Shown: positions 1 to 64,000 of the stretch, in pieces
Numbering within the stretch: the stretch's first letter is position 1
How the letters are laid out: every line of letters begins with the position of its first letter
Assembly (NCBI GenBank): GCA_035762345.1
Contig: DASTPE010000048.1
Span: forward strand, 41,948-105,947
Source of the DNA: Burkholderiales bacterium
Lineage (GTDB): Bacteria; Pseudomonadota; Gammaproteobacteria; Burkholderiales; SG8-39
Length of the DNA stretch: 64,000 nucleotides
Direction of reading: 5' to 3'
Program-made: the position numbers and the translations under genes
Notes under the pieces: model-generated
What the model was told of the DNA's origin: nothing
Databases searched by the model: none
Seen by the model: the letters and a program-made list of their open reading frames with translations, nothing else

Positions 1-423
1 GACCGAGTGAAGAAATTGAGCGCGGGGGGCGTGTCGATGTAGATGAAATCGTACTGTTTGTCGAGTTCAGCGAGCGCCTCGCGCAGCTTGAAGATCTTGT
101 AGCGCGATTCAAGTTTGTCTTGCTGCTGAGCGAGGAAGGGATGCGAGGGCATGACATCGAGGCGCTCGAACAGCGTGCCGTGCACGAATTCGTCCGGTCT
201 CTTTGGCCGCAGCGGGACGCTAAGTACCTGCTCGAAGAAACCCGCGAGCGTCGGCTCCAGATCCCGGCCCGGCTTGCCAAGGAGGTACTGCGTGGAGTTG
301 CCCTGCGTATCAAGGTCGACCACGAGCACGCGGGCACCGGCGTTGGCGCTCGCTGCGGCGAGGTTACAAGCAATTGTGGACTTGCCGACACCACCCTTCT
401 GATTAAACACGACCCGCCGCATG
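1..423 (-). CDS. ParA/Soj-family P-loop ATPase (N-terminal part only; gene runs off the left edge)
   Basis: Reverse-strand ATG at 423 is preceded by AGGAGGAG (426-433). My translation MRRVVFNQKGGVGKSTIACNLAAASANAGARVLVVDLDTQGNSTQYLLG... carries the deviant Walker A KGGVGKS of ParA/MinD ATPases. It is absent from the ORF track because no stop lies inside the window. Confidence 0.85.
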
Positions 424-676
424 GCTCCTCCTCGGTCTCAGGACGCGGCTACAACGCCGAGCGCATGATAGCCCACAATATAGGCCTTGCCAACCCCCTT
501 TAGCCTACTAGATATAGTGGGGAGGAACAGCGCGGCGCAGGGTTGCTCGAGCGAGCGTCGGGCCGGCCCTAGAGCGCAGGGCAGGACACCGGCGCGCGGG
601 CGGGGGAAACGGTGGATCCTAGATCGCGTGCGTTACACGAAAGAGATGCGAGCTTGACGGAGATCTTTCTTGCCTA

Positions 677-1618
677 TCAAGCGAGTAGCTCAATGCTGTT
701 GCCACCGCGTTTCTTGGCGAAGAACATCGCCCTATCGGCGTACTCGACCAGCGAATCTGCGTTTCTCGCATGATCGGGGAACAGCACGACCCCAATGCTT
801 GCCGTCAGACGAACCTGTGCAACCGGCGGCTTGATCGAAGCCTGCACGGCGCCGAGGATCTTTTTCGCCACCGTCTCGGCGTCCGTCGAGTCGTTCAGCG
901 GCTCGACGAGAACCGTAAATTCGTCGCCGCCGAGGCGCGCGACCGTATCAGTCTGGCGCACCGCAGCGCGCAGGGCGTCGGCAATGGCCCGGAGCACTTC
1001 GTCGCCCACTTTGTGCCCGAAATTGTCGTTGACCGCCTTGAAATTATCCAGGTCGATGAACACGACCGCGATGCGCTTGTCGGCTCGCGTCGCGCGGGCG
1101 AGTGCCTGCCTGAGCCGGTCGTGAAACAGCCCCCGATTGGCAAGCCCGGTGAGCGAATCGAAATAGGCCTGTTGCGCCAATAAGTCTTCAAAGCGCTTGC
1201 GGGCCATCGCGCAACGGATCGCACGGCTGAGCGCCGCCGGGTCATTATTGCCCTTGATGAGATAAGCCTGCGCGCCATGCTCGCAAACGCGGATCGCGAG
1301 CGAGTCATCGTCAAAACCGGTAACCACAACGATCGGGGTGCGGGGGACCGCCAAGGCCAGCGTCTTGACGCTGGCAAGGCCGTTGGAATCGGGCAGATGC
1401 AGGTCGAGCAGAATGGCGTCGAGCGGCAGTGTTTGCGCGAGCTCGAGCCCCTCGCCGAGCGTCCTCGCGGATGTAACCTCGAACTTGCGACACGGATCCT
1501 CGGATAGCGCCAGGCGCACAAGCCGGTCATCGCCGGCGTTATCTTCAACGAGGAGAACGCGTACCGTCTCCGGCGGGGCGGTTTCAGCCCAGCTCGGTTC
1601 TTCTGTGTACCCCGGCAT
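677..1618 (-). CDS. Response-regulator receiver + GGDEF diguanylate cyclase (PleD/WspR-like)
   Basis: 313 aa. The N-terminal REC domain reads RVLLVEDNAGDDRL...LDLHLPDSNG. The C-terminal part has RLGGDEFTVL with an RxxD I-site (RQTD) five residues upstream. Confidence 0.9.
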   Translation of the reverse strand: MPGYTEEPSWAETAPPETVRVLLVEDNAGDDRLVRLALSEDPCRKFEVTSARTLGEGLELAQTLPLDAILLDLHLPDSNGLASVKTLALAVPRTPIVVVTGFDDDSLAIRVCEHGAQAYLIKGNNDPAALSRAIRCAMARKRFEDLLAQQAYFDSLTGLANRGLFHDRLRQALARATRADKRIAVVFIDLDNFKAVNDNFGHKVGDEVLRAIADALRAAVRQTDTVARLGGDEFTVLVEPLNDSTDAETVAKKILGAVQASIKPPVAQVRLTASIGVVLFPDHARNADSLVEYADRAMFFAKKRGGNSIELLA

Positions 1619-1818
1619 ACTTTGCCCTCGCCCGTTGCGTTAATTGGTTGCGGCCATTACAGCGGCTGTGCGCACGAATCTGCCGGGAATAGCGCACAAT
1701 GCTGAGGAGTATTGATAAATGCGCTCAGATTTAACTATCAGGCGCAGCGGCAACCGGGCGGTTTGTCAAAATTCACCAAAGGCCGTCCTGCGCCTGAGGC
1801 CCACTCCAGGGAGGCGAA

Positions 1819-3492
1819 ATGCACGCGAGGCTGCTGCAACGTGCGGGAATTGCGTTCATTGGTATGCCGTTCGTAACCAAGGTGGCGACTGCGGCGGTGA
1901 CAGCATGCCTGGTCCTCGGCGTCGCCTGGCTGGTTTACGCCATGGGCGGTGTCCGCTTCGCCTATCTGCATCTGATGTACGTTCCGATCGTGCTGAGCGC
2001 ACTTGCCTTCGGCCTGCTCGGCGGCGTGCTGGCCGCGCTCGCCGGTGGGCTCCTGCTCGGTCCCGTCATGCCGCAGGACACGTCTCTTGGCCTGATGCAG
2101 GACACGCTTAACTGGATCTACCGGCTCACCATCTTTTGCTTCATCGGTGCACTGGTCGGTACCGGTTCACAGCTGCTGCGACGCCACCTCGGTCACTTGG
2201 AATGGCTCCACGAACACCACGAGGACACGGGCTTGCTGAATCTCGTCGGGCTGGTCAAGCAGCTGGAGGGCGCGCTGCGCGACGGCGGCAAGCTGGTGGT
2301 CTCGATCACCCAGCTGGACAATCTGCTCGAGATCCAGAACACCTTTGGCAGCGGATTTGGCATGCGCGTGCTGGCTCAGGTCGTAGAGCGGGCGAAGCAG
2401 GTAGTGCCGCCAGGGTCGCTCGCGGCCCTGTTGCAGCCGGACCGTCTCGCGACCGTCGTGCACGGAGAGGCGGCCGTGCAGCTGACGCGCGAACGCATCG
2501 AGGCGGCGCTGAAGGATTCGTACCTTGTGGACGGGCTACCCATCCATGTCGAGGCAAGCATCGGTGTCGCGCATTTTCCGGATCACGCGCGCACTGCCGA
2601 GGAGCTGCTGCAGAAGGCAAGCATCGCGATGCATTGGGCGGCGACGACGAAGTCCGGGATCGCGCTCTACGACACTGTGAGCGACCGCACCAGCCGCGAC
2701 AACCTCATTCTGCTCGGGACGCTACCCCAGGCAATCGAGCGGGGCGAGCTGCAGGTTTGGCACCAAGCGAAGCTTGCTCTCGCCACTGGCGAGATTGCCG
2801 GCACTGAAGCGCTCTTGCGCTGGAACCATCCGCAACGCGGGTTGGTCGCCCCGGGGCTTTTTATTCCCCAAGCCGAAGAGACCACGCTCATCAACCCGGT
2901 CACCCAGGCCGTCATCTCGTTGGCGTTCGCCGACGCGGGAAGCTGGCGCGCTGGCGGCTACCGCCTGCGGGTATCGGTCAATCTTTCCGTACGCAATCTG
3001 CGGGACCGCCTGCTGCTTGACCTGCTGGAGCAAAGCGCCCGCCGCAACGAGCTCGAGCCGGGTGACATTGAGCTGGAGATCACCGAGAGCGCCGTCATGG
3101 CCGACCCCGACTATTGCATCCAGCTCATCTCGAAGCTGCGCGAGCGCGGTTACGGCGTCGCGATCGACGATTTCGGGGTAGGGCATTCCTCGCTTTCCTA
3201 TCTGCAGAAGCTGCGAATCTCGACGCTGAAAATCGACCAGGCGTTCGTGAAGACGCTGGCCTCGGACACGAGCAACCAGAAGATCGTGCGCTCCATGCTT
3301 CACCTGGCCAAGTCGCTGGGGCTGGAGACGGTCGCCGAAGGTGTCGATGATCAGGAAGCGCTCGCTCTGCTGCGGGAGTGGGGCTGCGATTACGGCCAGG
3401 GATACGGCATCCATCGTCCCGCGCCCTCGCACGAGCTGACGCGTTTTCTGGATGAACGGCGTCGCGCCACGACCACAGGGCTTGCCGTCTAG
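1819..3492 (+). CDS. Membrane-anchored degenerate-GGDEF / EAL c-di-GMP phosphodiesterase
   Basis: 557 aa with hydrophobic N-terminal helices. The middle GGDEF-like fold lacks a GGDEF motif. The C-terminal EAL domain shows EALLRW, ELEITES, DDFGVGHSSLSYLQKL, LKIDQAFV and EGVDDQEA. Confidence 0.85.
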   Translation: MHARLLQRAGIAFIGMPFVTKVATAAVTACLVLGVAWLVYAMGGVRFAYLHLMYVPIVLSALAFGLLGGVLAALAGGLLLGPVMPQDTSLGLMQDTLNWIYRLTIFCFIGALVGTGSQLLRRHLGHLEWLHEHHEDTGLLNLVGLVKQLEGALRDGGKLVVSITQLDNLLEIQNTFGSGFGMRVLAQVVERAKQVVPPGSLAALLQPDRLATVVHGEAAVQLTRERIEAALKDSYLVDGLPIHVEASIGVAHFPDHARTAEELLQKASIAMHWAATTKSGIALYDTVSDRTSRDNLILLGTLPQAIERGELQVWHQAKLALATGEIAGTEALLRWNHPQRGLVAPGLFIPQAEETTLINPVTQAVISLAFADAGSWRAGGYRLRVSVNLSVRNLRDRLLLDLLEQSARRNELEPGDIELEITESAVMADPDYCIQLISKLRERGYGVAIDDFGVGHSSLSYLQKLRISTLKIDQAFVKTLASDTSNQKIVRSMLHLAKSLGLETVAEGVDDQEALALLREWGCDYGQGYGIHRPAPSHELTRFLDERRRATTTGLAV

Positions 3493-3969
3493 GCGCGCAC
3501 TGCTACGGACGTATCACGCGTTCATGGCATAGGCCACAATGAGGAGCAGGGCTACCAGGGCCGCTGCCCTGGCTCCCCACGAGCGGATGATGATCCGCCC
3601 CTTGTTCGCCTCATCGGTGGCGAGTCCTTCAAACCATTCCGTGTTATCCGCCATTGGACGCCGATCGCGGAAGGTGTTCGCCCCGGGGGGTTAACGTTCC
3701 GGGGAGGGCAGTATGGCCCCCGGGGCGAGATCACGCTTGCCGCCCACGCAGAATAGGGATGCCGGCTTGCCTTTCGCATGAGAGGGTCGAACCAACCTGG
3801 AGGACATGTTCCTACTAAGGCCAGGCAGTACAGCTGGCGCTAGCTAATTTGGAGCAGCGTTTGAAAGAAGTTGCCAAGGCGCAGCCGCGAAATCGCGCGC
3901 GGCTGGTAGTCTTGATCCCGCCAGTCGCTCGCTGGAAAGACAAGAAGGACGACGGCTCGTTGCCACAAC

Positions 3970-4767
3970 TTGTTGGGGGGATGCTTGTCGATTCACGCGA
4001 CTCAGCCGATCCGGGTATTGCTGGTTGACGACCACCGCTGTGTGCTCTGGGGGCTTGCAAAGCTCATTGAATCGGCCCGTCCCCAGCTCGAGCTCGTCGA
4101 CATCGCCACCTGCCATCGCGAAGCGCTCGCGGCCATGCAGAAGCACCGGCCGCACGTCGTGCTGCTCGACCTTGACCTGGGTGGCGAGAGCGGGTTTGAT
4201 CTGGTGCCGCAATTGGCGAGCGAGGCCGCGGTTCTCATCCTGACGGGGCTTCGTGATCCCGCGGTCCAGGAGCGTGCCGTGGTGGCGGGCGCGCGCGGGG
4301 TCATCTACAAGACCGAGCCGGCCGAGCTGATTCTGAAAGCGATCGAGCGGGTACACGCGGGCGAGCCATGGCTCGATCGCAGCGCGATGGGCAGAGTGCT
4401 GCAGACGCTCTCCCGGCGGCAGGGCCGCCCCAGCGAGCCGCCGCCTCACGCGACGCTGACCGCCGCTGAGCGCAAAGTCGTGGCCGCCGTTGTGCGTCAA
4501 AGAAGCGCGCCCAACAAGGTCATCGCCGACGCGCTGCACCTCAGCGAGCATACGCTGCGCAACCACTTAAGCTCGATTTACGGAAAGCTCGGGATCAACA
4601 AGCGGGTCGAGCTCGTCCTCCACGCCATGGAGCACCGGCTCGCGCAGCCCTCGGCTGACTTAGTTCAGGACGGAGCTGCGCGAGAAGGCCGTGGCGCAGT
4701 CACTGGGCAACTGGGCGACGCCAGCCACGCCCAGTTTCAGCCGCTCGGCGTCAGACCCACATCCTGA
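3970..4767 (+). CDS. NarL/FixJ (LuxR-HTH) family response regulator
   Basis: The REC domain reads IRVLLVDDHRCVLWGL...LDLDLGGESG. The LuxR HTH reads LTAAERKVVAAVVRQRSAPNKVIADALHLSEHTLRNHLSSIYGKLGI. The start is uncertain (TTG at 3970, 3973 or 3985). There is an unusual C-terminal tail of about 45 aa. Confidence 0.8.
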   Translation: MLGGCLSIHATQPIRVLLVDDHRCVLWGLAKLIESARPQLELVDIATCHREALAAMQKHRPHVVLLDLDLGGESGFDLVPQLASEAAVLILTGLRDPAVQERAVVAGARGVIYKTEPAELILKAIERVHAGEPWLDRSAMGRVLQTLSRRQGRPSEPPPHATLTAAERKVVAAVVRQRSAPNKVIADALHLSEHTLRNHLSSIYGKLGINKRVELVLHAMEHRLAQPSADLVQDGAAREGRGAVTGQLGDASHAQFQPLGVRPTS

Positions 4768-5349
4768 CAACGAGCACCACGGCGCCGACGAACCATACCA
4801 ACGGCAACGTCCAGGCAGACAGCCGATCCGTCACCGGCCGGGGAGCATCCTGGCCGTCATTCTGCAGCACTGGAAATGGATTCGCTTCAGTTCCGAGCCC
4901 GCTTGCCATATGCGCCCTTCATCGGTCCGTTTGCGTGCTAGATGATCCTCCCAAGCACCGGCATTCAAAGAAAAACTTTTGTGTTAGCGGCACGCAGCGC
5001 CGAGCCGGTTCTTATGGATTGCGTGATGGAGTTAACGAACGAGCGCACGACTGACCCGCATCCGTGACGGCATCCACACTGTCAGGTGCGGGGACGGGCG
5101 CGGTCATCGGCCGCAAGATCGATGGAGATGGCAAGCCCCAGACGAATAAGCAAGTTGCCGGCCCCGTCGCCGTGTCGTCGATCGCTCATTCGGCAGCGGA
5201 TCCGGGACCATGCGGCTGGAAGAAAAGCAAGAACCATCCCGGAAAGGGGTGGGCAAAAGGACACAGCAAGGCCTGCTGAGCATCCATGTTGTTCGACAAA
5301 CGCCCGGCTCGTCCGGACGTTTTTGTATCAGGAGCCGCGATGTACGCTG

Positions 5350-5793
5350 GCTTCACCTTTTCTGCCCGCCTTCGTGAACGAGCGCGGGGTGCCGCCGGAA
5401 CAGCTCGGTCTGGTGCTCGCCGCCGGGACGGCGATCCGCTTGCTTTCGGCACCGCTCGCAGGGCGCATTGGCGATGTGCTCGGGGCGCTGCGGCTGGTGC
5501 TCGTCGCGTGCATTGCGCTCGCCGCGGCGGTAACCCTCGGCTATATGCCGGCGCGCGGCTTCTGGCCCTTCCTCGCGCCCGCGCTGCTCCACGCGGCATT
5601 CCTCGCACCGATGCCCGTGCTCGCCGATGCGCTATCGCTCGCTTCGTCGAAACGCGAACCCTTCGAGTACGGTTGGGTGCGCGGAACAGGGTCGGGCGCG
5701 TTCATCGCGGGCCTGCTCGCCGGGGCAGCTCGTCGGCGCGTGCCCGAGATCTCGCGCGAGCGCTCTGCGCGGCCGCCTGCGGGCTCGCCCTGA
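5350..5793 (+). pseudogene. MFS transporter remnant (truncated at both ends)
   Basis: Frame 1 reads FLPAFVNERGVPPEQLGLVLAAGTAIRLLSAPLAGRIGDVLGA...EPFEYGWVRGTGSGAFIAGLLAG, which resembles the first ~4 helices of an MFS_1_like permease. There is no credible start or first helix upstream. The frame degenerates after ~5727 and stops at 5793. The ATPase gene begins 43 nt later. Confidence 0.5.
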
Positions 5794-5835
5794 GGCTGCG
5801 AGCGTAGGCGGCGCGATCACGATTACCATTTCCTT

Positions 5836-8628
5836 TTGGGAGAGAGCAACCGCCTCGCCTTGGACCGGCCTTTCCATTGCCTGAACGTTGCCGATGCGCT
5901 TCAGGCGCTCGGCTCCGACGCACGCGCCGGGCTCTCGGAGCACGAAGCGCGGCGAAGGCTCGGCCAGCACGGACGGAACGAACTTGCCGCTCGCAAGCCC
6001 GTGCCGGCATGGCGCAAGTTTCTCCAGCATTTTGCCGACCCCCTGGTCGTGCTGCTCCTCGTCGCTACGGGAATCTCCGCCGCGCTCTGGCTCATCGAGC
6101 GCGATACCGCGCTTCCTTACGAGGCCATCGCGATCCTCGCGGTCGTGCTGCTCAATGCGCTGCTCGGCTACGTACAGGAAGCCCGCGCGGAACAAGCCGT
6201 CGCGGCCCTGAAGCGCATGTCGGCTGCACACGCCAATGTTATGCGCGGCGGCGAGCGGCGCTCGATTCTCGCCGCCGAGGTGGTGCCCGGCGACATCCTC
6301 CTCATCGAGGAAGGCGACACGATTGCGGCCGATGCGCGCGTGATCCACTCGGTGGCGTTGCAGGCGGCGGAAGCGGCGCTCACCGGGGAGAGCCTGCCCA
6401 TCGCCAAGGACAGCGAAGCGCTCGCCCAGGACGCCGTGCTCGGAGACCGGCGCAACATGGTGTTCAGCGGCACCGCGGCTACCTACGGCCGCGGCCGCGC
6501 CGTGGTGACCGCGACCGGCATGCGGACCGAGATCGGCCGCATCGCCGGCATGCTAGGCGAAGCGCAGCCCGAAGCCACGCCGCTGCAGAAGGAGCTGGCG
6601 CGGGTCGGCAGGTTGCTCGGCATCATCGTGGTCGCGATTGCGCTCATCATGATCGCGACGATCCTGCTGGTCGAGGATATCCGCGGCATGGCGGCGGTCT
6701 TCGAGGTGCTGATCCTCGGCGTGGCGCTCGCGGTCGCGGCGGTTCCCGAGGGCCTGCCCGCCGTGGTGACTGCGGTCCTCGCGCTCGGCGTGCAGCGCAT
6801 GGCGAAGCGCAACGCGATCGTGCGCAAGCTCGCCGCGGTCGAGACGCTCGGCTCGGCGAGCGTGATCGCCTCCGACAAGACCGGCACGCTCACGCGCAAC
6901 GAGATGACCGTGCGCACTGTAGTCACCGCGAGCGGGCGCACCGACTTCGGCGGCACCGGCTATGCGCCGGAAGGCCGGGTCAGCAGCCCTGAAGGAGGGG
7001 TGCGGCCGGAGCTTTGGCGTGCGCTCGCCGTAGGCGACCGCGCGAATAATGCGGTGCTGCAGCGGCGCGACGGCCGCTGGACGGTACAGGGCGACCCCAC
7101 CGAGGGCGCTCTCATCGTCGCAGCGCGCAAGGCCGGGCTCGAGGACGAGACGCTCGACGCTCGCTTCGAGCGCGTCGGCGAGGTGCCGTTTTCCTCCGAC
7201 CGCAAGCTCATGAGCACGGTGCACGCGGACGCCGAGCGCGAAGGCCGCCTTCGCGTCTTCACCAAGGGCGCGCCCGACGTGCTGCTTAGGCACTGCACGC
7301 ATGAGCTCGTCGGGGCCGAAGCGAGAAAGCTGGAAGACGCAAGGAAAAACGATATTCTCCGGACCAACGAAGCGCTTGCCAGCGAGGCGCTGCGCACGAT
7401 CGGCGTCGCCTTTCGCCTCCTGCCGGCGAAGGCGCTCGAGGACGAGCCCGACGAGGGCGTCGAGCGCGAGCTCGTCTACGCGGGCCTGATCGGCATGATC
7501 GACCCGCCGCGCGCGGAGGCGAAGCAGGCCGTGGCGCGCGCGAAGAGCGCCGGCATCCGGCCGATCCTCATTACGGGGGACCATCCCGCCACGGCGGCCG
7601 TGATCGCAGCGGAGCTCGGTATCGTCACCGAGCGTCGCGCCGCGAGCGGCCCCGAGCTCGAGCGCATGTCGGACGAGGAGCTGCGGCGGACCGTGGCCGA
7701 AGTTTCGGTGTACGCGCGCGTCAACCCCGAGCACAAACTGCGCATCGTAAAGGCGCTGCAGGTGAACGGTGCCATCGTGGCAATGACCGGCGACGGGGTG
7801 AACGACGCGCCGGCGCTCAAGAGCGCAGACATCGGCGTGGCGATGGGCATTACCGGTACCGACGTGGCGAAAGAGGCGGCCGACATCGTGCTCGCCGACG
7901 ACAACTTCGCCACCATTGTGGCCGCGGTGGAGGAGGGCCGGGCGGTGTTCTCCAATATCCGCAAATTTCTGCGCTACCTCCTCTCCTCGAACATCGGCGA
8001 GGTGATGACTATGTTCTTCGGCGTGGTCTTCGGCGCCGCGCTCGGGCTCGAAGCTGGCGCGGGCGGCGTTGCGCTGCCGCTCGTCGCGACGCAGATCCTG
8101 TGGATCAATCTCGTCACCGACGGCGCGCCTGCGCTCGCGCTCGGCATCGATCCAGCGCATCCCGCGGCGATGGAGCGCGGGCCGCGGCCGCGCGGCGAAG
8201 GCGTGATCACCGGGCGCATGTGGCTCGGTATCCTGCAGGTGGGGGCCATCATGGCGGCCGGCACGCTTGCCGTCCTTGACGCGAGCCTGCCCGGCGGTCT
8301 GATCGAAGGCCATGGCGACATGCGCTACGCGCAGACCATGGCGTTCACCACGCTTGTCTTCTTCTCGCTCTTTACCGTGTTCAACGCACGCTCGGACGAC
8401 CGAAGTGCGTTCTCGGACCTGTTCTCAAACCTCTGGCTATGGGGCGCGGTGCTCCTTTCGCTCGTGCTCCAGGCGGCCGTGGTCTACGTCCCATTCCTCC
8501 AACAGGCGTTCTCCACGGTCGCGCTGAGCGCCGCCGACTGGTTCATCTGCGCCTCGGTGGCGAGCTCGGTACTCTGGGTCCGCGAGGTGAGCAAGCTAAC
8601 GCGCCTTATCGGCACACGCGGCCGCTAG
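5836..8628 (+). CDS. P-type cation-transporting ATPase, P2-type (Ca2+/SERCA-PacL-like)
   Basis: 930 aa with [13 protein letters not shown] (phosphorylation site), [21 protein letters not shown], the cation-ATPase N-terminus ([19 protein letters not shown]) and a ten-helix-type hydrophobic pattern. Ion specificity is inferred from family resemblance only. Confidence 0.9.
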
Positions 8629-9089
8629 GCCGGCTGCCGGATCGCAGCGACCTTCCCGGTTGCGTCGACCACGTCCACAGAAACCGGGATGCCCTGGCGA
8701 ATGCTTTGGGTAACGATGCAAAAGTCTTCGAATTGCCCGAGGCAGCGCTCCTGGTAGGGCATATCGCCGAATTTCTCGGAGAGCGACAGAACGACGTCGA
8801 TGCCCGCAATGCGCAAGCGCCCGCGCTTGTTCTTCTCGAGCCGTGCCGTCGCCATGGCGCGCACCGGCCCCACGTTCTGCTTGAACTTGCCGCGCAGGCA
8901 GAAGGCGAGGCTCGCCGACAGACAATTGGCCACTGCGGCCGCGACCAGGCGGGCGGCGTTCGGACCGTGCCCGCCGCCGAGCGGCGGCGGCTCGTCGAGG
9001 AGAAGCTCACTGTTCGCCGGCTGGTCGAAGCGCACGAGGAATTCGTAGCCTTCGCGCTGCTCGAGCTCGATGCCGATGATCGCGTTCAT
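8625..9089 (-). CDS. OsmC/Ohr-family protein
   Basis: I chose the start at the internal ATG 9089 (MNAIIGIELEQREGYEF...), which follows AAGGTGG. The body reads GGGHGPNAARLVAAAVANCLSASLAFCLRGK...CIVTQSIRQGIPV, consistent with the OsmC fold. The ORF-track start at 9221 would add an Arg-rich, non-protein-like extension. Confidence 0.75.
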   Translation of the reverse strand: MNAIIGIELEQREGYEFLVRFDQPANSELLLDEPPPLGGGHGPNAARLVAAAVANCLSASLAFCLRGKFKQNVGPVRAMATARLEKNKRGRLRIAGIDVVLSLSEKFGDMPYQERCLGQFEDFCIVTQSIRQGIPVSVDVVDATGKVAAIRQPA

Positions 9090-9337
9090 GCAGCCACCTT
9101 GTCGCCGTGAGACACCGGGCATGCCTCGGCCGAGGGTTCCGGCGCGACGCCGTCGGCGTTCGTACCGAGCTCTCCGCGCCAGGGTCGCCAGCGCTCCAGC
9201 AGCACGAGGATCACGATCCACGCGGCGGCGAACCCGAGCGCCGTGGGCGGCATCCTTAGGGGGACCAGGCTCTTTCTTTCAGGTAGCGCATGAGACTTCC
9301 CGGTTGAAGCCAAGGCGGCAGCGGCGCCCGCGACCGG

Positions 9338-9796
9338 TCAGCTGCGCGGCGCCCACGCCGGACCGCGTTGCAAGCGCTCTTTACGCTGTTCGGGAGTCAG
9401 CACGGCGTCGATCTCGCTGCGCATCGCTTCGTGCTGCTTGAACAGTCGCGCGCGCAACGCGCCGACTTTCTCCTGCTGCGCGGCGACGGCGCTCGCACCG
9501 GGATTGCCCGACGCGTGCATCTCGCGCAGCTTGTACTGCTCGCTGCGCAGCTCGCCCATGACAGTCCAGTTCTTCGCCCGGTGCTCTTCGAGCAGCGCGG
9601 CGATCTTCGAGCGCTGCTCGTCAGTGAGGCTGGCGGCGAGGGCGCCATATCCCATGCCCGGTCCATAGCCCATGCCTGGTCCGTAGCCGCCGCCCGGGCC
9701 GAATCCGCCCCGCATGCCGGGGCCGAACCCCGGTCCATATCCGTAACCTTGCGCCATCGCGCTGGCGGCCGCGAAGGCAAGGGCCGCAACTATCAT
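9338..9796 (-). CDS. CpxP/Spy-family periplasmic protein with Gly-rich repeat
   Basis: I chose the start at MIVAALAFAAASAMA, a signal peptide. A GYGYGPGFGPGMRGGFGPGGGYGPGMGYGPGMGYG low-complexity stretch follows. Two LTxxQ-type motifs are present (LTDEQRSKI, LTPEQRKERL), typical of Spy/CpxP/ZraP. Confidence 0.75.
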   Translation of the reverse strand: MIVAALAFAAASAMAQGYGYGPGFGPGMRGGFGPGGGYGPGMGYGPGMGYGALAASLTDEQRSKIAALLEEHRAKNWTVMGELRSEQYKLREMHASGNPGASAVAAQQEKVGALRARLFKQHEAMRSEIDAVLTPEQRKERLQRGPAWAPRS

Positions 9797-9889
9797 CTTC
9801 AGTGCTGGGGATCTCACGGTGCGCTCCTGGTGTCGGGGGAACACCGCCATCGTGCCGCACCGGTGGGCCACGCGGCTTGATCTATCTCA

Positions 9890-9910
9890 ATATACTTTAA
9901 GATAGTATAT
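9890..9910. promoter_or_regulatory. AT-rich perfect 7-7-7 inverted repeat in the cpxP-like/arsR divergent intergenic region (candidate ArsR operator)
   Basis: atatact (9890-9896) / ttaagat / agtatat (9904-9910). A second overlapping pair, ctatct (9882-9887) and agatag (9900-9905), is also present. Confidence 0.4.
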
Positions 9911-9924
9911 AACTTTGCATAATG

Positions 9925-9953
9925 TTAACGAGTCTTGGCCCCGCTTCTATAAT
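9925..9953 (+). promoter_or_regulatory. Sigma70-like promoter of the arsR-family gene
   Basis: The -35 is ttaacg (9925-9930). A 17-nt spacer follows. The -10 is a perfect tataat (9948-9953). The ATG at 9960 lies 7 nt after the -10, so the transcript may be leaderless. Confidence 0.45.
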
Positions 9954-9959
9954 GCACCG

Positions 9960-10286
9960 ATGCGCGTCAAGACCCTGAATCCTTCAGCGATGCACCGCGC
10001 CGCAGACAGCGCATGCGGCCTGATGAAGACGCTCGCCCATCCGGACCGACTGATGCTCCTCTGCCAGCTCGCGCACACCGGCGAGATGACCGTCGGCGAG
10101 CTGGAGGAGAGGCTCGATATCCACCAGCCGACGCTGTCGCAACAGCTCACGGTGCTACGGGACGAGAAGCTCGTCGACACGCGCCGTGAGGGGAAGTACA
10201 TCTACTATCGCGTGCGCCCGGGGGCAGCGCTCGCGCTTCTCGAGGCGGTGTACCGCGAGTTCTGCGGACCGGGAAAGAACCGCTAG
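9960..10286 (+). CDS. ArsR/SmtB-family metalloregulator-type transcriptional repressor
   Basis: The winged-HTH signature reads LKTLAHPDRLMLLCQLAHTGEMTVGELEERLDIHQPTLSQQLTVLRDEKLVDTRREGKYIYYRV. I chose the ATG at 9960 rather than the track's TTG at 9915, which lies upstream of the predicted promoter. Confidence 0.85.
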   Translation: MRVKTLNPSAMHRAADSACGLMKTLAHPDRLMLLCQLAHTGEMTVGELEERLDIHQPTLSQQLTVLRDEKLVDTRREGKYIYYRVRPGAALALLEAVYREFCGPGKNR

Positions 10287-10322
10287 GGCTTCTGAGGAAC
10301 CGGCGGAACTAGCTGCCTGGCG

Positions 10323-10937
10323 TTATGGGCCAGGCATCATCCTGGTCGGCTTTTCCAGCAGGGCAAAGTCGGAGTCTTTGCAGCTCACATTCGGGTTGGT
10401 CGGCGCGAACATGCCGAGCGGGTTGTCCTTGAACAGCCATGCATGCAGGTCGTAATGCACAAAGCCCTGAGGAATGAGCGGTTCGTGTCCTTCCATCGGG
10501 CCCTGGAAGGGATGGCCGAACAGAGACGGCCGCTCCTTCGTATCTGGCGTTAGAGGCACGAGCCACTCAACCGCCACCAGTTTCAATTCTTTGCCCACCG
10601 GCTCGTAGATCAGCACATTAGGCTTCATCGGGTCCGGCGCGCCCCGCACCGTGAGATTGACAAAGTGCACGCCCATTGCGCCTTTGGCGTATTCCATATG
10701 CCCAGTCATCTTCTCGCCGGAGTAATGCACGCAGCCCACAGTCGATAGATAAAGGTCGCGCACGGCTACCTTGTAGTCCTGATATTTCTCCATCGACTTG
10801 CGCAACGCATCGATTTGAACCTTGTAAGGCCCTTCGACAACGGTGCCTTTCTTGCCCGCTTGCGCGGCGGCTTCGTGGAAAGAAAACGCGCCTGACAGAA
10901 ACAGGATGGATGCCGCGCCCAAGACGATGTGCTTCAT
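10323..10937 (-). CDS. Secreted hypothetical protein (no family recognised)
   Basis: 204 aa with a clear signal peptide (MKHIVLGAASILFLSGAFSFHEAAAQA). The start is preceded by GGGAGGAGAA. Composition is protein-like. I recognise no motif. Confidence 0.6.
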   Translation of the reverse strand: MKHIVLGAASILFLSGAFSFHEAAAQAGKKGTVVEGPYKVQIDALRKSMEKYQDYKVAVRDLYLSTVGCVHYSGEKMTGHMEYAKGAMGVHFVNLTVRGAPDPMKPNVLIYEPVGKELKLVAVEWLVPLTPDTKERPSLFGHPFQGPMEGHEPLIPQGFVHYDLHAWLFKDNPLGMFAPTNPNVSCKDSDFALLEKPTRMMPGP

Positions 10938-11085
10938 GGTTCTCCTCCCTTGGCCGTAATTTACCGGCCACTAAGTTAGCGCATTTTCATCGCGTCCGGC
11001 AGCAATGTATAGCGATGGCGGGTTAATGCCGCCCCTCGGGAGGAGAACGCTCGGCTACGCTAGGACGCCCCGGCTTAGCGTCATC

Positions 11086-11505
11086 TCAACCGTCAAGGCC
11101 GCGACTGGGATACGACGCCACCAACTGCAATAACACCTTCGGATCGCACGGCTTGATAAGGTAGTAGTCGAAGCCGCTTAACTCGGCGACCATTCTGTCC
11201 CGGATCTTGGTGTACTGCCCGCTGAGAGCGATCAGCAGGGGGCGCTTGCCGCTTTTGTGTCCGCGAACGTCTCGGGCCGCATCCCATCCGGTCTTGCCGG
11301 GCATTGCTATGTCCATAATGACGACATCGGGATTGAAGTCCTGAACGTCCGCGACGATGGTGCTCGCGTTGTAAATTCCCTTGGCGTTGTACCCGTCGAT
11401 CTGAAGCAAGGCGAGCAGGGAATCGACCATATCTCGATTGTCATCCACAACCAGCACACGAGTTCGGTGCATATCCGCAGGAATGTTATCTGCGCACCGC
11501 ATCAT
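11086..11505 (-). CDS. Stand-alone CheY-like receiver protein
   Basis: The sequence reads RVLVVDDNRDMVDSLLALL...DVVIMDIAMPGKTGWD...PLLIALSGQ...YYLIKP. All receiver hallmarks (DD, phospho-Asp, T/S, K) are present and there is no output domain. Confidence 0.85.
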   Translation of the reverse strand: MMRCADNIPADMHRTRVLVVDDNRDMVDSLLALLQIDGYNAKGIYNASTIVADVQDFNPDVVIMDIAMPGKTGWDAARDVRGHKSGKRPLLIALSGQYTKIRDRMVAELSGFDYYLIKPCDPKVLLQLVASYPSRGLDG

Positions 11506-11687
11506 TGTTAAGAATCAGCTAGGCACCCCAGAGCCTATCTCCTCATGCGCCGACGCAGCTAAGAACGGCCGTCGCATGATGGCCATTGTAGGAAGGAAGC
11601 TACAACTGGCATCAGGATTCGGCGGCAGCGCAAGGCCGTCTTACTTATTTCCACGCTCATGAATACAGCGGTCAGTCAGAGACCGAA

Positions 11688-11849
11688 ATGTGTGCACCAG
11701 GGCTAGATAAGGACGGCGACAATAAGTTCTCCCAAAGCGAGCTCGCACTTGCGCCCGCGGCGGGTGACAAGTCCGACGCAGGCGCCACGAAGCTCGGCCC
11801 CGAAGAAGCAGTAAGCCAGTCTTGCCGCCTGCAAACTGCTGCTAGCTGA
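11688..11849 (+). pseudogene. EF-hand protein C-terminal fragment (paralogous to 13339..13620)
   Basis: The 53-codon ORF reads MCAPGLDKDGDNKFSQSELALAPAAGDKSDAGATKLGPEEAV... and contains one canonical EF loop (DKDGDNKFSQSE). It resembles the ...LDKNKDGKLSRDELTPAPAGAGAT tail of the intact EF-hand gene. It has no signal peptide and no RBS. Confidence 0.35.
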
Positions 11850-11855
11850 GCAACC

Positions 11856-12176
11856 CTAAGCAGCCTTCTTCGCCCAGGCCGAGCACCAGCCCTTCGCGCT
11901 TACCTCCCGGGCCGAGAAGATGTCGCATGGTCCCCAGGCATCGGCGGATTTCCCCTTGAAGAAGTTGCAGTTCGCGCAGGTCTGGCCGGGCTGGTAGTTC
12001 TTGAACTTCGCCTGGTCGACCTTCGCTACGTCCTCCTTGTAGCCGAGCCCCTGCGCCTGGGGCTCGCCTTCGCTCACGCGCTTCGGCGCCTGCGCAAGGC
12101 CGACGGCGGGAATCAGGGCGAGCGAACCCAGCAGCAATATGCGGCGACGGCCGTGACGGAATGGTTGAGCGGACAT
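11856..12176 (-). CDS. High-potential iron-sulfur protein (HiPIP) with Tat signal
   Basis: A twin-arginine leader reads RHGRRRILLLGSLALIPAVGLAQA. The four-Cys HiPIP pattern reads CANCNFF...GPCDIF...GWCSAW. The RBS is AAAGGAGA. Confidence 0.9.
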   Translation of the reverse strand: MSAQPFRHGRRRILLLGSLALIPAVGLAQAPKRVSEGEPQAQGLGYKEDVAKVDQAKFKNYQPGQTCANCNFFKGKSADAWGPCDIFSAREVSAKGWCSAWAKKAA

Positions 12177-12377
12177 CGCGGTCTCCTTTCGGGCGAGCCC
12201 CCGGCGAGCCTGCTTCGCAAGATTCGCTCCCGAACGGTGAAGCTGCAGTGCGGTCTCTTCGTCAGAGTCTCCGCAGCGCGAAGGTCTGCAAGGGCGGAGG
12301 TGTTCGTCCGCATCGATAGCTGCACCGCGTTCGACTACTTGCTAGCGCCGGTCACCTCGTACCTCAGGCGGCGATTC

Positions 12378-12583
12378 GCGAGCCGGTCTGATGCGCGCTA
12401 TTTCCGGTCCAATTCGCCATCTAGCGGCGCGCAGCTCGGAAGGACAGTTCCGAAAAACTGGCACAAGACTCGGGCTCGCCGCGACCAAGCGCCTTGTTGA
12501 GCTGCACTGTGGGCAAAATCCTCGTTGACAGTGCCGTCGGCCACGGTTCGACGTTTCGGGTGACATTGCCGGCGCGCAACTGA
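12378..12583 (+). pseudogene. Histidine-kinase HATPase_c tail remnant with frameshift
   Basis: One frame reads ...FRKTGTRLGLAATKRLVELHCGQNPR* (G2 box region). The next frame continues KILVDSAVGHGSTFRVTLPARN* (the canonical G-x-GS-x-F...LP end). The two halves join only across a 1-nt shift near 12510. No HisKA or sensor part lies upstream. Confidence 0.5.
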
Positions 12584-12613
12584 GACCGAGAGGACGGCTC
12601 GCGCGGCCCACGC

Positions 12614-13257
12614 CAGGCCGGCTATATCGAGGACACTCGATCCACATCGAGTGGCGCTATGCCGAGCGCCTTCCGGGTCTTGCCGCCGAGCTCATCGCGA
12701 CGAAGCCGAGGCTCATCGTCGCCGAAACCACCGTGGCGGTGAGGGCCGCGAAGCAGGCGACTTCCACCATCCCGATCGTGATGACGGCAGTGGCTGATGC
12801 AGTGGGCAGCGGCCTAGTCGCGAGCCTCCCCCGGTCGGGCGCGAATGTTACGGGCATGTCCTTCCTCGGCACCGAGATCGTCGGCAAGCAGCTCGATCTG
12901 CTTAAGCAGGCCATGCCGCCGATCAGCCGGGTCGCGGTCCTGCGGCATCTCGGCGCGCACGCGGAAGCGACCGCCAAGCGCATGCGGCAGGAAGCGGACG
13001 CCGCGGCTCGCGCGATGGAACTGAGCACGAAAGTCGTCGACGTCTCGGCGGCCGGCGACCTCAACGCCGCCTTCGATTCCATCGCGCGGGACAAGGCTGA
13101 CGCGTTGCTGGTCTGGGCAAGCCCGATGTTTCTGGCGGAGCGGAAAAAGCTTATCGCGCTGTCCATGCAGCATCGACTCCCGACTGTGTACCACCAGCGC
13201 GAGTTCCCTCAGGCCGGTGGACTGACGTCCTATGGCCCCAACCTGCCGGAAAAGGGC
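12614..13257 (+). pseudogene. ABC-transporter substrate-binding protein (ABC_sub_bind-type) remnant, 5'- and 3'-truncated, frameshifted
   Basis: The sequence reads QAGYIE / (shift) / SIHIEWRYAERLPGLAAELIATKPRLIVAETTVAVRAAKQATSTIPIVMTAV...GGLTSYGPNLPEKG. There is no signal peptide or first ~70 aa. The usual C-terminal ~60 aa are missing. A frame change occurs near 12630. Confidence 0.55.
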
Positions 13258-13286
13258 CTGATAGCGCAGGCTGCAGCTTTTGAGCG

Positions 13287-13316
13287 TGAAAAAGAAAAGC
13301 CCCGCGAAGGCGGGGC
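13287..13316 (-). terminator. Rho-independent terminator of the EF-hand gene
   Basis: On the minus strand the hairpin is gccccgc-cttc-gcggggc (13299-13316), followed by ttttctttttc. Confidence 0.65.
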
Positions 13317-13338
13317 TCATTGCAGGCAGCAAAAAATG

Positions 13339-13620
13339 CTACTGCTTCTTCGGCTGCGTGGCACCTGCGCCAGCGGGCGCAGGTGTGAGTTCGTCTCTGG
13401 AGAGCTTACCGTCCTTGTTCTTATCCAGCTTGTCGAAATCCTTCTCGTACGGTGTCCCCTTCGCCTCTTCGCGGGAAATGGACCCGTCCTTGTCCTTGTC
13501 CGCCATCCCGCTTCCCGGCGTCGTAGCGCCGGCGGCTGGTTTCTCGCTCTGAGCCTGGCTCAGGAGGGGTACCGCAAGGGCGGCTGCTATGGCTACTGCA
13601 ACTAGTGTCTTCAATCTCAT
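13339..13620 (-). CDS. Secreted EF-hand calcium-binding protein
   Basis: The signal peptide reads MRLKTLVAVAIAAALAVPLLSQAQ. Two EF loops are present (DKDKDGSISREE and DKNKDGKLSRDE). Confidence 0.8.
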   Translation of the reverse strand: MRLKTLVAVAIAAALAVPLLSQAQSEKPAAGATTPGSGMADKDKDGSISREEAKGTPYEKDFDKLDKNKDGKLSRDELTPAPAGAGATQPKKQ

Positions 13621-13910
13621 TGCTGGTCTCCGGTTGTCCCCTATCCAAAGGGTACGTACACGCAGTTCGGTTTCTCGTCCGATTGGTTATTTCCTGCGGG
13701 TGGAAATATAAGCAAGAAGCACAACGCTCCGATACCGCTAAATCCTGCTATCGGGTGTAGCTTTCTTTCTACAGTGCGCATCATCGTCGCGAAAGCCCGA
13801 CACTCGACTATGTGGCGTAGCGTTTTAGCGACGCCGGCGAAGCTTGACCCCGGTCATCGTCTTGAAGCGATACACGCGTAGGGTCTGTAGGGGCAAGAAT
13901 CTTTGTTCGC

Positions 13911-14102
13911 ATGGTCAGCGACAGTATCCATTGCGAAATTCTCAGACGCGCGGCCGAAGTTGCAGGGGATGAAGATACGCTTGCACAGCACCTCGACGTG
14001 AGATCGGAGGACGTGCACGAGTGGGTGCAAGGCAGAGCGACAGCGCGGGCCGGTGTCTACATAGTAGCGCTAGACATGCTCGCGCGCGGCCCGCAGCGCT
14101 GA
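13911..14102 (+). CDS. Hypothetical 63-aa protein, possibly Cro/YdaS-like HTH
   Basis: The stretch ILRRAAEVAGDEDTLAQHLDVRSEDVHEWVQG fits a helix-turn-helix pattern loosely. No RBS is visible. It lies in the low-GC patch. Confidence 0.25.
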   Translation: MVSDSIHCEILRRAAEVAGDEDTLAQHLDVRSEDVHEWVQGRATARAGVYIVALDMLARGPQR

Positions 14103-14185
14103 CGACTTCACCCGCAAGAAAAGCCCAAAGGAAACCCCGCAAGTAGAGCGCGATTGACTACGCGCGATCTTCGACTGCGCGTGCC

Positions 14186-14267
14186 ATAAAAGAAAAAGCC
14201 CCGGACGGGTCCAGTCTTGCGGGGCTTTGATCTCCGAGCGAGGGGATGCAGCCTCGGAGAATGGGGA
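14186..14267 (-). ncRNA. Candidate ~80-nt small RNA (promoter + two hairpins + intrinsic terminator, no ORF)
   Basis: On the minus strand, hairpin 1 is ctccgag/ctcggag (14259-14232). Hairpin 2 is aaagccccg...cggggcttt (14228-14195). A ttcttttat tract follows (14194-14186). The start is inferred from the promoter at 14274-14303. Confidence 0.3.
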
Positions 14268-14273
14268 AATCTA

Positions 14274-14303
14274 AATCTATCGACGCAGCCGTCGGGATGT
14301 AAA
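14274..14303 (-). promoter_or_regulatory. Sigma70-like promoter for the candidate sRNA
   Basis: On the minus strand the -35 is TTTACA (14303-14298). An 18-nt spacer follows. The -10 is TAGATT (14279-14274), with a second TAGATT immediately downstream. Confidence 0.3.
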
Positions 14304-14526
14304 GCGGGGTTTCTGTATGCAGCAGGCCTCTGCGCGTCATGTTGGCACCTCATACCGGAACTTCAGCGCTACACAGCCTCGCCCTGGCATGTGTCCTTCA
14401 AATTGCGCGCTCAGAGCCGAACGCGGCTCAAGCGGGGCTTCCTCGGCGTACACTGAAGCGAGTTACGTTCGCGAAGGGCGATATGCAACGGGAATTCTCG
14501 GCGCTTTTTTATGAAGTAAGAGGCCA

Positions 14527-14979
14527 ATGCGCCTGAACGACTGGCAGAAATTATGGGTTGCTGCAACCGCGGTCTGGGCATTGTGCGCGCCCATGTTCTA
14601 CTTAAAGGACCAATTCCCCACTAAGGACAAGATAGATCGGACGCAAGCGAGGATGCTCAGAAGCGATATCGCGCTGTACACAAGATACGGATTTGTTCGG
14701 ACTCCTTTGTGGAACGATTACGAGAGTATGAAGATGGTAGTCCGCAATCTGTCTGACGAGGAGGTAATGTCGCTCGCAAGAGGGTTAGCCTCAGGAATGC
14801 AAGAGCCCGGAAATCGTTTAGAGGTGACCTTAGCTGGGTGGGATCGTGAGCTTGGCGAGCTGCGCAAACAGCAGGCTATATGGCTCGGAGCCTATGTTCT
14901 AGTCGTTTTGGTACCGAGCGCACTGGTGTACGGCGCGGGCTTGGTGACGGCATGGGTCCGAAGGCGATTTCGAAAATAG
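14527..14979 (+). CDS. Hypothetical two-helix membrane protein
   Basis: 150 aa with an AAGAGG RBS 5 nt upstream of the ATG. Hydrophobic helices lie at the N-terminus (LWVAATAVWALCAPMFYL) and C-terminus (AIWLGAYVLVVLVPSALVYGAGLVTAWV). The DNA is lower-GC. No family recognised. Confidence 0.5.
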   Translation: MRLNDWQKLWVAATAVWALCAPMFYLKDQFPTKDKIDRTQARMLRSDIALYTRYGFVRTPLWNDYESMKMVVRNLSDEEVMSLARGLASGMQEPGNRLEVTLAGWDRELGELRKQQAIWLGAYVLVVLVPSALVYGAGLVTAWVRRRFRK

Positions 14980-15095
14980 GAATGGCTTGCACAAGCGCAG
15001 CCGAGTCGCTGAGTGCCGCCACACCTGGCGACTCTCAGTGTCCGACGATCCGCGACAACGCGAGTTCGCGCCGAAATGACGAAGGAGATCTTGAG

Positions 15096-15280
15096 CTAGA
15101 ACGGCCCCATGAGATGCCGCAGAACGTCCCTTCGCGATTGGTCCGGCAGCCTGAACGGCTTGGCGTAGCTGCTCCCCAGATACGCCAAACTTCTCGGCCC
15201 AATAGCGCACCTCATGGTCCCGGTCTACATTGATTCGCTCGTCGTCGTGCGTGCCTGTCTTCTTCAGATCTATCGGTCAT
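15096..15280 (-). pseudogene. DUF3606-family small protein disrupted by two frameshifts
   Basis: ATG at 15280 follows GGAG. The three frames read MTDRS / KKTGTHDDERINVDRDHEVRYWAEKFGVSGEQLRQAVQAAGPIAK / DVLRHLMGPF*. Codon first positions are congruent to 1, then 0, then 2 (mod 3). The span is 185 nt, which is 3n+2. The joined sequence matches the DUF3606 pattern (RINV...YW..KFGVS..EL..AV..vG). Confidence 0.6.
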
Positions 15281-15638
15281 AAGGATCTCCTTTCGGGGGG
15301 GGGTGCGCAGTATTTCGGACGGTGTCTCGTCCGAGCGGCGAGGCGGCTTCCGGGTGCCAGTGCGCAATTCTCGGGGGACGTTAGCTCTACGCTTCTTGGC
15401 CGATACGTCGAGTCCATCCCGCAGACGCCACTGTGACCGAATTATGCGGTGGTTCAGGAGTGGCACTGCGAGGAGGCGTGACGTGCATGCTCTTAGCGGT
15501 TAGCAGTCTGCGAGCAACAGGGCTGCGATGGCGTTCGCTTCAGCCTTCAAACGCTGTTGGAACTTGCAAGTAGACAGTCCGGCCCGCGCCAGAGTAGAGA
15601 ACTACTAGATCGGGTCCACGCCCACTACGAGTAGTGGG

Positions 15639-15711
15639 GTCGTGCCATGAGACTAAACAAAGGCTGACACAGGTGAAGGGAAGGGCTTGGTAATGTGCCT
15701 TTTTGATTCTC
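15639..15711 (+). repeat. Conserved leader, copy 1 of a 314-bp tandem duplication
   Basis: gtcgtgccatgaga...ctgaca...ggcttggtaatgtgc...ttctc. The 14-mer and 15-mer blocks are identical to copy 2 at 15953. Confidence 0.8.
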
Positions 15712-15729
15712 CGTTATTTTGGTTAGGCG

Positions 15730-15939
15730 ATGGTGCGCGACGGGATTCTCGTCGTTTTGCTGCTCGTTGTTGTATGGGCCAACTACGAGGCCGATGTAAT
15801 CCGCCCGTTCGTTCAGCAGCACGCCAAGGCGGCGACCTGCATAGTCAGAAACTTTGAGATCGGAAACCTGAGGCCGGTGCGATCTGCTGTCGAGCAAAAC
15901 GTGCCCTCCCCGACGAACCCAGGGGAGTGCCACGGTTAG
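15730..15939 (+). CDS. Small hydrophobic protein, paralog 1 (69 aa)
   Basis: The sequence is MVRDGILVVLLLVVVWANYEADVIRPFVQQHAKAATCIVRNFEIGNLRPV... It shares the A-x-A-x-x-C-x-x-R-N-[FY]-x-x-G-N-L block with the ORF at 16027. The RBS is weak. Confidence 0.4.
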   Translation: MVRDGILVVLLLVVVWANYEADVIRPFVQQHAKAATCIVRNFEIGNLRPVRSAVEQNVPSPTNPGECHG

Positions 15940-15952
15940 GCAGAGCCGTGTT

Positions 15953-16026
15953 GTCGTGCCATGAGAGCCAACAAACACTGACAGCAGTACTATGAGATGG
16001 CTTGGTAATGTGCGTTCTTAGTTCTC
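15953..16026 (+). repeat. Conserved leader, copy 2 of the tandem duplication
   Basis: gtcgtgccatgaga...ctgaca...ggcttggtaatgtgc...ttctc, immediately followed by the ATG at 16027. Confidence 0.8.
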
Positions 16027-16176
16027 ATGCGTGAGTTGGTCATCGGGTTGCTGGTCATTGGCGTGGTCGTCGCGCTGCTCGTTGTTCTTGGCGCGGACCT
16101 CGCCGAGGCGATGAGCTGCATGATCCGGAACTACTCCGACGGGAACCTCCCGCGCACGGTGCAGCTCTGCTTTTGA
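16027..16176 (+). CDS. Small hydrophobic protein, paralog 2 (49 aa; below the ORF-track cutoff)
   Basis: My translation is MRELVIGLLVIGVVVALLVVLGADLAEAMSCMIRNYSDGNLPRTVQLCF*. It has one predicted helix plus the shared C-x-x-R-N-[FY]-x-x-G-N-L block. Confidence 0.4.
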   Translation: MRELVIGLLVIGVVVALLVVLGADLAEAMSCMIRNYSDGNLPRTVQLCF

Positions 16177-16278
16177 CACCTTAAGGAGTGCCGCCAGGTT
16201 TAGGCCGTCAGGCCGTACAAATGAAAAGGGCCCTGGGCAGCCGGATCGAGGTGAAGCGACCGAGGCCCCACGGGGCAG

Positions 16279-16308
16279 AAAAAACTTCAGGCTCAGATTT
16301 CAGCCTAA
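16279..16308 (-). terminator. Probable intrinsic terminator of the solA-like gene
   Basis: On the minus strand the hairpin is aggct-gaaatctg-agcct, overlapping the TGA stop. The tract gaagtttttt follows. The stem is short. Confidence 0.4.
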
Positions 16309-17436
16309 GCGTGCCATCCGGAACATCGAGAGATCGAAGGCCGGCCTCTTGCCCTGAACGAGCTCGGCGATGATCTCGCCCATCACGGAGGCGAACTTGA
16401 AGCCGTGACCCGAGCACACGCTCGCGAGAATTACCTCGTCATGGCGCGGATGCCGGTCGACGAGGAAATGGAAATCCGGCGTGTTGGTATAGAGGCACAC
16501 GTCGCTCGCCTTGAGCGCGCCGTTCGCCAGCGGGAGGCGCCGGTCCATGAAGCCGCGGATGTCCGCAATGTCCGCGTCCGTCGCCTGGCGCGACAAGTCG
16601 TCCGGCTCGCCGATGGCCCCGCCGTGGTGACGCGCGATCTTGCAGCCGGTGCCGAGATCGGGAAACCCATAATAGAACGCACCGCCCGGCTCTTCGAGAC
16701 AGAAGATCGGAAAGCGGCCCGATCCAAGGGCCGCTGGCTCGCTCGCCGGCGCGAAATGCGCGACGACCTGGCGCTCGACGCGCAGATGTGAACGAAGTTC
16801 AGCGACGAGCTCGCCCATGCTGGCGCCGGCCGTGAGCACGAGCGCGCCGCTGCTGTAGCGGTCTCGCGGCGTGCGCACGCGCACGCCTTCCGGTCCGCAG
16901 GTCCACTCCTGCGCCGGCTCGCCATAGCGCAGGTCGGCCTTCGCCGCGCGCGCGCCCTCGAGTAACGCCCGAACGCACGCCTCCGGATAGAGAATGCCGG
17001 CATCGTCCTCCCAGACCGCAATCATCGACGGATCGACGCGGAACTGCGGGTAGCGCGCGGCAAGCGCATCGCTCGAAAGCACCTCGTGCGGCAGGTGATG
17101 GGCGCGTGCGCTCGCCAGCACGCCCGGCACGAGCTCGCCCGTGGGGGCGCCCATCATGAGGCCGCCCGTCCGGCGAAAAAGCGTCGCGTGCGCACGCTCT
17201 TCGAGCTCGCGCCATGCCGCGAACGCTCGCTCGAGCAAAGGCACGTAGGCAGGATGCTCGTAGTACGCCTTGCGGATGATGCGCGACTCGCCATGATGCG
17301 AACCGTGGCGGTGCGGAGGCTGATGGCGGTCCACGCCGAGCACGTGCAGCCCGCGAGCGGCGAGCGCGTACGCAGCCGCGCTGCCCATCGCGCCGAGGCC
17401 AACAACGATCACATCGTAATTGGGCGCCACCCCCAT
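16300..17436 (-). CDS. solA: FAD-dependent sarcosine / N-methyl-L-tryptophan oxidase family (MSOX/MTOX)
   Basis: The dinucleotide fold reads YDVIVVGLGAMGSAAAYALAARG. The C-terminal CSGHGFKF motif is the covalent-FAD Cys region typical of MSOX/MTOX. Confidence 0.75.
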   Translation of the reverse strand: MGVAPNYDVIVVGLGAMGSAAAYALAARGLHVLGVDRHQPPHRHGSHHGESRIIRKAYYEHPAYVPLLERAFAAWRELEERAHATLFRRTGGLMMGAPTGELVPGVLASARAHHLPHEVLSSDALAARYPQFRVDPSMIAVWEDDAGILYPEACVRALLEGARAAKADLRYGEPAQEWTCGPEGVRVRTPRDRYSSGALVLTAGASMGELVAELRSHLRVERQVVAHFAPASEPAALGSGRFPIFCLEEPGGAFYYGFPDLGTGCKIARHHGGAIGEPDDLSRQATDADIADIRGFMDRRLPLANGALKASDVCLYTNTPDFHFLVDRHPRHDEVILASVCSGHGFKFASVMGEIIAELVQGKRPAFDLSMFRMARLG

Positions 17437-17492
17437 GTGTCAGGATTCGGACAAACACGCATAGCCACGTTCTTGATGTACAGAGAAGGTAT

Positions 17493-17860
17493 TGGTGGAG
17501 GCGGCGGGAATCGAACCCGCGTCCGTAAGCCCTACACAGTCAGGACTACATGCTTAGCCTGGTTGTTTGAGCTTCGCCTTGCGCCCGCCAACCGGCAGGC
17601 TGACGCGCGGCTAGCCGCTTCGACGGATCCCGCTGGCCAAGCGGCCAGACCGGCGGGAGAGGCTGATGTAAATGACGCTGCACCCCTTGCGGGGCCTAGA
17701 CCATCAGCAATCTAGTGCAGCGTCCCGCGGGTGTTAGGCCGCGAGAGCGAAACGCTCGTCGTTGGCGTTTGTAGTGTTTCCAGACTGGATTAGCGAGGTC
17801 ATCTGGTCCTCGGCATGCCCTGCGCTGCTTCGTTGCCCACGTCGAAACCAGGTCGCCCCC
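17493..17860 (-). ncRNA. ssrA: tmRNA (SsrA), tag peptide ANDERFALAA
   Basis: The 5' GGGGGCG pairs with the 3' CGCCUCC-ACCA, including the G3:U70 pair. The T-arm reads GGGTTCGATTCCCGC. The tag ORF gcc aac gac gag cgt ttc gct ctc gcg gcc taa lies at 17766-17734. A possible promoter is TTGAAT (17907-17902) / 18 nt / TATGAG (17883-17878). Confidence 0.95.
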
Positions 17861-17903
17861 GGAATCGTTGCGATTGTCTCATATGGGGTTGTTCGAGCCC
17901 CAT

Positions 17904-18854
17904 TCAAGACCATCCTTTTAGAACCAGTTTGCCGATCATGGTTCCCGATTCGAGCCGCTCGTGGGCTTTGCGCAGGTTGGCACCGTTGATCGACGAAAGC
18001 GTTTCCTTCAGCGTGCAGCGCAGCTTGCCGCTATCGAGCCACTCGGCGACCTGGTTGAGCAGCCGGTGCTGCTCGATCATGTCGGTCGTTTTGAAGCGCG
18101 GCCGCGTAAACATGAGCTCCCAGCAGACACTTGCGCTTTTCATTCGCACCCCGTCCATCGGCAGGGGTTTCGTGTTGCCGACAATCGCGACCAGCGCGCC
18201 TTGCGGGGCAACCAGCTTGGCCATGGCCTCCCAGTATGCGTCAAGCTCGCCGCTGAAGTTGGCGATGTAATCGACCGGGTTCTTGATCTGGTCGATGAGG
18301 CTTTTGCGGTGGTTCACGACCTCGTCGGCCCCGAGCGTTTTCACCCAAGCCACGGACTCCGGGCGTGAAGCGGTCGCGATTACATGCAGGCCGGCCTGCT
18401 TCGCGAGTTGTATGCCGATCGAGCCCACGCCGCCCGCCCCGCTAATGATGAGGATGCGCTTTCCCGCCTGCACTTTCATGCGGTCGAAGAACGCCTCCCA
18501 CGCCGTGATGGACGTGAGCGGCATCGCGGCTGCCTGCGCGAAGTCGAGCGTCCTTGGCTTGCGTCCGACGATGCGCTCGTCGACGAGATGAAATTCGCTG
18601 TTGCAGCCTGGGCGAGTGACGTCACCGGCGTAGTACACGGTGTCGCCAGGTTTGAACAAGGTGACTTCTTTTCCTATCGCTTCTACGGTGCCGGCCGCGT
18701 CCCAGCCGAGTATGCGGGACGCGGTCGCTTGCTTGCGCTGCTTGTAATCGACGGGGTTTACCGAGACCGCTTCGACTCTGACGAGCAGGTCGCGGCCGGA
18801 CGCCGAGGGCTTGGGAAGCTCGATGTCGGCGAAGGTGTGGTCGACGGCTCTCAC
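17904..18854 (-). CDS. Zinc-type alcohol dehydrogenase-like / quinone oxidoreductase (MDR superfamily)
   Basis: 316 aa with a GroES-like N-terminus and the Rossmann motif ILIISGAGGVGSIGIQLAKQAG. Confidence 0.8.
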   Translation of the reverse strand: MRAVDHTFADIELPKPSASGRDLLVRVEAVSVNPVDYKQRKQATASRILGWDAAGTVEAIGKEVTLFKPGDTVYYAGDVTRPGCNSEFHLVDERIVGRKPRTLDFAQAAAMPLTSITAWEAFFDRMKVQAGKRILIISGAGGVGSIGIQLAKQAGLHVIATASRPESVAWVKTLGADEVVNHRKSLIDQIKNPVDYIANFSGELDAYWEAMAKLVAPQGALVAIVGNTKPLPMDGVRMKSASVCWELMFTRPRFKTTDMIEQHRLLNQVAEWLDSGKLRCTLKETLSSINGANLRKAHERLESGTMIGKLVLKGWS

Positions 18855-19498
18855 AGGTGCTTGACCAGATCCATGGGGCAGGCGATGACGAGTTCGGCTT
18901 CCCAGGTGCCCGGCCCGCCGCTCTCGGGATGGTGGTAGCCCCAGTCGACCGCGATCGGGCGCATGCCGGCTGCGCGCGCGGCCTTCATGTCGCGCAGGTC
19001 GTCGCCGAGGAACCAGCAGCTAGCCGGCGGCAGGTTGAGCTGCTCCGCCGCGTGCAGGAGTGGAGCCGGATGCGGCTTGAGGTGCGGAGTGGTGTCACCG
19101 CACGCGACGCAGTCGGGCTTGAGTTGCAGGTGGGCAAGGATGCGCTCGGTAAAGCGCGTTGCTTTGTTGGTCACCACGCCCCAGCGGATGTCGCGCGCAG
19201 CGAGCTCACGCAGAAGCTCGGCGACGCCCGGGAAGAGGGCGGTCTTCCCGCAGCAGGTCTCGGCATAGAGGTCGAGGAACTCCTGGCGCATCGCCTTGTA
19301 TTCTGCATCGTCTGGCTTGATGCCGAAGGCCGCATGCAGCAGCCCGCGTGCGCCCGCGGAAGCGAACGGCCGCAGGCGCTCGAGCGGGAAAGGCTCGTGT
19401 CCCTGCTCGAGCCGCATGCGGTTGACCGCGGCGGCGAGATCGGGCGCTGTGTCGGCAAGCGTGCCGTCGAAATCGAACAGGACCGCGCGGCTAGGCAT
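18851..19498 (-). CDS. gph: Phosphoglycolate phosphatase (HAD superfamily)
   Basis: HAD motif I reads [12 protein letters not shown]. Later motifs include GVVTNK and [16 protein letters not shown]. The ubiG-gph adjacency is conserved. Confidence 0.8.
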
Positions 19499-20180
19499 CG
19501 CGCGCGCAGCAGACGAGGTAGTTCACGTCGCAATCGGTTCCCAGCCGGTAGCGGCGCGTGATCGGGTTGTAGCTCATGCCGATCATCTCTTCGACGCGCA
19601 GCCCGGCTGCGCGGCTCCAACGCAATAGCTCCGAGGGCTTGATAAAGCGCATGTAGTCGTGCGTTCCCTTCGGCAGCAACCCGAGCACGTATTCCGCGCC
19701 CACCACGGCGAAAAGGTACGACTTCGGGTTGCGGTTGATCGTGGAGAAGAACACCCGCCCGCCCGGGCGCACGAGCCGTGCGCAGGCGGCAACCATGCTC
19801 GACGGCTGCGGAACGTGCTCCAGCAGCTCCATGCACGTCACGATGTCGAACTCGCCGGCGAAATCCTCCACGGAAGACTCTTCGTAGCGGATGTCAAGCT
19901 TGCTTTCGTGAAGGTGCAGCTGCGCGACGCGCAAGGCGCTCTCCGAGAGGTCGATGCCGGTCACGTGCGCGCCGTGCTGCGCCATGGCCTCGGTGAGGAT
20001 GCCACCCCCGCAGCCCACGTCGAGCACCGATGCGCCGGCGAGCTCGGCATGGCCCGCGATCCATTCCATGCGCAGCGGATTAATCTCGTGCAGCGGACGA
20101 AACTCGCCCGCGGGATCCCACCAGCGGTGCGCAAGCGAGCTGAACTTCTTCAGCTCAGCCGGATCGACGTTCCTCACCAT
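19491..20180 (-). CDS. ubiG: Bifunctional 3-demethylubiquinol 3-O-methyltransferase
   Basis: The N-terminus reads [38 protein letters not shown]. The SAM motif reads [16 protein letters not shown]. Confidence 0.9.
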
Positions 20181-20188
20181 GCCATTCT

Positions 20189-20218
20189 AGAAAAGAAAAA
20201 CCCCGCCGAAGCGGGGTT
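20189..20218 (-). terminator. Rho-independent terminator after the first OmpA-like gene
   Basis: On the minus strand the hairpin is aaccccgc-ttcg-gcggggtt, followed by tttcttttct. Confidence 0.7.
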
Positions 20219-20242
20219 GTCCTGTGGCTGCCAAACGAGGGC

Positions 20243-20833
20243 CTACTGCTTGCGCGTCCCGATGACCTCGATCTCGACGCGCCGGTCGGGCTGAAGGCAT
20301 TCGATCATCTTCTTGTTGCCGCGGGCCTCCTTGCCGTATTTCTTGCAAGCGCCAGCGGTCACGGGCTGCTTCTCGCCCTTGCCTTCGGTGTAGACGCGGT
20401 TGGCCTCGATGCCCTTGGACACCAGGTACGCCTTGATCGATTCAGCGCGGCGCACCGACAGCCGCTGGTTGTAGGTGTCGGAGCCAATCGAGTCCGCGTG
20501 GCCGATCCCGATCACGACCTCGAGGTTGATGCCGCGCACCTTGTTCGCGATCTCGTCGAGTTTCGACTTGCCTTCAGGCTTGACCACTGCCTTGTCGAAG
20601 TCGAATAACACATCGGCAGCGAACGTGACCTTCTCGGCGACCGGCTTGGGCTTCTCGGGCGCGGGCTTCGGTTTCTCCGGAGCCGGTGGGGGCGGGGGCG
20701 CCGGCTTGGGCTCGGGCGGAGGCGCAGGCTTCGGCGGCGGTGGTGGGGCGGGCTGGGGCGCAGGCTTCTCAGGTTCGGTGGCGCACCCAGCGGCAAAAGC
20801 GAGCGCGATGAGAAACAGCCAGACTTTCTTCAT
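20243..20833 (-). CDS. OmpA-domain lipoprotein with Pro-rich linker (copy 1)
   Basis: The lipobox reads LAFAAGC. The linker is made of (P/A/K/E) repeats (PAPQPAPPPPPKPAPPPEPKP...). The C-terminal OmpA_C fold reads GHADSIGSDTYNQRLSVRRAESIKAYL. The RBS is GGAGGAAAAA. Confidence 0.85.
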   Translation of the reverse strand: MKKVWLFLIALAFAAGCATEPEKPAPQPAPPPPPKPAPPPEPKPAPPPPPAPEKPKPAPEKPKPVAEKVTFAADVLFDFDKAVVKPEGKSKLDEIANKVRGINLEVVIGIGHADSIGSDTYNQRLSVRRAESIKAYLVSKGIEANRVYTEGKGEKQPVTAGACKKYGKEARGNKKMIECLQPDRRVEIEVIGTRKQ

Positions 20834-20854
20834 TTTTCCTCCGCTGCGCGAAAT

Positions 20855-22267
20855 TTATTCGCTCTCAGAGCCTGGGGGACCCTTGAAAGCATTCTGCCAG
20901 ATCTGCCACCGGGTGTCCAAGCCGGAGGCGGAATGCGCGAGAGCGCCGTCGCGCACCACGAGCTTGCCGTCCACCCAAACGTGCGTCACATGCTCGCGGC
21001 CCGCGGCGTATACGAGATGCGAAACGGGGTCGTAGCAGGGCACGAGCTCCGGGCCGCGCAACGCGACCGCCGCGAGGTCGGCGCGCTTGCCCGGCTCGAT
21101 GGATCCGATGCGCGCGCCCAGGCCAAGTGCGCGCGCGCCGCCAAGCGTCGCGGCGCGCAGCGCCGTATGCGCCGGCAGGGCCTCGGCATCCCGCGCGAGC
21201 GCCTTCGCGAGCAACGCCGCGGTGCGCATCTCCGTGAGTACATCGAGCCGGTTATTGCTGGCCGCGCCGTCGGTGCCGAGCGCGACGTTGATCCCGTTCT
21301 TCAGCATCGAATAAACCGGCGCGAAGCCGCTTGCGAGCTTGAGATTCGAAGAGGGGCAATGCACTACCGAGCAGCCATGGCGGGCGAGCAGCTCGAGTTC
21401 GTGCGGCTCGAGGTGTATGGCGTGGACTGCAATCAATCCTGGCCCCAGGAGGCCAAGGCGTCGCAGCCGCTCCAGCGGTCGCACGCCGTGCTCGGCAAGC
21501 GAGCGCTCGATTTCGGCTTCGGTCTCGTGAAGATGGAGGTGCACCGGCAGATCGAGCTCCGCGGCGAGCGTCGCCACGTGCCGCAGCGTGTCGTCGGACA
21601 CGGTGTAGGGCGCGTGAGGCGCGAAGCAGAACGACACGAGCGGCTGCTCGCGGCTCGCGTCGCGTAGCGCAAGCCCTTTGCGCAGGTAGTCGTCCGGATC
21701 GGAGGCGTAAGTCGTGGCGTAGTCGACCACAATCAGGCCGAGCGCAACCCGCATCGACGCTCCCAGCGCCGCCTCGAGCGCGGCCTCGGGGAAGAAATAC
21801 ATGTCGTTGAAGCACGTGATCCCGGCGCGGAGCATCTCGGCGCAGGCGAGCGACGTGCCGTCGCGCACCATGTCAGCCGAAAGGTGGCGGCGCTCGGCGG
21901 GCCACATGCGCTCCTCGAGCCAGCGCATGAGCGGCAGATCGTCGCCGAGCCCGCGCATCAACGCCATGGCGGCGTGCGTATGCGCGTTGACCAAGCCTGG
22001 GATGAGCACATGGTCCGGAAGAGCGACCTGCTCGTAATGCGCGAACCGTGCGGACGCTTCCGTCGCGGGAAGAACCTGCTCAATGACGCCGTCGCGTACT
22101 GCGACGGCATGGTGCTCGAGAACCGCGCCCGCCGGCTCGACCGGGACGACCCAGCGGGCGCTGAGGAGCTTTCCTTCTATCTCGGCGTGCCCTGGATCTC
22201 GACGACCACCCGGCGGTTGGGGCTGAGGCACTCGATCAGCTGCTTGCGCTCTTTCTGGTCCGGGCAT
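20855..22267 (-). CDS. mtaD: TRZ/ATZ-family amidohydrolase, 5-methylthioadenosine/S-adenosylhomocysteine deaminase-like
   Basis: Motifs include LLSARWVVPVEP...AVAVRDGVI, the metal-binding GLVNAHTHAAM, VHLHLHET, and SNLKLASG...LGTDGAASNN. The start is uncertain: the only ATG (22267) overlaps the upstream OmpA-like gene by 91 nt, and a GTG lies at 22231. Confidence 0.8.
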   Translation of the reverse strand: MPGPERAQAADRVPQPQPPGGRRDPGHAEIEGKLLSARWVVPVEPAGAVLEHHAVAVRDGVIEQVLPATEASARFAHYEQVALPDHVLIPGLVNAHTHAAMALMRGLGDDLPLMRWLEERMWPAERRHLSADMVRDGTSLACAEMLRAGITCFNDMYFFPEAALEAALGASMRVALGLIVVDYATTYASDPDDYLRKGLALRDASREQPLVSFCFAPHAPYTVSDDTLRHVATLAAELDLPVHLHLHETEAEIERSLAEHGVRPLERLRRLGLLGPGLIAVHAIHLEPHELELLARHGCSVVHCPSSNLKLASGFAPVYSMLKNGINVALGTDGAASNNRLDVLTEMRTAALLAKALARDAEALPAHTALRAATLGGARALGLGARIGSIEPGKRADLAAVALRGPELVPCYDPVSHLVYAAGREHVTHVWVDGKLVVRDGALAHSASGLDTRWQIWQNAFKGPPGSESE

Positions 22268-22773
22268 GACTTGACCGGGAGCGTCTTGCCGAAGCCGAGC
22301 GTCTCGACTTTCGACGCGTCCACGCCCTTCGATACCAGGTACGCGCGCACCGCCTCTGCGCGCTTCTCGGAGAGCTTCTGGTTGTACTGAGCCGAGCCCA
22401 GACGGTCCGTGTGGCCGTTCACGATAATGAAGCGCACGTCTTTCAGGTCGCGCAGCTTGGCGACCACCTCGCTGTCGAGCCTGGTTCGCGCTTCAGGCGT
22501 GAGCACCGCCTTGTTGAACTCGAAGAGTCCCGTCGACGCGAGGTTCACCACTGTGGGCTTCTTCGGCGGCTCGGGTTTCGGTTCCGGTTTCGCCACTGGA
22601 GCTGGTGGAGGCGGCGGCGGAGGAGGCGCTGGCTGCGCTACGGGCGGCGGCGGTGGTGGGGGCGGCGCGGCGGCGGGCTTTGGCGCCGGCTTCTCCGGTT
22701 CTGTGGCGCACGCGGCGATGAAAGCTAGTGCGGCGGCGATGAAAAGGAGCTGGAGCGGTTTCTGGGCTTTCAT
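22177..22773 (-). CDS. OmpA-domain lipoprotein with Pro-rich linker (copy 2)
   Basis: I chose the start at MKAQKPLQLLFIAAALAFIAAC (lipobox), which follows GGGGAGGAAA. The linker has a poly-Pro stretch (PPPPPPPPVAQPAPPPPPPPP). The OmpA_C fold reads GHTDRLGSAQYNQKLSEKRAEAVRAYL. Confidence 0.85.
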   Translation of the reverse strand: MKAQKPLQLLFIAAALAFIAACATEPEKPAPKPAAAPPPPPPPPVAQPAPPPPPPPPAPVAKPEPKPEPPKKPTVVNLASTGLFEFNKAVLTPEARTRLDSEVVAKLRDLKDVRFIIVNGHTDRLGSAQYNQKLSEKRAEAVRAYLVSKGVDASKVETLGFGKTLPVKSCPDQKERKQLIECLSPNRRVVVEIQGTPR

Positions 22774-22892
22774 TTTCCTCCCCGTTCTTGTGCTCGAAGC
22801 GTGGACGGATTTAAGCACAGGCAAACCGCTCCGGACAAGCTGTTTTTAGAGGGAAAACCGATGCTTGCATGATAAAATCTGAGCCCTTCCCG

Positions 22893-25532
22893 ATGGAGCA
22901 ATTCGCCAAAGAAACGCTGCCCATCTCGCTCGAAGAAGAGATGCGGCGCTCCTACCTCGATTACGCCATGAGCGTGATCGTGGGGCGGGCTCTGCCCGAT
23001 GTGCGCGACGGCCTGAAGCCCGTCCACCGGCGAGTACTGTACGCGATGCACGAGGCGAACAACGTCTGGAACCGACCCTATGTGAAGTGCGCGCGGATCG
23101 TTGGCGACGTGCTCGGGAAGTACCATCCGCACGGCGATTCCGCCACCTACGAAGCGCTGGTGCGCATGGCGCAGGACTTCTCGATGCGCTACACGCTGAT
23201 CGACGGCCAGGGTAATTTCGGCTCGGTCGACGGCGATGCGGCCGCGGCGTACCGCTATACCGAGTGCCGGCTCGAAAAGATTTCAGCCGAGCTGCTCGCC
23301 GACATCGGGGCCGAAACCGTCGACTTCTCTCCGAACTACGACGGCAAGGAGCTCGAGCCAGCCGTGTTGCCAACGCGCATGCCTAATCTCCTGGTGAACG
23401 GCTCCTCTGGCATCGCGGTCGGCATGGCGACCAATATCCCGCCGCACAACCTGGGCGAAGTCGTGGACGCCTGCCTGCACCTGCTCATGCAGCCGCATTG
23501 CGCGATCGAGGAGCTCATCAAGCTCATGCCGGCGCCCGATTTCCCGACCTCGGGGATCATGTACGGCCTCGCGGGCGTGCACGAGGCCTACCGTACCGGC
23601 CGCGGGCGCGCGGTGATGCGCGCGCGCACCCACTTCGAGGACGTCGGCAAGGGCGAGCGCCAGGCGATCGTCATCGACGAGCTGCCCTACCAGGTGAACA
23701 AGCGCGTGCTCCTCGAGAAGATCGCCGAGATGGTGAACGAAAAGCGCCTCGAGGGCATCGCGGACATCCGCGACGAGTCCGACAAATCGGGCATGCGGGC
23801 GGTCCTCGAACTCAAGCGCGGCGAGCGGCCCGAGGTAGTGCTCAACAACCTCTACAAGACAACGCAGCTGCAGGACAGCTTTCACATGAACATGGTGGCG
23901 CTGGTCGATGGCCAGCCGCGCCTGCTCAATCTCAAGGAGCTGCTCGAGGCCTTCATTGCGCACCGCCGCGAGGTCGTCACGCGGCGAACGGTGTACGAGC
24001 TGCGCCAGGCGCGCGCGCGGGGCCACGTGCTGGAGGGACTTGCAGTCGCGCTGTCCAACGTCGACCCGGTGATCGAGCTCATCAAGAAAGCGCCGAGCCC
24101 GGCGGATGCCAAGCGCGGGCTCATGGAGCGCGCATGGGGTTCGGAGCTGGTGAAAAACCTGGTCGCAAAGGTCGCCGCGGCGCAGTTTCGCCCCGAGGGG
24201 CTTTCACAAGACTTTGGTTTGAAGGAAGAAGGCTATCGACTGTCCGAGGAGCAGGCACAGGCAATCCTCGAACTGCGGCTGCAGCGCCTCACAGCGCTCG
24301 AACAGGACAAGATCCGCGAGGAATACCGCGAAGTAATCGCGGCAATCACCGATCTGCTGGACATCCTGGCGAAGCCCGCGCGCATCACGAAGATCATCGA
24401 CGGCGAGCTGCGCAAGCTGAAAGAGGAGTTTGCCGACAAGCGCAGAAGCGAGATCGTCACGGTTGCCGAGGACATCTCGATCGAGGATCTGATCGCCCCG
24501 CAGGACATGGTCGTCACTTTTTCGCACGGCGGCTATGTGAAGTCGCAGCCGCTCGCCGACTACCGGGCGCAGCGCCGCGGCGGGCGGGGTCGCATGGCGA
24601 CTTCCATGAAGGAGGACGACTTCATCGAGCGCCTGTTCGTCGCGCACTCGCACGATTACCTGCTCTGCTTCTCCAATCGCGGGCGGCTCTACTGGCTCAA
24701 GGTCTACGAGGTCCCGGTGGGCAGCCGCGCAAGCCGCGGCAAGCCGACCGTCAACATGTTCCCGCTCGAGGAGGGCGAGAAAATCACCGCGGTGGTGCCG
24801 GTAAAGGAGTTCGACGAGAACCACTATGTGTTCATGGCTACCGCGCACGGCACGGTGAAGAAGACTCCGCTCGCCGAGTTCTCGCGCCCGCGGCCGAGCG
24901 GCATCATCGCGGTCGGTCTGGAACAGGGCGACTACTTGGTCGGCTGCGTCCTCACCGACGGCGGCTACGACGTGATGCTGTTCTCCTCCGAGGGCAAGTC
25001 AGTCCGCTTCCCGGAAAGCGACGTGCGGCCGATGGGCCGCCAGGCGACCGGCGTGCGCGGCATGCGCCTCGGCGAGGGCCAGCGCGTCGTGTGCATGCTC
25101 GCCGCCAAGGACGATTCGCGCTCGGTCCTCACTGCCACCGCGAACGGCTACGGCAAGCGCACCGCCATCGCCGACTACCCGCGCCATGGGCGCGGCGGCC
25201 AGGGCGTGATTGCGATCCAGGTGTCCGAGCGCAACGGTGCGCTGATCGGCGCCGTGCTGGTGGACGAGCAGGATCAAGTCATGCTGATTTCCACCGGCGG
25301 TGTGCTCATCCGCACCGCGGTGTCCCAAATCCGCGAGATGGGCCGCTCGACCCAGGGAGTCACCTTGATCTCGCTCGACGCGGGCGAGAAGCTCGCCGGC
25401 ATGGAGCGCATCGAGGAACGCGACCTCGGCAACGGCAACGGCGGTAATGGGGGAAATGAGGGCGAAAGCGGGAACGGCGAAGGTGGGGAACAGATACCGC
25501 CTCCCGAAGCTCCTCCACCCACAGTTCACTGA
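22893..25532 (+). CDS. gyrA: DNA gyrase subunit A
   Basis: The N-terminus reads [52 protein letters not shown]. The ATG at 22893 aligns residue-for-residue with the E. coli GyrA N-terminus. The active-site region and beta-pinwheel repeats are present. Confidence 0.97.
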
Positions 25533-26608
25533 TGTCCCGCATATTCAATTTCAGCGCGGGGCCCGCGATGCTCCCCGCGGAGGTCCTCGCTCGCGCCGGC
25601 GACGAGATGCTCGACTGGCGCGCGAGCGGCATGTCGGTGATGGAAATGAGCCACCGCGGCCCGGAATTCGTTTCCATCGCCGCCGAAGCGGAAGCCGACC
25701 TGCGCGCGCTGCTCGCGATCCCGGCAAACTACAAGGTCCTCTTCCTCCAGGGCGGGGCGACGCTGCAATTCGCGCAAGTGCCGATGAACTTGCTGCGCGG
25801 CAAGGGCAAGGCCGACTACGTGCTGACCGGCGAATGGTCGAAAAAGGCGGTCAAGGAGGCGAAGAACTACTGCGACGTGGCGATCGCGGCGAGCTCCGAG
25901 GACCGAAATTTCATGGTTGCCCCAAAGCAATTTTCGGTAAGAAAAGAGACCGCCTACGTCCACTACTGCTCGAACGAGACCATCGGGGGAGTCGAGTATC
26001 ACTCCGTTCCCTACCAGGGAGAAATCCCGCTGGTCGCCGATGCATCCTCGCACTTCCTGTCGCGACCGATCGAAGTCCCTAAGTTCGGGCTGATTTACGC
26101 CGGAGCACAGAAGAACGCCGGCCCCGCGGGGCTCACGATCGTGATCGTGCGCGACGACCTGATCGGCCAGGCGGCGAAAGGCACGCCGAGCGTCATGGAT
26201 TACAAGCTGCAGGCCGAAGCCGATTCGATGCTCAACACGCCTGCGACGTTTTCGCTGTACATCGCTGGGCTCGTCTTCAAGTGGCTGAAGCAGCAGGGCG
26301 GTTTGGTCTCTATTGAGAAGAGGAACGTTGAGAAGGCGAGGCTGCTGTACGAATACCTCGATTCAAGCGAGTTCTTCCACAACCCCGTGGCCAAGGAAGA
26401 CCGCTCGCGCATGAACGTGCCGTTCACTTTGAAAGACAAAGCGCTGGACCAGCCCTTCCTCAAAGGCGCGGCCGAGCGCGGTCTCATTCAGCTCAAAGGT
26501 CACCGCTCGGTCGGGGGGATGCGCGCGTCCATCTACAACGCCATGCCCCTAGAGGGCGTGCGGCGTCTCGTGGAGTACATGCGCGAGTTTGAGCAGAAGC
26601 ATGGCTAA
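25532..26608 (+). CDS. serC: Phosphoserine aminotransferase
   Basis: The sequence reads [22 protein letters not shown]...SHRGPEF...YCSNETIGGVE...GAQKNAGPAGLTIVIVR. The start overlaps the gyrA stop (TGATG). Confidence 0.95.
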   Translation: MSRIFNFSAGPAMLPAEVLARAGDEMLDWRASGMSVMEMSHRGPEFVSIAAEAEADLRALLAIPANYKVLFLQGGATLQFAQVPMNLLRGKGKADYVLTGEWSKKAVKEAKNYCDVAIAASSEDRNFMVAPKQFSVRKETAYVHYCSNETIGGVEYHSVPYQGEIPLVADASSHFLSRPIEVPKFGLIYAGAQKNAGPAGLTIVIVRDDLIGQAAKGTPSVMDYKLQAEADSMLNTPATFSLYIAGLVFKWLKQQGGLVSIEKRNVEKARLLYEYLDSSEFFHNPVAKEDRSRMNVPFTLKDKALDQPFLKGAAERGLIQLKGHRSVGGMRASIYNAMPLEGVRRLVEYMREFEQKHG

Positions 26609-27791
26609 AGGCCGCGCGAAAAGATGCGAGATCCTGGTGATCAATCAGATCGCGCAGGTGGGGCTCAAACGTTTTCCAGCGGATAAGTACGCGGTGGTGA
26701 AGGAGTCGAAGGATCCGGAAGCAATCCTCGTGCGCTCGCAGGACCTGCACAAGTTCGGGTTCGGCCCGTCACTGCGCGCGGTCGGCCGCGCGGGCGCCGG
26801 CACGAACAACATCCCGGTCGCTGCGCTTTCCAAGCGCGGCGTGCCCGTGTTCAACGCGCCGGGCGCGAACGCCAACGCGGTCAAGGAGCTGGTGCTCGCC
26901 GGCATGCTGATCGCGGCGCGGAACCTCGCGCCGGCGCTCGAATTCGCAAGAAGTCTTCCCGAGGATGATCTGGAACAGCGCGTCGAAGGCGGGAAGACGC
27001 AGTTCGCCGGCGTAGAGCTGCCGGGGCATACGCTCGGCGTCATCGGCCTCGGCAAGGTCGGCAGCCTGGTCGCCGACGCGGCGATTCGCCTCGGCATGAA
27101 CGTGCACGGTTACGATCCGCACATCACCGTCGAAGCCGCGTGGAGCCTGCCTTCGCAAGTCCGGCGCGCGCCTTCGATCGAGGAACTGGTGCGCGCCAGC
27201 CATTTCGTTACGCTGCACGTCCCGCTGGGCGAAAAGACGCGCCACCTTGTCAATGCCCGCATGCTCGAGAACTTCCGCTCCGGCGCGGTGCTGCTGAACT
27301 TCTCGCGCGAAGGGGTGGTCGAGGAGCAGGCCGTATCCAAAGCTCTTTCGGCCGGCAAGCTGAAATGGTATGTGACCGACTTCCCGAGCGCAGGCCTCGT
27401 CCGGCATGCGGGCGTGATCGCGCTGCCGCACCTCGGCGCCTCGACGCGCGAGGCAGAAGACAACTGCGCCATCATGGTCGCCGACCAGGTGCGCGAGTAC
27501 CTCGAGCACGGCACCCTGCAGAATGCGGTCAACTTTCCCGACGCCGCCATGGCGCGCGAGGCGCCCTATCGCCTCGCGATCGCCAACGCCAACGTGCCGG
27601 ACATGCTCGGGCGCATCTCGCACGCGCTTGGGCGGCGCAAGATCAACATCCATAACATGCTGAACAAGTCGAAGGGCGAGATGGCCTACACGCTGGTCGA
27701 CGCCGACAGTCCGGTGCCGGCCGAGGCGCTGAAAGAGCTATCGGGCCTGACTGGCGTGCTCGCGGTACGTTATCTTCCTGTGAATGGCTGA
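26601..27791 (+). CDS. D-3-phosphoglycerate dehydrogenase-type 2-hydroxyacid dehydrogenase with C-terminal ACT domain
   Basis: The NAD fold reads GHTLGVIGLGKVGSLVA. The catalytic region reads ...NFSREGVV...PHLGAST.EA. An ACT-like tail reads YRLAIANANVPDMLGRISHALGRRKINIHNM. The position between serC and pheA suggests serA, but I cannot prove substrate specificity. Confidence 0.75.
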   Translation: MAKGRAKRCEILVINQIAQVGLKRFPADKYAVVKESKDPEAILVRSQDLHKFGFGPSLRAVGRAGAGTNNIPVAALSKRGVPVFNAPGANANAVKELVLAGMLIAARNLAPALEFARSLPEDDLEQRVEGGKTQFAGVELPGHTLGVIGLGKVGSLVADAAIRLGMNVHGYDPHITVEAAWSLPSQVRRAPSIEELVRASHFVTLHVPLGEKTRHLVNARMLENFRSGAVLLNFSREGVVEEQAVSKALSAGKLKWYVTDFPSAGLVRHAGVIALPHLGASTREAEDNCAIMVADQVREYLEHGTLQNAVNFPDAAMAREAPYRLAIANANVPDMLGRISHALGRRKINIHNMLNKSKGEMAYTLVDADSPVPAEALKELSGLTGVLAVRYLPVNG

Positions 27792-28854
27792 CGAAATCGA
27801 AAAGCTGCGCAAGGAGATCGACGCGCTGGACGAGGAACTCGCCGCGCTCGTCCAGCGACGGGCGAGCCTGGCGCAGAAGATCGGCGCGCTGAAGGGCGGC
27901 GCGCCCTCCTACCGGCCGGAGCGCGAGAGCGAGATTCTGCAGAGGGTCAGCAAGGTCCGCGGCCCGCTCGCCGGCGAGCGGGTGACCGCGGTGTTCCGCG
28001 AGATTATCTCGGCCTGCCGCGGCCTCGAGGAGTTGATCCGCGTGTCCTACCTCGGCCCCGAAGGCACGTTCAGCGAGCAGGCGGCGCGCAAGCATTTCGG
28101 GCGCGCCGTCGAGGCGCTGCCCGCCGCGTCGGTGGACGAGGCGTTCCGGCGCTGCGAGTCCGGGGCTGCGCAGTTCACCGTGGTGCCAGTGGAGAACTCT
28201 ACCGAAGGCGCGGTCGGGCGGACGCTCGACCTGCTGCTCGCGACGCCGCTTCGCATCTGCGGCGAGATCGAGCTCAGAGTGCACCAGAACCTCATGTCGC
28301 GTGCCGAGAAGATTTCCTCCGTGAAAAGAATCTATTCCCATGCCCAATCGCTGGCGCAGTGCAACGGCTGGCTGAGCCAGAATCTTCCCGGGGTCGAGCG
28401 GGTGCCGGTGGTCTCGAACGCCGAAGCAGCGCGGCGCGCCGCCGACGAGGCGAGCGCAGCGGCGATCGCGGGCGAGGCCGCCGCTGAGCGTTATCAGCTC
28501 GCGCTGCTCGCGCGCTCGATCGAGGACGACCCGAACAACACCACGCGCTTCCTTGTGCTCGGCAACCTCGAGCCGGGCCCGACCGGCAAGGACCGCACCT
28601 CGCTTGTCATGTCGGCCGAGAACAAGCCGGGGGCGGTGCATGCGCTGCTCACTCCGCTCGCGCAGCACCGCGTCAGCATGACGCGCATCGAATCGCGTCC
28701 CGCGCGTGCGCGATCTGCGCTGTGGGAATACGTATTCTTCATCGACGTCGAAGGCCACCAGAAGGACGAGCCGGTGGCCCGGGCGCTCGGCGAACTGAAG
28801 CGGCTCGCGCCGTATCTCAAGGTCCTGGGGTCGTACCCGGCGGCCGCAAACTGA
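27784..28854 (+). CDS. pheA: Bifunctional chorismate mutase / prephenate dehydratase (P-protein)
   Basis: The CM helix reads LRKEIDALDEELAALVQRRASLAQKIGALK. The PDT domain reads VSYLGPEGTFSEQAA...VPVENSTEGAV. An ACT domain (TSLVMSAENKPGAVHALL) and ESRP are also present. Confidence 0.95.
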   Translation: MADEIEKLRKEIDALDEELAALVQRRASLAQKIGALKGGAPSYRPERESEILQRVSKVRGPLAGERVTAVFREIISACRGLEELIRVSYLGPEGTFSEQAARKHFGRAVEALPAASVDEAFRRCESGAAQFTVVPVENSTEGAVGRTLDLLLATPLRICGEIELRVHQNLMSRAEKISSVKRIYSHAQSLAQCNGWLSQNLPGVERVPVVSNAEAARRAADEASAAAIAGEAAAERYQLALLARSIEDDPNNTTRFLVLGNLEPGPTGKDRTSLVMSAENKPGAVHALLTPLAQHRVSMTRIESRPARARSALWEYVFFIDVEGHQKDEPVARALGELKRLAPYLKVLGSYPAAAN

Positions 28855-28869
28855 CAGGGTGGCGTTTTC

Positions 28870-29979
28870 ATGCTGATGGATCTCTGCGAACTCTCGCCTT
28901 CGTACGTGCGCTCGATCGCGCCGTACCAGCCCGGCAAGCCGATCTCCGAGCTGGCGCGGGAGATGGGCCTCGATGAGCGCTCGATCGTAAAGCTCGCGTC
29001 CAACGAGAACCCGCGCGGCATCGGCCCGCGCACGCGCGCCGCGATCGAAGCGTCGATCGCCGAGATCGCCCGCTATCCGGACGGCAACGGCTTCGAGTTG
29101 AAGCAGGCGCTCGCGCGGCGCTACGCCGTCGACATGAGCTCGATCGTGCTTGGTAACGGCTCGAACGACGTGCTCGAGCTGGTCGCGCTCGCCTTCCTCG
29201 GTCCGGGCCGCGCCGCGGTGTTCTCGCAGCACTGCTTCGCGGTGTATCCGCTCGCGACCCAGGCGCGCGGCGCGCGCTCGATCGTCGTCCCGGCGAAGGA
29301 CTACGGCCACCATCTGGCGGCGATCGCCAAAGCGATTGACGATGAGACTTATGTCGCCTGGATCGCGAATCCGAATAATCCGACTGGCACCTTCGCCCGC
29401 TACGAGGAGATCGAGGCGTTCCTCAAGCGGGTCCCGGAGCGCGTGCTGATGGTGCTCGACGAGGCGTACAACGAGTACCTGGCGCCCGAGTTGCGCGGCG
29501 ACACCGTCAAGCTCATCAAGCGCCATCCGAACCTCATCGTCACGCGCACGTTCTCCAAGGCGTACGGTCTCGCCGGGCTGCGCGTGGGCTACGCGCTCGC
29601 GCACGCCTCGGTGGCCGACGTGATGAACCGCGTGCGCCAGCCGTTCAATGTGAACAGCGTCGCGCTCGCCGCGGCGGTCGCCGCGCTCGACGACATGGAG
29701 TTCGTCGCGCGCAGCTATGCCGAGAATCTGCAAGGCATGCGCCAGCTCGAGGAGGGCGCGAAGCGCCTCGGGCTCGACTACATTCCCTCATACGCTAACT
29801 TCATCACCATCCGCGTAGGCAGGGCCGCGGAGATCTACAAGCGGCTCCTGCGCCGCGGGGTCATCGTGCGTCCGGTCGGCGGCGGTTACGGTTTGCCCGA
29901 GCACCTGCGCGTCACGATCGGCACCGCTCAGGAGAACGAGCGTTTCCTCGGGGCGCTCGCTGCTTCCCTGAAGGAATGA
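28870..29979 (+). CDS. hisC: Histidinol-phosphate / aromatic aminotransferase
   Basis: Class-II aminotransferase signatures are present: KLASNENPRG, NPNNPTG, and the PLP-Lys region TFSKAYGLAGLRVGY. Confidence 0.9.
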   Translation: MLMDLCELSPSYVRSIAPYQPGKPISELAREMGLDERSIVKLASNENPRGIGPRTRAAIEASIAEIARYPDGNGFELKQALARRYAVDMSSIVLGNGSNDVLELVALAFLGPGRAAVFSQHCFAVYPLATQARGARSIVVPAKDYGHHLAAIAKAIDDETYVAWIANPNNPTGTFARYEEIEAFLKRVPERVLMVLDEAYNEYLAPELRGDTVKLIKRHPNLIVTRTFSKAYGLAGLRVGYALAHASVADVMNRVRQPFNVNSVALAAAVAALDDMEFVARSYAENLQGMRQLEEGAKRLGLDYIPSYANFITIRVGRAAEIYKRLLRRGVIVRPVGGGYGLPEHLRVTIGTAQENERFLGALAASLKE

Positions 29980-30818
29980 GACTTGCGGTTATTGGGGTCG
30001 GGCTGATCGGCGGCTCCTTTGCGCTCGCCCTCAAGCAAGCGAAACAGGTGTCGCATGTCGTCGGCGTCGGCCGCAACGCCGCCAACCTCAAGACCGCGCT
30101 CGAGCGGGGCATCATCGATTCGATCGCCTCGGATGCAGGCGTCGCCGCGCGCGGCGCCGACCTCGTGCTCGTGGCAACGCCGGTGGGGCAATTCGGCGAT
30201 GTATTTAGCGCGCTGCGCGACGCGCGCGCGCTTATCACCGACGGTGGCAGCACGAAGCGCGACGTCATTGCCGCGGCGCGCAAGGCGCTCGGTCCAGGAA
30301 TTTCGCGCTTCGTGCCAGCGCACCCGATCGCCGGCGCCGAGAAAAGCGGCGCGGCGGCCGCGAGCGCGGACCTGTTCAAGGACAAACGGGTGGTGCTGAC
30401 GCCGGTCGAAGAGAACTCGCACGATTCCATTTCGAAAGTCGAACAAGCCTGGAAAGCGTGCGGCGCCCGCGTCAACCGCATGAACGCCGAAGAGCACGAC
30501 GCGGTACTCGCGACGGTGAGCCACCTGCCGCATCTTCTCGCGTACGCCCTGGTACACGAGGTCGCCGACCGCGACAACTCCCGAGAGCTCTTCTCCTTCG
30601 CCGCGGGCGGCTTCCGCGACTTCACCCGCATCGCCTCCAGCCATCCCGAGATGTGGCGCGACATCTGCGTTGCTAATAGAGATAGGCTGTTGGACGAACT
30701 TTCCAGGTTTTCCAGCAAGCTCGAGCAGGTGAGGAAGCTGCTCGACAATCCAGGCGAGCTGGAGAAGCTGTTCGCCGAAGCGCGCGATGCGCGCGACAAA
30801 TGGATTCGCTCGAGCTGA
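29976..30818 (+). CDS. tyrA: Prephenate dehydrogenase
   Basis: The sequence reads [20 protein letters not shown]...GSTK...[10 protein letters not shown]...[13 protein letters not shown]. Confidence 0.9.
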
Positions 30819-32065
30819 AGCCCGCGCGCGGCGCCGCCGGTACGGTGCGGCTCCCGGGCTCGAAAAGCATCTCCAACCGCGTTCTCCTGCTCGCCGCCCT
30901 CGCGCGCGGCGAAACCGAGGTCCTCGGGTTGCTCGACGCCGACGACACGCGCGTCATGCGCGCAGCGCTTTCCCGCCTTGGGGTTTCATTCAATAACAAC
31001 ACCGTGAAAGGCGTTGCCGGACCATTCCCGGTCAAGAAGGCCGAGCTTTTCCTCGGCAACGCCGGCACGGCGTTCCGCCCCCTCACCGCCGCGCTCTCGC
31101 TGTCCGGCGGTGAATACCGCCTGTACGGCGTGGCGCGCATGCGCGAGCGGCCGGTCGGCGACCTCGTCGAGGCGCTGCGCGCCATCGGCGCGCGCATCGA
31201 CTATGCGGGCAAGCAAGGCTTTCCGCCGCTCGTCATCCATCCCGGCGACATTCGCCTGGAACGACCGGTGAAGGTGAAAGGCGACGTGTCCTCGCAGTTC
31301 CTTACAGCGCTGCTGATGGCGCTGCCGCTGGCGGGCCGCGATTCCACGATCGAGGTGCAAGGCGACCTGATTTCCAAGCCCTACGTCGAGATCACTCTCA
31401 ACGTGATGCAGCGTTTCGGCATTTCAGTGAAAAGAGACGCGTGGCGCGCATTCCACGTTCCTGCGCGGCTGTATACGAGCCCGGGAAAGATCTTCGTCGA
31501 AGGCGACGCCTCGTCGGCTTCCTACTTCCTCGCCGCCGGCGCGCTCGGCGGCGGGCCGGTGCGCGTCGAAGGCGTCGGACGGGGCAGCGTCCAGGGGGAT
31601 ATTCGCTTCACCGAGGTGCTGGAGCGGATGGGCGCGCGTGTCTCCATGGACGAAAACGCGATCGAAGTTTCCGGTGGAAAACAACTGCAGCCGATCGACA
31701 TGGACATGAATCACATCCCCGACGCCGCGATGACTACCGCGGTGCTCGCGCTCTTCGCCGAAGGCCCAAGCACGATCCGCAACGTGGCGAGCTGGCGTGT
31801 GAAGGAAACCGACCGCTTGGCAGCGATGGCAACGGAGTTGCGCAAGCTGGGTGCAACAATCGAGGAGGGAAAAGATTTCCTCAAGATCGTCCCGGGAAGA
31901 TTGCGGCCAGGTGCGTCGGTCGACACTTACGATGATCACCGCATGGCGATGAGCTTCGCCCTCGTGGCGCTCGGCGGAGTCGCGGTCCGGATCAATGATC
32001 CGCAGTGTGTCGCGAAGACGTTCCCCGGTTTCTTTGATGCTTGGAAGAGCATCCTTATCTCATGA
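30800..32065 (+). CDS. aroA: 3-phosphoshikimate 1-carboxyvinyltransferase (EPSP synthase)
   Basis: Motifs include [29 protein letters not shown] and [13 protein letters not shown]. It overlaps the tyrA end by 19 nt. Confidence 0.95.
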
Positions 32066-32727
32066 CCGTTCCCGTGATCGCGATCGACGGCCCGTCGGCG
32101 TCGGGGAAGGGCACGATCGCGAAGCGGGTGGCGGCGGCGCTGGGGTTTCACTACCTGGAAAGCGGGGCGCTGTACCGGCTGGTGGCGCTTATTGCGCTGC
32201 GACAGGGGCTACACGACGAGGCCGCGATCGCGGCAGCGGCCGCGGGCATGGATGTGTATTTCCAGGGAGATGAGATATTCCTTGAAGATGAAGAGGTTAG
32301 CTTCCATATCCGGCATGAGGAGGTCGGCAAGCGCGCCTCCGACATTGCACCGATGCCCGCTGTGCGGCGCGCCCTTCTGGCGCGGCAGCGGGCTTTCCGG
32401 AGCCGCCCCGGCCTAGTCGCCGACGGCAGGGACATGGGGACCATCGTCTTCCCCGACGCGCCCCTCAAAATCTTCTTGACAGCGGGCCCCGAAGTCAGGG
32501 CCCAACGTAGATATAAGCAGTTGATAGAAAAAGGAATCGCTGCTAATCTGAGCGCCCTTTCGCGGGACCTCGCGGAGCGCGATGCGCGGGACGCAAACCG
32601 CGCCGTGGCGCCGCTCGCACCGGCGCCGGATTCGCAAGTGCTCGATTCTTCGGGTCTTTCGGTCGAGGAGGTCGCCGACAGGGTATTGCAGTTGTGGCAG
32701 CAGAAGGTAACGGGTGAGCACCGCTAG
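32062..32727 (+). CDS. cmk: Cytidylate kinase
   Basis: The N-terminus reads [24 protein letters not shown] (P-loop). The ATG overlaps the aroA TGA (ATGA). The ORF-track start at 32041 lies inside aroA. Confidence 0.95.
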
Positions 32728-32793
32728 GACGGTGCTCGGTTTTCAACTTAGCCCGGGGGCCAAGCCTCCGGTTTGAAAAGGTTTTTTCATTAC

Positions 32794-34524
32794 ATGGCCA
32801 GTGTTTCCCCGCAGTCGCCCGCAGCCGCCGCCGGAGAGTCTTTCGCGGCGCTTTTCGAAGAAAGCCTGAACCGTAAGGAGATGCGGGTCGGCGAAGTGAT
32901 CACCGCCGAAGTGGTGAGCGTCGACGAGAACTTCGTGGTGGTGAACGCGGGGCTGAAGTCCGAGAGCGTCATCGCGGTCGACGAGTTCAGAAACGACGCG
33001 GGGCAGGTCGAAGTGAAGCCCGGCGACTTCGTGAGCGTCTCGATCGAGGCGCTCGAGGATGGCTATGGCGCGACGCGCCTGTCGCGCGACAAGGCGAAGC
33101 GCATGGCGGCGTGGCTCGAGCTGGAAAAGGCGCTCGAGTCGGGCGAGAAGATTCAGGGAGTGATTACCGGCAAGGTCAAGGGCGGCCTGACCGTCATGGC
33201 GAGGGGCATCCGTGCGTTCCTGCCGGGTTCGCTTGTCGACCTGCGGCCAGTGAAGGACACCACGCCGTACGAGGGCAAGGCCATGGAGTTCAAGGTCATC
33301 AAGCTCGACCGCAAGCGCAACAACGTTGTGGTGTCCAGACGCGCGGTGCTCGAGGAGACGGCGGGCGCGGAACGCGAGGCGCTTCTCGCCTCGCTGCAGG
33401 AAGGCGCGACCGTGAAAGGCATCGTCAAGAACATCACCGACTACGGCGCGTTCGTGGACCTCGGCGGTATCGACGGGCTGCTCCACATCACCGACCTCGC
33501 CTGGCGCCGCGTGAAGCATCCGTCCGAAGTGCTCAACGTCGGCGACGAAGTCACGGCGAAGGTGCTCAAGTTCGACTCCGAGAAGAACCGGGTCTCGCTC
33601 GGGCTCAAGCAGCTCGGCGAGGACCCGTGGGTGGGCATTGCCCGACGCTATCCGCAAGCGACGCGACTGTTCGGCAAAGTCACCAATCTCACCGACTACG
33701 GGGCGTTCGTGGAGGTGGAGTCGGGTATCGAGGGGCTGGTGCACGTCTCGGAGATGGACTGGACCAACAAGAACGTGCATCCGTCCAAGGTGGTGCAGGT
33801 CGGCGACGAAGTGGAAGTGATGATTCTGGAGATCGACGAGGAGCGCCGCCGCATCTCCCTCGGCATGAAACAATGCATGCCGAACCCCTGGGAAGATTTC
33901 GCCCGCGAGTACAAGAAGGGCGACAAGGTCAAGGGCCAGATCAAGTCGATCACCGACTTCGGCGTATTCGTGGGACTGCCCGGCGGCATCGACGGCCTGG
34001 TGCATCTTTCCGACCTTTCCTGGTCCTCGCCCGGCGAAGAGGCGGTCAAGAACTTCAAGAAGGGCGAGGAAGTCGAGGCAGTGGTGCTCTCGATCGACAT
34101 CGAGCGCGAGCGCATCTCGCTCGGCATCAAGCAGCTTGAGGGCGACCCGTTCACCAACTTCATCGCCGGCCACGAGAAGAACAGCGTGGTCACCGGCACG
34201 GTGAAGTCGGTCGACGCCAAGGGCGCGGTCGTCGACATCGGGGGCGTCGAAGGCTACCTGCGCGCCTCCGAGTTCTCGCGCGACCGCGTCGACGATCTGA
34301 CCAAGCACCTGAAGGAGGGAGACCGCGTGCAGGCGATGATCATCAACGTCGACCGCAAGAATCGCTCGATCAACCTGTCGGTGAAGGCGAAGGACCTCGC
34401 CGAGGAGACCGAGGCGATGAAGCAGCTTCGCACCGAGCAGGCGGCGGCCAGCGCCGGCGCCACCAACCTCGGAGCCCTGCTGCGCGCGAAGCTCGACAAG
34501 AAAGACGGCAACCCGCAGCAATAA
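32794..34524 (+). CDS. rpsA: 30S ribosomal protein S1
   Basis: [10 protein letters not shown] lies near the N-terminus. Six S1 repeats follow ([26 protein letters not shown] etc.). Confidence 0.95.
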
Positions 34525-34551
34525 GGCCAGCCAAGGGGGGAGATGGTCGCC

Positions 34552-34884
<333 letters not shown>

Positions 34885-34911
34885 GACCAACGCACCCATC
34901 GCTCGCGCACG

Positions 34912-35178
34912 ATGCGCATCGTCACCTGGACGATCCGCCTGGTGGTGTTCGTGCTGCTCGTCGCGTTTGCGGCAAAGAATGTCGAGCCGATTGCGCTGCG
35001 CTTCTACTTCGGCCTCGAGCTGAAGGCGCCGCTCGTGCTCGCGCTGCTGGCCGCCTTCGCGCTCGGCGCGCTCTTCGGTGTCGCGGCCCTGCTCCGCACG
35101 ATCGTCCGGCAGCGCAGGGAAATCTCGCTTCTTAGGAAACCGGTCGAGCCGGCGCCCCCGCCCGTGACGCCGCTTTAG
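34912..35178 (+). CDS. lapA: LPS assembly protein LapA (YciS, DUF1049)
   Basis: 88 aa with two helices, located immediately upstream of lapB as in other proteobacteria. Confidence 0.7.
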   Translation: MRIVTWTIRLVVFVLLVAFAAKNVEPIALRFYFGLELKAPLVLALLAAFALGALFGVAALLRTIVRQRREISLLRKPVEPAPPPVTPL

Positions 35179-35180
35179 CG

Positions 35181-36344
35181 ATGGAGTTCGAGTACTGGTG
35201 GCTGCTCGGCTTTCCGCTGTTTTTCGGGCTGGGCTGGATGGCGGCGCGCATCGACATCAAGCAGATCGTGCGCGAATCGCGCGCGCTGCCGCGCTCGTAT
35301 TTCAAGGGCCTGAACTTCCTGCTGAACGAGCAGCCCGACAAGGCGATCGAAGCCTTCATCGAGGTGGTCAAGGTCGACCCCGAAACCGTTGAGCTGCACT
35401 TCGCGCTCGGGAGTCTGTTCCGCCGCCGCGGAGAGTACGACCGCGCGATCCGCATGCACCAGAACCTGCTCGAGCGCGCCGATCTCGGGCTCGAGCAGAA
35501 GCTTCAGGCGCAGATGGAGCTCGGCCAGGATTACCTCAAGGCGGGGATCCTCGACCGCGCCGAGGAGCTCTTTTCGCGGCTCGAGAGCACGAGCCAGGGA
35601 ATGGCCGCGCGCCGCTTCCTGCTCGAGATCTACCAGCAGGAGAAGAACTGGCCGCGCGCCATCGAGATGACCAAGCAGGTCGAGACCGACCCGCGTGCGC
35701 TGGCGCAGTTTCTGTGCGAGCTTGCCGCTTCGGAAGCCGCACAGTCGCGGCCCGACGCGGCGCGGCGGCACCTCGATGCGGCGCTTGAGGCCAACCGTAA
35801 GTGCGTGCGCGCCAGCCTGTTGCTCGGAGACATCGAAAAAAGCCAGAACAGGCTGGGGAAAGCTATTGATCATTGGAAGCGCATCGAATCGCAGGACCCG
35901 GCGTACCTCGCGCTCGTCGCCCAGCGCCTGATCGAAACGTACCGCGACGCCGGGCGCGCCGAGGAAGCCCTGACGCTCCTCGCCGGGTACCTCGAGCGCT
36001 ATCCGTCGCTCGATCTGCTCGACACCGTGTTTCAGCAGACGCTCGAGGCGAGGGGGCCGGAGCAGGCGTACGCCTTGGTGCGCGACGAGCTGCGCCGCAA
36101 CCCGACGCTCCTCGGCCTCGACCGCCTGCTCGAAGCCCAGATCGTCGCGGCCGGCTCGGCCGACAAGCGCCGCGACCTCGAGCTGGTAAGGAACCTGGTG
36201 CACGGCCATACGCGCCGCCTCGCGCGCTACCGCTGCGAGAGTTGTGGCTTCAAGGCGCGCCAGTTCCATTGGCAGTGTCCCGCCTGCGGCGGCTGGGAGA
36301 CCTACCCGCCGCGCCGAACCGAGGAATTTGAACTGACTCCATGA
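35181..36344 (+). CDS. lapB: LPS assembly protein LapB (YciM): TPR repeats + rubredoxin-like Zn finger
   Basis: There is an N-terminal helix and TPR repeats. The C-terminal motif [28 protein letters not shown] is diagnostic. Confidence 0.85.
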
Positions 36345-36354
36345 GGAAGATCGC

Positions 36355-37665
36355 ATGAACGTTACCGTCATCGGCACCGGATACGTGGGGCTCGTCACCG
36401 GCGCCTGCCTGGCCGAGGCGGGCAACGCGGTGTTCTGCCTCGACGTCAATGAAGAGCGAATTCGGGTCCTGAATGAGGGCGGCATTCCGATCTTCGAGCC
36501 GGGGCTCGAGCCGATCGTGAAGCGCAACCACGAGGCGGGACGCCTGCGCTTCTCCACCGACGTGGCGGCAAGCGTGGCGCACGGCGAGCTGCAGCTAATC
36601 GCGGTGAATACCCCGCCCGGCGAGGACGGCTCCGCCGACCTGCAGCACGTGCTCGCCGCCGCACGGACGATCGCCAGGCACATGAGGTCGTGGAAGCTCG
36701 TCGTAACCAAGTCCACCGTGCCGGTCGGCACCGCGGACAAGGTCCGCGAGTTCTTGAAGTCGGAAACGAAGTTCCCGTTCGCCGTGGTCTCGAATCCCGA
36801 GTTCCTGAAAGAGGGCGCCGCGGTCGAGGACTTCATGCGCCCCGACCGCGTCATCATCGGCGCCGATGACGAGCGCGCGATCGCGCTGCTGCGTCAGCTG
36901 TACGCGCCTTTCCAGCGTAACCACGAGCGCATCATGGTGATGAGCGTGCGCTCCGCGGAGCTCACCAAGTATGCGGCTAATTCCATGCTCGCGACGCGCA
37001 TCTCGTTCATGAACGAGCTCGCCAACCTCGCGGAGGCGCTCGGTGCCGACATCGAGGAAGTGCGCCGCGGCATCGGCTCCGATCCGCGCATCGGCTACCA
37101 ATTCCTCTACGCCGGGGCGGGCTTCGGCGGCTCATGCTTCCCGAAGGACGTGAAGGCGCTGCAGAGAAGCGCCGCCGAGGCGGGCAGGCCGCTGCGTATG
37201 CTCGCCGCGGTCGAAGAAGTCAACGAGGCGCAGAAGCACGTGCTCGGAGAAAAAGTGAAGGCCCGGCTCGGAAAGGATCTGCGCGGCAGGACGATCGCGC
37301 TTTGGGGGCTTGCGTTCAAGGCGAATACCGATGACATGCGCGAGGCGCCGAGCCGCACGCTGATTTCCGACCTGCTGGCCGCCGGCGCTTCCGTGCGCGC
37401 CTACGACCCGGCCGCGGGAGAGCAGGCCAGAAAGATCTTCCAGGACGACAAGCGCGTCGCCATCGTCGACTCCGCGATGGCGGCGCTCGAGGGAGCCGAC
37501 GCGCTTGCGATCGTCACCGAGTGGCAGGAGTTCCGCAGCCCGGGTTTGGCCACGATCCGCGAGCGGCTCAAGACCCCGGCGATCTTCGACGGACGCAACC
37601 TCTACGATCCGGCCGCTCTGAAAGCAATGGGCCTCGAGTACTACCCGATCGGGAGAAAAGCATAG
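36355..37665 (+). CDS. ugd: UDP-glucose 6-dehydrogenase
   Basis: The N-terminus reads [24 protein letters not shown]. The catalytic Cys region reads GGSCFPKDV. The C-terminal UDP-binding domain is present. Confidence 0.9.
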
Positions 37666-38582
37666 ATACGTCGAATGCGCGCGTCCTGGTGGTCGGCGAC
37701 GTGATGCTCGATCGCTACTGGTTCGGCGATGTGTCGCGCATCTCACCCGAGGCGCCGGTGCCGGTGGTCCTGATCCGTGACGAGGACCGGAGGCTCGGCG
37801 GCGCGGCCAACGTTGCCTGGAACTGCAAGGAGCTGGGGGCGCGCACGCGGCTTCTGTCGGTGGTCGGGCGCGACGAGCCCGGACGGGCGCTCGAAAAGCT
37901 GCTGAAGGCAAGACGCATCGAAGCGAACCTGCACCGCGACCGCAGCCTGAGCACGACGCAGAAGCTGCGGGTGATCGCCAGGCGGCAGCAGCTCCTGCGC
38001 ATCGACTTCGAACGACCGCCCTCGCGCGAAGTGCTCGCCTTGAAGCTCGAGGAATTCAAGCGCGCGCTCCCCGATTGCGACGTGGTCCTGCTGTCGGACT
38101 ACGGCAAGGGTGGCCTCGCCCACATCGTGGAGATGATCCGAGCCGCCCGCCGCGCGGGTAAGCGCGTTCTCGTCGACCCGAAGGGCGACGACTATTCGCG
38201 CTACAAGAACGCAAGCATCCTCACGCCGAACCTCGCCGAGCTGCGCGAGGTAGTCGGCACCTGGAAGGACGAGAAGGACTTGAAGAGCCGCGCCCAGGCG
38301 CTGCGCGAGAAGCTGGGGCTGGAAGCGCTGCTCCTCACGCGTGGCGAAGACGGCATGACCTTGTTTGCGAGGAACGGGGCGACGACAATCAAGGCCGAGG
38401 CGCGCGAAGTGTTCGACGTGACCGGGGCGGGGGATACGGTGATCGCTACGCTCGCCGTGATGCTCGCGTCGGGGGCGAGGCTCGATGCCGCGGTGGGCCT
38501 TGCCAACCGCGCCGCCGGGATCGTCGTCGGCAAGCTCGGCACCGCGGCGGTAAGACATGAGGAACTCTTCGGGGCTCGCTGA
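37662..38582 (+). CDS. hldA: D-glycero-beta-D-manno-heptose-7-phosphate kinase (RfaE domain I only)
   Basis: The sequence reads [31 protein letters not shown]...TGAGDTVIA (PfkB kinase). The start is unresolved. No ATG/GTG/TTG lies in frame upstream of the conserved ARVLVVGD. Candidates are ATA 37662 (6 nt after GGGAG), CTG 37686, GTG 37689 and ATG 37704. Confidence 0.85.
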
Positions 38583-38585
38583 ACC

Positions 38586-39556
38586 ATGTATTGCATCGTG
38601 ACCGGCGCGGCCGGTTTCATCGGCTCCAAGCTCGTCGAGGGGCTTAATCGGTGCGGCGTCACCGACGTCATTGCGGTGGACAACCTCGCGCGCGCGGACA
38701 AGTTCCGCAACCTCGCCGGCGCCGAGATCGCCGACTACCTCGACCAGGCCGAGTTCATCGCGCACCTTGAGCGCTTCGACGGCGCGGTCGCGGCGGTATT
38801 CCATCAGGGCGCGTGCTCCGACACGATGGAGACCGACGGGCGCTACATGCTCGACAACAACTACACCTATTCCCGGCGGCTGCTCGACTGGTGCCAGGAC
38901 GAGGAGGTGCCGTTTATCTACGCTTCTTCGGCCTCGGTGTACGGCGCGGGCCCGGAATTTCGAGAGGAGCGGAGCTGCGAGAAGCCGCTCAATGTCTACG
39001 GCTACTCGAAGTTTCTGTTCGATCAGTACGTGAGAAGGATGCTGGACACGAGGACGTCCCAGGTGGCCGGGTTGCGCTACTTCAACGTGTACGGGCCGAA
39101 CGAGCAGCACAAGGGGCGCATGGCCTCGGTCGCATACCACGCGTACCAGCAGCTTCTGAACGGCGGCAAGGTCAAGCTCTTCGTAGGCTCGGGCGGCTAC
39201 GCCGACGGCGAGCAGCGGCGCGACTTCGTCTACGTGGAGGACGTCGTCGACGTGAATCTGTGGTTGCTCGAGCGGCGCGAGGTCTCGGGCGTGTTCAACT
39301 GCGGCACGGGGCGCGCGCAGACCTTCAACGAGCTCGCGGCCGCGGTGATCAACGCGGTGCAGGGGACGCGGCTCTCGGTGAAGGAGATGGTGCAGAAGGC
39401 TCTGATCGAGTACATCCCCTTTCCGGCCGGGCTCGCCGACAAGTATCAAAGCTACACCGAAGCCGACCTCGCGCGCCTGCGCACGGCCGGCTACGCGGCC
39501 GATTTCCGGCCGGTCGAGCAGGGCGTGGCCGCGTACGTCGCCGAGCTGCAGAAGAG

Positions 39557-39560
<4 letters not shown>
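38586..39560 (+). CDS. hldD: ADP-L-glycero-D-manno-heptose 6-epimerase
   Basis: The N-terminus reads [21 protein letters not shown]. The SDR catalytic YGYSK motif is present, and length and tail are typical. Confidence 0.9.
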
Positions 39561-40440
<880 letters not shown>

Positions 40441-40444
<4 letters not shown>

Positions 40445-41217
40445 CTCCGCTTCTTGCCTTCGACATCGAGACCGTCCCGGACGTCGCGGGCATACGCCGC
40501 CTGTACGACCTGCCCGCCGATCTGTCGGACCACGATGTGGCCGAAATCGCGCTGCAGAAGCGCCGTGTGCAGAGCGGAGCCGATTTTCTGCCGCCGCATC
40601 TTCACCGCATCATCGCCATCGGCTGCGTGCTGCGCGAGGGCGACGCGGTGCAGGTGTTCTCGATCGGCGAGCCAGAGCGCGACGAGGCCGCGACGATCCA
40701 GAAGTTCTTCGACGGCATCGACAAGTACACGCCGCAGCTCGTGTCCTGGAACGGCTCGAGCTTCGATCTGCCGGTGCTCAATTACCGCACGCTGCTATGC
40801 GGCGGGTGCGCGACCAAGTTCTGGGACCAGGGCGCCGACGACCCGGACTTCAGGTACAACAACTACGTGAGCCGCTACCACGCACGGCATTGCGACCTGA
40901 TGGACGTGCTCGCCATGTACCAGCCGCGCAACAACGCGCCACTCGACCAGGTGGCGCAGCTCGCCGGGCTGCCGGGCAAGCTCGGCATCGGCGGACCGGC
41001 GGTGTGGGCCGCCTACGTCAAGGGCGAGATCAGGAAGATCCGCGACTACTGCGAGGGCGACTGCGTCAACACCTACCTTCTCTTCCTGCGGTTCCAGCGC
41101 CAACGAGGCATCCTGACGCAGGAACAACATGAAAAAGAGACGCAGCTCCTCCGCTCCTCGCTGCAAGCGACCGGCAAGCCTTATTGGCAGGAATTTCTTT
41201 CACTCTGGAAGAGCTGA
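40441..41217 (+). CDS. Predicted 3'-5' exonuclease related to the PolB exonuclease domain (COG3298-like)
   Basis: The sequence reads LLAFDIETVPD...SWNGSSFDLPVLNYR...DYCEGDCVNTYLLFLRF (ExoI/II/III-like acidic motifs). The start is uncertain. CTG at 40441 (GGGAG 8 nt upstream, CTGA overlap with the cysM stop) gives the family-typical N-terminus. The track's start at 40192 would overlap cysM by 250 nt. Confidence 0.65.
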
Positions 41218-42491
41218 TCCTCAGCGTCGAAGCGCTCGACGCCGAAGGCCGCGGCGTCGCGCGCAACCCGGAGGGCAAGGTGGTGTTCGTGGAAGGTGCG
41301 CTGCCCACTGAACGGGTCGTTGCCCGAAAGATCTCCGGAAAGCGCAAGTTCGACCTCGCCCGGGCTACGCAGGTCCTCGAACCCTCGCCGGGAAGGCGCG
41401 AGCCGCGCTGCCCGCACTTCGGCGTGTGCGGCGGCTGCGCTACGCAGCACGCCGACGAGCGCACGCAGATGGCGGCGAAGCAGCGCTGGCTGGAAGACAA
41501 CCTCGAGCGCATCGGAAAGGTCCGCGCGGAGACCCTGCTGCCGATCGTGTACGGGCCGGAATGGGGCTACCGCCGCCGCGCGCGGCTGTCCGCGCGGCAT
41601 GTGCCGAGCCGGGGCGGCGCCATGGTGGGGTTCCGCGAGCGGCGCTCGACCCATGTCGCCGACATGCGCGAATGCCATGTCCTGCCGCAGGAGCTGTCGC
41701 AGCTGATCCCGGGGCTAAGAAACCTGGTGGAAAAGCTCTCGGTGCGCGAGCGGATGCCGCAGATCGAGATCGCCGCGGGCGACAACGCCACGGTGCTCGT
41801 ATTCAGGCATCTGTTGCCGCTTTCCCCGCAGGATGAGCTTCTGCTGAAGAGCTTCGCCGAGCAGCACCGCATCCACGCCTGGCTGCAGCCGGGCGGGCCT
41901 GAGAGCGCGCATCCCTTCCACCCGGCGCGGAGCGAGCTCTATTACGAGCTGCCCGAGTTCGGCTTGCGCATCCACTTTCGGCCGACCGAGTTCACCCAGG
42001 TCAACTTCGCGATGAACCGGGTGCTGGTGTCGCGCGCGCTGTGGCTGCTCGACCCGCAGCCCGGCGAGCGCGTCGCGGATCTCTTCTGCGGGCTCGGCAA
42101 CTTCTCGCTTCCCCTCGCCGCGAAGGGTAGCCTGGTGGTGGGGTTCGAAGGCAATCCTGATTTGGTGAAAAGAGCGCAAGCGAATGCGGCAGCCAACGGG
42201 CTCCTCGCGCAGTTCGAGACGATGGACCTCTTCAAGCCCAGCCTCGCGGCTTTCGCTCCCTTCGACAAGGTGCTGCTCGATCCGCCGCGCGAGGGGGCGG
42301 TCGAGATCGTGAAGTCGTTGCCGGAGCATTGGCCGCGGCGCATCGTCTACGTGTCGTGCGACCCGGCCACGCTCGCGCGCGACGCCGGCATCCTCGTGCA
42401 CACGAAAGGCTTCCACTTCGCTGCCGCCGGCGTGGTCAACATGTTCCCGCATACCGCGCACGTCGAAAGCATTGCTTGGTTCGAGCGCTGA
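41184..42491 (+). CDS. rlmD: 23S rRNA (uracil-C5)-methyltransferase RlmD/RumA family
   Basis: A TRAM-like N-terminus is present. The Fe-S Cys cluster reads CPHFGVCGGCATQH...C. The SAM fold reads DLFCGLGNFSLPLA. The catalytic region reads VYVSCDPATLARD. Confidence 0.85.
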   Translation: MAGISFTLEELILSVEALDAEGRGVARNPEGKVVFVEGALPTERVVARKISGKRKFDLARATQVLEPSPGRREPRCPHFGVCGGCATQHADERTQMAAKQRWLEDNLERIGKVRAETLLPIVYGPEWGYRRRARLSARHVPSRGGAMVGFRERRSTHVADMRECHVLPQELSQLIPGLRNLVEKLSVRERMPQIEIAAGDNATVLVFRHLLPLSPQDELLLKSFAEQHRIHAWLQPGGPESAHPFHPARSELYYELPEFGLRIHFRPTEFTQVNFAMNRVLVSRALWLLDPQPGERVADLFCGLGNFSLPLAAKGSLVVGFEGNPDLVKRAQANAAANGLLAQFETMDLFKPSLAAFAPFDKVLLDPPREGAVEIVKSLPEHWPRRIVYVSCDPATLARDAGILVHTKGFHFAAAGVVNMFPHTAHVESIAWFER

Positions 42492-42611
42492 CCCGCCACA
42501 AGCTCTCGACCCAGTCGGCGCAGGCGTGCGGATACGAGAGCATCTTCCGGCAGCTGGCGGTGATGGCGGACGCGGCGAGGCTACGGCTCTTGGCGGAGCT
42601 ACAGAGAAAGC

Positions 42612-42633
42612 AAGGGCGCCCGTAGGCGCCCTT
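42612..42633 (-). terminator. GC-rich hairpin between convergent rlmD and yccA (probable yccA terminator)
   Basis: The hairpin is aagggcgcc-cgta-ggcgccctt. On the minus strand gctttctct follows. Confidence 0.55.
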
Positions 42634-42661
42634 GCGCTTCACTACTCGAGCTGCTGCGGCG

Positions 42662-43393
42662 TCAGTCCCTGTCGCCCGCGAGCGCGAGCAGCAGCTGCAG
42701 CAGGTTGGCGAAGATGTTGAACAGGCTCATGTACACGCCGGTCGTGGCCATCACGTAGTTGGTCTCGCCGCCGCGCATGATGCGCTGCAGATCGTAGACC
42801 AGGAACATCGAGAACACCACGATCACGAGCGTCGAGATCGTCAGCGCGAGCGCCGGGATCTGCAGGAACATGTTCGCGATCATGGCGATCAGCAATGCGA
42901 TCATGCCGACGAACAGGAACTTCCCCATGAAGCTGAGATCGCGCTTGATGCTCTGCGCGAGCGCGCCCATGGCGAAGAAGATCACGCCGGTTCCCACCGC
43001 GGCGTAGCCGACGAGGGCCATGCCGTTCTTCATGGACAGCGCCACGTTCAGGATCGGCCCGAGCCACCAGCCAAGCAGGCCGGTCATCAGGAGCAGCAGC
43101 GCTACGCCGACCCCGCTGTTGCGATTGGCAGCGATGCCGAACTGCAGCCCGATCACGACCGCCAGCATGACGAGCGAGCTGATGATCGGGCTCGCCATGA
43201 TGATGCTGCTCGTCGCCATGCCGATCCAGGCGCCGATCACCGTCGGCACCATCGTCAGGGCGAGCAGCATGTAGGTGTTGCGCAGGACCTTCTGGCTCTG
43301 CGCAGCGACCGAGATGTCCTGGGCAGGCTCGTATGCCGTGCCGCGGCCAAACCCTCTATCGCTGGTACGGATTGGCTTCAGTTCGGGTTGCAT
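42662..43393 (-). CDS. yccA: Bax-inhibitor-1/YccA family inner-membrane protein
   Basis: 243 aa with seven hydrophobic segments. The N-terminal motif LRNTYMLLALTM and a C-terminal ...LFNIFANLLQLLL are typical of BI-1/YccA. It is adjacent to tRNA-Ser(UGA), as with serT in E. coli. Confidence 0.9.
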   Translation of the reverse strand: MQPELKPIRTSDRGFGRGTAYEPAQDISVAAQSQKVLRNTYMLLALTMVPTVIGAWIGMATSSIIMASPIISSLVMLAVVIGLQFGIAANRNSGVGVALLLLMTGLLGWWLGPILNVALSMKNGMALVGYAAVGTGVIFFAMGALAQSIKRDLSFMGKFLFVGMIALLIAMIANMFLQIPALALTISTLVIVVFSMFLVYDLQRIMRGGETNYVMATTGVYMSLFNIFANLLQLLLALAGDRD

Positions 43394-43504
43394 CCTTATC
43401 CTCCTTTATGTAGCCGATAAGACTACCAAAGCGCGCCGAAGTTTCAAACGCTTATCCGTTCCACGCGAGGCTAAAATGCGGGCGTTACAGGGGTTTTTCA
43501 AGCC

Positions 43505-43592
43505 GGAGAGTTGGCAGAGCGGTCGAATGCGGCGGTCTTGAAAACCGTTAGCCCGCAAGGGCTCGGGGGTTCGAATCCCTCACTCTCCGCCA
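43505..43592 (+). tRNA. serT: tRNA-Ser (anticodon UGA), CCA encoded
   Basis: The acceptor stem is GGAGAGT/ACTCTCC. The anticodon loop is CTTGAAA. The long variable arm reads TAGCCCGCAAGGGCTC. The T-arm reads GGGGGTTCGAATCCCTC. Confidence 0.95.
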
Positions 43593-43950
43593 GCCGTCAA
43601 CTTGCGCGGGCCGGCACGAAGCTCGCGGGATCTGCCATCCCGGTGCCGCTGCCAGCGGAGTGCGTCCAGCGCCATTTGGTAAGGCGGGGATGCGGCTTGT
43701 ACACCTGCACCGCGTCCACGCTCAGACCGAACTCGAAAAACCCACCAGCCCCGCGTGGCACGTATTGACCTCGAGAATCGCCGACGTGAAGTTGTTCAGA
43801 AAGACGAGCAGGACTCCGGCAGCGCGCAGTCGCGCCAGTGCGGCCTTGACGCCGAGCCAGTGCCTGAGCTGAAGCCATCGCTTCGTTGAAGACGCGAACT
43901 GTTCCTTGCATGTCGCTGTCGTCTGGGAGGACCATGGCGGCGCCCAGTTT

Positions 43951-43962
43951 TCACTCTCCACC
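43951..43962 (+). repeat. 11/12-nt direct repeat of the tRNA-Ser(UGA) 3' end (possible att remnant)
   Basis: tcactctccacc here matches tcactctccgcc at 43580-43591, 371 bp upstream. Confidence 0.35.
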
Positions 43963-43995
43963 CCCTGTGGGTCTAGAATCTCGCGAGATTCAGGC

Positions 43996-44880
43996 ATGAA
44001 ACGAGTCGCCGTCTACAGCAGGTCCGGCCGGTTGCGAAAGGCGACGCCGCCAGTCACGCCTTCCTCGTCCGCGGTTGCAGTCGCGCCATGGCATAAGCGC
44101 CATGCGCGGCGCCTGAAGGTTGCGGCGGTTATCGCTTCAGTTCTCCTGGCCGCGACGGTTTCGTGGTGGCTCGCGCCGTCGAAAGGCCTGACGCAGGCCG
44201 ACGTGGCGGCGATGGTGCGGAAGATGCTCGACGAGCAGCAGCCTCCGCCGACGGCAGCTGACGCGTATGAAAGCATCCTGCCCTCGGTGGTCCACGTGCG
44301 CGGGCTGCCGGACGCGCCGGACGCCGACGTGCCTTCGGGCGGGGAGAACCAGAGCGGCACCGGCGTGGTGATCGTCGACACGGGAGTCATCCTCACCAAC
44401 CTACACGTCGTGCAGGGCGCGAAAGCGATCAAGATCACGTTCCACGACGGACTCGAATCCGACGCGTCCGTGATCGGCGTGCAGCCGGAACATGACCTCG
44501 CGGTGCTGCAAGCGAAGACAATTCCCGACGACCTGTACGCGGCCACGCTGCGCTCGACAGCGGGCCTGCGCCCGGGCGAGCCGGTGGTCGCGGTCGGCTT
44601 TCCGTTCGGCATCGGACCCTCGGTGTCGGCGGGCGTGATCTCGGGTCTTGGCCGCGAGTACCAGACCGCCGACGGCAAGCGCGTCCTGACCAACCTGATT
44701 CAGTTCGACGCCGCCGTGAACCCGGGTAATTCGGGCGGCCCGCTCGTCACGCCGGAAGGCGAGGTCATCGGCATTGTGACCGGCCTGCTCAATCCCACCG
44801 AGCACCGTGTGTTCATCGGCATCGGCTTCGCGGTACCGATCGAGAACGCGGCCGGCGCCGTAGGCTTGTCGCCTTTCTAG
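43996..44880 (+). CDS. Membrane-anchored trypsin-like (S1C/HtrA-type, no PDZ) serine protease
   Basis: I chose the start at MKRVAVY. One helix reads VAAVIASVLLAATVSWWL. The catalytic triad context is TNLHVV (His), EHDLAVL (Asp) and NPGNSGGPLV (Ser). Confidence 0.8.
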   Translation: MKRVAVYSRSGRLRKATPPVTPSSSAVAVAPWHKRHARRLKVAAVIASVLLAATVSWWLAPSKGLTQADVAAMVRKMLDEQQPPPTAADAYESILPSVVHVRGLPDAPDADVPSGGENQSGTGVVIVDTGVILTNLHVVQGAKAIKITFHDGLESDASVIGVQPEHDLAVLQAKTIPDDLYAATLRSTAGLRPGEPVVAVGFPFGIGPSVSAGVISGLGREYQTADGKRVLTNLIQFDAAVNPGNSGGPLVTPEGEVIGIVTGLLNPTEHRVFIGIGFAVPIENAAGAVGLSPF

Positions 44881-44889
44881 AGGATACGG

Positions 44890-45882
44890 ATGGAAAACGT
44901 CGCGACCTTGATGGAAAAAATCCTCTACGAGGTGAAGAAAGTCGTCGTGGGGCAGGACCATTTCCTCGAGCGCGTGCTGGTCGCGACGCTCGCGCAGGGG
45001 CACCTGCTCGTCGAGGGCGTACCCGGGCTCGCCAAGACGCTTACCGTCAAGACGCTCGCGCAGACGATCCGTGGAACCTTTCGCAGGATCCAGTTCACCC
45101 CCGACCTCGTGCCCGCCGACCTGGTTGGCACGCGTATCTACAACCAGAAGACCGGCGACTTTCACACCTCGCTCGGCCCGGTGTTCTGCAACCTGCTGCT
45201 GGCCGACGAGATCAACCGCGCGCCGGCGAAGGTGCAAAGCGCGCTGCTGGAAGTGATGCAGGAGCACCAGGTCACGATCGCGGGCCAGACCCACCGCGTG
45301 CCCGATCCCTTTCTCGTGATGGCCACGCAGAACCCGATCGAGACCGAAGGCACCTACCCGCTCCCGGAAGCGCAGGTCGACCGCTTCATGATGAAAGTGC
45401 TAGTGGACTACCCGACCGAAGAGGAGGAGTTCGTAATCGTCGAGCGGGTGACCGGCATGCTGCCCGATGCACACCCGGTCGCGACCACCGAGGAGCTCGG
45501 CGCGCTGCAGCGCGAGTGCCGCAAGGGCTATGTCGAGCCCTCGCTCATGCAGTACGCGGTGCGGCTCGCCGCCGCCACGCGCGAGCCCGAGCGCTTCGGC
45601 ATTAAGGGCCTGGACAAGTACATCACCTATGGCGCGAGCCCGCGCGCGCCGATCAACGTGATCGAGGGCGCGCGCGCTCTCGCGTTCCTGCGCGGGCGCG
45701 ACTACGCGCTGCCCGAGGACGTGACCGACCTCGTACCCGACGTGTTCCGCCATCGGCTCGTTCTTTCCTACGAGGCACTCGCCGAAGGGCTGTCGCCCGA
45801 CGAGCTGATCGGCCGCGTGATGCAGCACATCCGCCCGCCGGCCAAGCCGCTCGAAACGCATGTCAAGGTCGCAGGCGCGTAA
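44890..45882 (+). CDS. MoxR-family AAA+ ATPase
   Basis: The sequence reads VVGQDHFLERVLVATLAQGHLLVEGVPGLAKT (Walker A), LLADEINRAPAKVQSALLEVMQE (Walker B / sensor). Confidence 0.9.
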   Translation: MENVATLMEKILYEVKKVVVGQDHFLERVLVATLAQGHLLVEGVPGLAKTLTVKTLAQTIRGTFRRIQFTPDLVPADLVGTRIYNQKTGDFHTSLGPVFCNLLLADEINRAPAKVQSALLEVMQEHQVTIAGQTHRVPDPFLVMATQNPIETEGTYPLPEAQVDRFMMKVLVDYPTEEEEFVIVERVTGMLPDAHPVATTEELGALQRECRKGYVEPSLMQYAVRLAAATREPERFGIKGLDKYITYGASPRAPINVIEGARALAFLRGRDYALPEDVTDLVPDVFRHRLVLSYEALAEGLSPDELIGRVMQHIRPPAKPLETHVKVAGA

Positions 45883-46801
45883 CCCAGAAGCGGTGCTCCG
45901 CCGGCTGGAGTGGACGGTCATCCGTCGGCTCGACGGGCTGCTGCAGGGCGACTACCGCACGCTGTTCCGCGGCTTTGGCCTCGACCTCGCCGACCTGCGC
46001 GAATACCAGTACGGCGACGACGTGCGCCACATCGACTGGAACGTTACCGCACGGCTGCAGGCGCCTTACGTACGCGAATACCACGAGGACCGCGAAATCA
46101 CGGCGTGGTTCCTGCTGGATCTGTCTCCCTCGGTGGATTTCGGCTCAGGCGAGGTACGCAAGCGCACGGTCTCGGCCGACTTCGTCGCCGTGCTCGCGCG
46201 CGTCCTGACTCGCCACGGGAACAAGGTAGGCGCGCTTTTCTACGGCGAGGATGTGGATGCGGTGCTGCCGGCGCGTAGCGGGCGGCGGCACGTGCTGCAG
46301 CTCCTGCACAAGATGATCGTGCGCCCGGCGGCGAGACGAAACTCGCCGACAGATCTCTCGGAGCTGCTCGTCGCGGGCGCGCACATGATGCGGCGGCGCT
46401 CGCTCGTTTTTGTGGTATCCGACTTCTTCAGCGTCCCTGGATGGGAGCAGCCGCTCGGCCAGCTCGTGCAGCGACACGAGGTGGTGGCCGTGCGGCTGCA
46501 CGACCCGCTGGAGGCGAATCTGCCCGATCTCGGTATGCTCGTGGTGCAGGACGCAGAGACCGGCGAGCAGATCTTCGTCGACACCCACGACCGCGGGTTC
46601 CGCAAGCGCTTCACCGCAGCCGCCGAGCGTCGCGAGGCGCAGCTGCGCGCTGCGTTTCGCGCGGCCGGCGTCGACGCGCTCGAGCTCTCCACCGACGACG
46701 ATCTCGTCGACGCCATCCGGCGCTTTGCGGATATGCGCAAGCGCCGTAGCCGCCTTGCGGCCGGCGCGTCCATGCCGCAGCATCTGGAGCTCGTGCAATG
46801 A
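45860..46801 (+). CDS. DUF58 protein (MoxR-associated, VWA-like)
   Basis: The signature REYQYGDDVRHIDWNVTARL is present. The position directly after MoxR is canonical. Confidence 0.85.
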   Translation: MSRSQARNPEAVLRRLEWTVIRRLDGLLQGDYRTLFRGFGLDLADLREYQYGDDVRHIDWNVTARLQAPYVREYHEDREITAWFLLDLSPSVDFGSGEVRKRTVSADFVAVLARVLTRHGNKVGALFYGEDVDAVLPARSGRRHVLQLLHKMIVRPAARRNSPTDLSELLVAGAHMMRRRSLVFVVSDFFSVPGWEQPLGQLVQRHEVVAVRLHDPLEANLPDLGMLVVQDAETGEQIFVDTHDRGFRKRFTAAAERREAQLRAAFRAAGVDALELSTDDDLVDAIRRFADMRKRRSRLAAGASMPQHLELVQ

Positions 46802-47829
46802 CTTTCATCTGGCCCGAGCTGCTCTGGTTCCTGCTGGCCCTGCCGCTGCTCGCCGCCGCCTACTTCATGATCTTGCGCCGCAAGAAGAAGCTTGCGCTGC
46901 GCTACGCGAGCCTCGGGCTCGTGCGCGAGGCGATGGGAATCGGGCAACGCATCAGGCGGCACATTCCGCCGCTGCTCTTCCTCGCCGCGCTCGCCGCGAT
47001 GCTCGTGGCGATAGCACGCCCGCAGGCGACGATCACGCTGCCGACACAGCACGAGACCGTGATCCTCGCCATGGACATCTCCGGCAGCATGCGCGCGACC
47101 GACGTCGAGCCTAACCGCCTGGTCGCCGCACAGAACGCGGCCAAGCAGTTCGTCGCCGAGCAGCCCGAGAACGTGCGCATCGGGGTGGTCGCTTTCGCCG
47201 GCACCGCCACGGTAGCGCAGGCGCCCACCCGCAACCGCGAGGACGTGGTCGCCGCGATCGACCGCTTCCAGCTGCAGCGCGCCACCGCGATCGGCAGCGG
47301 CATCATCGTCTCGCTCGCCGCCATCTTCCCTGACGAGGGCATCGACGTCGGCGCGATCACTTATGGATATGAGAGCAACAGGAAGAGTGAGAAAACCGCT
47401 GCCGCCGCCCCTCGAAAGCCCGTGCCCCCAGGCTCGTACGCGTCCGCGGTGATCATCCTGCTCACCGACGGGCAGCGCACCACCGGCCCCGATTCCATCA
47501 TGGCGGCGAAGATGGCCGCCGAGCGTGGCGTGCGCGTCTACACCGTGGGGGTGGGCACACCCGAGGGCAAGATCATCGGCTTCGAGGGCTGGTCGATGCG
47601 CGTGCGGCTGGACGAGGAGACGCTCAAGGAGATCGCGAGGATTACCAATGCCGAGTACTTCTACGCCGGCAACGCGGTCGACCTCAACAAGGTCTACCAG
47701 GCGTTGAACGCCAAGCTGGTGCTCGAGCGCAAGAAGACCGAAATTACCGCGTTCTTCGCTGCCGTTGCTGCACTGCTCGCGGTAGTCTCGGCGGCGTTGT
47801 CGCTCGCCTGGTTTCACCGCATCGTCTAG
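46798..47829 (+). CDS. BatA-like membrane VWA-domain protein (intact MIDAS)
   Basis: Two N-terminal helices are present. The MIDAS DxSxS reads ILAMDISGSM. LLTDGQ and a C-terminal helix follow. The ATG overlaps the DUF58 stop. Confidence 0.85.
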   Translation: MTFIWPELLWFLLALPLLAAAYFMILRRKKKLALRYASLGLVREAMGIGQRIRRHIPPLLFLAALAAMLVAIARPQATITLPTQHETVILAMDISGSMRATDVEPNRLVAAQNAAKQFVAEQPENVRIGVVAFAGTATVAQAPTRNREDVVAAIDRFQLQRATAIGSGIIVSLAAIFPDEGIDVGAITYGYESNRKSEKTAAAAPRKPVPPGSYASAVIILLTDGQRTTGPDSIMAAKMAAERGVRVYTVGVGTPEGKIIGFEGWSMRVRLDEETLKEIARITNAEYFYAGNAVDLNKVYQALNAKLVLERKKTEITAFFAAVAALLAVVSAALSLAWFHRIV

Positions 47830-47871
47830 GGACCGGCTCGTTTGTTGCACGCCCCATGGTGCTCGCGCGCC

Positions 47872-48726
47872 ATGAGACAACGTCCACGTTCTATAGCAAC
47901 GCGTCCCGGCGGGAAATGCCTGTCCAGGCGCCCGCGAGGCCGCAGTGGCGCGATCTTTGCAACGGCTACCAGCGGCCAGCTGCCTGTTGGCGTGGTGGTG
48001 TTACTTGCGTTGCTGGCCGCTGCGCCGTACTTCACCGGCTCTCTGGCCGGCCAGGCGATTCGCATCGAGGCCGCGCAGGCGGCGGCGCGCGCGTTCGTCG
48101 CCGAGCAGCCGCGCCGCACGCACGTCGGCGTAGTGGCGTTCAGCGGAGCCGCTGCGCTGGTGCAGCCGCCGACCGCGAACCGCGACGACGTGCTGGCGGC
48201 GATCGATCAGCTCCAGCTGCAGAACGCCACCGCGATCGGCAGCGCGATTCTCGTGTCGCTCAAGGCGATCTTCCCTCAGGTCGATTTCGACGTGCGCAAG
48301 AAGCCGGACCTGAAGCCGGTCCCGCCCGGCTCGCACGCTTCGGCGGCCGTGATCCTGTTGAGCGATGGCCAGACCACCGCGGGTCCGGATCCGGTGGAGG
48401 CGGCGCGCCTCGCCGCCGAACGCGGAGTGCGTGTGTTCACCGTCGGCGTGGGCACCGACAACGGCCAGATCCTCGCCGGCGAGGGCTGGTCGATGCGAGT
48501 GCGGCTCGACGAGGAGTCGCTCAAGGCAATCGCCGATCTCACGCGCGCGGAATATTTTTACGCGGGCACCGCGACCGAGCTCAAGAAGGTGTACCAATTG
48601 CTGCGCTCGAAGCTCGTGCTGGAGAAGAAGCAGGTGGAGGTCACCGCGCTCTTCTCCGCGATTGGCGCTGCGACCGTCCTGCTGTCGGCGACGCTATCTC
48701 TGCTTTGGTTCAATCGCATACTGTAA
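47872..48726 (+). CDS. BatB-like VWA paralog lacking the MIDAS DxSxS segment
   Basis: It is collinear with the previous gene from RIEAAQAAARAFVAEQP... to the C-terminal helix (e.g. AERGVRVFTVGVGT, EGWSMRVRLDEE, AEYFYAG). The ~60 aa containing beta1/DxSxS are absent. The start is uncertain (ATG 47872 or track start 47842). Confidence 0.65.
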   Translation: MRQRPRSIATRPGGKCLSRRPRGRSGAIFATATSGQLPVGVVVLLALLAAAPYFTGSLAGQAIRIEAAQAAARAFVAEQPRRTHVGVVAFSGAAALVQPPTANRDDVLAAIDQLQLQNATAIGSAILVSLKAIFPQVDFDVRKKPDLKPVPPGSHASAAVILLSDGQTTAGPDPVEAARLAAERGVRVFTVGVGTDNGQILAGEGWSMRVRLDEESLKAIADLTRAEYFYAGTATELKKVYQLLRSKLVLEKKQVEVTALFSAIGAATVLLSATLSLLWFNRIL

Positions 48727-48741
48727 ACTCAGCGCCTTTTC

Positions 48742-49998
48742 ATGGCGCTGATCGTCCAGAAGTTTGGCGGCACTTCGGTCGGCTCGGTCGAGCGGATCAA
48801 AAACGTCGCCCGCCGCGTCGCGAAATGGAAGGCCGCCGGGCACGACCTAGTCGTCGTGCCCTCGGCGATGGCGGGCGAGACCAACCGCCTGATCGCGCTC
48901 GCGCAGAGCCTGCAGTCGCCGCCCGATGGGCGCGAGCTCGACGTGGTCGCCTCGACCGGCGAGCAGATCACCATCGGCCTGCTGTCGATGTCGCTGATGG
49001 CGCTCGGCGTCAAGGCGCGCAGCTACACGGGCTGGCAGGTCCGGGTGCTGACGGACTCCGCCTTCACCAGGTCGAGAATCGTCGAAATCCAGGATGAAAG
49101 AATCCGGCAGGACCTGAAGGACGGCGCCGTGGTCGTGGTTGCCGGCTACCAAGGCGTGGACGCGCACGGCAATATCACCACGCTCGGCCGCGGCGGCTCG
49201 GACACCTCTGCGGTGGCGCTCGCCGCAGCCCTGAAGGCCCACGAGTGCCAGATCTACACCGACGTCGACGGCGTGTACACCACCGATCCGCGGGTCGTGC
49301 CCGAGGCGCGCCGCCTGCGCACCATCACGTTCGAGGAAATGCTCGAGATGGCGGGCGCCGGCTCCAAGGTGCTGCAGATCCGCTCGGTGGAGTTCGCCGG
49401 CAAGTTTCGCGTGCCGACCCGCGTGCTCTCGAGCCTCACCGACCCGGAGCTGCCGGTGGCGGACGAGGCGCGCTCCGGCACGCTCGTCACATTCGAGGAA
49501 GATCCCCACATGGCGATGGAAAAGGCAGTGATTTCCGGCGTGGCGTTCAACCGCGACGAGGCCAAGATCACGGTGCACGATGTGCCCGACCGCCCGGGCA
49601 TCGCGTACGCGATCCTCGGCCCGATCGCGGACGCCAATATCGATGTCGACGTCATCGTGCAGAACGTGGGCCACGACGGCATGACCGACCTTTCCTTCAC
49701 CGTCCACCGCAACGACTGCGCGAAGGCGCTGAAGATCCTCAAGGGACAGGTGCAGCCGCACATCCGCTGCCGCGACGTCTCGGCCGATGAGCGCATCGCC
49801 AAGGTGTCGATCGTCGGCATGGGCATGCGCTCGCACGCCGGCATCGCGGCCCAGATGTTCCGCACGCTGGCGGAGGAGGGAATCAACATCCAGATGATCT
49901 CGACCTCCGAGATCAAGATCACCGTGGTGATCGAAGAGAAGTACACCGAGCTCGCAGTGCGCGTGCTCCATAAGGCATTTGAGCTCGACCAGCAATAG
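48742..49998 (+). CDS. lysC: Aspartate kinase
   Basis: The N-terminus reads [39 protein letters not shown] and two C-terminal ACT domains are present. Confidence 0.95.
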
Positions 49999-50046
49999 TA
50001 AATCGGGTCAGAGCCCGAATTCTTGGCGTAAAATCCCCGCTCCTCC

Positions 50047-50140
50047 GGAGAGATGCCCGAGTGGCCGAAGGGGGCGCCCTGCTAAGGCGTTATACGGGCT
50101 TAAACCCGTATCGAGGGTTCGAATCCCTCTCTCTCCGCCA
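50047..50140 (+). tRNA. tRNA-Ser (anticodon GCU), CCA encoded
   Basis: The acceptor stem is GGAGAGA/TCTCTCC. The anticodon loop is CTGCTAA. A long variable arm is present. The T-arm reads GAGGGTTCGAATCCCTC. Confidence 0.95.
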
Positions 50141-50329
50141 AACCGTCTGGGTCCGTTCCGGACACTTAGGTGACGGATTATTCCGAGGACATTCAACTCG
50201 CCCTGTCTCGTGATCGACGAAGCCCAGGTCGTAGTGCATGAAACTCACCAGCCAGATCTTGTCCTCGACCTCACGGATGCCGTCCGCCTGGCGGCACGGG
50301 TGTGAAGCGCTCACCCGGGCGCCGCGCAT
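50141..50329 (-). mobile_element. C-terminal remnant of a DDE (rve/IS481-like) transposase abutting the tRNA
   Basis: The minus-strand frame reads ...RQADGIREVEDKIWLVSFMHYDLGFVDHETGRVE..NNPSPK.. This matches the characteristic ...EV.DgIWlVSFmdYDLGy.D.E...lEP..NPFgPKvlP tail of these transposases. No catalytic domain and no inverted repeat was recognised. Confidence 0.55.
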
Positions 50330-50703
50330 TTTACCCTTCGCGCGGCATCCTCGGCGCTCACAGGAGCCTGAGATTCGGGCCCACAGCTACGGGTTCGTCA
50401 GTGGCCATGGCCCCACAGAAGGCCCAAAAGCGGCGCTCTTTCAGAGCGTGGAACACGGACCTTAGGGAAATGAACTTCATGCGGCACAGTATTCTTCGCC
50501 GCATGCGGCGGCGCTATCGGCGGCGGCGGAACTGGCGTTCGGAGGACCGCGCATCCAGAGGTAGGCGGATTCTTACCAACAGGCAGCTATGCGGACGCCC
50601 CCTCAAATTATTTCTGGCAATGCGAGACGCGCCAAAGCGTCACGAGCGCTTGAGTTCGACCTTTACCGTCAGCCGGCAACGGATTGTTTCTGTTCGGCCA
50701 GAA

Positions 50704-51972
50704 CTAACGCCGGATGGACAACAGCACCTGCCGGCTACACACTACCTCCCCTTGCATGAAACGGTGGTGGTTAGCTTCGACGGCGGCGAGGTCGTAGAGA
50801 TAGTTCACCATCACGCCGAGCGATTCAGCCAGCCCCTTGTCCGACACGTCGGCACCAAGATTGATGCGCTCAAGCCGCGCGCCGTTCTCGAGGTGGAAGC
50901 GCGCTACTGGATCGCCGCTCGTCGTCGCACCGTAGCGCGCAAGGTAAGTGGCGGCGCATGCGGTAAGCAGGGCTTCGTCGTCCCGCTCCAGTACGCCTGC
51001 GCGCGCGGCAGCGTCCAGCCGCCCAAGATCGTCTCCGTGCCGGGTGCGGATCGCCTCGGCTACCGCAACGCCCCGCGCCTTCGTCAACCACTTGCGGAAA
51101 CCGGGTACGGGAGACAAGGTACAGAACCGCTTGAGCGAAGGCACTTCACTGCGCAGCCTCTCGGCCACGCGCTTGATCAGGAAGTTGCCAAGCGATACGC
51201 CCCTTAGTCCCGGCTCGCAGTTGCTGATCGAATAGAAGGCGGCCACGCTGGCTGGCTTACCCACGCGCGGTGCCGCGCGCCTTTCCTCGATGAGGTGGGC
51301 GATCTTGCGCGGGATTGCCCCCTCAAGCGCGACCTCGACGAAGATCAAGGGCTCGTCCGGCAGCTGGGGATGGAAAAACGCGAAGCAGCGCCGGTCGGGC
51401 TGCAGGCGGCGGCGCAGGTCGCTCCAATCGCGGATGGCGTGCACCGCCTCGTGGCGAATGATCTTTTCGAGCAGCGCGGCGGGCGAGTTCCAGTCTACCT
51501 GCCGTAGGTAGAGGAAGCCGGGATTGAACCATGAACCGAGCAGGTGGCTGAAGTCGGCGTCAACCGCCCGCAACTCGGGACGGTCGCGGAGGAGGCCAGC
51601 CAGGGCGCGTCGCATCGCCACGGCGGTCGCCACCCCGCCGCTCGCGCGATTGAGACGCTGAAGGAGCACTCGTCGCGGGGGATAAACCGCCCTCTGTAGC
51701 TCGAGGATGTTTTCTCGCGATGACTCCGCGGCATAGGCGCTCGCCGCTTGCAGCACGCGCTCCTTCTCCGGTGCGAGCGCGTCGAGGTACTCGAAGAACG
51801 CGCCCCGAGCGGCGTCATCCAGCTCGCCCCACAGGCGGATCACTTCGGCGGCGACGGCCTCGCCGTTGGACGTGCCCGCTTCCGAAAGCAGCTTCTGGCA
51901 GCCCAGCTTCAGTTCCTTCAGGGCAACCGTGGCCTTCGCTTGCGCCGATCGCGTAAACAGCCCGCTTAACAC
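50704..51972 (-). CDS. Malonyl-CoA decarboxylase (MCD/MatA family)
   Basis: 422 aa with a GTG start. Motifs include WFNPGFLYLRQVDWNSPAALLEKII.HEAVH, RRCFAFFHP..PDEPLIFVEVAL, FYSISNCEPGLRGVSLGNFLIKRV and TLSPVPGFRKWL. Confidence 0.85.
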   Translation of the reverse strand: MLSGLFTRSAQAKATVALKELKLGCQKLLSEAGTSNGEAVAAEVIRLWGELDDAARGAFFEYLDALAPEKERVLQAASAYAAESSRENILELQRAVYPPRRVLLQRLNRASGGVATAVAMRRALAGLLRDRPELRAVDADFSHLLGSWFNPGFLYLRQVDWNSPAALLEKIIRHEAVHAIRDWSDLRRRLQPDRRCFAFFHPQLPDEPLIFVEVALEGAIPRKIAHLIEERRAAPRVGKPASVAAFYSISNCEPGLRGVSLGNFLIKRVAERLRSEVPSLKRFCTLSPVPGFRKWLTKARGVAVAEAIRTRHGDDLGRLDAAARAGVLERDDEALLTACAATYLARYGATTSGDPVARFHLENGARLERINLGADVSDKGLAESLGVMVNYLYDLAAVEANHHRFMQGEVVCSRQVLLSIRR

Positions 51973-52120
51973 AATGCTTTCCCCTTACTGCTTTACCTCG
52001 AGGGAATTTTGGCAGCGGGAAGCCCGCCTGACAGCTACCTGACTTGCAAGAAATTGCTAGAACTCGATGGACGAAGAGTACAAGTCGTCGAAAAACCCCT
52101 TCGCGGGCCGATTAGGAACA

Positions 52121-53806
52121 TTAGGCGCTACCTTCGCAGCGTGTCGCCGGGTCAACGCAGCCGTAGTCGCGCTGCGCGCTGTCCGCGGTGACCTTGCCCT
52201 CGCGCACGTCGCGCGCGAGCGCCTCGCGACTGCGGCAGCGAGGATCGCCGTAGCCGCCGCCGCCGGCCGAGTCCATCACGACCGTGTCGCCAGGCTTGAG
52301 CTGCGTCAGGCCGTACGGGTTGCCCGGCTTGCCGTTGACGAGGAACCGCGCGCGCGCGCCTGGCTTGCCGCCGAAGAGGCCTTCCGGTGGCATGCGGAAG
52401 CGCCCGGATTGCAGCGCCATGTTCACCGGCGGCCGCGGCGCGTAGGCAGCGTCGGGCACGCGGAACACTTCACGCCGGCCGAGCGCGCCGCGCTGCTTGC
52501 CCGCGCCTCCGGAATCGGCGATGAGCTCGCGGCGCTCCACGATGAGCGGCGCGTCGCTCTCGAGGATTTCGACCGGCGTGTTCGCACCGTTGGCGGGGAA
52601 GATGAACGACCCTTCGCCGTCGCGCTCGGCGCTCGCGCCGAGCCCGCCGCCGCGGATCAGCACCGTGTGGAACGGCCGGCCGTCGCCGCGACGCCCGTAG
52701 AATATCTGCATCGTCGCCGGGGTGCCGCCGCCCGCGGCGACCACGCGCTCGGGTAGCGCCTTCGCGAGCGCGCGATAGATCACTTCGGTGACGAAGTGGC
52801 CGATCTGCATGCGCGCCGCGACGGCTGCAGGGAAGCGGCAGTTCACCACCGTGCCTTCGGGCGCGATCAGCCGGATCGGCGCCGCGATGCCGTGGTTGTT
52901 CGGAATCTCCGGATCGAAGATGCTCTTCACCGCCATGTGCACGTAGGCGTAGGTGAAGTTGTAGACCACGTTGCCGCCCCAGTCGACCTGCGGCGAGGCG
53001 CCGCTCAGGTCGATGGTGATGTCGCTGCCTTTGATGGTGACGGTGCACGGGATGCGCACGTCGGCATGGCCCGCCATCTGTTCGATCACGCCTTCGGCGC
53101 GGTAGACGCCGGCGGGAGCGCGTGTGATCGAGGCGCGGATGCTCGCCTCGCTCGCGCGGATGATCTCCTCGCCGAGCCCATCCAGATCCGGCAGCGCGTA
53201 CTGCTCGAGCATGCGCACGATCTTCTCGGCGCACACGTGGTTCGCTGCGATCTGCGAGCGGATGTCGCCCGCCACCTGCTCGGGCGTGCGCACGTTGGCA
53301 AGGATCATGTCGAGCACGCCCTGGCTGAGCGTGCCGCCCGCGTAAAGCTTGACGAGCGGTATGAAGAGCCCTTCCTCGAACACCTCGCGGTTGTCCGAGG
53401 CGACGCGGCCGCCGATGTCCGAGTGGTGCAGGATGCAGGCGGTGAAGGCAGCGACGCGCCCGCGATGGAACACGGGGCTTAGCACGCAGACGTCGTTCAG
53501 GTGGCCGGCGAGCGCCCAGGGATCATTGGTGATGAAGATGTCCCCGGGCGCGAGCGACTCGCGTCGCATCCCTTGCACGAGCTTGCGGATGCCGAGCGCC
53601 ATCGCGCCCGATTGGCCGGGCGTCGCTAGCGTGCCCTGCGCGAGCTCGCGCCCCTGCGAATCGGTAAACATGCAAGTGTAGTCGTGCGCATCGCGTAGCA
53701 GGCTCGAGAACGCGGTTCGCGCCACCGCGGCGTCGGACTCGTCGACGATCGAAACCAGCCGCCGCCAGAGGATTTCGAGCGCGATCGGGTCGAATTTGCG
53801 AGTCAT
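52121..53806 (-). CDS. Hydantoinase B / oxoprolinase family protein
   Basis: The sequence reads DPIALEILWRRLVSIVDE...RTAFS..LRDAHDYTCMF.D..G...AQ, characteristic of HyuB. Length is 561 aa. Confidence 0.9.
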   Translation of the reverse strand: MTRKFDPIALEILWRRLVSIVDESDAAVARTAFSSLLRDAHDYTCMFTDSQGRELAQGTLATPGQSGAMALGIRKLVQGMRRESLAPGDIFITNDPWALAGHLNDVCVLSPVFHRGRVAAFTACILHHSDIGGRVASDNREVFEEGLFIPLVKLYAGGTLSQGVLDMILANVRTPEQVAGDIRSQIAANHVCAEKIVRMLEQYALPDLDGLGEEIIRASEASIRASITRAPAGVYRAEGVIEQMAGHADVRIPCTVTIKGSDITIDLSGASPQVDWGGNVVYNFTYAYVHMAVKSIFDPEIPNNHGIAAPIRLIAPEGTVVNCRFPAAVAARMQIGHFVTEVIYRALAKALPERVVAAGGGTPATMQIFYGRRGDGRPFHTVLIRGGGLGASAERDGEGSFIFPANGANTPVEILESDAPLIVERRELIADSGGAGKQRGALGRREVFRVPDAAYAPRPPVNMALQSGRFRMPPEGLFGGKPGARARFLVNGKPGNPYGLTQLKPGDTVVMDSAGGGGYGDPRCRSREALARDVREGKVTADSAQRDYGCVDPATRCEGSA

Positions 53807-55875
53807 TGGGCGACGTCGATCCAGAGGAAACCGTATTCGTCGATGCGGCCCTTGCCGGCGGCGCCGACGATCACCGTAGACTCGCGCTCCTCAACGATTG
53901 CCGGCCCGGCGATTTGCGCGCCGGGCGCGAGCTGGTAGCGGTCGTAAACGGTGTGCGGAATGAACCCTTTGACGACGGCGCAGTAGGCGCTGCGCTCGCC
54001 TTTGATCGCATCCGCCAGGCGCCCGGTGGTCGTTATTTTCGGCAGCGAAAGCAGCTTCACCGGCAAACTCGCGCGCACGCAAAAGTTGACGAACTCGACT
54101 GGCGACTCGGGGTAGGTGCGGCCGTAAAGCCGCACATAGGTCTCATCGAAGCGCCGGCGCAACTCGGCGGCGTTCAGTTTTCCGAAGTCGCCCGGCGGCA
54201 CGGCGAGCGCCGTCTCGGCGCCCTGGCCGATGAAGCGCGCCTCCACCGAGCGCGTGAACTCGACGGGGCCTTCGGCGCCCGCCTTGCGCAGCGTGCGCTC
54301 GCCCTCGGCCTCGAGCTCGCGAAAGAGCTTCTCCAGCGCGGCGAAGTCCGCCGTGGAGAAGGCTACCTTGTGGCTGCGCACGAGATCGAAGGCGCGCGGC
54401 GCGGTGAAGAAGCCGAGCGCCGAGCCGACGCCCGCGTTGGGGGGCACGACGAGGCGCGGTGCGCCAAGCTTGCACGCAAGGCCGTATGCATGAACGGGCC
54501 CCGCGCCGCCGAACGCCGCCACGGTGACGAGCTGCGGGTTGCCGCCGCGCTCGGCGATGTGCGTCTTCGCCGCGGCGGCCATGATTTCGTTGACGAGATC
54601 GTGGATGCCCCACAGCGCCTGCACGAACGGCACGCCGAGCGGATTGGCGATGCGTTCCTCGATTGCCCGGCGCGCGGCCGCGGCGTCGAGCTTCATCGTG
54701 CCGCCGAGGAAGTAGTCGGCATCGAGGTAGCCGAGCAGGAGATCCGCATCCGTGACGGTCGGCTCGCCGCCGCCGCGCGCGTAGCAGACGGGTCCCGGCT
54801 CGGCGCCCGCGCTCTCCGGGCCGACTTGCAGCGTGCCGAGGCGGCTCACGCGCGCGACGCTGCCGCCGCCTGCGCCGATTTCCATGAGATCCACCACCGG
54901 CACCTGGATGGTCAGCCCGCTGCCTTTCTGGAAGCGCTGCACACGGCCGACTTCGAAGCTCGGCACGACACCGGCGACGCCGTTCTGGATCAGGCAGGAC
55001 TTGGCCGTCGTGCCGCCCATGTCGAAGCAGAACATCTCCGGGCACTCGAAGAGCCGGCTGTAGTACTGGCCGGCGATCACCGCCGCCGTCGGCCCGGACT
55101 CGATGATGCGCACCGGAAACTCAGCCGCAGTTTCCGCCGAGGTCACTCCGCCGGAAGAAAGCATGATGAACAGTCGCCCGCGGAAGCCGAGCCGCTCGAG
55201 CCGCTCGCGCAACGTGCGCAGGTAGCGCTCGGTGAGCGGCTTCACGTAGGCGTTCGTCACCGTCGTGCTGGTGCGCTCGTGCTCGCGGATCTGCGGCAGC
55301 ACTTCGTATGAGATGGAGACTGGCACGCCGGGCAGCTCCTCGGCGAGCAGCTTCTTCAGGGCGAGCTCGTGCTGCGGGTTCTCGAACGAGTTGAGCAGGC
55401 ACACCGCGACCGACTCCACCTGCAGGGCTTTCAACGCATACAGGGTCTGCCTTGCCTGCGCCGCATCGAGCGGCTCGAGCACGCTGCCGTCGGCACGCAG
55501 GCGCTCTCTCACTTCGAGCCGGCGCTCGCGCGGCACGAGCGGCTCGGGCATCTGCGCGAAGGGGTCGTAGGCGGCGTACCGGATCTCGCGCCCGAGCTCG
55601 AGCACATCACGGAAGCCGCGCGTCGTGACGAGCCCGGTGCGCGCGCCTTTGCGCTCAATGATCGCGTTGATGACGAGCGTCGTGCCGTGGATCAGCTCTT
55701 CGAGGTTGCGCGTGCAGCCCGGGACTTCGCGCTCGAGCGCGCCGACGCCGTCGAGGATCGCCTGCGCGGGGTCGCGGGGGGTGGTGAGGCACTTGTAGCT
55801 GCGGCTCGCCCCCGTCGCCTCGTCGAGTAGCACGAAGTCCGTGAAGGTGCCGCCAACGTCGATGCCGAGGCGCAT
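53803..55875 (-). CDS. Hydantoinase A / oxoprolinase family protein
   Basis: I chose the start at MRLGIDVGGTFTDFVLLDE (ASKHA-type ATPase fold). The track's upstream extension runs into the AT-rich promoter region. Its end overlaps the HyuB start by 4 nt. Confidence 0.9.
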   Translation of the reverse strand: MRLGIDVGGTFTDFVLLDEATGASRSYKCLTTPRDPAQAILDGVGALEREVPGCTRNLEELIHGTTLVINAIIERKGARTGLVTTRGFRDVLELGREIRYAAYDPFAQMPEPLVPRERRLEVRERLRADGSVLEPLDAAQARQTLYALKALQVESVAVCLLNSFENPQHELALKKLLAEELPGVPVSISYEVLPQIREHERTSTTVTNAYVKPLTERYLRTLRERLERLGFRGRLFIMLSSGGVTSAETAAEFPVRIIESGPTAAVIAGQYYSRLFECPEMFCFDMGGTTAKSCLIQNGVAGVVPSFEVGRVQRFQKGSGLTIQVPVVDLMEIGAGGGSVARVSRLGTLQVGPESAGAEPGPVCYARGGGEPTVTDADLLLGYLDADYFLGGTMKLDAAAARRAIEERIANPLGVPFVQALWGIHDLVNEIMAAAAKTHIAERGGNPQLVTVAAFGGAGPVHAYGLACKLGAPRLVVPPNAGVGSALGFFTAPRAFDLVRSHKVAFSTADFAALEKLFRELEAEGERTLRKAGAEGPVEFTRSVEARFIGQGAETALAVPPGDFGKLNAAELRRRFDETYVRLYGRTYPESPVEFVNFCVRASLPVKLLSLPKITTTGRLADAIKGERSAYCAVVKGFIPHTVYDRYQLAPGAQIAGPAIVEERESTVIVGAAGKGRIDEYGFLWIDVAQ

Positions 55876-55903
55876 CCGGGATTTCGGGGCTTGCCAAAAT
55901 ACA

Positions 55904-55923
55904 GTATACAGTATAATGTATAC
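55904..55923. promoter_or_regulatory. Near-perfect 20-bp palindrome (candidate GntR operator) containing a TATAAT box
   Basis: In gtatacagtataatgtatac, 9 of 10 positions are self-complementary. Two GTATAC cores fit the GT-N-AC logic of FadR-type GntR operators. tataat lies at 55912-55917, with ttgcca 15 nt upstream. Confidence 0.4.
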
Positions 55924-56060
55924 GTCATGTCGGCCGGCACCATTGCCCCGGACCCCGGCTACTGCCACTGCCTGAAGAGCACGCTACCCGGGCTTGAGCT
56001 TGTCCTTATTGAGCTAGCGCAAACGGCTCTCACCGAGTCGGCCCTCCTGGGAGGAGGACA

Positions 56061-56729
56061 TTGATCGCCAAGCTGCAGGTTCTCGAGCGCCCCGAGCCGC
56101 TCGGCGACCGCGTGTATACGAGGCTGCGCGAATACCTGCGCGCCGGGCGCATCCCGCACGGCCAGCCGCTGCAAGAGGCAGCGCTCGCGGCGCAGCTCGG
56201 CGTGTCGCGCACGCCAGTGCGCGAGGCGCTCGCTCGCCTCGCGAGCGAGGGTCTCGTCGTCGCCGAAGGCCGTAGCTTCACGGTGCCGAACCTCGTGTTG
56301 CGCGACGTGGAGGAGATCTACGCGCTCAGGTTCATGCTCGAACCGGAGGCGCTGCGCGAGGTGGCCGCCAGCAAGCCCGATCGCCGGGCCCTCGCGCGGC
56401 TACGCGAGGGCCTCGAAGGCATGGCCGAGGCGCACGAGGCGGACGATGGCACCGCATTCATGGAAGCGAATTACCGCTACCGGGATGCCTGGACCGATCT
56501 CGTGCCCAATAAGCGGCTGGTGCGCGCGATCCAAATGTACGCCGATCATGTGCGCTACCTGCGCGCGTTCACGCTCGACGAGCCCGCGGTGCGCGCCATC
56601 GTGTTGAAAGGCCTCAAGCGCCTTGCGGCGGCGATCGCCGCCGGCGACGGCGATGCGGCAGCCGAGGCGATGCGCGCGCACCTCGAGAATGCGAAGCAAA
56701 TTCTCATCGACAAGATCCGGGGGACCTGA
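56061..56729 (+). CDS. GntR-family (FadR/FCD subfamily) transcriptional regulator
   Basis: The winged HTH reads LQEAALAAQLGVSRTPVREALARLASEGLV. A C-terminal all-helical FCD-type domain follows. The TTG start follows GGGAGGAGG. Confidence 0.9.
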   Translation: MIAKLQVLERPEPLGDRVYTRLREYLRAGRIPHGQPLQEAALAAQLGVSRTPVREALARLASEGLVVAEGRSFTVPNLVLRDVEEIYALRFMLEPEALREVAASKPDRRALARLREGLEGMAEAHEADDGTAFMEANYRYRDAWTDLVPNKRLVRAIQMYADHVRYLRAFTLDEPAVRAIVLKGLKRLAAAIAAGDGDAAAEAMRAHLENAKQILIDKIRGT

Positions 56730-57913
56730 TGGCTTACAGGGCGGAAATTCCCTACGGCGCCTACTGGAGCACGCCGTTCGCGCGCTGGCAGGGCGCGTTC
56801 GCCAACCTCAATTCGGTCGAGTTCGCCGCGTACGTCGTGCGCAGAGAACTCGCGCGACGCGACCTGCCGGCGAAGACCTTCGACCACGGTGTCCTCGGCT
56901 TCAGCGTGCCGCAGAAGCACTCGTTTTATGGGCTGCCTTGGCTCGCCGGGCTTGCCGGCCTCGGCCACATCGGCGGTCCGACGCTGATGCAGGCGTGCGC
57001 TACCGGCGTGCGCGTGTTGCTCGCCGGCGCACAGGAGATCGAGTGCGGCATGTCGAGCGTCAGCCTTACAGTGGCCTGCGACCGCACCTCGAACGGCCCG
57101 CATCTCTACTACCCGAACCCGCGCGGGCCGGGCGGCACCGGCACGCACGAGGACTGGGTCATGGATAACTTCGGCTGCGACCCGCTCGGCAAGCACGCCA
57201 TGGTAATAACGGCCGAGAACGTGGCGAAGAAGCACGGCCTCACGACCTCCGAGCAGCACGAAATAGTGCTGCTGCGCGAGCGCCAGTACCGGCAGGCGGT
57301 GGACGAAGGCTTCCACAAACGGTTCATGACGCTGCCCTTCGAAGTGACGGGCAGCAAGACGCCGCTCACCGGCGACGAAGGCATCCGCAGTTCGACTGCC
57401 GACGGGCTCGCCAAGCTGAAGCCGGTGGTGGAGGGCGGCACCGTCACGTACGGCGGCCAGACCTTCCCGGCCGACGGCAACGCGGCGATCGTGCTGGCGA
57501 CCGCGGACAAGGCGAAGGAATTGTCCAGGGACAAGAAGATCCGCATCCGCGTCCACGGGTTCGGGCAGGCGCGGGCGCCGCTCGCCTACATGCCCGAAGC
57601 GCCCCTACCTGCCGCTCAGCGTGCGTTGGCGCAGGCCGGCATCGCGCTGAAGGATCTGAAAGCGATCAAGACGCACAACCCGTTCGCGGTGAACGACATC
57701 CTGTTCTCGCGGGCGAACGGCGTGCCACTCGAGCGTATGAACAATTACGGTTGCTCGCTTGTGTGGGGGCATCCCCAGGCGCCGATGGGCACGCGCGCCG
57801 TGATCGAGCTCATCGAAGAGCTTGTGATGCGCGGCGGCGGCTTCGGGCTCTTCACCGGCTGCGCCGCGGGCGATACGGCGATGGCCGTCGTGCTGGAGGT
57901 GTCCGGAGGCTAG
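56729..57913 (+). CDS. Thiolase-family acetyl-CoA C-acyltransferase-like protein
   Basis: The nucleophile Cys context is MQACATGV. THNPFAV, WGHPQAPMGTR and GLFTGCAAGDTAMAVVLE (second catalytic Cys region) are also present. Confidence 0.85.
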   Translation: MAYRAEIPYGAYWSTPFARWQGAFANLNSVEFAAYVVRRELARRDLPAKTFDHGVLGFSVPQKHSFYGLPWLAGLAGLGHIGGPTLMQACATGVRVLLAGAQEIECGMSSVSLTVACDRTSNGPHLYYPNPRGPGGTGTHEDWVMDNFGCDPLGKHAMVITAENVAKKHGLTTSEQHEIVLLRERQYRQAVDEGFHKRFMTLPFEVTGSKTPLTGDEGIRSSTADGLAKLKPVVEGGTVTYGGQTFPADGNAAIVLATADKAKELSRDKKIRIRVHGFGQARAPLAYMPEAPLPAAQRALAQAGIALKDLKAIKTHNPFAVNDILFSRANGVPLERMNNYGCSLVWGHPQAPMGTRAVIELIEELVMRGGGFGLFTGCAAGDTAMAVVLEVSGG

Positions 57914-57914
57914 C

Positions 57915-59369
57915 GTGGATCTCTCGCACTGGATCGAGCGACACGCGCGCTTCTCGCCGCGTGCGGTCGCGGTCCGCTTCGAGGGAAGCGACATCTCCTA
58001 TGCGGACCTGGCGAACCGTATCCGGCGGGCGGCCGCACTGCTGGCGTCACGCGGGGTGCGGCGGAACGACGCGGTGGCGTTTCTCGGCCTCAACCACCCG
58101 TGCGCGCTCGTCCTCCTTTTCGCCTGCGCGCGCCTTGGCGCGATGTTCCTGCCGCTCAACTGGCGCCTCGCGCCGCCTGAGACCGCACGAGTACTCACCG
58201 ATTGTCCGCCGCGGGTGCTTTTCGTCGAGCCCGCGTTTGCCGGCGTGGTACTTGACGGACTGCGCATTGAAGCGCTGGAGGAGAACGCGGGTGCTGAGCC
58301 CGCCCCAATCGGAAGCGAGGAGATGCCGGTGCTCCTCTGCTACACCTCGGGCTCGACCGGCGCGCCCAAGGGCGTCGTGCTCTCGCAGGGCGCGCTCGCC
58401 TGGAATGCGGTCAACAGCACGCACATGCACGACCTCACGAGCGGCGATCGCGTGCTGACTACGCTGCCGCTGTTCCACGTCGGCGGGCTAAACATTCTCA
58501 CTACGCCCGCGCTTCATGCCGGCGCGAGCATCGTCTTGCATCCGCGCTTCGACCCGCAAGCGACGCTTCACACCATCGAGCGCGAGCGCATCACGCTCAC
58601 GGTGCTGGTGCCGGCGCAGTTGGACGCGATGATGGAGCTGCCGGCATGGAAGAAGGCCGACCTCTCCAGCCTGCGCATGATCACCACCGGCTCGACGATT
58701 GTGCCGGGGGAGTTCGTGCGCAAAGTCTCGGCGCGCGGGGTTCCCGTGGTGCAGGTGTACGGCTCGACGGAAACGTGCCCGATCGCCGCTTACGTTCGCG
58801 CGCCCGATGCGCTGCGCAAGGCCGGCTCGGCCGGTGCGGCCGCGCTCCATTGCGAGCTGCGCGTGGTCGGAGAAGACGGCAGCTCGCTGCCGCCAGGGCG
58901 CGACGGCGAGATTCTGGTGCGCGGTCCAAATATCGCGAGCTCGTATTGGCACATGCCGGAGGAGACCGCGCGCGCCTTCGCCGGCGGTTGGTATCACTCC
59001 GGCGATGTCGGCCACCTCGACGAGGAAGACCATCTCTACGTCGTGGCGCGCATGAAGGATCTCATCATCTCCGGCGGGGAAAACATCTATCCGGCCGAAG
59101 TCGAAAGCGTGCTGCTCGAATCGCCCGCTGTGGAGGACGCCTGCGTCGTCGGCCGGCCCGACCAACGCTGGGGCGAAGTCGTCGCCGCCGCGATCGTGCT
59201 CAAGTCCGGCTGCCGCATGACCGAAGCTGAAGCGCTTGCGCTGTTCCAGGGGCGCATCGCACGCTACAAGCACCCGCGCGAAGTACGCTTCCTCGAGCGG
59301 CTGCCGCGCAGCGCGCTCGGCAAGGTGCAGCGCGAAGCAGTGCGCGCCGAAATCATGAGGGTCGCATGA
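57915..59369 (+). CDS. AMP-dependent acyl-CoA synthetase/ligase
   Basis: The AMP-binding motif reads LCYTSGSTGAPKGVVLS. YGSTET, GWYHSGD, ISGGENIYPAEVE and a terminal ...LGKVQR are present. Confidence 0.9.
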   Translation: MDLSHWIERHARFSPRAVAVRFEGSDISYADLANRIRRAAALLASRGVRRNDAVAFLGLNHPCALVLLFACARLGAMFLPLNWRLAPPETARVLTDCPPRVLFVEPAFAGVVLDGLRIEALEENAGAEPAPIGSEEMPVLLCYTSGSTGAPKGVVLSQGALAWNAVNSTHMHDLTSGDRVLTTLPLFHVGGLNILTTPALHAGASIVLHPRFDPQATLHTIERERITLTVLVPAQLDAMMELPAWKKADLSSLRMITTGSTIVPGEFVRKVSARGVPVVQVYGSTETCPIAAYVRAPDALRKAGSAGAAALHCELRVVGEDGSSLPPGRDGEILVRGPNIASSYWHMPEETARAFAGGWYHSGDVGHLDEEDHLYVVARMKDLIISGGENIYPAEVESVLLESPAVEDACVVGRPDQRWGEVVAAAIVLKSGCRMTEAEALALFQGRIARYKHPREVRFLERLPRSALGKVQREAVRAEIMRVA

Positions 59370-59791
59370 AGGCGAACAAGATCGATCATATTTGCATCGC
59401 GGTCCGCAATCTCGAGGCGGCGCGCAAGATCTGGGAGCCGATCCTCGGCAAGGACAAGCCCGACGACGCTTACATCGACGAGCCGGAGAAGATCAGGGTG
59501 GCGCGTTACTGGCTGGGCGGCGTCGGTTTCGAGCTGATGGAGTCGCTGACGCCGAACGGCGACGTCGCGAAGTTCATCGAGAAGCGCGGCGAGGGCGTAA
59601 TGATCATCTCGCTCAACGTCGACAACACGCGCGCCGCGATGGACGAGCTGAAGAGCAAGGGCTACCCGCTCATCGGCGGCCCGCGCAGGTTCCGCGACTG
59701 CGAGTTCGGCTTCGTGCACCCGAAGGCGGTGAACGGCGTGCTGCTGGAAGTCATCGACTACAAGTGGCATGAACTTCGAACCCAGCGCTGA
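59366..59791 (+). CDS. Methylmalonyl-CoA epimerase-like VOC (glyoxalase-fold) protein
   Basis: The sequence reads KIDHICIAVRNLEAARKIW...FELMESL...FIEKRGEGVMIISLNV...GFVHPKAVNGVLLEVI. Length (141 aa) and pattern fit MCE. Confidence 0.8.
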   Translation: MKANKIDHICIAVRNLEAARKIWEPILGKDKPDDAYIDEPEKIRVARYWLGGVGFELMESLTPNGDVAKFIEKRGEGVMIISLNVDNTRAAMDELKSKGYPLIGGPRRFRDCEFGFVHPKAVNGVLLEVIDYKWHELRTQR

Positions 59792-60902
59792 GCAGAAGCA
59801 GGTCCGCGACACGTTCGCGCGCTTCAGCGACGAGCGCGTCGCGCCGCGCGCCGCGGCGCTCGACGAGGCGCACGCCTTCCCGCGCGAGCTGTTCGGAGAG
59901 CTGGCGGCCATGGGCCTTTTCGGCATGCGCTATCCGGAGGCGGTCGGTGGCAGCGGCATGCAGCTCTCCGAGTTCTGCGTCGCGCTGGAGGAGATCGCTC
60001 GCGGCTCGATGTCGCTCGCCGGCTGCGCCGCGATGCAGTCGCTCATGGGCACCAAGTTCCTGCACATGCTCGGCAATGCGGACGTCCTGGAGCGGCTGTT
60101 CAGGCCCGCGCTGCGCGGCGAGAAGATCGGCGCCATCTGCATGACCGAGCCGAACGCCGGCAGTGACCTCGACTCGATCGCCACGCGCGCGCGCAAGGTT
60201 CAGGGCGGCTACCAGCTCGACGGGCAGAAGACCTGGGTCACCTCTGCACCGGTGGCCGATTTCTTTACCGTGTTTGCCAAGGCGGGCGAGGAGAGGAAGC
60301 TCACCATCTTCCTCGTCGAACGCGGCTTCAAGGGCCTGAGGATCGGGCGCGCGATCGAGAAGATGGGCGTTTGGGCGCTGCCGACCTCCGAGCTCGCGTT
60401 CGAGGGCTGCTTCGTGCCCGACGGCCATCGCCTGTCGAAGGAAGAAGGCGACGGCGAGGTGCACCTACGCAAGACGCTGGCCGAGATCCGCATCATCACG
60501 GGTGCGATGGCGGTCGGCCAGGCGCGCGCCGCGCTCGACGCCGCACTGCGCTATTCGGCCGAGCGCAAGCAGTTCGGCAAGCCGATCAATCGCTACCAGG
60601 CGATCCAGCACAAGCTCGCCGAGATGGCGACCGAGCTCGACGCGGCGGCGCAGCTCGTCTACCGCGCGGCCTGGCTGCACGATGTCGAGAAAGCGCACCA
60701 CAAGGAAGCGGCGATGGCGAAGCTCTTCGCAAGCGAAATGGCGGCGCGCGTCGCCGACCAAGCCGCGCGCGTCTTCGCCTCCTACGGCTACGCCATGGAA
60801 TACCCGGTGCAGCGCTATCTGCGCGACGTGCGCTTCACCCTTATCGGCGGCGGCACCAGCGAGATCCTCAAGCTGGTGATCGCGAAGGAGTTGTCTGCAT
60901 GA
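59769..60902 (+). CDS. Acyl-CoA dehydrogenase
   Basis: Canonical ACAD blocks are present: GAICMTEPNAGSDL, KTWVTSAP, QFGKPINRYQAIQHKLAEMA and YPVQRYLRDVRFTLIGGGTSEI. Confidence 0.9.
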   Translation: MNFEPSAEQKQVRDTFARFSDERVAPRAAALDEAHAFPRELFGELAAMGLFGMRYPEAVGGSGMQLSEFCVALEEIARGSMSLAGCAAMQSLMGTKFLHMLGNADVLERLFRPALRGEKIGAICMTEPNAGSDLDSIATRARKVQGGYQLDGQKTWVTSAPVADFFTVFAKAGEERKLTIFLVERGFKGLRIGRAIEKMGVWALPTSELAFEGCFVPDGHRLSKEEGDGEVHLRKTLAEIRIITGAMAVGQARAALDAALRYSAERKQFGKPINRYQAIQHKLAEMATELDAAAQLVYRAAWLHDVEKAHHKEAAMAKLFASEMAARVADQAARVFASYGYAMEYPVQRYLRDVRFTLIGGGTSEILKLVIAKELSA

Positions 60903-61288
60903 ACCCGGTCAAGGTTGTCCTCGCCAAGCCCGGCCTCGACGGCCATGATCAGGGTGCGAAGGTCGTGGCGCGCGCCCTGATGGACGCCGGCTTCGAAGTC
61001 ATTTACACGGGACTGCGCCAGACGCCGGAGGCGATCGCGCGCATCTCGCAAGACGAGGATCCGGACGTGATCGCGCTTTCCTCGATGGCGGGCTCGCACG
61101 TGCCGATCTGCCGCAAGCTCAAGCCGCTGCTCGAGCAGGCGGGCCTCTCCGACAAGCTCTGGATCATCGGCGGCAACCTGCCCGAGCGCGACCACGCCGA
61201 GCTGCGCTCGCTCGGGTTCAAGGGCATCTTCCCGTCGAGCTCGCGGCTCGACGACATCGTCAACTTCATTCGCGCGAACGCCTCATGA
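60899..61288 (+). CDS. Cobalamin-binding small subunit of a split methylmalonyl-CoA-mutase-family enzyme
   Basis: 129 aa with MNPVKVVLAKPGLDGHDQGAKVVARAL (the DxHxxG base-off/His-on motif) and ALSSMAGSH. The ATG overlaps the ACAD TGA. Confidence 0.9.
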   Translation: MNPVKVVLAKPGLDGHDQGAKVVARALMDAGFEVIYTGLRQTPEAIARISQDEDPDVIALSSMAGSHVPICRKLKPLLEQAGLSDKLWIIGGNLPERDHAELRSLGFKGIFPSSSRLDDIVNFIRANAS

Positions 61289-62913
61289 AACAGGACCTGC
61301 CGAAGGAAATGCGCCCTGCCGTTGCACTACGCCCCGTGGTCAACGAGTCGGGCATCGAGATCAAGCCGGTCTACGCCGCGGCCGATGTCGTGGCGAGCGG
61401 CGGCGACGCCATGATCGGGCTGCCGGGCGAGTATCCGTTCACCCGCGGCATCCACCCGTACATGTACCGCAAGCAGCCGTTCACTATGCGGCAGTACACG
61501 GGCTTCGGCAACGCCGCCGACACGAACAAGCGCTTCCACTACCTGATCGCCAACGGCCAGACCGGCCTCAACGTCGCTTTCGACCTGCCGACGCAGTGCG
61601 GGCTGGACTCCGACGATCCGCTCGCCGAAGGCGAGGTCGGCCGCGTCGGGATGGCGGTCGATACGCTGAAGGACTTCGAGATCGCCTTCGACGGCGTGGA
61701 TCTCGAGCGCATCACCGTGTCGCTCACCGTCAACGGCGCCGCGGCGATCCTCATCGCCATGTACCTCGCGATGGCGCAGAAGCGCGGCTACGATGTCTCC
61801 AAGCTGCGCGGCACGGCGCAGAACGACATCCTGAAGGAGTTCATCGGCCGCGGCACGTGGGTGTACCCGGTCGAGCCGTCGATCCGCCTGGTCGGCGACA
61901 CCATCGAGTACTGCGCCAAATACGCACCGAAGTACAGCCCGGTATCGGTGTGCGGCTACCACATCCGCGAATCGGGCGCCGATCCGGCCCAGGAGATGGC
62001 GTACGCGTTCGCGATCGCCAAGGCCTATGCCGACGAGGTGATCCGGCGGGGGCTTCCGGTCGACGAATTCGCCGGCCGCCTCTCGTACAACTTCAACTGC
62101 TTCGGCGGCATCTTCGAGCAGGTGGCGAAGTTTCGCGCCGCCCGCAGCCTTTGGGCGAAGATCATGAAGGAGCAGTACGGCGCCAAGAAGCCGGGCTCGA
62201 TGTGGGTGCGCATGATCGCCGGCGGCGGCGGCGGCGGCCTAACCTTCGAACAGCCCGAGCTCAACATCGTGCGCGGCGCCTACTACGCGCTCATTTGCGC
62301 GCTCGCCGGCACGCAGACCATGGCGCTTTGCTGTTACGACGAGGCCTACACCATCCCGTCCGAATACGCGCAGCGCATTTCGCTGCGCACGATGCAGATG
62401 CTGATCGAGGAGATGGGGCTTTCCGACACGGTCGATCCTCTCGGCGGCTCCTACTACATCGAAACGCTCACCAACCAGATGCGCAGCCGCATGGAAGCCA
62501 TCATGGCCGAGGTCGACGCGCAGGGCGGCATCGTCAAGCTCGTGGCCGACGGCGTGATCCAGGCGAAGGTGTCGGCGCAGGCCTATCGCCGGCAGCGCGA
62601 CATCGAGGAGGGCCGCTTCCGCAAGGTCGGCGTCAACTGCTACCGCACCGAAGACAAGACGCCGGAAATGGAATTCCATCCCTATAAGGAAGAGGACGGG
62701 CGAGCTCAGTGCCAGGCGCTCGCCCGCATCCGCGCCGAGCGCGATGCCGAGAAGGTGCGTGCGACGCTCGCCCGCGTGGAAGCCGATGCGCGCTCGGGCG
62801 TCAACCTGATGCCCGCGATCATGGAAGCGGTCAAGGCGTACGCGAGCGTGGGCGAAATCACCAAGGTGCTGGTCGGCGTCTTCGGCCGCTACCGCGAACC
62901 CGTGAGGTTTTAG
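61285..62913 (+). CDS. Methylmalonyl-CoA-mutase-family large (substrate-binding TIM barrel) subunit
   Basis: 542 aa with GEYPFTRGIHPYMYRKQPFTMRQYTGFG, GLNVAFDLPTQCGLDSD, GTAQNDILKEFIGRGTWVYP and SVCGYHIRESGA. Confidence 0.9.
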   Translation: MKQDLPKEMRPAVALRPVVNESGIEIKPVYAAADVVASGGDAMIGLPGEYPFTRGIHPYMYRKQPFTMRQYTGFGNAADTNKRFHYLIANGQTGLNVAFDLPTQCGLDSDDPLAEGEVGRVGMAVDTLKDFEIAFDGVDLERITVSLTVNGAAAILIAMYLAMAQKRGYDVSKLRGTAQNDILKEFIGRGTWVYPVEPSIRLVGDTIEYCAKYAPKYSPVSVCGYHIRESGADPAQEMAYAFAIAKAYADEVIRRGLPVDEFAGRLSYNFNCFGGIFEQVAKFRAARSLWAKIMKEQYGAKKPGSMWVRMIAGGGGGGLTFEQPELNIVRGAYYALICALAGTQTMALCCYDEAYTIPSEYAQRISLRTMQMLIEEMGLSDTVDPLGGSYYIETLTNQMRSRMEAIMAEVDAQGGIVKLVADGVIQAKVSAQAYRRQRDIEEGRFRKVGVNCYRTEDKTPEMEFHPYKEEDGRAQCQALARIRAERDAEKVRATLARVEADARSGVNLMPAIMEAVKAYASVGEITKVLVGVFGRYREPVRF

Positions 62914-63780
62914 ATGAATCCGGTCGAAAGCTATTTCGCGCCGCGCTCGCTCGCCGAGGCGGCGGAGATCCTGCGCGCGGGCAATGTCACCGTGCTCGCC
63001 GGCGGCACCGATCTCATCCCGCAGGCGAACGCCGGCCGCGTCAAATTCGCGCCGGTGCTGATGAACGTGAAACGCGTGCCGGAGCTGCGCGGCATCGGCG
63101 AGGAGAGTGGCGCCGTGCGCATCGGCGCGCTCGTCACGATCACGGAGCTTCGCGAGAGCGCGCTGGTACGGGAGCGTCTCAATCTGCTGTGGCAGGCCTG
63201 CGACCACTTTGCGAGCGACCAGATCCGCAATGCAGCGACGATCGGCGGCAACGTCTGCAATGCCTCGCCGGCCGGCGACACGCTCGTGCCGCTTCTGGCA
63301 CTGGACGCGCGCGTCGTGCTCGCCTCGAAACCCGATGGTGCCGTCACGCTGCGCAAGGTCCCGCTCAGCGCATTCGTCACCGGTCCCGGCGGCACCGTGC
63401 GCAAAGCAACCGAGCTGCTGACGGCGGTCGAAGTGCCGCTGCCGCCGAGGGGCTTCGTCGGCGAGTTCTACAAGCACGGCACGCGTCCCGGGCTCGACAT
63501 CTCCGCGATCGCCATCGCTGCAGGTGCTTGCCTGAAGAGCAGGGTATTGACGAACGTGAGAATCGCCTTCGGTGCTGTCGCCCCGACGCCGATCCGCGCG
63601 CCGCGCACGGAAGCGGTGCTCGAAGGCCGCCAGCCGGACGCGGCGACGCTCGATGCGGCGGCCGATGCGGCGCTCGCCGAAATTCATCCCATCTCGGACG
63701 TGCGCGCCTCGGACTGGTACCGCCGGGAGCTGGTGCGCAACATGTTGAAGAGAGTGATCAGTCATGTCGGCCTACTGTGA
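62914..63780 (+). CDS. FAD-binding medium subunit of a xanthine-dehydrogenase/CO-dehydrogenase-family molybdo-enzyme (CoxM-like)
   Basis: Motifs include LAGGTDLIPQ, IRNAATIGGNVCNASPAGD and a C-terminal ...ISDVRASDWYRRELV. Confidence 0.85.
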   Translation: MNPVESYFAPRSLAEAAEILRAGNVTVLAGGTDLIPQANAGRVKFAPVLMNVKRVPELRGIGEESGAVRIGALVTITELRESALVRERLNLLWQACDHFASDQIRNAATIGGNVCNASPAGDTLVPLLALDARVVLASKPDGAVTLRKVPLSAFVTGPGGTVRKATELLTAVEVPLPPRGFVGEFYKHGTRPGLDISAIAIAAGACLKSRVLTNVRIAFGAVAPTPIRAPRTEAVLEGRQPDAATLDAAADAALAEIHPISDVRASDWYRRELVRNMLKRVISHVGLL

Positions 63781-64000
63781 GATCAAATTCACGCTGAACG
63801 GCGTCAAGCGCCGCCTTGCCGTGCCCGCGAACATGAGCGCGCTCGAGATGCTGCGCGAGCAGCTCGGTCTGCGCGGCACCAAGTACGCCTGCGGCGAGGG
63901 AGAATGCGGCGCCTGCACCATCGTCGTGGACGGAAGGACGCTCAACGCCTGCCTGATGTTTGCCGTCGATTGCGACGGCCGCGAGCTCGTCACGATAGAG
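63765..64000 (+). CDS. [2Fe-2S] small subunit of the same molybdo-enzyme (CoxS-like), 3'-truncated by the window edge
   Basis: The sequence reads FTLNGVKRRLAVPANMSALEMLREQLGLRGTKYACGEGECGACTIVVDGRTLNACL. The plant-type ferredoxin Cys cluster is present. Confidence 0.85.

What the first reader, a model, noticed from the sequence alone, without database searches (positions are those of the whole stretch)
14186..14303. Orphan promoter + double hairpin + strong intrinsic terminator with no ORF: candidate ~80-nt sRNA
All elements lie on the minus strand. The promoter is TTTACA (14303-14298), an 18-nt spacer, then TAGATT (14279-14274). A 7-bp hairpin follows: ctccgag/ctcggag (14259-14232). Next is a GC-rich hairpin, aaagccccg...cggggcttt (14228-14195). 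A U-rich tract, ttcttttat, closes the unit. No protein-coding gene ends upstream of this terminator. The only ORFs spanning it (14108-14353 and 14158-14340) run straight through both hairpins and start upstream of the promoter. This promoter, stem-loop, terminator stem-loop and U-tail layout is the classic shape of a trans-acting, Hfq-type sRNA.
Basis: seen in the sequence. Interest (0 to 1): 0.55.

Follow-up and report, generated by a model that had tools for sequence, protein, structure and literature searches.

The report
Conserved hairpin-terminator RNA beside Cro-like gene
The two hairpins and U-tail are a real, evolutionarily conserved non-coding element that always sits tail-to-tail with a small Cro-type regulator gene, and it is most likely a short antisense-style RNA, but its promoter is seen only in this genome and nothing shows it is a free-standing Hfq-type sRNA.

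Summary
The hairpin + terminator + U-tract (14186-14269, minus) is not an orphan. It is a single-copy module found in at least 8 sequence variants from metagenomes, always just downstream of and convergent with a 63-aa Cro/YdaS-like HTH gene (13911-14102, plus). All variants fold the same way. In total, 90.8% of pair cells are canonical, three pairs show compensatory double changes, and the minus-strand T-tract is kept in every variant. In divergent pairs the module is better conserved than third codon positions of the HTH gene, and non-3n indels and frame changes rule out coding. No Rfam family matches. Homology between lineages ends just upstream of hairpin 1, so the promoter lies in window-specific DNA and relatives score at background there. 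Even so, a 9/12 match in that exact slot is rare (top 0.1%; 9 such sites in 64 kb). Best reading (about 0.5): a roughly 80-nt convergent RNA ending at a partly bidirectional terminator, working like lambda OOP or GadY on the HTH mRNA 3' end. Main rival (about 0.3): only a terminator/insulator plus an mRNA 3' hairpin. Trans-acting or Hfq-dependent action is untested. New member of a known kind, of modest interest.

The parts
14298..14303 (-). Putative -35 hexamer TTTACA (5/6). It lies in window-specific DNA.
   Evidence: It is not conserved in relatives.
14274..14279 (-). Putative -10 hexamer TAGATT (4/6), 18-nt spacer. A tandem second TAGATT lies at 14273-14268. The predicted start is near 14267.
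   Evidence: A TAnnnT is present at the equivalent place in L025, L027 and L030 only.
14261..14269 (-). Conserved unpaired 5' motif UUUCCCCAU (C-rich, anti-Shine-Dalgarno-like). It marks the 5' edge of inter-lineage conservation.
   Evidence: Alignments.
14231..14260 (-). Hairpin 1: 8-bp stem UCUCCGAG/CUCGGAGA with a 14-nt C-rich loop. Relatives have 10-11 bp and a 6-7 nt UCCCCCA loop.
   Evidence: Compensatory changes are CG to UA (L015) and GC to AU (L029).
14186..14228 (-). Intrinsic terminator: stem AAAGCCCCG/CGGGGCUUU (14228-14195) with a conserved loop AAGACUGGACCC, then the T-tract TTTTTCTTTTAT (14197-14186).
   Evidence: The T-tract has 7-10 T of 12 on the minus strand in all 8 variants, against 4-6 of 12 on the plus strand.
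14103..14185 (.). Spacer between the HTH stop codon and the terminator. It is shared with L006 and L009 and deleted in L015, L025, L027, L029 and L030.
13911..14102 (+). The partner gene: a 63-aa Cro/YdaS-like helix-turn-helix protein, convergent with the module.
   Evidence: Pfam PF15943, E = 2e-5, below the curated cut-off. About 30 homologs at 60-86% identity. Alignment A2.
13817..13910 (+). Conserved upstream region of the HTH gene, presumably its promoter and leader. This is the left edge of the shared block.
   Evidence: blastn and MAFFT.
14280..14421 (.). Window-specific segment with no counterpart in any related locus. It carries the putative -35 hexamer and spacer; the -10 hexamer lies just outside it, at 14274-14279. 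It is a mosaic junction between the HTH module and the 150-aa-gene module.
14422..14979 (+). Next gene module: a conserved 105-nt leader plus a 150-aa ORF with hydrophobic segments at both ends. It has only 2 homologs and is found elsewhere without the RNA module.
13339..13620 (-). Secreted EF-hand protein gene, divergent from the HTH gene. This neighbourhood is conserved in L006-8, L017-21 and L029.

Best explanation
The hairpin, the terminator hairpin and the U-tract form a conserved, single-copy, non-coding module that belongs to a small Cro/YdaS-type HTH regulator gene and lies tail-to-tail with it. I take it to be the body of a short minus-strand RNA. In this genome the RNA would be about 80 nt: it would start near 14267 from the TTTACA-18-TAGATT promoter and end at the strong intrinsic terminator near 14188. 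The same GC-rich stem carries an A-tract on one side and a short T-run on the other, so it probably also stops or pauses plus-strand transcription leaving the HTH gene (partly bidirectional). Any HTH transcript that reads into or through the stem is perfectly complementary to the small RNA. The most likely action is therefore cis-antisense control of the HTH mRNA 3' end, or of read-through into the next plus-strand gene, as with lambda OOP on cII or GadY on gadX. The C-rich unpaired motifs (UUUCCCC and the hairpin-1 loop) leave room for extra trans targets. Shown: the structure, its conservation and covariation, its linkage and orientation relative to the HTH gene, its non-coding nature, and the rarity of the promoter match. 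Inferred: that it is transcribed as a discrete RNA, where it starts, and the antisense mechanism.
For: There is one copy per locus, always on the strand opposite the HTH gene and just downstream of it. This holds in 17 loci representing 8 sequence variants, at 70-103 bits, and there is no second copy in the 64-kb window. The structure is kept: 90.8% of cells are paired against 24-58% when the partners are slid, the covariation score exceeds 500 of 500 shuffles, and 3 pairs have double changes. Each variant folds alone into the same two hairpins. The minus-strand T-tract is retained in all variants, even where the spacer to the HTH gene has been deleted. It has 7-10 T of 12, against 4-6 of 12 on the plus strand. 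In divergent pairs the module is 77-81% identical while HTH third codon positions are 58-67%. Non-3n indels and two different reading frames across lineages exclude a coding role. In most contexts the next gene is co-directional with the HTH gene, so no convergent protein gene needs this minus-strand terminator. The conserved block ends 2-13 nt from the predicted start site, and a 9/12 promoter in that slot is a top-0.1% event. In 5 of 8 lineages the HTH ORF tail overlaps the module by 47-94 nt, so a minus-strand RNA would be a true antisense RNA there.
Against: There is no transcript evidence. The promoter sits in window-specific DNA, and relatives score 4-7 of 12 in the same slot, equal to background. 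Indels immediately upstream (L027 versus L030) would break any fixed -35 hexamer. G.U versus A.C asymmetry is balanced between strands at 167 versus 166 cells, and the L006 clade folds better on the plus strand. In the window the module does not overlap the HTH ORF: there is an 82-nt gap. Some HTH loci lack the module (L014, L023) or keep only a degraded terminator that serves a convergent 104-aa gene (L009-13). The window's own hairpin 1 has lost its three inner pairs.
Confidence: 0.5

Rival explanations
1. It is only a terminator/insulator cassette and there is no discrete sRNA. The GC-rich stem is a bidirectional intrinsic terminator that closes the HTH transcription unit and blocks antisense read-in from whatever lies downstream. 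Hairpin 1 is a 3'-end stabiliser or secondary pause hairpin of the plus-strand HTH mRNA. The promoter match is coincidental.
For: The module starts right after the HTH functional domain and keeps a fixed orientation relative to it, as a 3' UTR would. The promoter is not conserved. Pairing is equally good on the plus strand, and better there in the L006 clade. In L009-13 the remnant terminator lies about 40 nt after a convergent 104-aa gene. In L006 and L016 minus-strand genes end about 250 nt upstream. Compensatory evolution is also known for plain intrinsic terminators (PMC5381666, title and abstract only).
Against: The plus-strand T-run is weak in every variant (4-6 of 12) and hairpin 1 has no T-tract on the plus strand. 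Conservation of hairpin 1, of its C-rich loop and of the UUUCCCC motif is not needed for a terminator. In L025, L027 and L029, plus-strand termination at the stem would leave the HTH ORF without a stop codon. The promoter in the exact slot is a roughly 0.1% event.
Confidence: 0.3
2. It is a classic trans-acting, Hfq-dependent sRNA. Its neighbourhood with the HTH gene is incidental or reflects co-regulation, and it acts on distant mRNAs through its C-rich seed.
For: The layout is a promoter, a 5' stem-loop and a terminator with a long U-tail. There are conserved unpaired C-rich motifs that could mask Shine-Dalgarno sequences.
Against: There is strict physical linkage to one gene, and overlap with it in most lineages. 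No conserved target emerged: the HTH-leader pairing z-scores were -1.4 to +2.4, and the window-wide ribosome-binding-site scan was indistinguishable from GC-rich background. The promoter is not conserved. Hfq binding cannot be tested here.
Confidence: 0.12
3. It is a DNA-level element: paired palindromes that serve as a protein-binding or recombination site at the edge of a small islet that inserts near tRNA or tmRNA genes.
For: Symmetric changes in the two arms would also preserve a DNA palindrome. HTH loci sit next to tRNA genes or fragments (L014, L015-22) and 3.2 kb from ssrA here. Mosaic junctions flank the module.
Against: The GC stem with a conserved T-tract is the signature of an intrinsic terminator. 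G.U-type departures occur where a palindrome would simply be broken. No integrase, att repeat or viral relative was found. The neighbourhood EF-hand/HTH/module is stable across lineages.
Confidence: 0.06

Closest known systems
Phage lambda OOP RNA (the pO-oop-tO unit) acting on cII
   Same: OOP is a short RNA made from its own promoter, convergent with a small regulatory gene, and it ends at an intrinsic terminator hairpin at that gene's 3' end. It acts as an antisense RNA on that gene's mRNA: 52 nt of oop overlap the 3' end of cII and cleavage is RNase III-dependent (PMC5869508). Its length of 77 nt is from my own knowledge. In 5 of 8 lineages the module here overlaps the HTH ORF tail by 47-94 nt.
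   Different: There is no sequence or Rfam relationship. There is no phage context: 0 viral contig hits and no PHROG match. In this window the module stops 82 nt short of the HTH ORF. The promoter is not conserved among relatives.
GadY sRNA of E. coli (cis-encoded, opposite strand, between gadX and gadW) - from my own knowledge
   Same: GadY is a small RNA encoded on the opposite strand in the spacer between two co-directional genes. It is complementary to the 3' UTR of the upstream regulator's mRNA, has a terminator plus U-tail and binds Hfq. The layout here is similar: HTH(+), module(-), next gene(+).
   Different: GadY is an Rfam family and did not match. Its partner is an AraC-type regulator. 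No processing or stabilisation data exist here.
Bidirectional intrinsic terminators between convergent transcription units
   Same: A GC-rich stem is flanked by an A-tract and a T-tract and sits between a gene and a convergent unit. Terminator stems are known to evolve by compensatory substitutions (PMC5381666, title and abstract only).
   Different: The plus-strand T-run is weak (4-6 of 12). A second conserved hairpin and a conserved C-rich leader accompany the stem, which a plain terminator does not need.

Membership tests
Any curated Rfam family (release 15) | A covariance-model match at or near the family's gathering score | tested here: not met
   The window scan at gathering thresholds found only the tmRNA and 2 tRNAs. 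A permissive scan of 13600-14700 gave only E = 5.7 and E = 9.8 noise. Nothing covers the module in 9 related loci.
Rho-independent (intrinsic) terminator | A GC-rich stem-loop immediately followed by a U-tract on the transcribed strand | tested here: met
   A 9-bp GC-rich stem is followed by TTTTTCTTTTAT on the minus strand. The stem and the T-tract are kept in all 8 variants.
Rho-independent (intrinsic) terminator | Actual termination of a transcript at that site | not testable with these tools
   This needs Term-seq, 3' RACE or an in-vitro termination assay.
Bidirectional terminator | A functional U-tract on both strands | tested here: inconclusive
   The plus-strand tail is UUUGAUCUCC, with 4-6 T of 12 in all variants. 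That is weak but not absent.
Independent sRNA gene | Its own promoter directly upstream, conserved with the RNA | tested here: inconclusive
   The window has a 9/12 site in the right slot, in the top 0.1% of background. The seven relatives score 4-7, equal to background, and searches found no site.
Independent sRNA gene | A conserved secondary structure with covariation and no coding potential | tested here: met
   for structure. Non-3n indels and frame switches are shown.
Independent sRNA gene | A discrete transcript of the predicted size | not testable with these tools
   No expression data are available.
Hfq-dependent trans-acting sRNA | Hfq binding, and a conserved seed that pairs with distant mRNAs | tested here: inconclusive
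   A U-tail and C-rich unpaired motifs are present. The target scans were uninformative. Hfq binding is not testable.
OOP-like cis-antisense RNA | Convergent with a small regulator gene and ending at a terminator inside or at that gene's 3' end, with sequence overlap | tested here: inconclusive
   Convergence and linkage hold in all loci. Overlap with the ORF is 0 nt in the window, L006 and L024, and 47-94 nt in L015, L025, L027, L029 and L030. Overlap with the mRNA 3' UTR is unknown.
OOP-like cis-antisense RNA | A lambdoid phage or prophage context | tested here: not met
   There were no phage or plasmid blastn hits, no viral contig carrying the module or the HTH family, no PHROG match, and no integrase or att repeat.

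The most novel reading that the evidence does not exclude
The module defines a previously undescribed family of chromosomal cis-antisense RNAs paired with a Cro-type regulator in an uncultured proteobacterial lineage. In this reading, a single stem serves as the terminator of the small RNA and also as a conditional stop inside or just after the regulator's ORF tail. Convergent transcription or RNA-RNA pairing would then decide whether a complete regulator mRNA is made, or read-through into the next gene occurs. In lineages where the ORF runs through the stem, the alternative product would be a truncated mRNA without a stop codon.
Probability: 0.25. Interest if true: 0.5.

Novelty: new member of a known kind. 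Interest (0 to 1): 0.35.

Why it matters
If it is transcribed, this would be a new small-RNA family, absent from Rfam. It has a clear genetic partner, a Cro-type HTH regulator that is divergent from a secreted EF-hand protein gene, in organisms known so far only from metagenomes. It would give a compact, testable example of convergent-transcription or antisense control outside phages. It also shows that a promoter plus terminator with no ORF can be sorted into a real element (the structured module) and a lineage-specific part (the promoter) by comparative analysis alone. If it is only a terminator, the finding is routine.

Tried and rejected
1. Island at ssrA. A tmRNA gene lies 3.2 kb away, but the adjacent 378-aa ORF is a DAO-family oxidase, not an integrase. 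No repeat of the tmRNA 3' end exists in 9000-18000.
2. Phage or plasmid origin. There were no blastn hits, no viral contigs and no PHROG or PADLOC match.
3. Synteny through the DAO gene. The single genome-contig scan found only 44-46% relatives, so no closely related genome was available. Exact-protein look-ups of window proteins also failed.
4. Association with the downstream 150-aa gene. Its three other occurrences share DNA only from about 14422 rightwards and lack the module.
5. Strand assignment from G.U versus A.C asymmetry. This was a tie, 167 versus 166.
6. Pairing of the RNA with its own HTH leader. It was no better than shuffled controls or non-cognate pairs.
7. Target scan of start regions in the window. 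It gave GC-rich noise, and the GGGG in the EF-hand leader is not conserved.
8. Dispersed repeat, REP or MITE. There is only one copy per locus and per window.
9. A peptide encoded by the 81-aa or 60-aa ORFs. There is no family match, and the indels are not multiples of three.
10. An ECF-type or other conserved promoter motif upstream. I inspected this by eye: a loose cGTC..TAaGT pattern but no consistent -35, so it is not claimed.
11. Organism identity from the tmRNA tag ANDERFALAA. There were no literature hits. The one-piece tmRNA argues against Alphaproteobacteria (own knowledge), and the taxon otherwise remains unknown.

Full report
**Observation**

On the minus strand the window reads as follows:
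- TTTACA (14303-14298), an 18-nt spacer, then TAGATT (14279-14274). The TAGATT is tandemly repeated at 14273-14268.
- UUUCCCCAU (14269-14261).
- An 8-bp hairpin UCUCCGAG/CUCGGAGA (14260-14231).
- The linker UC.
- A GC-rich stem AAAGCCCCG/CGGGGCUUU (14228-14195).
- TTTTTCTTTTAT, ending at 14186.

RNAfold gives exactly this two-hairpin fold: -29.2 kcal/mol, z = -2.3. The full terminator pattern is unique in the window, with 0 expected by chance.

**Local context**

The element lies in a 425-nt gap between two plus-strand ORFs.
- Upstream is a 63-aa ORF (13911-14102) with a weak Cro/YdaS-type HTH match: PF15943, E = 2e-5, below the curated cut-off.
- Downstream is a 150-aa ORF with hydrophobic segments at both ends (14527-14979).
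- The minus-strand ORFs that cross the hairpins have no family match.
- A secreted EF-hand protein gene (13339-13620, minus) is divergent from the HTH gene.
- A one-piece tmRNA gene lies at 17493-17860. The ORF next to it is a DAO-type oxidase, not an integrase. No att-like repeat exists.
- No Rfam family matches either strand.

**Relatives**

The source genome and close relatives are absent from the collections:
- Exact-protein look-ups failed.
- The one genome scan, with the DAO protein, returned only 44-46% relatives.
- There are no phage or plasmid blastn hits.

The 150-aa protein has only two homologs. Their contigs share DNA with the window only from about 14422 rightwards, so the candidate RNA does not travel with that gene.

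The 63-aa HTH protein has about 30 metagenomic homologs at 60-86% identity. I fetched 25 loci that carry it. blastn and MAFFT show that window 13817-14261 is homologous to these loci. That stretch covers the HTH leader, the HTH gene, the spacer, the T-tract, the terminator stem and hairpin 1. Homology ends at the outer edge of hairpin 1 plus about 10 nt.

A covariance model built from the 8 distinct variants finds exactly one copy per locus:
- It is always on the strand opposite the HTH gene and just downstream of it, at 70-103 bits.
- There is no further copy in the 64-kb window.
- Two HTH loci lack it (L014, L023). One group (L009-13) keeps only a degraded terminator.

**Is it a functional structure?**

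- The consensus fold has 21-22 pairs, and 90.8% of pair cells are canonical against 24-58% when the partners are slid by 1-3 columns.
- The covariation score exceeds all 500 shuffles.
- Three pairs carry compensatory double changes: CG to UA in L015, GC to AU in L029, and AU/GC in the inner terminator stem.
- Every variant folds alone into the same two hairpins.
- In divergent pairs the module is 77-81% identical, whereas third codon positions of the adjacent HTH gene are 58-67%. It is therefore under purifying selection.
- Indels are not multiples of three. The HTH ORF tail enters the module in two different frames in five lineages and stops before it in three. The sequence is therefore not constrained as coding.

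**Which strand?**

Counting G.U against A.C departures gives 167 canonical cells on the minus strand and 166 on the plus strand. The L006 clade folds better on the plus strand, and L027, L029 and L030 fold better on the minus strand. Pairing cannot decide the strand.

The T-tract can. It has 7-10 T of 12 after the stem on the minus strand in all eight variants, and it is retained even where the spacer to the HTH gene has been deleted. The plus strand has 4-6 of 12.

In the window and in most other contexts the next gene is co-directional with the HTH gene. No convergent protein gene therefore needs a minus-strand terminator. A minus-strand non-coding transcript ending here is the simplest reading. 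The stem may also act as a weak plus-strand terminator.

**The promoter**

- The hexamers lie just beyond where inter-lineage homology ends, in or next to DNA that no relative shares. That DNA is a mosaic junction between the HTH module and the 150-aa-gene module, which begins at about 14422.
- The relatives have no sigma-70-like site upstream of hairpin 1. They score 4-7 of 12 in the equivalent slot, which equals background.
- A TAnnnT at the right place is seen only in L025, L027 and L030.

On the other hand, sites scoring at least 9 of 12 are rare in this GC-rich window:
- There are 9 on both strands in 64 kb, which gives 0.001-0.004 expected in a 20-60 nt slot.
- A score of 9 in the slot is in the top 0.1% of background.
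- The predicted start (about 14267) falls within a few bases of the conserved block's 5' edge.

I therefore consider a real, lineage-specific promoter somewhat more likely than coincidence. Relatives may use unrecognised promoters, read-in transcription or processing.

**Mechanism**

The module is tied to a Cro-type regulator, is convergent with it, and overlaps its ORF tail by 47-94 nt in five of eight lineages. The closest working model is lambda OOP. That RNA is made leftward from pO, ends at the tO hairpin, overlaps the 3' end of cII by 52 nt and acts through RNase III-dependent cleavage (PMC5869508). GadY, which lies between gadX and gadW, is a second analogue (own knowledge).

In this window the overlap would be only with an HTH 3' UTR or a read-through transcript, because the ORF stops 82 nt before the module.

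The conserved unpaired C-rich motifs (UUUCCCC and the UCCCCCA loop) look like anti-Shine-Dalgarno seeds. I found no convincing target:
- Pairing with the cognate HTH leader is no better than controls.
- A window-wide scan gave only GC-rich noise.

**Rivals**

- A pure terminator/insulator with an mRNA 3' hairpin and no discrete sRNA: about 0.3.
- A classic trans-acting Hfq sRNA: about 0.12.
- A DNA-level palindromic site at the edge of a small islet near tRNA or tmRNA genes: about 0.06.

Viral or prophage origin has no support.

**Verdict**

There is a genuine, conserved, structured non-coding element, probably a short convergent RNA with a strong terminator. However, it is not an orphan, its promoter is not conserved, and trans-acting or Hfq-dependent function is untested. 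It is a new member of a known kind: a cis-encoded small RNA and terminator module that is not in Rfam. Interest is modest.

Noticed in passing
window 15629-16086: There is a tandem duplication of about 315 nt (repeat families D1, D3 and D10; 78-86% identity). Each copy has a conserved plus-strand leader (GGCTTGGTAATGTGC...) followed by a short, very hydrophobic ORF (15730-15939 and 16027-16176). These may be small membrane peptides or type-I-toxin-like genes.
   Followed up: no
window 14899-15466 (minus): A DUF3606 gene appears split or frameshifted. The domain match starts at residue 1 of ORF 14899-15210, at profile position 21, and the missing N-terminus seems to lie in ORF 15212-15466. The long tail of the first ORF overlaps the 3' end of the 150-aa plus-strand ORF by about 80 nt.
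   Followed up: partly
window 17493-17860 (minus): A one-piece tmRNA gene with the tag ANDERFALAA (197 bits). It abuts a DAO-family FAD oxidase gene (16300-17436) instead of an integrase. The stretch 10-16 kb has lower GC (57-62% against about 66%) and few convincing ORFs, which suggests decayed or foreign DNA.
   Followed up: partly
window 14422-14979; L001-L003: The 150-aa ORF, with hydrophobic segments at both ends, has only two homologs among 5.8 billion clusters (96% and 87% identity). It moves as a unit with about 105 nt of its own leader into unrelated contexts. A small hairpin (GAGCCGAACGCGGCTC) sits at the junction in the window.
   Followed up: partly
L014 about 2086-2180; L015-L022: In L014 the HTH stop codon is followed directly by a tRNA 3' fragment (GGTTCGAATCCGCC...CCA) and its own terminator, in place of the module. 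In L015-L022 the HTH/module islet lies in the pgsA-uvrC tRNA cluster: between tRNA-Leu and tRNA-Cys where both ends are visible (L017, L021). The cargo between the module and tRNA-Cys varies from contig to contig.
   Followed up: partly
L006 1090-1310; L015 550-730; L024 1864-2090: In the L006/L015/L024 clade about 230 nt beyond hairpin 1 are conserved regardless of the flanking genes, and the block ends sharply (...GTTTTGTGGATACCGC). If it is transcribed on the minus strand, it would make the RNA about 300 nt long in those lineages. No Rfam match and no sigma-70-like site were found.
   Followed up: partly
window 13297-13318 (minus): The EF-hand gene's terminator (GAGCCCCGCCTTCGCGGGGCTT + TTCTTTTT) shares the AAAAAGAAAAGCCCCG arm and tail with the module's terminator (repeat family D18). 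This is a similar terminator style within 900 nt.
   Followed up: no

Follow-up and report, generated by a model that had tools for sequence, protein, structure and literature searches.

Within the 64,000-nucleotide stretch of Burkholderiales DNA analyzed here (the window), two short units lie head-to-tail, each with a non-coding leader in front of a small open reading frame (ORF). The two leaders share identical blocks and the ORFs have diverged, which raises the question of what the leader does and what kind of element the two units form. A sequence-only reading had proposed a tandem duplication with a functional leader, for example an RNA structure, in a layout resembling type I toxin-antitoxin (TA) repeats. 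We found that the units are real and that they represent a new and very rare orphan cassette, which resembles tandem small-peptide modules and lies outside the known families. Our preferred reading, to which we assign a probability of about 0.38, is that the units are autonomous small genes, that their leader serves as a promoter/operator, that their products are exported or membrane-anchored cysteine peptides, and that they reside in prophage or island remnants.

Two paralogous units with conserved leader boxes

Both units (U1 and U2, plus strand) open with the identical 14-mer GTCGTGCCATGAGA, designated box A (15639-15652 and 15953-15966), and an identical 15-mer, GGCTTGGTAATGTGC, designated box C (15684-15698 and 15999-16013), precedes each ORF. 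We verified these coordinates, and the short ORFs were also present as claimed, at 15730-15939 (P1, 69 aa) and 16027-16176 (P2, 49 aa). A further element, box B, was defined in the follow-up as AACAA-N3-CTGACA at a fixed spacing after box A; it reads AACAAAGGCTGACA in unit 1 (15656-15669) and AACAAACACTGACA in unit 2 (15970-15983), the latter supported by the repeat search and a six-copy alignment. The unit spacing was 314 bp between the A boxes and 315 bp between the C boxes, and the repeat search recovered the same register. No third copy of box A, with up to two mismatches allowed, was found in the 64 kb window.

Comparison of U1 with U2 revealed 26 identical positions of 31 in the A-B region, 15 of 15 in box C and 4 of 14 in the spacer, with an identity of 59-63% in the ORFs and approximately 60% outside the boxes. 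At the latter background, the probability of 29 identical bases in two blocks is approximately 0.6^29 = 4e-7; the identity of the boxes between U1 and U2 is therefore not accidental. The proposed duplication thus held in that the units are paralogous, but not as a recent event, since an identity of approximately 60% outside the boxes is that of old, diverged copies. Judged from their alignment, U1 and U2 are old paralogues bearing islands of perfect conservation.

Among 5.8 billion proteins, a profile search with the peptides matched no more than two clusters; a third came from an exhaustive HMMER run against 1.84 billion representatives. Together with another cluster member, these gave four extra DNA copies, which were located on soil metagenome contigs and had kept the leader boxes; six copies are now known. 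L002 is of the P2 type (94% identical) and L005 of the P1 type, both from farmland soil. L001, which is also of the P1 type and 65% identical to P1 at the amino acid level, and L012, a P1-type copy whose peptide differs from that of L001 by 3 aa, were each found in a public SRA run (Logan assembly). P2 is identical to HEU4351115.1, annotated as a hypothetical protein in a Burkholderiales metagenome-assembled genome (MAG), and the exact P1 sequence was absent from the protein collection. The leader patterns had 0 matches in 185,579 species genomes and the JGI metagenomes, and nucleotide searches of plasmids and phages were likewise negative. Two pattern matches in IMG/VR were dismissed as chance, as they lay inside a phage coding region without boxes A and B. 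Additionally, neither the box sequences nor WANYEAD turned up in any paper in a full-text literature search. As the sequence-only reading had supposed, P1 and P2 are true paralogues, and the family to which they belong is real but very rare.

The six-copy alignment revealed that 14 nt of box C (GGCTTGGTAATGTG) were invariant in 6/6 copies from at least three lineages. In box A, 9 of 14 positions were invariant (TCGT-CCA--AG), and in box B, at a fixed spacing from box A, the pattern ACAA-N3-CT-R-ACA (ACAA---CT-ACA) was retained in every copy. No alignment was possible for the 14-16 nt separating box B from box C, nor for the sequence after box C. The greater conservation of the leader relative to the ORF, first noticed in U1 and U2, thus extends to the four additional copies from other samples. 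Because the boxes are frozen and the spacers scrambled in orthologues and paralogues alike, this pattern indicates that the leader boxes are under purifying selection rather than being maintained by gene conversion. Past the L001 ORF, we also observed a 15-mer resembling box B in inverted orientation, whose score of 25 was marginal compared with shuffled sequences (95th percentile, 22; maximum, 27) and was not relied on.

A further short element precedes the boxes. The motif CCACG was located at a constant distance of 18 nt before box A in 5/5 copies covering this stretch; in unit 1, the CCACG-N18 segment (15616-15638, plus strand) includes the palindrome CCCACTACGAGTAGTGGG (15621-15638). The hairpin formed by this palindrome (-10.3 kcal/mol, z = -0.76) was not distinctive and was absent from L002. 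A second hairpin, CACGG-N10-CCGTG, spans the P1 stop codon (15931-15950, plus strand; -9.2 kcal/mol, z = -1.66), and its 5' arm provides the CCACG preceding unit 2. A hairpin before each unit, as noted in the sequence-only reading, is therefore present, but neither its stability (z of -0.8 to -1.9) nor its retention, given its loss in L002, sets it apart.

The small ORFs and their genomic setting

P1 consists of MVRD, a 13-residue apolar run, the segment WA-NYEAD and a region with Cys37 and Cys67, and its relatives are P0001 (65% identical), P0126 and P0003. P2 consists of MRE, a 20-residue apolar run and ADLAEAMSCMIRNYSDGNLPRTVQLCF, with cysteines at positions 31 and 48, and it is 94% identical to P0002. 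Its ATG lies 14 nt past box C. By reading, the P1 5' untranslated region (UTR) aligned in frame with P2 codons 2-7, which argues that P1 is an N-terminally shortened version. The P2 TGA stop was produced by a local +1 shift relative to P1. From the alignment of the unit DNA and reading of the sequence, the stretch past this stop (16177-16216, plus strand) contains a remnant of the ancestral C-terminus, in which an in-frame HLKECRQV-stop is homologous to the PGECHG-stop of P1, plus a TTAGGCCGTCAGGCCGT box common to the other copies.

The coding pattern GC3 > GC1 > GC2 was found in every copy. The GC fractions at codon positions 1/2/3 were.64/.39/.74 for P1 and.64/.36/.86 for P2, compared with.73/.50/.82 for the neighboring DAO gene. 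Through the end of the shared core, the P1-type and P2-type ORFs differed by indels of 3, 36 and 3 nt, all in frame. The shared core itself (AKAATCIVRNFEIGNL / AEAMSCMIRNYSDGNL) showed an omega of 0.42, and its Arg was encoded by AGA in one type and by CGG in the other. All six copies maintained an open frame, and the apolar N-terminus was preserved via V/A/G and L/F/I exchanges. A selection signal on the peptides was evident in the closest pair, L001 and L012, which differed by five third-position and three replacement changes (omega ~0.2; p ~0.03 by a binomial estimate), but not in the older P1-type comparisons (U1/L001/L005), where omega was 0.79-2.3 (0.79 for P1 against L001) and the changes were spread evenly across codon positions. 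In L005, the whole Cys/RN/GNL core had been removed by a deletion between CGCCAAGGC repeats. On the sequence evidence, we regard the ORFs as genuine small genes that evolve fast, with some copies probably in decay.

The xWA-NYEAD junction was conserved in U1, L001, L012 and L005, and the P1-type N-terminus reads MVRD/GILVVLLLVVV/WA-NYEAD. Judging the cleavage motif by eye, we found this N-terminus closer in appearance to a cleavable signal peptide than to the helix of a toxin, and the 20-residue apolar run of P2 would fit a membrane anchor better. We therefore propose, under the preferred reading of autonomous small genes, that each product starts with a signal or anchor segment and carries cysteine in a tail on the periplasmic side; P1 would probably be cleaved after xWA, and P2 would probably remain anchored in the membrane. 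A Pfam-A scan (E <= 1) returned only DUF2390 for P1, at E = 0.13, and nothing for P2, and NCBIfam, PHROGs and PADLOC contained no relevant match for the peptides. The AlphaFold model, a single long helix with a pLDDT of 60, was uninformative. A 117-aa minus-strand ORF at 15625-15978 was rejected as a gene, as it is interrupted by a stop in L001 and is not conserved.

The cassette is situated in a region, from 13.6 to 16.3 kb of the window, with a GC content of 0.51-0.60, compared with 0.63-0.71 in the flanks. A tmRNA gene (17493-17860, minus strand) lies 1.3 kb from the cassette, with a DAO-family oxidase gene in between. Metagenome contigs with an 83-97% identical DAO gene shared neither flank with the window, and the islet is therefore strain-specific; synteny based on DAO was otherwise uninformative, since these relatives have only the DAO gene in common. 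The islet also carries a DUF3606 gene, for which two frameshifts were needed for read-through (69 bits on the repaired protein), and a weak YdaS/Cro-like match below threshold (24.7 bits against a cut-off of 30). What had been called a low-GC junk patch can thus be described more precisely as a decaying, strain-specific islet.

The L012 cassette was found approximately 670 nt downstream of a tRNA 3' half and adjoins a 79-aa gene whose only homologue is among Lar-type prophage genes. Other loci carrying a homologue of this neighbor contained no cassette, and no repeat of the tmRNA 3' end delimiting an integrated island was found. In L002, a single unit was present, in which the upstream flank of unit 1 was joined to a unit-2-type leader exactly at box A. 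The position of this junction argues that unit number changes through recombination within the 14-mer box A, as read from the sequence. According to the preferred reading, the cassette would travel in prophage or island remnants beside tRNA or tmRNA genes.

The same setting raises the possibility that the cassette is a decaying remnant, which was formerly functional in a phage or island and is now drifting, with P1 inactive, P2 truncated and the leader kept through the youth of the copies or a past function. This would agree with the strain-specific islet, neither flank of which occurs in relatives whose DAO gene is 95-97% identical, and with the frameshifted DUF3606 gene. The omega values of ~0.8-2.3 for U1/L001/L005, the deletion of the L005 core, the frameshift origin of the P2 stop, and the missing exact P1 sequence, as opposed to the annotated protein identical to P2, point in the same direction. 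However, box C is invariant, with randomized adjacent spacers, among copies differing by 17-40%, which cannot be drift. The pairs L001/L012 and U2/L002 together showed an excess of synonymous change (7 synonymous versus 6 replacement), P2 has a coding-type GC3 of 0.86, and an open frame with an apolar N-terminus was kept in six of six copies. We consider this account unlikely. Some individual copies may be dead.

Candidate roles of the leader

We did not detect a conserved structure in the leader. RNAalifold gave -2.7 and -2.1 kcal/mol on the two strands with essentially no covariation, and the earlier proposal that the leader acts as an RNA structure was not sustained on either strand. This result favors a function of the leader as DNA or through its primary sequence. 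A cmscan of positions 12000-19000 against Rfam (E <= 10) returned only the tmRNA and chance matches, and Rfam searches of L001, L002, L005 and L012 returned nothing but a tRNA fragment. A Shine-Dalgarno (SD) sequence was found before none of the ORF copies. The distance from the TAATGT motif in box C to the start codon was variable, at 9 nt in L001/L012, 15 nt in U2/L002 and ~33 nt in U1 and L005. We favor a role for the leader at the DNA level because no leader structure was present, the distance from TAATGT to the start varied, and the ORFs had no ribosome-binding site.

In the promoter/operator reading that we prefer, the leader of ~60 nt would be the transcription control region of each self-contained small gene. 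Box C, which contains TGgTAATGT as well as an ATG after a purine-rich stretch, would supply an extended -10 element (TG-g-TAATGT), and boxes A and B, located at a fixed spacing ~35-65 nt upstream of the predicted start, would form the binding site of a regulator; we infer both roles, as we do the export of the peptides. Transcription would begin ~7 nt past TAATGT, near 15703 and 16018, and the resulting mRNAs would have very short or nearly absent 5' leaders. Such leaders could account for the missing SD sequences in all of the ORFs. As would be expected of a leaderless mRNA, the ATG follows TAATGT by 9 nt in L001/L012, the pair with the clearest purifying selection.

TAATGT matches the -10 consensus at three of six positions, namely the three critical ones (T, A, T), and the extended -10 element covers only 9 of the 14 invariant bases of box C. 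A strict sigma-70 -35/-10 scan of the units on both strands identified no promoter, and a weight-matrix scan of all copies identified no positionally conserved promoter on either strand. The omega values of ~0.8-2.3, the core lost in L005 and the ~33-nt leaders without a ribosome-binding site in U1/L005 also weigh against the promoter/operator model, as does the fact that no regulator gene was identified.

Other readings of the boxes as DNA elements were considered and rejected. CTGACA in box B is too far from TAATGT (21-23 nt) to serve as its -35 element. For a sigma-54 promoter (TGGCAC-N5-TTGC, with a strict GG-N10-GC), inspection revealed a perfect TGGCACG on the minus strand of box A with no GC at -12 in any copy; at box C, the spacing is wrong (GG-N11-GC) and the element is lost in L001/L012. 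ECF-type, MerR-type long-spacer and P2-Ogr (TGT-N12-ACA) readings were likewise rejected by inspection. An integron cassette (attC) was rejected as well, as we found no leader hairpin or consensus structure, no GTTRRRY/RYYYAAC pair by inspection and no nearby integrase.

Box C could alternatively act during translation: its AAGG-N7-AUG would provide a tiny upstream ORF (MC...) with a ribosome-binding site and start, and the main ORF would be translated by termination-reinitiation at a UGA just inside it. In five of six copies (U2, L002, L001/L012 and L005), the box C ATG opens a frame of 7-15 codons that ends at a TGA 5-13 nt past the main start, and a purine-rich AAGG, GAAGG or TAGG lies 7 nt before this ATG; the lack of a ribosome-binding site of their own in all main ORFs would also fit. 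However, the TGA is lost in U1, where the upstream frame is 56 codons long. Alternative frames often contain stops, and coincidence may explain the pattern. The upstream peptides have only Met-Cys in common, and a ribosome-binding site and start codon leave 14 invariant bases unexplained. Such a device would moreover require a promoter upstream of box A, and the scans found none. We regard this mechanism as very unlikely.

The layout that the sequence-only reading had compared with type I TA repeats would make the leader the 5' UTR of a toxin mRNA, with box A folding onto the start region to block translation, an antisense or trans-acting small RNA targeting boxes B and C, and the peptide acting as a membrane-damaging toxin. 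The units are indeed tandem paralogues of small hydrophobic peptides within a mobile-element remnant, and P2, in which a 20-residue apolar helix leads into a tail with Cys, has what we take to be a general Hok-like layout; the apolar run of the P1 type, at only 13 residues, is less suited to this role. In U1, U2 and L001, the fold of minimum free energy pairs box A with the start-codon region. This region was the best duplex partner of box A in U1 and L001, where a G.U pair in L001 is replaced by A-U, but not in U2, L002 and L005 (3/5 copies), and a substitution in L002 breaks the pairing. Whole-unit folds were ordinary (z = -0.68, +0.67 and -2.0), and the absence of a conserved, covarying leader structure argues further against this mechanism.

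L001 and L012 each have a strong intrinsic terminator on the minus strand, 10-60 nt past the ORF (-23 and -25 kcal/mol), which could end a convergent small RNA. Within the units, however, consensus scans identified no sigma-70-like antisense promoter and no minus-strand terminator; apart from the DAO terminator, the only terminator-like site at the units was on the plus strand within the P2 ORF. Complementary copies of the boxes were absent from the rest of the 64 kb window. No Rfam antitoxin or regulatory RNA (Sok, Rdl, Sib, Orz, IstR, ptaRNA1 and others) matched in or beside the units, and the Pfam type I toxin families (Hok/Gef PF01848, Ldr, Ibs, TisB, ShoB and Fst) gave no significant profile match. 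The initial impression of no similarity to ldr-, ibs- or zor-type families was thereby confirmed for the Hok, Ldr, Ibs, Zor and TisB types in Pfam and Rfam, and what speaks for the TA layout itself is its resemblance. We consider a type I TA-like module unlikely.

A related and quite doubtful proposal is that the cassette is an undescribed small-toxin or regulatory module restricted to Burkholderiales. Box C and an anti-start box A would then form a new post-transcriptional switch on an SD-less membrane peptide. Control would come from a leader peptide or from a small RNA acting in antisense or in trans, and the module would be carried on elements targeting tRNA or tmRNA genes. If true, this would constitute a new type I-like TA family outside Enterobacteria and Firmicutes.

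Significance and comparison with known systems

For now, with six copies, the cassette is an orphan element of local interest. If it is active, the poorly charted set of small proteins in uncultured soil Burkholderiales would gain a family of tiny peptides, exported or located in the membrane, whose control sequence is unusually constrained. The family is largely overlooked by automatic annotation, as P2 alone is annotated. The cassette may also exemplify SD-less or leaderless expression, or a new toxin-like module, in Betaproteobacteria.

Upon comparison with ldr/rdl, ibs/sib, zor/orz and hok/sok, we found the general arrangement to be similar. Genes for short peptides that start with a hydrophobic helix are placed head-to-tail, the 5' non-coding region is better conserved than the ORF, and the genes lie in variable or mobile DNA with a strain-dependent copy number. 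In contrast to these systems, the cassette showed no sequence or profile similarity, Rfam antitoxin RNA, antisense promoter or terminator, or structured leader; its ORFs have no SD sequence to sequester, and the P1-type peptides resemble secreted pre-peptides rather than pore-forming helices.

Hok/Gef (PF01848) and P2 are, by eye, presumably alike in a length of ~50 aa, an N-terminal transmembrane helix and a periplasmic cysteine tail. The C-x-I-R-x-x-x-x-G-N of P2 also loosely recalls what we take to be the C-E-I-R-x-x-x-G of Hok, provided that a one-residue gap is introduced. Nevertheless, neither P1 nor P2 had a Hok_gef match in hmmscan (Pfam, E <= 1), and the cassette contains no overlapping mok-like frame, Sok-like RNA or 5'/3' fold-back elements.

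Leaderless genes are uncommon in Proteobacteria. The cassette resembles leaderless or short-leader mRNAs transcribed from an extended -10 element in that a predicted TG-n-TAnnnT element lies 9-15 nt before an SD-less ATG in the copies that are best preserved (L001/L012 and U2/L002); U1 and L005, with ~33 nt from the element to the start, differ from this pattern.

The cassette differs from prophage 'moron' and other accessory small membrane-protein genes in having no PHROG or PADLOC match, no true IMG/VR copy, no surrounding intact phage and no demonstrated terminator bracketing. Like these genes, it is a small autonomous gene with a conserved upstream control region that lies in prophage or island remnants by tRNA or tmRNA genes, is patchily distributed and evolves rapidly.

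Upstream frame and 3' flanks of the cassette copies

The ATG of leader box C, which was present in all copies, started a short upstream frame (MC...) ahead of the main peptide ORF. In the second cassette unit (U2) and the metagenome loci L002 (P2-type copy) and L001, L012 and L005 (P1-type copies), this frame ended at a TGA located 5-13 nt into the main ORF. In the first unit (U1), the TGA was mutated and the frame continued, which resulted in a 56-aa ORF (15687-15857, plus strand).

In the 3' flanks of L001 (646-706; -23 kcal/mol) and L012 (1009-1068; -25 kcal/mol), the minus strand carried a strong intrinsic terminator with a CUUUUCUUUUCC tail after it, located 10-60 nt past the stop codon of the P1-type ORF; at the same place in the window and L005, only weak equivalents were found (AAAAGGGCCC...). 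L001 and L012 also contained a box-B-like 15-mer, GACAAAGCCTGACAG, on the minus strand (L001 760-781 and the L012 equivalent), which lay approximately 115 nt 3' of the P1-type ORF in the opposite orientation and was identical to box B of L005 at 14 of 15 positions. The sequence after it on that strand, TAAGGTGATTC, exactly matched the L005 ORF start region. The inverted stretch gave a local alignment score of 25, while shuffled sequences scored 22 at the 95th percentile and 27 at most; it may represent a degenerate inverted unit, or the match may be due to chance.

Genes of the low-GC islet and its tmRNA side

A DUF3606-family gene (approximately 15096-15290, minus strand) had a good ribosome-binding site, AAAGGAG, and a run of nine G directly upstream (approximately 15294-15302). 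The full reading frame was obtained only if two frameshifts were corrected, and the repaired 57-aa protein matched the full profile with 69 bits. Either this is a pseudogene, or indel errors in the assembly have produced an artefact.

The islet further encoded a 93-aa secreted EF-hand protein (13339-13620, minus strand), lanmodulin-like with an E-value of 1e-7, a match that fell far short of the cut-off. In addition, it contained a 63-aa ORF (13911-14102, plus strand) whose YdaS/Cro-like match was weak and did not reach the threshold, and it encoded a membrane protein of 150 aa with two helices (14527-14979, plus strand) that matched no family.

A DAO-family gene resembling sarcosine/N-methyltryptophan oxidases (16300-17436, minus strand) was 83-97% identical in nucleotide sequence to genes on four metagenome contigs, and the similarity ended at both gene ends; either the neighbourhood is highly rearranged or the gene moves on its own. 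The tmRNA (ssrA) gene (17493-17860, minus strand; 197 bits), which encodes the tag peptide ANDERFALAA, was located 1.3 kb from the cassette. Because no second copy of its 3' end was present elsewhere in the window, an island boundary could not be defined.

Surroundings of the L012 copy

In L012, the cassette was found beside a tRNA 3' half (1-57), by eye tRNA-Val with anticodon CAC, and a gene for a 79-aa membrane protein (309-548). The sole homologue of the latter, P0128, was 84% identical and occurred at four loci (L013-L016) in strings of small genes, including Lar restriction-alleviation genes; these gene strings are prophage-like.

Follow-up and report, generated by a model that had tools for sequence, protein, structure and literature searches.

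A variant iaa-type gene cluster with a divergent hydantoinase-type pair, probably for anaerobic indoleacetate degradation, on an uncultured Burkholderiales chromosome

The gene cluster at the right end of the window (the whole 64,000-nucleotide stretch of DNA analysed here) is, with a probability of about 0.8, a version of the described iaa locus, by which bacteria degrade indoleacetate (auxin) anaerobically; it is carried by an uncultured Burkholderiales chromosome. Indoleacetate breakdown by the iaa genes (listed in PMC9613470) is oxygen-independent and proceeds via CoA thioesters (PMC9613470, PMC8360864, PMC5214803). The first half of the Aromatoleum iaa operon comprises a GntR regulator, a thiolase, indoleacetate-CoA ligase and a hydantoinase-like lactamase, and the second half the benzylmalonyl-CoA dehydrogenase IaaF, the B12 mutase IaaGH, the Mo-dehydrogenase IaaIJK and the CoA-transferase IaaL (PMC8360864), a family III enzyme (PMC11659651); the functions of IaaB (Fig. 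1 legend), IaaL, IaaGH, IaaF and IaaM are given in PMC8360864. The window carries a variant architecture defined by a paralogous ring-opening pair (hyuAB), a small VOC/epimerase-like gene and a triple GTATAC operator. The members of this variant clade are metagenome-assembled genomes throughout.

Gene content and synteny

All twelve gene calls are genuine by ORF, Pfam and NCBIfam comparison, and each family and strand listed in the initial annotation was found. The features are:

50704-51972, minus strand, malonyl-CoA decarboxylase-family gene (MCD; Pfam MCD_N and MCD)
52121-53806, minus strand, hyuB, Hydantoinase B-type subunit of an ATP-dependent lactamase (Pfam Hydantoinase_B, 497 bits)
53803-55875, minus strand, hyuA, Hydantoinase A-type subunit, 690 aa (Pfam Hydant_A_N, Hydantoinase_A and Hydant_A_C)
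55904-55923, no strand assigned, operator-like element GTATACAGTATAATGTATAC, three GTATAC-type hexamers with 7-bp spacing (pattern search)
55927-56064, plus strand, relic of a 3-hydroxyacyl-CoA dehydrogenase/enoyl-CoA hydratase (HADH-ECH) fusion gene, 45 codons (tblastn)
56061-56729, plus strand, GntR/FCD (FadR-subfamily) regulator (Pfam GntR and FCD)
56729-57913, plus strand, thiolase, IaaA-like (Pfam Thiolase_N/C)
57915-59369, plus strand, AMP-forming acyl-CoA ligase, IaaB-like (Pfam AMP-binding)
59366-59791, plus strand, VOC/glyoxalase-fold protein, methylmalonyl-CoA-epimerase-like (Pfam Glyoxalase_4)
59769-60902, plus strand, IaaF-type acyl-CoA dehydrogenase (decarboxylating benzylmalonyl-CoA dehydrogenase; GGG signature and identity)
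60899-61288, plus strand, B12-binding small mutase subunit, IaaG-like (Pfam B12-binding)
61285-62913, plus strand, acyl-CoA mutase large subunit, IaaH-like (phenylsuccinyl-CoA/benzylmalonyl-CoA mutase; MM_CoA_mutase, 626 bits)
62914-63780, plus strand, FAD subunit of a xanthine-dehydrogenase-family Mo enzyme, IaaI-like (Pfam FAD_binding_5 and CO_deh_flav_C)
63764-64000, plus strand, 2Fe-2S subunit, IaaJ-like, cut by the window end (Pfam Fer2)

NCBI annotates the window proteins with generic family names, and the initial annotation knew of no described pathway with such a combination. Ten genes nevertheless follow the order of the iaa cluster, at identities of 53-80%, and the order R-A-B-(C-E)-F-G-H-I-J-K-L is common to the window and 46 canonical loci, including that of Aromatoleum sp. 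L056, whose IaaC falls in a 90% cluster that also holds the A. evansii and Azoarcus sp. CIB proteins. Against this Aromatoleum locus the F, G, H, A and K genes of the variant show 71-80% identity. The gene order is common to 80 related loci from species-level genomes, so that the cluster recurs as a unit beyond chance juxtaposition. The claim of novelty does not survive the match between the cluster and the iaa locus (PMC9613470, PMC8360864, PMC5214803), the very finding that the initial annotation had named as refuting it.

The tight coupling of the rightward genes and the 4-nt hyuA/hyuB overlap, both reported earlier, are real. Regulator and thiolase genes overlap by 1 nt and thiolase and ligase genes are separated by 1 nt; ATGA overlaps join B/VOC, F/G and G/H, while the VOC gene overlaps iaaF by 23 nt, H and I abut, and I and J overlap by 17 nt. 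The MCD gene, which had been counted into the leftward arm, is flanked by hyuB on one side and tRNA-Ser(gct) (50047-50140) on the other and has no tblastn match in any of the 80 related loci. In the relatives checked, the position beside hyuB is held by five different genes or families, none of them MCD (PALP in L005 and L014, an HTH_Crp gene in L081 and L082, URO-D in L083), and the MCD gene is probably a mere neighbour outside the iaa-type system.

The divergent pair and the shared promoter region

In Aromatoleum the lactamase genes iaaC and iaaE lie inside the operon, whereas in the window they are replaced by the divergently transcribed hyuAB, whose products share only 35% (HyuA with IaaC, 350 bits) and 30% (HyuB with IaaE) identity with their counterparts. 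By its sequence HyuB is a paralogue of IaaE and not an orthologue; its orthologues in related loci (71-90% identical) have the same divergent placement, and its score against the caprolactamase beta model of NCBIfam (227 bits) is far under the cutoff. The best solved relatives of HyuA are N-methylhydantoinase (402 bits) and caprolactamase (346), with carboxylases lower, and sequence comparison groups both subunits with the lactam hydrolases and not with the carboxylases. Against caprolactamase 6yra, IaaC itself reaches 479 bits. The two lactamases are mutually exclusive, with hyuAB in 19 loci, IaaC/E in 46 and both in none, and the divergent arrangement opposite the GntR-led operon, recognised in the initial annotation, is upheld in relatives: hyuAB is adjacent and divergent in 13/13 variant loci with sequence upstream of the regulator, as well as in L081-83. 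Locus L006 is a recombinant in which canonical R-A-C-E genes are followed by variant-type F to K genes, which argues for interchangeability of the two lactamases. We propose, taking the substrate from context, that HyuA is part of a 2-oxoindoleacetyl-CoA gamma-lactamase and that its recruitment was independent of IaaC.

The hyuA start, previously placed at 55968, was corrected to 55875, and the resulting 690-aa product (N-terminus MRLGIDVGGTFTD) is identical to NCBI HEU4351150.1; HyuB is likewise identical to HEU4351149.1. The corrected start gives a divergent intergenic region of 185 bp. Within it, 29 bp separate the triple GTATAC element from the hyuA start codon, and the element shares bases with a -10-like TATAAT that is preceded by TTGCCA (55891-55896). 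The pattern occurs once in the window, gave 0 matches in 100 shuffles and is found at the equivalent place in 10 variant loci, and its core TGTATACAGTAT recurs in canonical loci, Aromatoleum L056 among them, where it precedes the GntR gene by 45-70 bp. The regulator corresponds to the one whose gene immediately precedes iaaA in canonical clusters, with 53% identity to the L056 protein and 72-84% to those of variant loci, while the regulators of canonical clusters differ mutually by 45-69%. We infer that the GntR protein binds the triple GTATAC element, and it may control both arms from this one operator in the shared promoter region.

The space between operator and regulator also holds the remnant of a HADH-ECH gene. 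Its translation aligns with the L002 HADH-ECH protein (residues 12-58) at 49-60% identity (tblastn), its final residues resemble the C-terminus of that protein, and the overlap of its stop with the GntR start is also seen in L002. An intact gene of 653-667 aa occupies the position in L001-3, L023, L065, L070 and L081-83. On this sequence evidence the relic is an internal deletion scar and the cluster-encoded hydratase/dehydrogenase has been lost from the window genome, so that the pathway would need enzymes encoded elsewhere.

The CoA-ester module and the right edge

The thiolase is 71% identical to the L056 thiolase at the same position. The ligase is 57% identical to L056 IaaB, an unexceptional divergence because the ligases of canonical clusters differ mutually by 54-67%, and we propose that it is an indoleacetate-CoA ligase. 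The acyl-CoA dehydrogenase carries GGG at residues 360-362 in place of the YEG of ordinary enzymes; GGG marks the IaaF subclass (PMC8360864) and is present in 71/71 orthologues of related loci. The protein shares 79% identity with Aromatoleum WP_312657582.1, named benzylmalonyl-CoA dehydrogenase in UniRef, a name also given to 88-89% identical proteins at JGI. The B12-binding subunit (TIGR00640, 127 bits, above cutoff) and the mutase large subunit are 77% and 79% identical to those of L056. The closest solved structure to the large subunit is HcmA (4r3u), yet it has Ala where HcmA has Asp117, Tyr in RQYTGF and Arg in FIGRGT, all as in methylmalonyl-CoA mutase; the Tyr and the Arg bind the substrate carboxylate in that enzyme and are kept in 80/80 orthologues.

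The VOC gene is restricted to the variant architecture, where it precedes iaaF in 15/19 loci. The earlier label of epimerase is tentative, since the best NCBIfam match (TIGR03081, methylmalonyl-CoA epimerase, MCE) reaches 76 bits against a cutoff of 115, and the HH pair of the MCE-like homologue 3oa4 was not found in the aligned VOC orthologues (M-I/L in 15/15). Matches to solved MCEs are weak, and 6bu2 has QQ at the aligned position. An MCE epimerises benzylmalonyl-CoA and IaaF is enantiospecific (PMC8360864); the VOC protein may tentatively be regarded as a (2-aminobenzyl)malonyl-CoA epimerase.

The FAD and 2Fe-2S subunits share 60% and 68% identity with those of L056. A Mo subunit had been predicted just past the window, and it lies directly 3' of the 2Fe-2S gene in 67/67 relatives with enough sequence, with the CoA-transferase in direct succession in 60/60; from relatives of ~90% identity, both genes likely continue the operon beyond the window. 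The best NCBIfam match of the relatives' Mo subunit is the alpha subunit of 4-hydroxybenzoyl-CoA reductase, a Mo enzyme of this family that acts on CoA esters. The Mo-hydroxylase step of the indoleacetate pathway was reportedly treated by Ebenau-Jehle et al. in 2012. As noted earlier, neither MeaB nor propionyl-CoA carboxylase lies within the window. Variant relatives carry further conserved genes downstream (NnrS, MeaB, a second ligase and a PEP-mutase/isocitrate-lyase-like protein), with MeaB a few kb past the position equivalent to the right edge; only MeaB, a mutase chaperone, has a role in the published iaa pathway.

Proposed route and alternatives

Modelled on the Aromatoleum pathway, the IaaB-like ligase would form indoleacetyl-CoA, which the IaaIJK-like Mo/FAD/FeS dehydrogenase would hydroxylate at C2 with water to give 2-oxoindoleacetyl-CoA, a gamma-lactam. 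The ATP-dependent hydantoinase-type lactamase, here hyuAB instead of IaaC/E, would open the ring to (2-aminophenyl)succinyl-CoA, and the IaaL CoA-transferase (encoded past the window in relatives) would shift CoA to the other carboxyl. Skeleton rearrangement by IaaGH would give (2-aminobenzyl)malonyl-CoA, which may be epimerised by the VOC protein, and oxidative decarboxylation by IaaF would yield 2-aminocinnamoyl-CoA. Hydratase/dehydrogenase steps and final thiolysis by the IaaA thiolase would produce 2-aminobenzoyl-CoA and acetyl-CoA. The chemical logic sketched in the initial annotation (Mo hydroxylation of an N-heterocyclic acid to a lactam, ATP-dependent opening and CoA-ester skeleton rearrangement) was essentially correct.

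The same arylsuccinyl-CoA/mutase/IaaF module could serve another arylacetic or N-heterocyclic acetic acid (e.g. a substituted indoleacetate or an oxindole-type compound), the separately recruited lactamase and VOC protein adapting the upper pathway. This is unlikely, though it accords with HyuA and HyuB being out-paralogues of IaaC/E (IaaC is nearer to caprolactamase than to HyuA), with the variant-specific VOC and NnrS-MeaB-ligase-PEP-mutase genes and with the low ligase identity. However, the divergence of ligase, FAD subunit and regulator from Aromatoleum does not exceed the spread among canonical clusters, the variant Mo subunit is 78% identical to that of Aromatoleum when some canonical-architecture loci reach only 55-57%, L006 combines both gene types, and the operator core is common to both architectures.

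That hyuAB, with or without MCD, is an unrelated oxoprolinase- or hydantoinase-type operon beside an iaa-like operon lacking a lactamase or served from elsewhere is very improbable. The pair is a separate unit on the opposite strand, sequence alone assigns it no substrate, and the adjoining MCD gene is indeed unrelated; but it keeps its divergent position while the far-side genes differ, strictly excludes IaaC/E and has a conserved operator close to its start codon, and the pathway requires a ring-opening step. A truly undescribed cyclic amide or branched acid pathway with superficial iaa likeness, as initially read, is scarcely credible: the generic protein names and NCBIfam equivalog scores all under cutoff would allow it, but it conflicts with the ten colinear genes, the IaaF-specific GGG motif and the shared operator core, and the synteny and signature tests have contradicted it already.

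The cluster is best read as an iaa-type locus. From the initial annotation the families, the divergent arrangement, the Mo-subunit prediction and the chemistry stood, and novelty and MCD membership did not. The pathway itself is already known, and novelty is confined to a modestly new, conserved architecture that 19 or more uncultured Burkholderiales genomes share.

Gene content and colinearity with the iaa locus

The ORF list and the Pfam/NCBIfam scans recover all of the genes named in the initial annotation, with junctions that overlap or abut as it described and with MeaB missing from the window. The start of hyuA is corrected to 55875, and the divergent intergenic region measures 185 bp.

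Features of the divergent region (window coordinates, strand, description)
50704-51972, minus: malonyl-CoA decarboxylase family gene
52121-53806, minus: Hydantoinase_B gene (hyuB)
53803-55875, minus: Hydantoinase_A gene (hyuA), 690 aa, starts MRLGIDVGG
55927-56064, plus: 45-codon relic ORF (MSAGTIAPDPGY...LLGGGH-stop), between candidate operator and regulator
56061-56729, plus: GntR/FCD regulator
56729-57913, plus: thiolase
57915-59369, plus: AMP-forming ligase
59366-59791, plus: glyoxalase/VOC protein, 141 aa
59769-60902, plus: acyl-CoA dehydrogenase (ACAD)
60899-61288, plus: B12-binding protein
61285-62913, plus: acyl-CoA mutase large subunit
62914-63780, plus: FAD subunit of a xanthine-dehydrogenase-family enzyme
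63764 onward, plus: 2Fe-2S (FeS) subunit of a xanthine-dehydrogenase-family enzyme, start only (the window ends inside the gene)

The NCBI proteins (HEU4351149-HEU4351158, from a TPA MAG ‘Burkholderiales bacterium’, 113,629-bp contig) bear generic family names only, since every NCBIfam equivalog match in the region falls below its cutoff. The gene set and order are those of the iaa locus, and the claim of the initial annotation that the pathway is undescribed is thereby refuted, its chemical intuition having been right in outline. The locus (iaaABCDEFGHIJKLMPQR) encodes the anaerobic degradation of indoleacetate to 2-aminobenzoyl-CoA in Aromatoleum evansii and A. aromaticum (PMC9613470), the published strains being A. 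aromaticum EbN1 and A. evansii KB740. IaaB is the indoleacetate-CoA ligase, IaaL the phenylsuccinyl-CoA transferase, IaaGH the benzylmalonyl-CoA mutase, IaaF the decarboxylating benzylmalonyl-CoA dehydrogenase, IaaM a binding protein, and IaaQ and IaaR regulators (PMC8360864); IaaL belongs to the family III CoA-transferases (PMC11659651). The order R-A-B-F-G-H-I-J in the window is identical to that in an Aromatoleum sp. locus (L056) and in 45 other loci of the canonical architecture, and the window proteins share 53-80% identity with those of L056. The hydantoinase A (IaaC) of L056 falls in one 90% cluster with the A. evansii and Azoarcus sp. CIB proteins, so that L056 can stand in for the published cluster.

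The acyl-CoA dehydrogenase carries the IaaF signature. In every IaaF orthologue GGG replaces the catalytic YEG usual in acyl-CoA dehydrogenases (PMC8360864); the window protein reads LIGGGTSEI (GGG at residues 360-362), and the GGG is present in 71/71 orthologues from the related loci. It is 79% identical to the L056 protein WP_312657582.1, whose UniRef name is benzylmalonyl-CoA dehydrogenase, a name that JGI also gives to metagenome proteins of 88-89% identity. We assign the region to an iaa-type auxin degradation operon with a probability of roughly 0.8.

Two architectures and a probable exchange of the ring-opening enzyme

With the mutase as query against species-representative genomes 234 relatives were found, 80 loci with 10-kb flanks were retained, and the window proteins together with reference proteins of three loci were placed on all 80 by tblastn. 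The neighbourhood comparison suggested in the initial annotation finds the cluster recurring as a tightly conserved unit in these loci, of which 46 are canonical, 19 are of a variant architecture like that of the window and 15 are too short for classification. The canonical order is regulator, thiolase, ligase, hydantoinase A, hydantoinase B, ACAD, B12, mutase, FAD, FeS, Mo and family III CoA-transferase, often with a HADH-ECH fusion and a periplasmic binding protein downstream of the CoA-transferase; its members include Aromatoleum sp. (L056), Ca. Desulfobacillus (L026), Ramlibacter (L060), Sulfuritalea and Emcibacter (Alphaproteobacteria). The variant order runs from leftward hyuB and hyuA through an optional HADH-ECH fusion, regulator, thiolase, ligase, VOC, ACAD, B12, mutase, FAD, FeS, Mo and CoA-transferase to NnrS, MeaB, a second ligase and a PEP-mutase/ICL-like gene. 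The 19 variant loci, among them the closest relatives of the window (~90% identity), come from uncultured Burkholderiales throughout, and the clade members are MAGs without exception. Wherever the sequence extends far enough the Mo subunit directly follows the FeS gene (67/67 loci) and the CoA-transferase directly follows the Mo subunit (60/60). The variant architecture is conserved and apparently undescribed in the literature, leaving aside a survey of orthologous iaa clusters reportedly made by Schuhle et al. in 2016.

In the variant relatives (L001, L002, L003, L005, L008, L010, L011, L013, L016 and L028) the genes after the CoA-transferase are NnrS, MeaB, a second, FadD-like AMP ligase and a PEP-mutase/methylisocitrate-lyase-like gene, at about 15.3-21.6 kb in locus coordinates, equivalent to 2-10 kb past the right end of the window; in the Aromatoleum iaa locus the binding protein IaaM is found instead, with an NnrS homologue (45%) after the binding-protein gene in L056. 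MeaB, likely a chaperone of the mutase in the variant loci, lies downstream of the CoA-transferase in these relatives and upstream in Sulfuritalea-type loci.

The principal difference between the two architectures concerns the lactamase. While Aromatoleum carries iaaC and iaaE, of the ‘2-oxoindoleacetyl-CoA gamma-lactamase’ cluster, internally between iaaB and iaaF, the window has no such gene between ligase and ACAD and instead contains the divergent hyuAB pair, paralogues from the same enzyme family (HyuA 35% identical to IaaC, HyuB 30% to IaaE). IaaC is nearer to caprolactamase (479 bits) than to HyuA (350 bits). Against solved relatives HyuA scores 402 bits with N-methylhydantoinase (7hk5) and 346 bits with caprolactamase (6yra), compared with 301 and 220 bits for the carboxylases (acetone or acetophenone); HyuA and HyuB fall in the lactam-hydrolase branch of the family. 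Like caprolactamase CapAB, N-methylhydantoinase and 5-oxoprolinase the pair has a two-subunit A/B organization with overlapping genes, but unlike CapAB-type lactamases it misses the equivalog cutoffs by a wide margin (514 vs 1000 and 227 vs 1000 bits). As substrate, the gene neighbourhood suggests an oxindole-type γ-lactam CoA ester and not caprolactam or a hydantoin.

Every variant locus whose sequence reaches upstream of the regulator contains the hyuAB genes (13/13), as do L081-83, three further related loci, while the genes past hyuB vary; hyuAB and IaaC/E are never found together in one locus. One locus is a mosaic (L006, JBGOTT010000051.1), in which a canonical-type regulator, thiolase and IaaC/IaaE (60-86% identical to canonical references) are joined to variant-type genes from ACAD to Mo (mutase 88% identical to that of the window); the ligase gene was not detected in the mosaic cluster. 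The arrangement suggests recombination between the two architectures. The 13/13 presence, the mutual exclusivity with IaaC/E and the canonical lactamase beside variant-type genes in L006 tie hyuAB to the cluster, and the simplest reading of the comparison is a paralogous displacement of the ring-opening enzyme.

The malonyl-CoA decarboxylase gene, which lies between hyuB and tRNA-Ser(gct) and which the initial annotation had included in the unit, does not share this conservation: tblastn finds no match in any of the 80 loci (0/80), the place beside hyuB is taken by other genes in L005, L014, L081, L082 and L083, and the gene is probably a neighbour that is not part of the system.

Finally, the hydratase/dehydrogenase gene of the Aromatoleum iaa locus persists in the window genome only as a relic. 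The product of the 45-codon ORF aligns with the HADH-ECH fusion over an N-terminal NAD-binding (Rossmann) stretch and the last residues, and its stop still overlaps the GntR start; the complete fusion occupies this position in L001-3, L023, L065, L070 and L081-83, and L005 has an even shorter relic. The ORF thus reads, by alignment, as the scar of an in-frame internal deletion of the HADH-ECH gene. With the fusion reduced to a relic, the hydratase and dehydrogenase steps must come from elsewhere in the genome.

VOC protein, mutase and molybdenum enzyme

A second difference from the Aromatoleum iaa locus is the VOC/epimerase-like gene inserted before iaaF in the window, which fills the slot left by iaaCE in 15/19 variant loci. 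The protein scores 76 bits against the methylmalonyl-CoA epimerase model TIGR03081 (cutoff 115), and all 15 VOC orthologues have M-I/L in place of the HH residue pair of the aligned MCE-like 3oa4 (QQ in 6bu2), a position that presumably corresponds to the metal-binding His of the P. shermanii enzyme. Because IaaF accepts one enantiomer strictly, and because benzylmalonyl-CoA can be epimerised by a methylmalonyl-CoA epimerase (PMC8360864), a dedicated epimerase between the mutase product and IaaF is a sensible role. The VOC protein would then epimerise the mutase product before it reaches IaaF; we propose this assignment tentatively, what the sequence itself supports being the VOC fold.

The mutase resembles HcmAB in its split into large and small subunits, and its best solved match is HcmA (4r3u, 502 bits); unlike HcmA, it lacks the Ile/Asp pair and has Ala at the Asp position. 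It carries a Tyr (RQYTGF) and an Arg (FIGRGT) as in methylmalonyl-CoA mutase, and 80/80 orthologues keep both. In methylmalonyl-CoA mutase this Tyr and Arg bind the carboxylate of the substrate, and the Asp of HcmA determines specificity; the combination of Tyr/Arg with Ala fits a substituted succinyl- or malonyl-CoA substrate. The match to the methylmalonyl-CoA mutase equivalog PRK09426 reaches 503 bits (cutoff 876), and the B12 domain forms a separate 129-aa protein rather than a fused C-terminal domain. The substrates indicated by context and literature are phenylsuccinyl-CoA and benzylmalonyl-CoA (PMC8360864), unlike those of methylmalonyl-CoA mutase and HcmAB.

The molybdenum enzyme shares the FAD / 2Fe-2S / Mo three-subunit organization of those xanthine-dehydrogenase-family members that act on CoA esters, such as 4-hydroxybenzoyl-CoA reductase, whose alpha subunit is the best-scoring match for the Mo subunit of the relatives (604 bits, below the cutoff of 995), compatible with a CoA-ester substrate. 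Unlike the reductive dehydroxylation of that enzyme, the proposed reaction is hydroxylation of the pyrrole ring; the Mo enzyme is said, following Ebenau-Jehle et al. in 2012, to carry out the initial water-dependent hydroxylation. The nicotinate fermentation of Eubacterium barkeri follows the same logic of Mo-dependent hydroxylation beside the ring nitrogen, lactam hydrolysis and B12-dependent skeleton rearrangement, but it works on free acids instead of CoA esters, starts from a different substrate, and opens the ring and rearranges the skeleton with enzymes unrelated to those of the iaa route. Two Mo-subunit types occur among iaa-like loci (about 75-80% vs about 55% identity to the L002 reference), with which the FAD subunit co-varies (about 48%); the split was noted at L033, L035, L036, L042, L046, L049, L057, L058, L060, L067, L069, L071, L074, L075, L078 and L080, and may represent a second displacement, of the hydroxylase, inside clusters of canonical architecture.

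Regulation, competing assignments and significance

The divergent region contains GTATACAGTATAATGTATAC (55904-55923), composed of three GTATAC-type hexamers with 7-bp spacing, that is unique in the window and has 0 matches in 100 shuffles. The element is separated from the hyuA start by 29 bp and shares bases with a TATAAT that follows a TTGCCA. A promoter/terminator scan of 50000-56800 gave nothing above shuffle expectation. Ten variant loci (L001-3, L005, L007, L008, L017, L023, L028 and L069) have the triple pattern in the corresponding place, and in canonical loci (L019, L021, L026, the Aromatoleum locus L056 and others) the core TGTATACAGTAT is located upstream of the regulator gene at a distance of 45-70 bp, the operator core GTATACAGTAT being common to the window and the Aromatoleum iaa locus. 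GT-N-AC palindromes are the usual operator type of the GntR family, and the regulator combines a GntR HTH with an FCD domain, which along with a palindromic operator-like element in the promoter region agrees with an autoregulated divergon of the GntR/FadR subfamily. The triple element is a candidate IaaR-type operator, and a single candidate operator that could serve both arms lends support to the GntR-centred divergon of the initial annotation.

Several other pathways come into question: an ethylmalonyl-CoA pathway module (epimerase, mutase and ACAD), the mutase routes for pivalate, isobutyrate and 2-hydroxyisobutyrate, ketone carboxylation of the acetone/acetophenone-carboxylase type, anaerobic alkane (alkylsuccinate) rearrangement involving a decarboxylase, and CoA-ester hydroxylation of the furoate or pyrrole-2-carboxylate type. 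All are rejected on the grounds of the colinearity with iaa, the GGG of IaaF, a hydantoinase pair that falls in the lactamase branch and comes without a gamma subunit, and the unconserved malonyl-CoA decarboxylase. A separate reading is that of a modified upper pathway in the variant clade, which comprises at least 19 uncultured Burkholderiales species, with a substrate or stereochemical course unlike that of Aromatoleum. Its agents would be the independently recruited ATP-dependent lactamase and the VOC-fold protein without the HH motif of typical epimerases, while the conserved NnrS, MeaB, ligase and PEP-mutase-like genes would carry the route beyond the formation of 2-aminobenzoyl-CoA. We consider this unlikely: the ligase, regulator and FAD subunit (57%, 53% and 60% identical to Aromatoleum) diverge no further than among canonical clusters (54-67%, 45-69% and 51-72%) and the variant loci share 78% identity with Aromatoleum in the Mo subunit, so there is no sign of a changed substrate.

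A genomic island at tRNA-Ser(gct) is likewise not indicated, because no integrase is seen in the window and the Trypsin-MoxR-DUF58-BatA neighbourhood is also near the cluster in L081. This tRNA gene (50047-50140) directly follows an aspartokinase gene and is 560 bp away from the gene for malonyl-CoA decarboxylase; the window also contains tRNA-Ser(tga) (43505-43592) and a tmRNA gene (17493-17860, tag ANDERFALAA). The stretch 13600-16300 has a lower G+C content (0.57 vs about 0.65) and almost no convincing ORFs, and together with the adjoining ORF 12733-13605 (substrate-binding-protein-like, with an aberrant tail) may be decayed or foreign DNA. A housekeeping block at 22869-35178, in translations read by eye (gyrA, a serC-like aminotransferase, a 2-hydroxyacid dehydrogenase, pheA-like, hisC-like and tyrA-like genes, and more), indicates a chromosomal and not a plasmid context.

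Under the iaa assignment, ten genes with generic names such as ‘thiolase family’, ‘VOC family’ or ‘methylmalonyl-CoA mutase family’ become a coherent and already characterised auxin-degradation pathway. The pathway is known and not of a new kind; the gains lie in annotation, in its broad distribution in uncultured Betaproteobacteria, in the lactamase displacement, and in the candidate epimerase and operator. The iaa route, which needs no oxygen, is widely distributed (234 mutase relatives in species-representative genomes), and many of these relatives belong to uncultured Burkholderiales and Rhodocyclales of soil and groundwater, which bears on auxin turnover in the rhizosphere and in anoxic soils. 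The variant supplies a candidate for an epimerase dedicated to the enantiospecific IaaF and a well-defined candidate operator for studies of IaaR-type regulation. Since it sets a second hydantoinase-type lactamase against the canonical one for the same step, it can also serve as a natural experiment on enzyme displacement.
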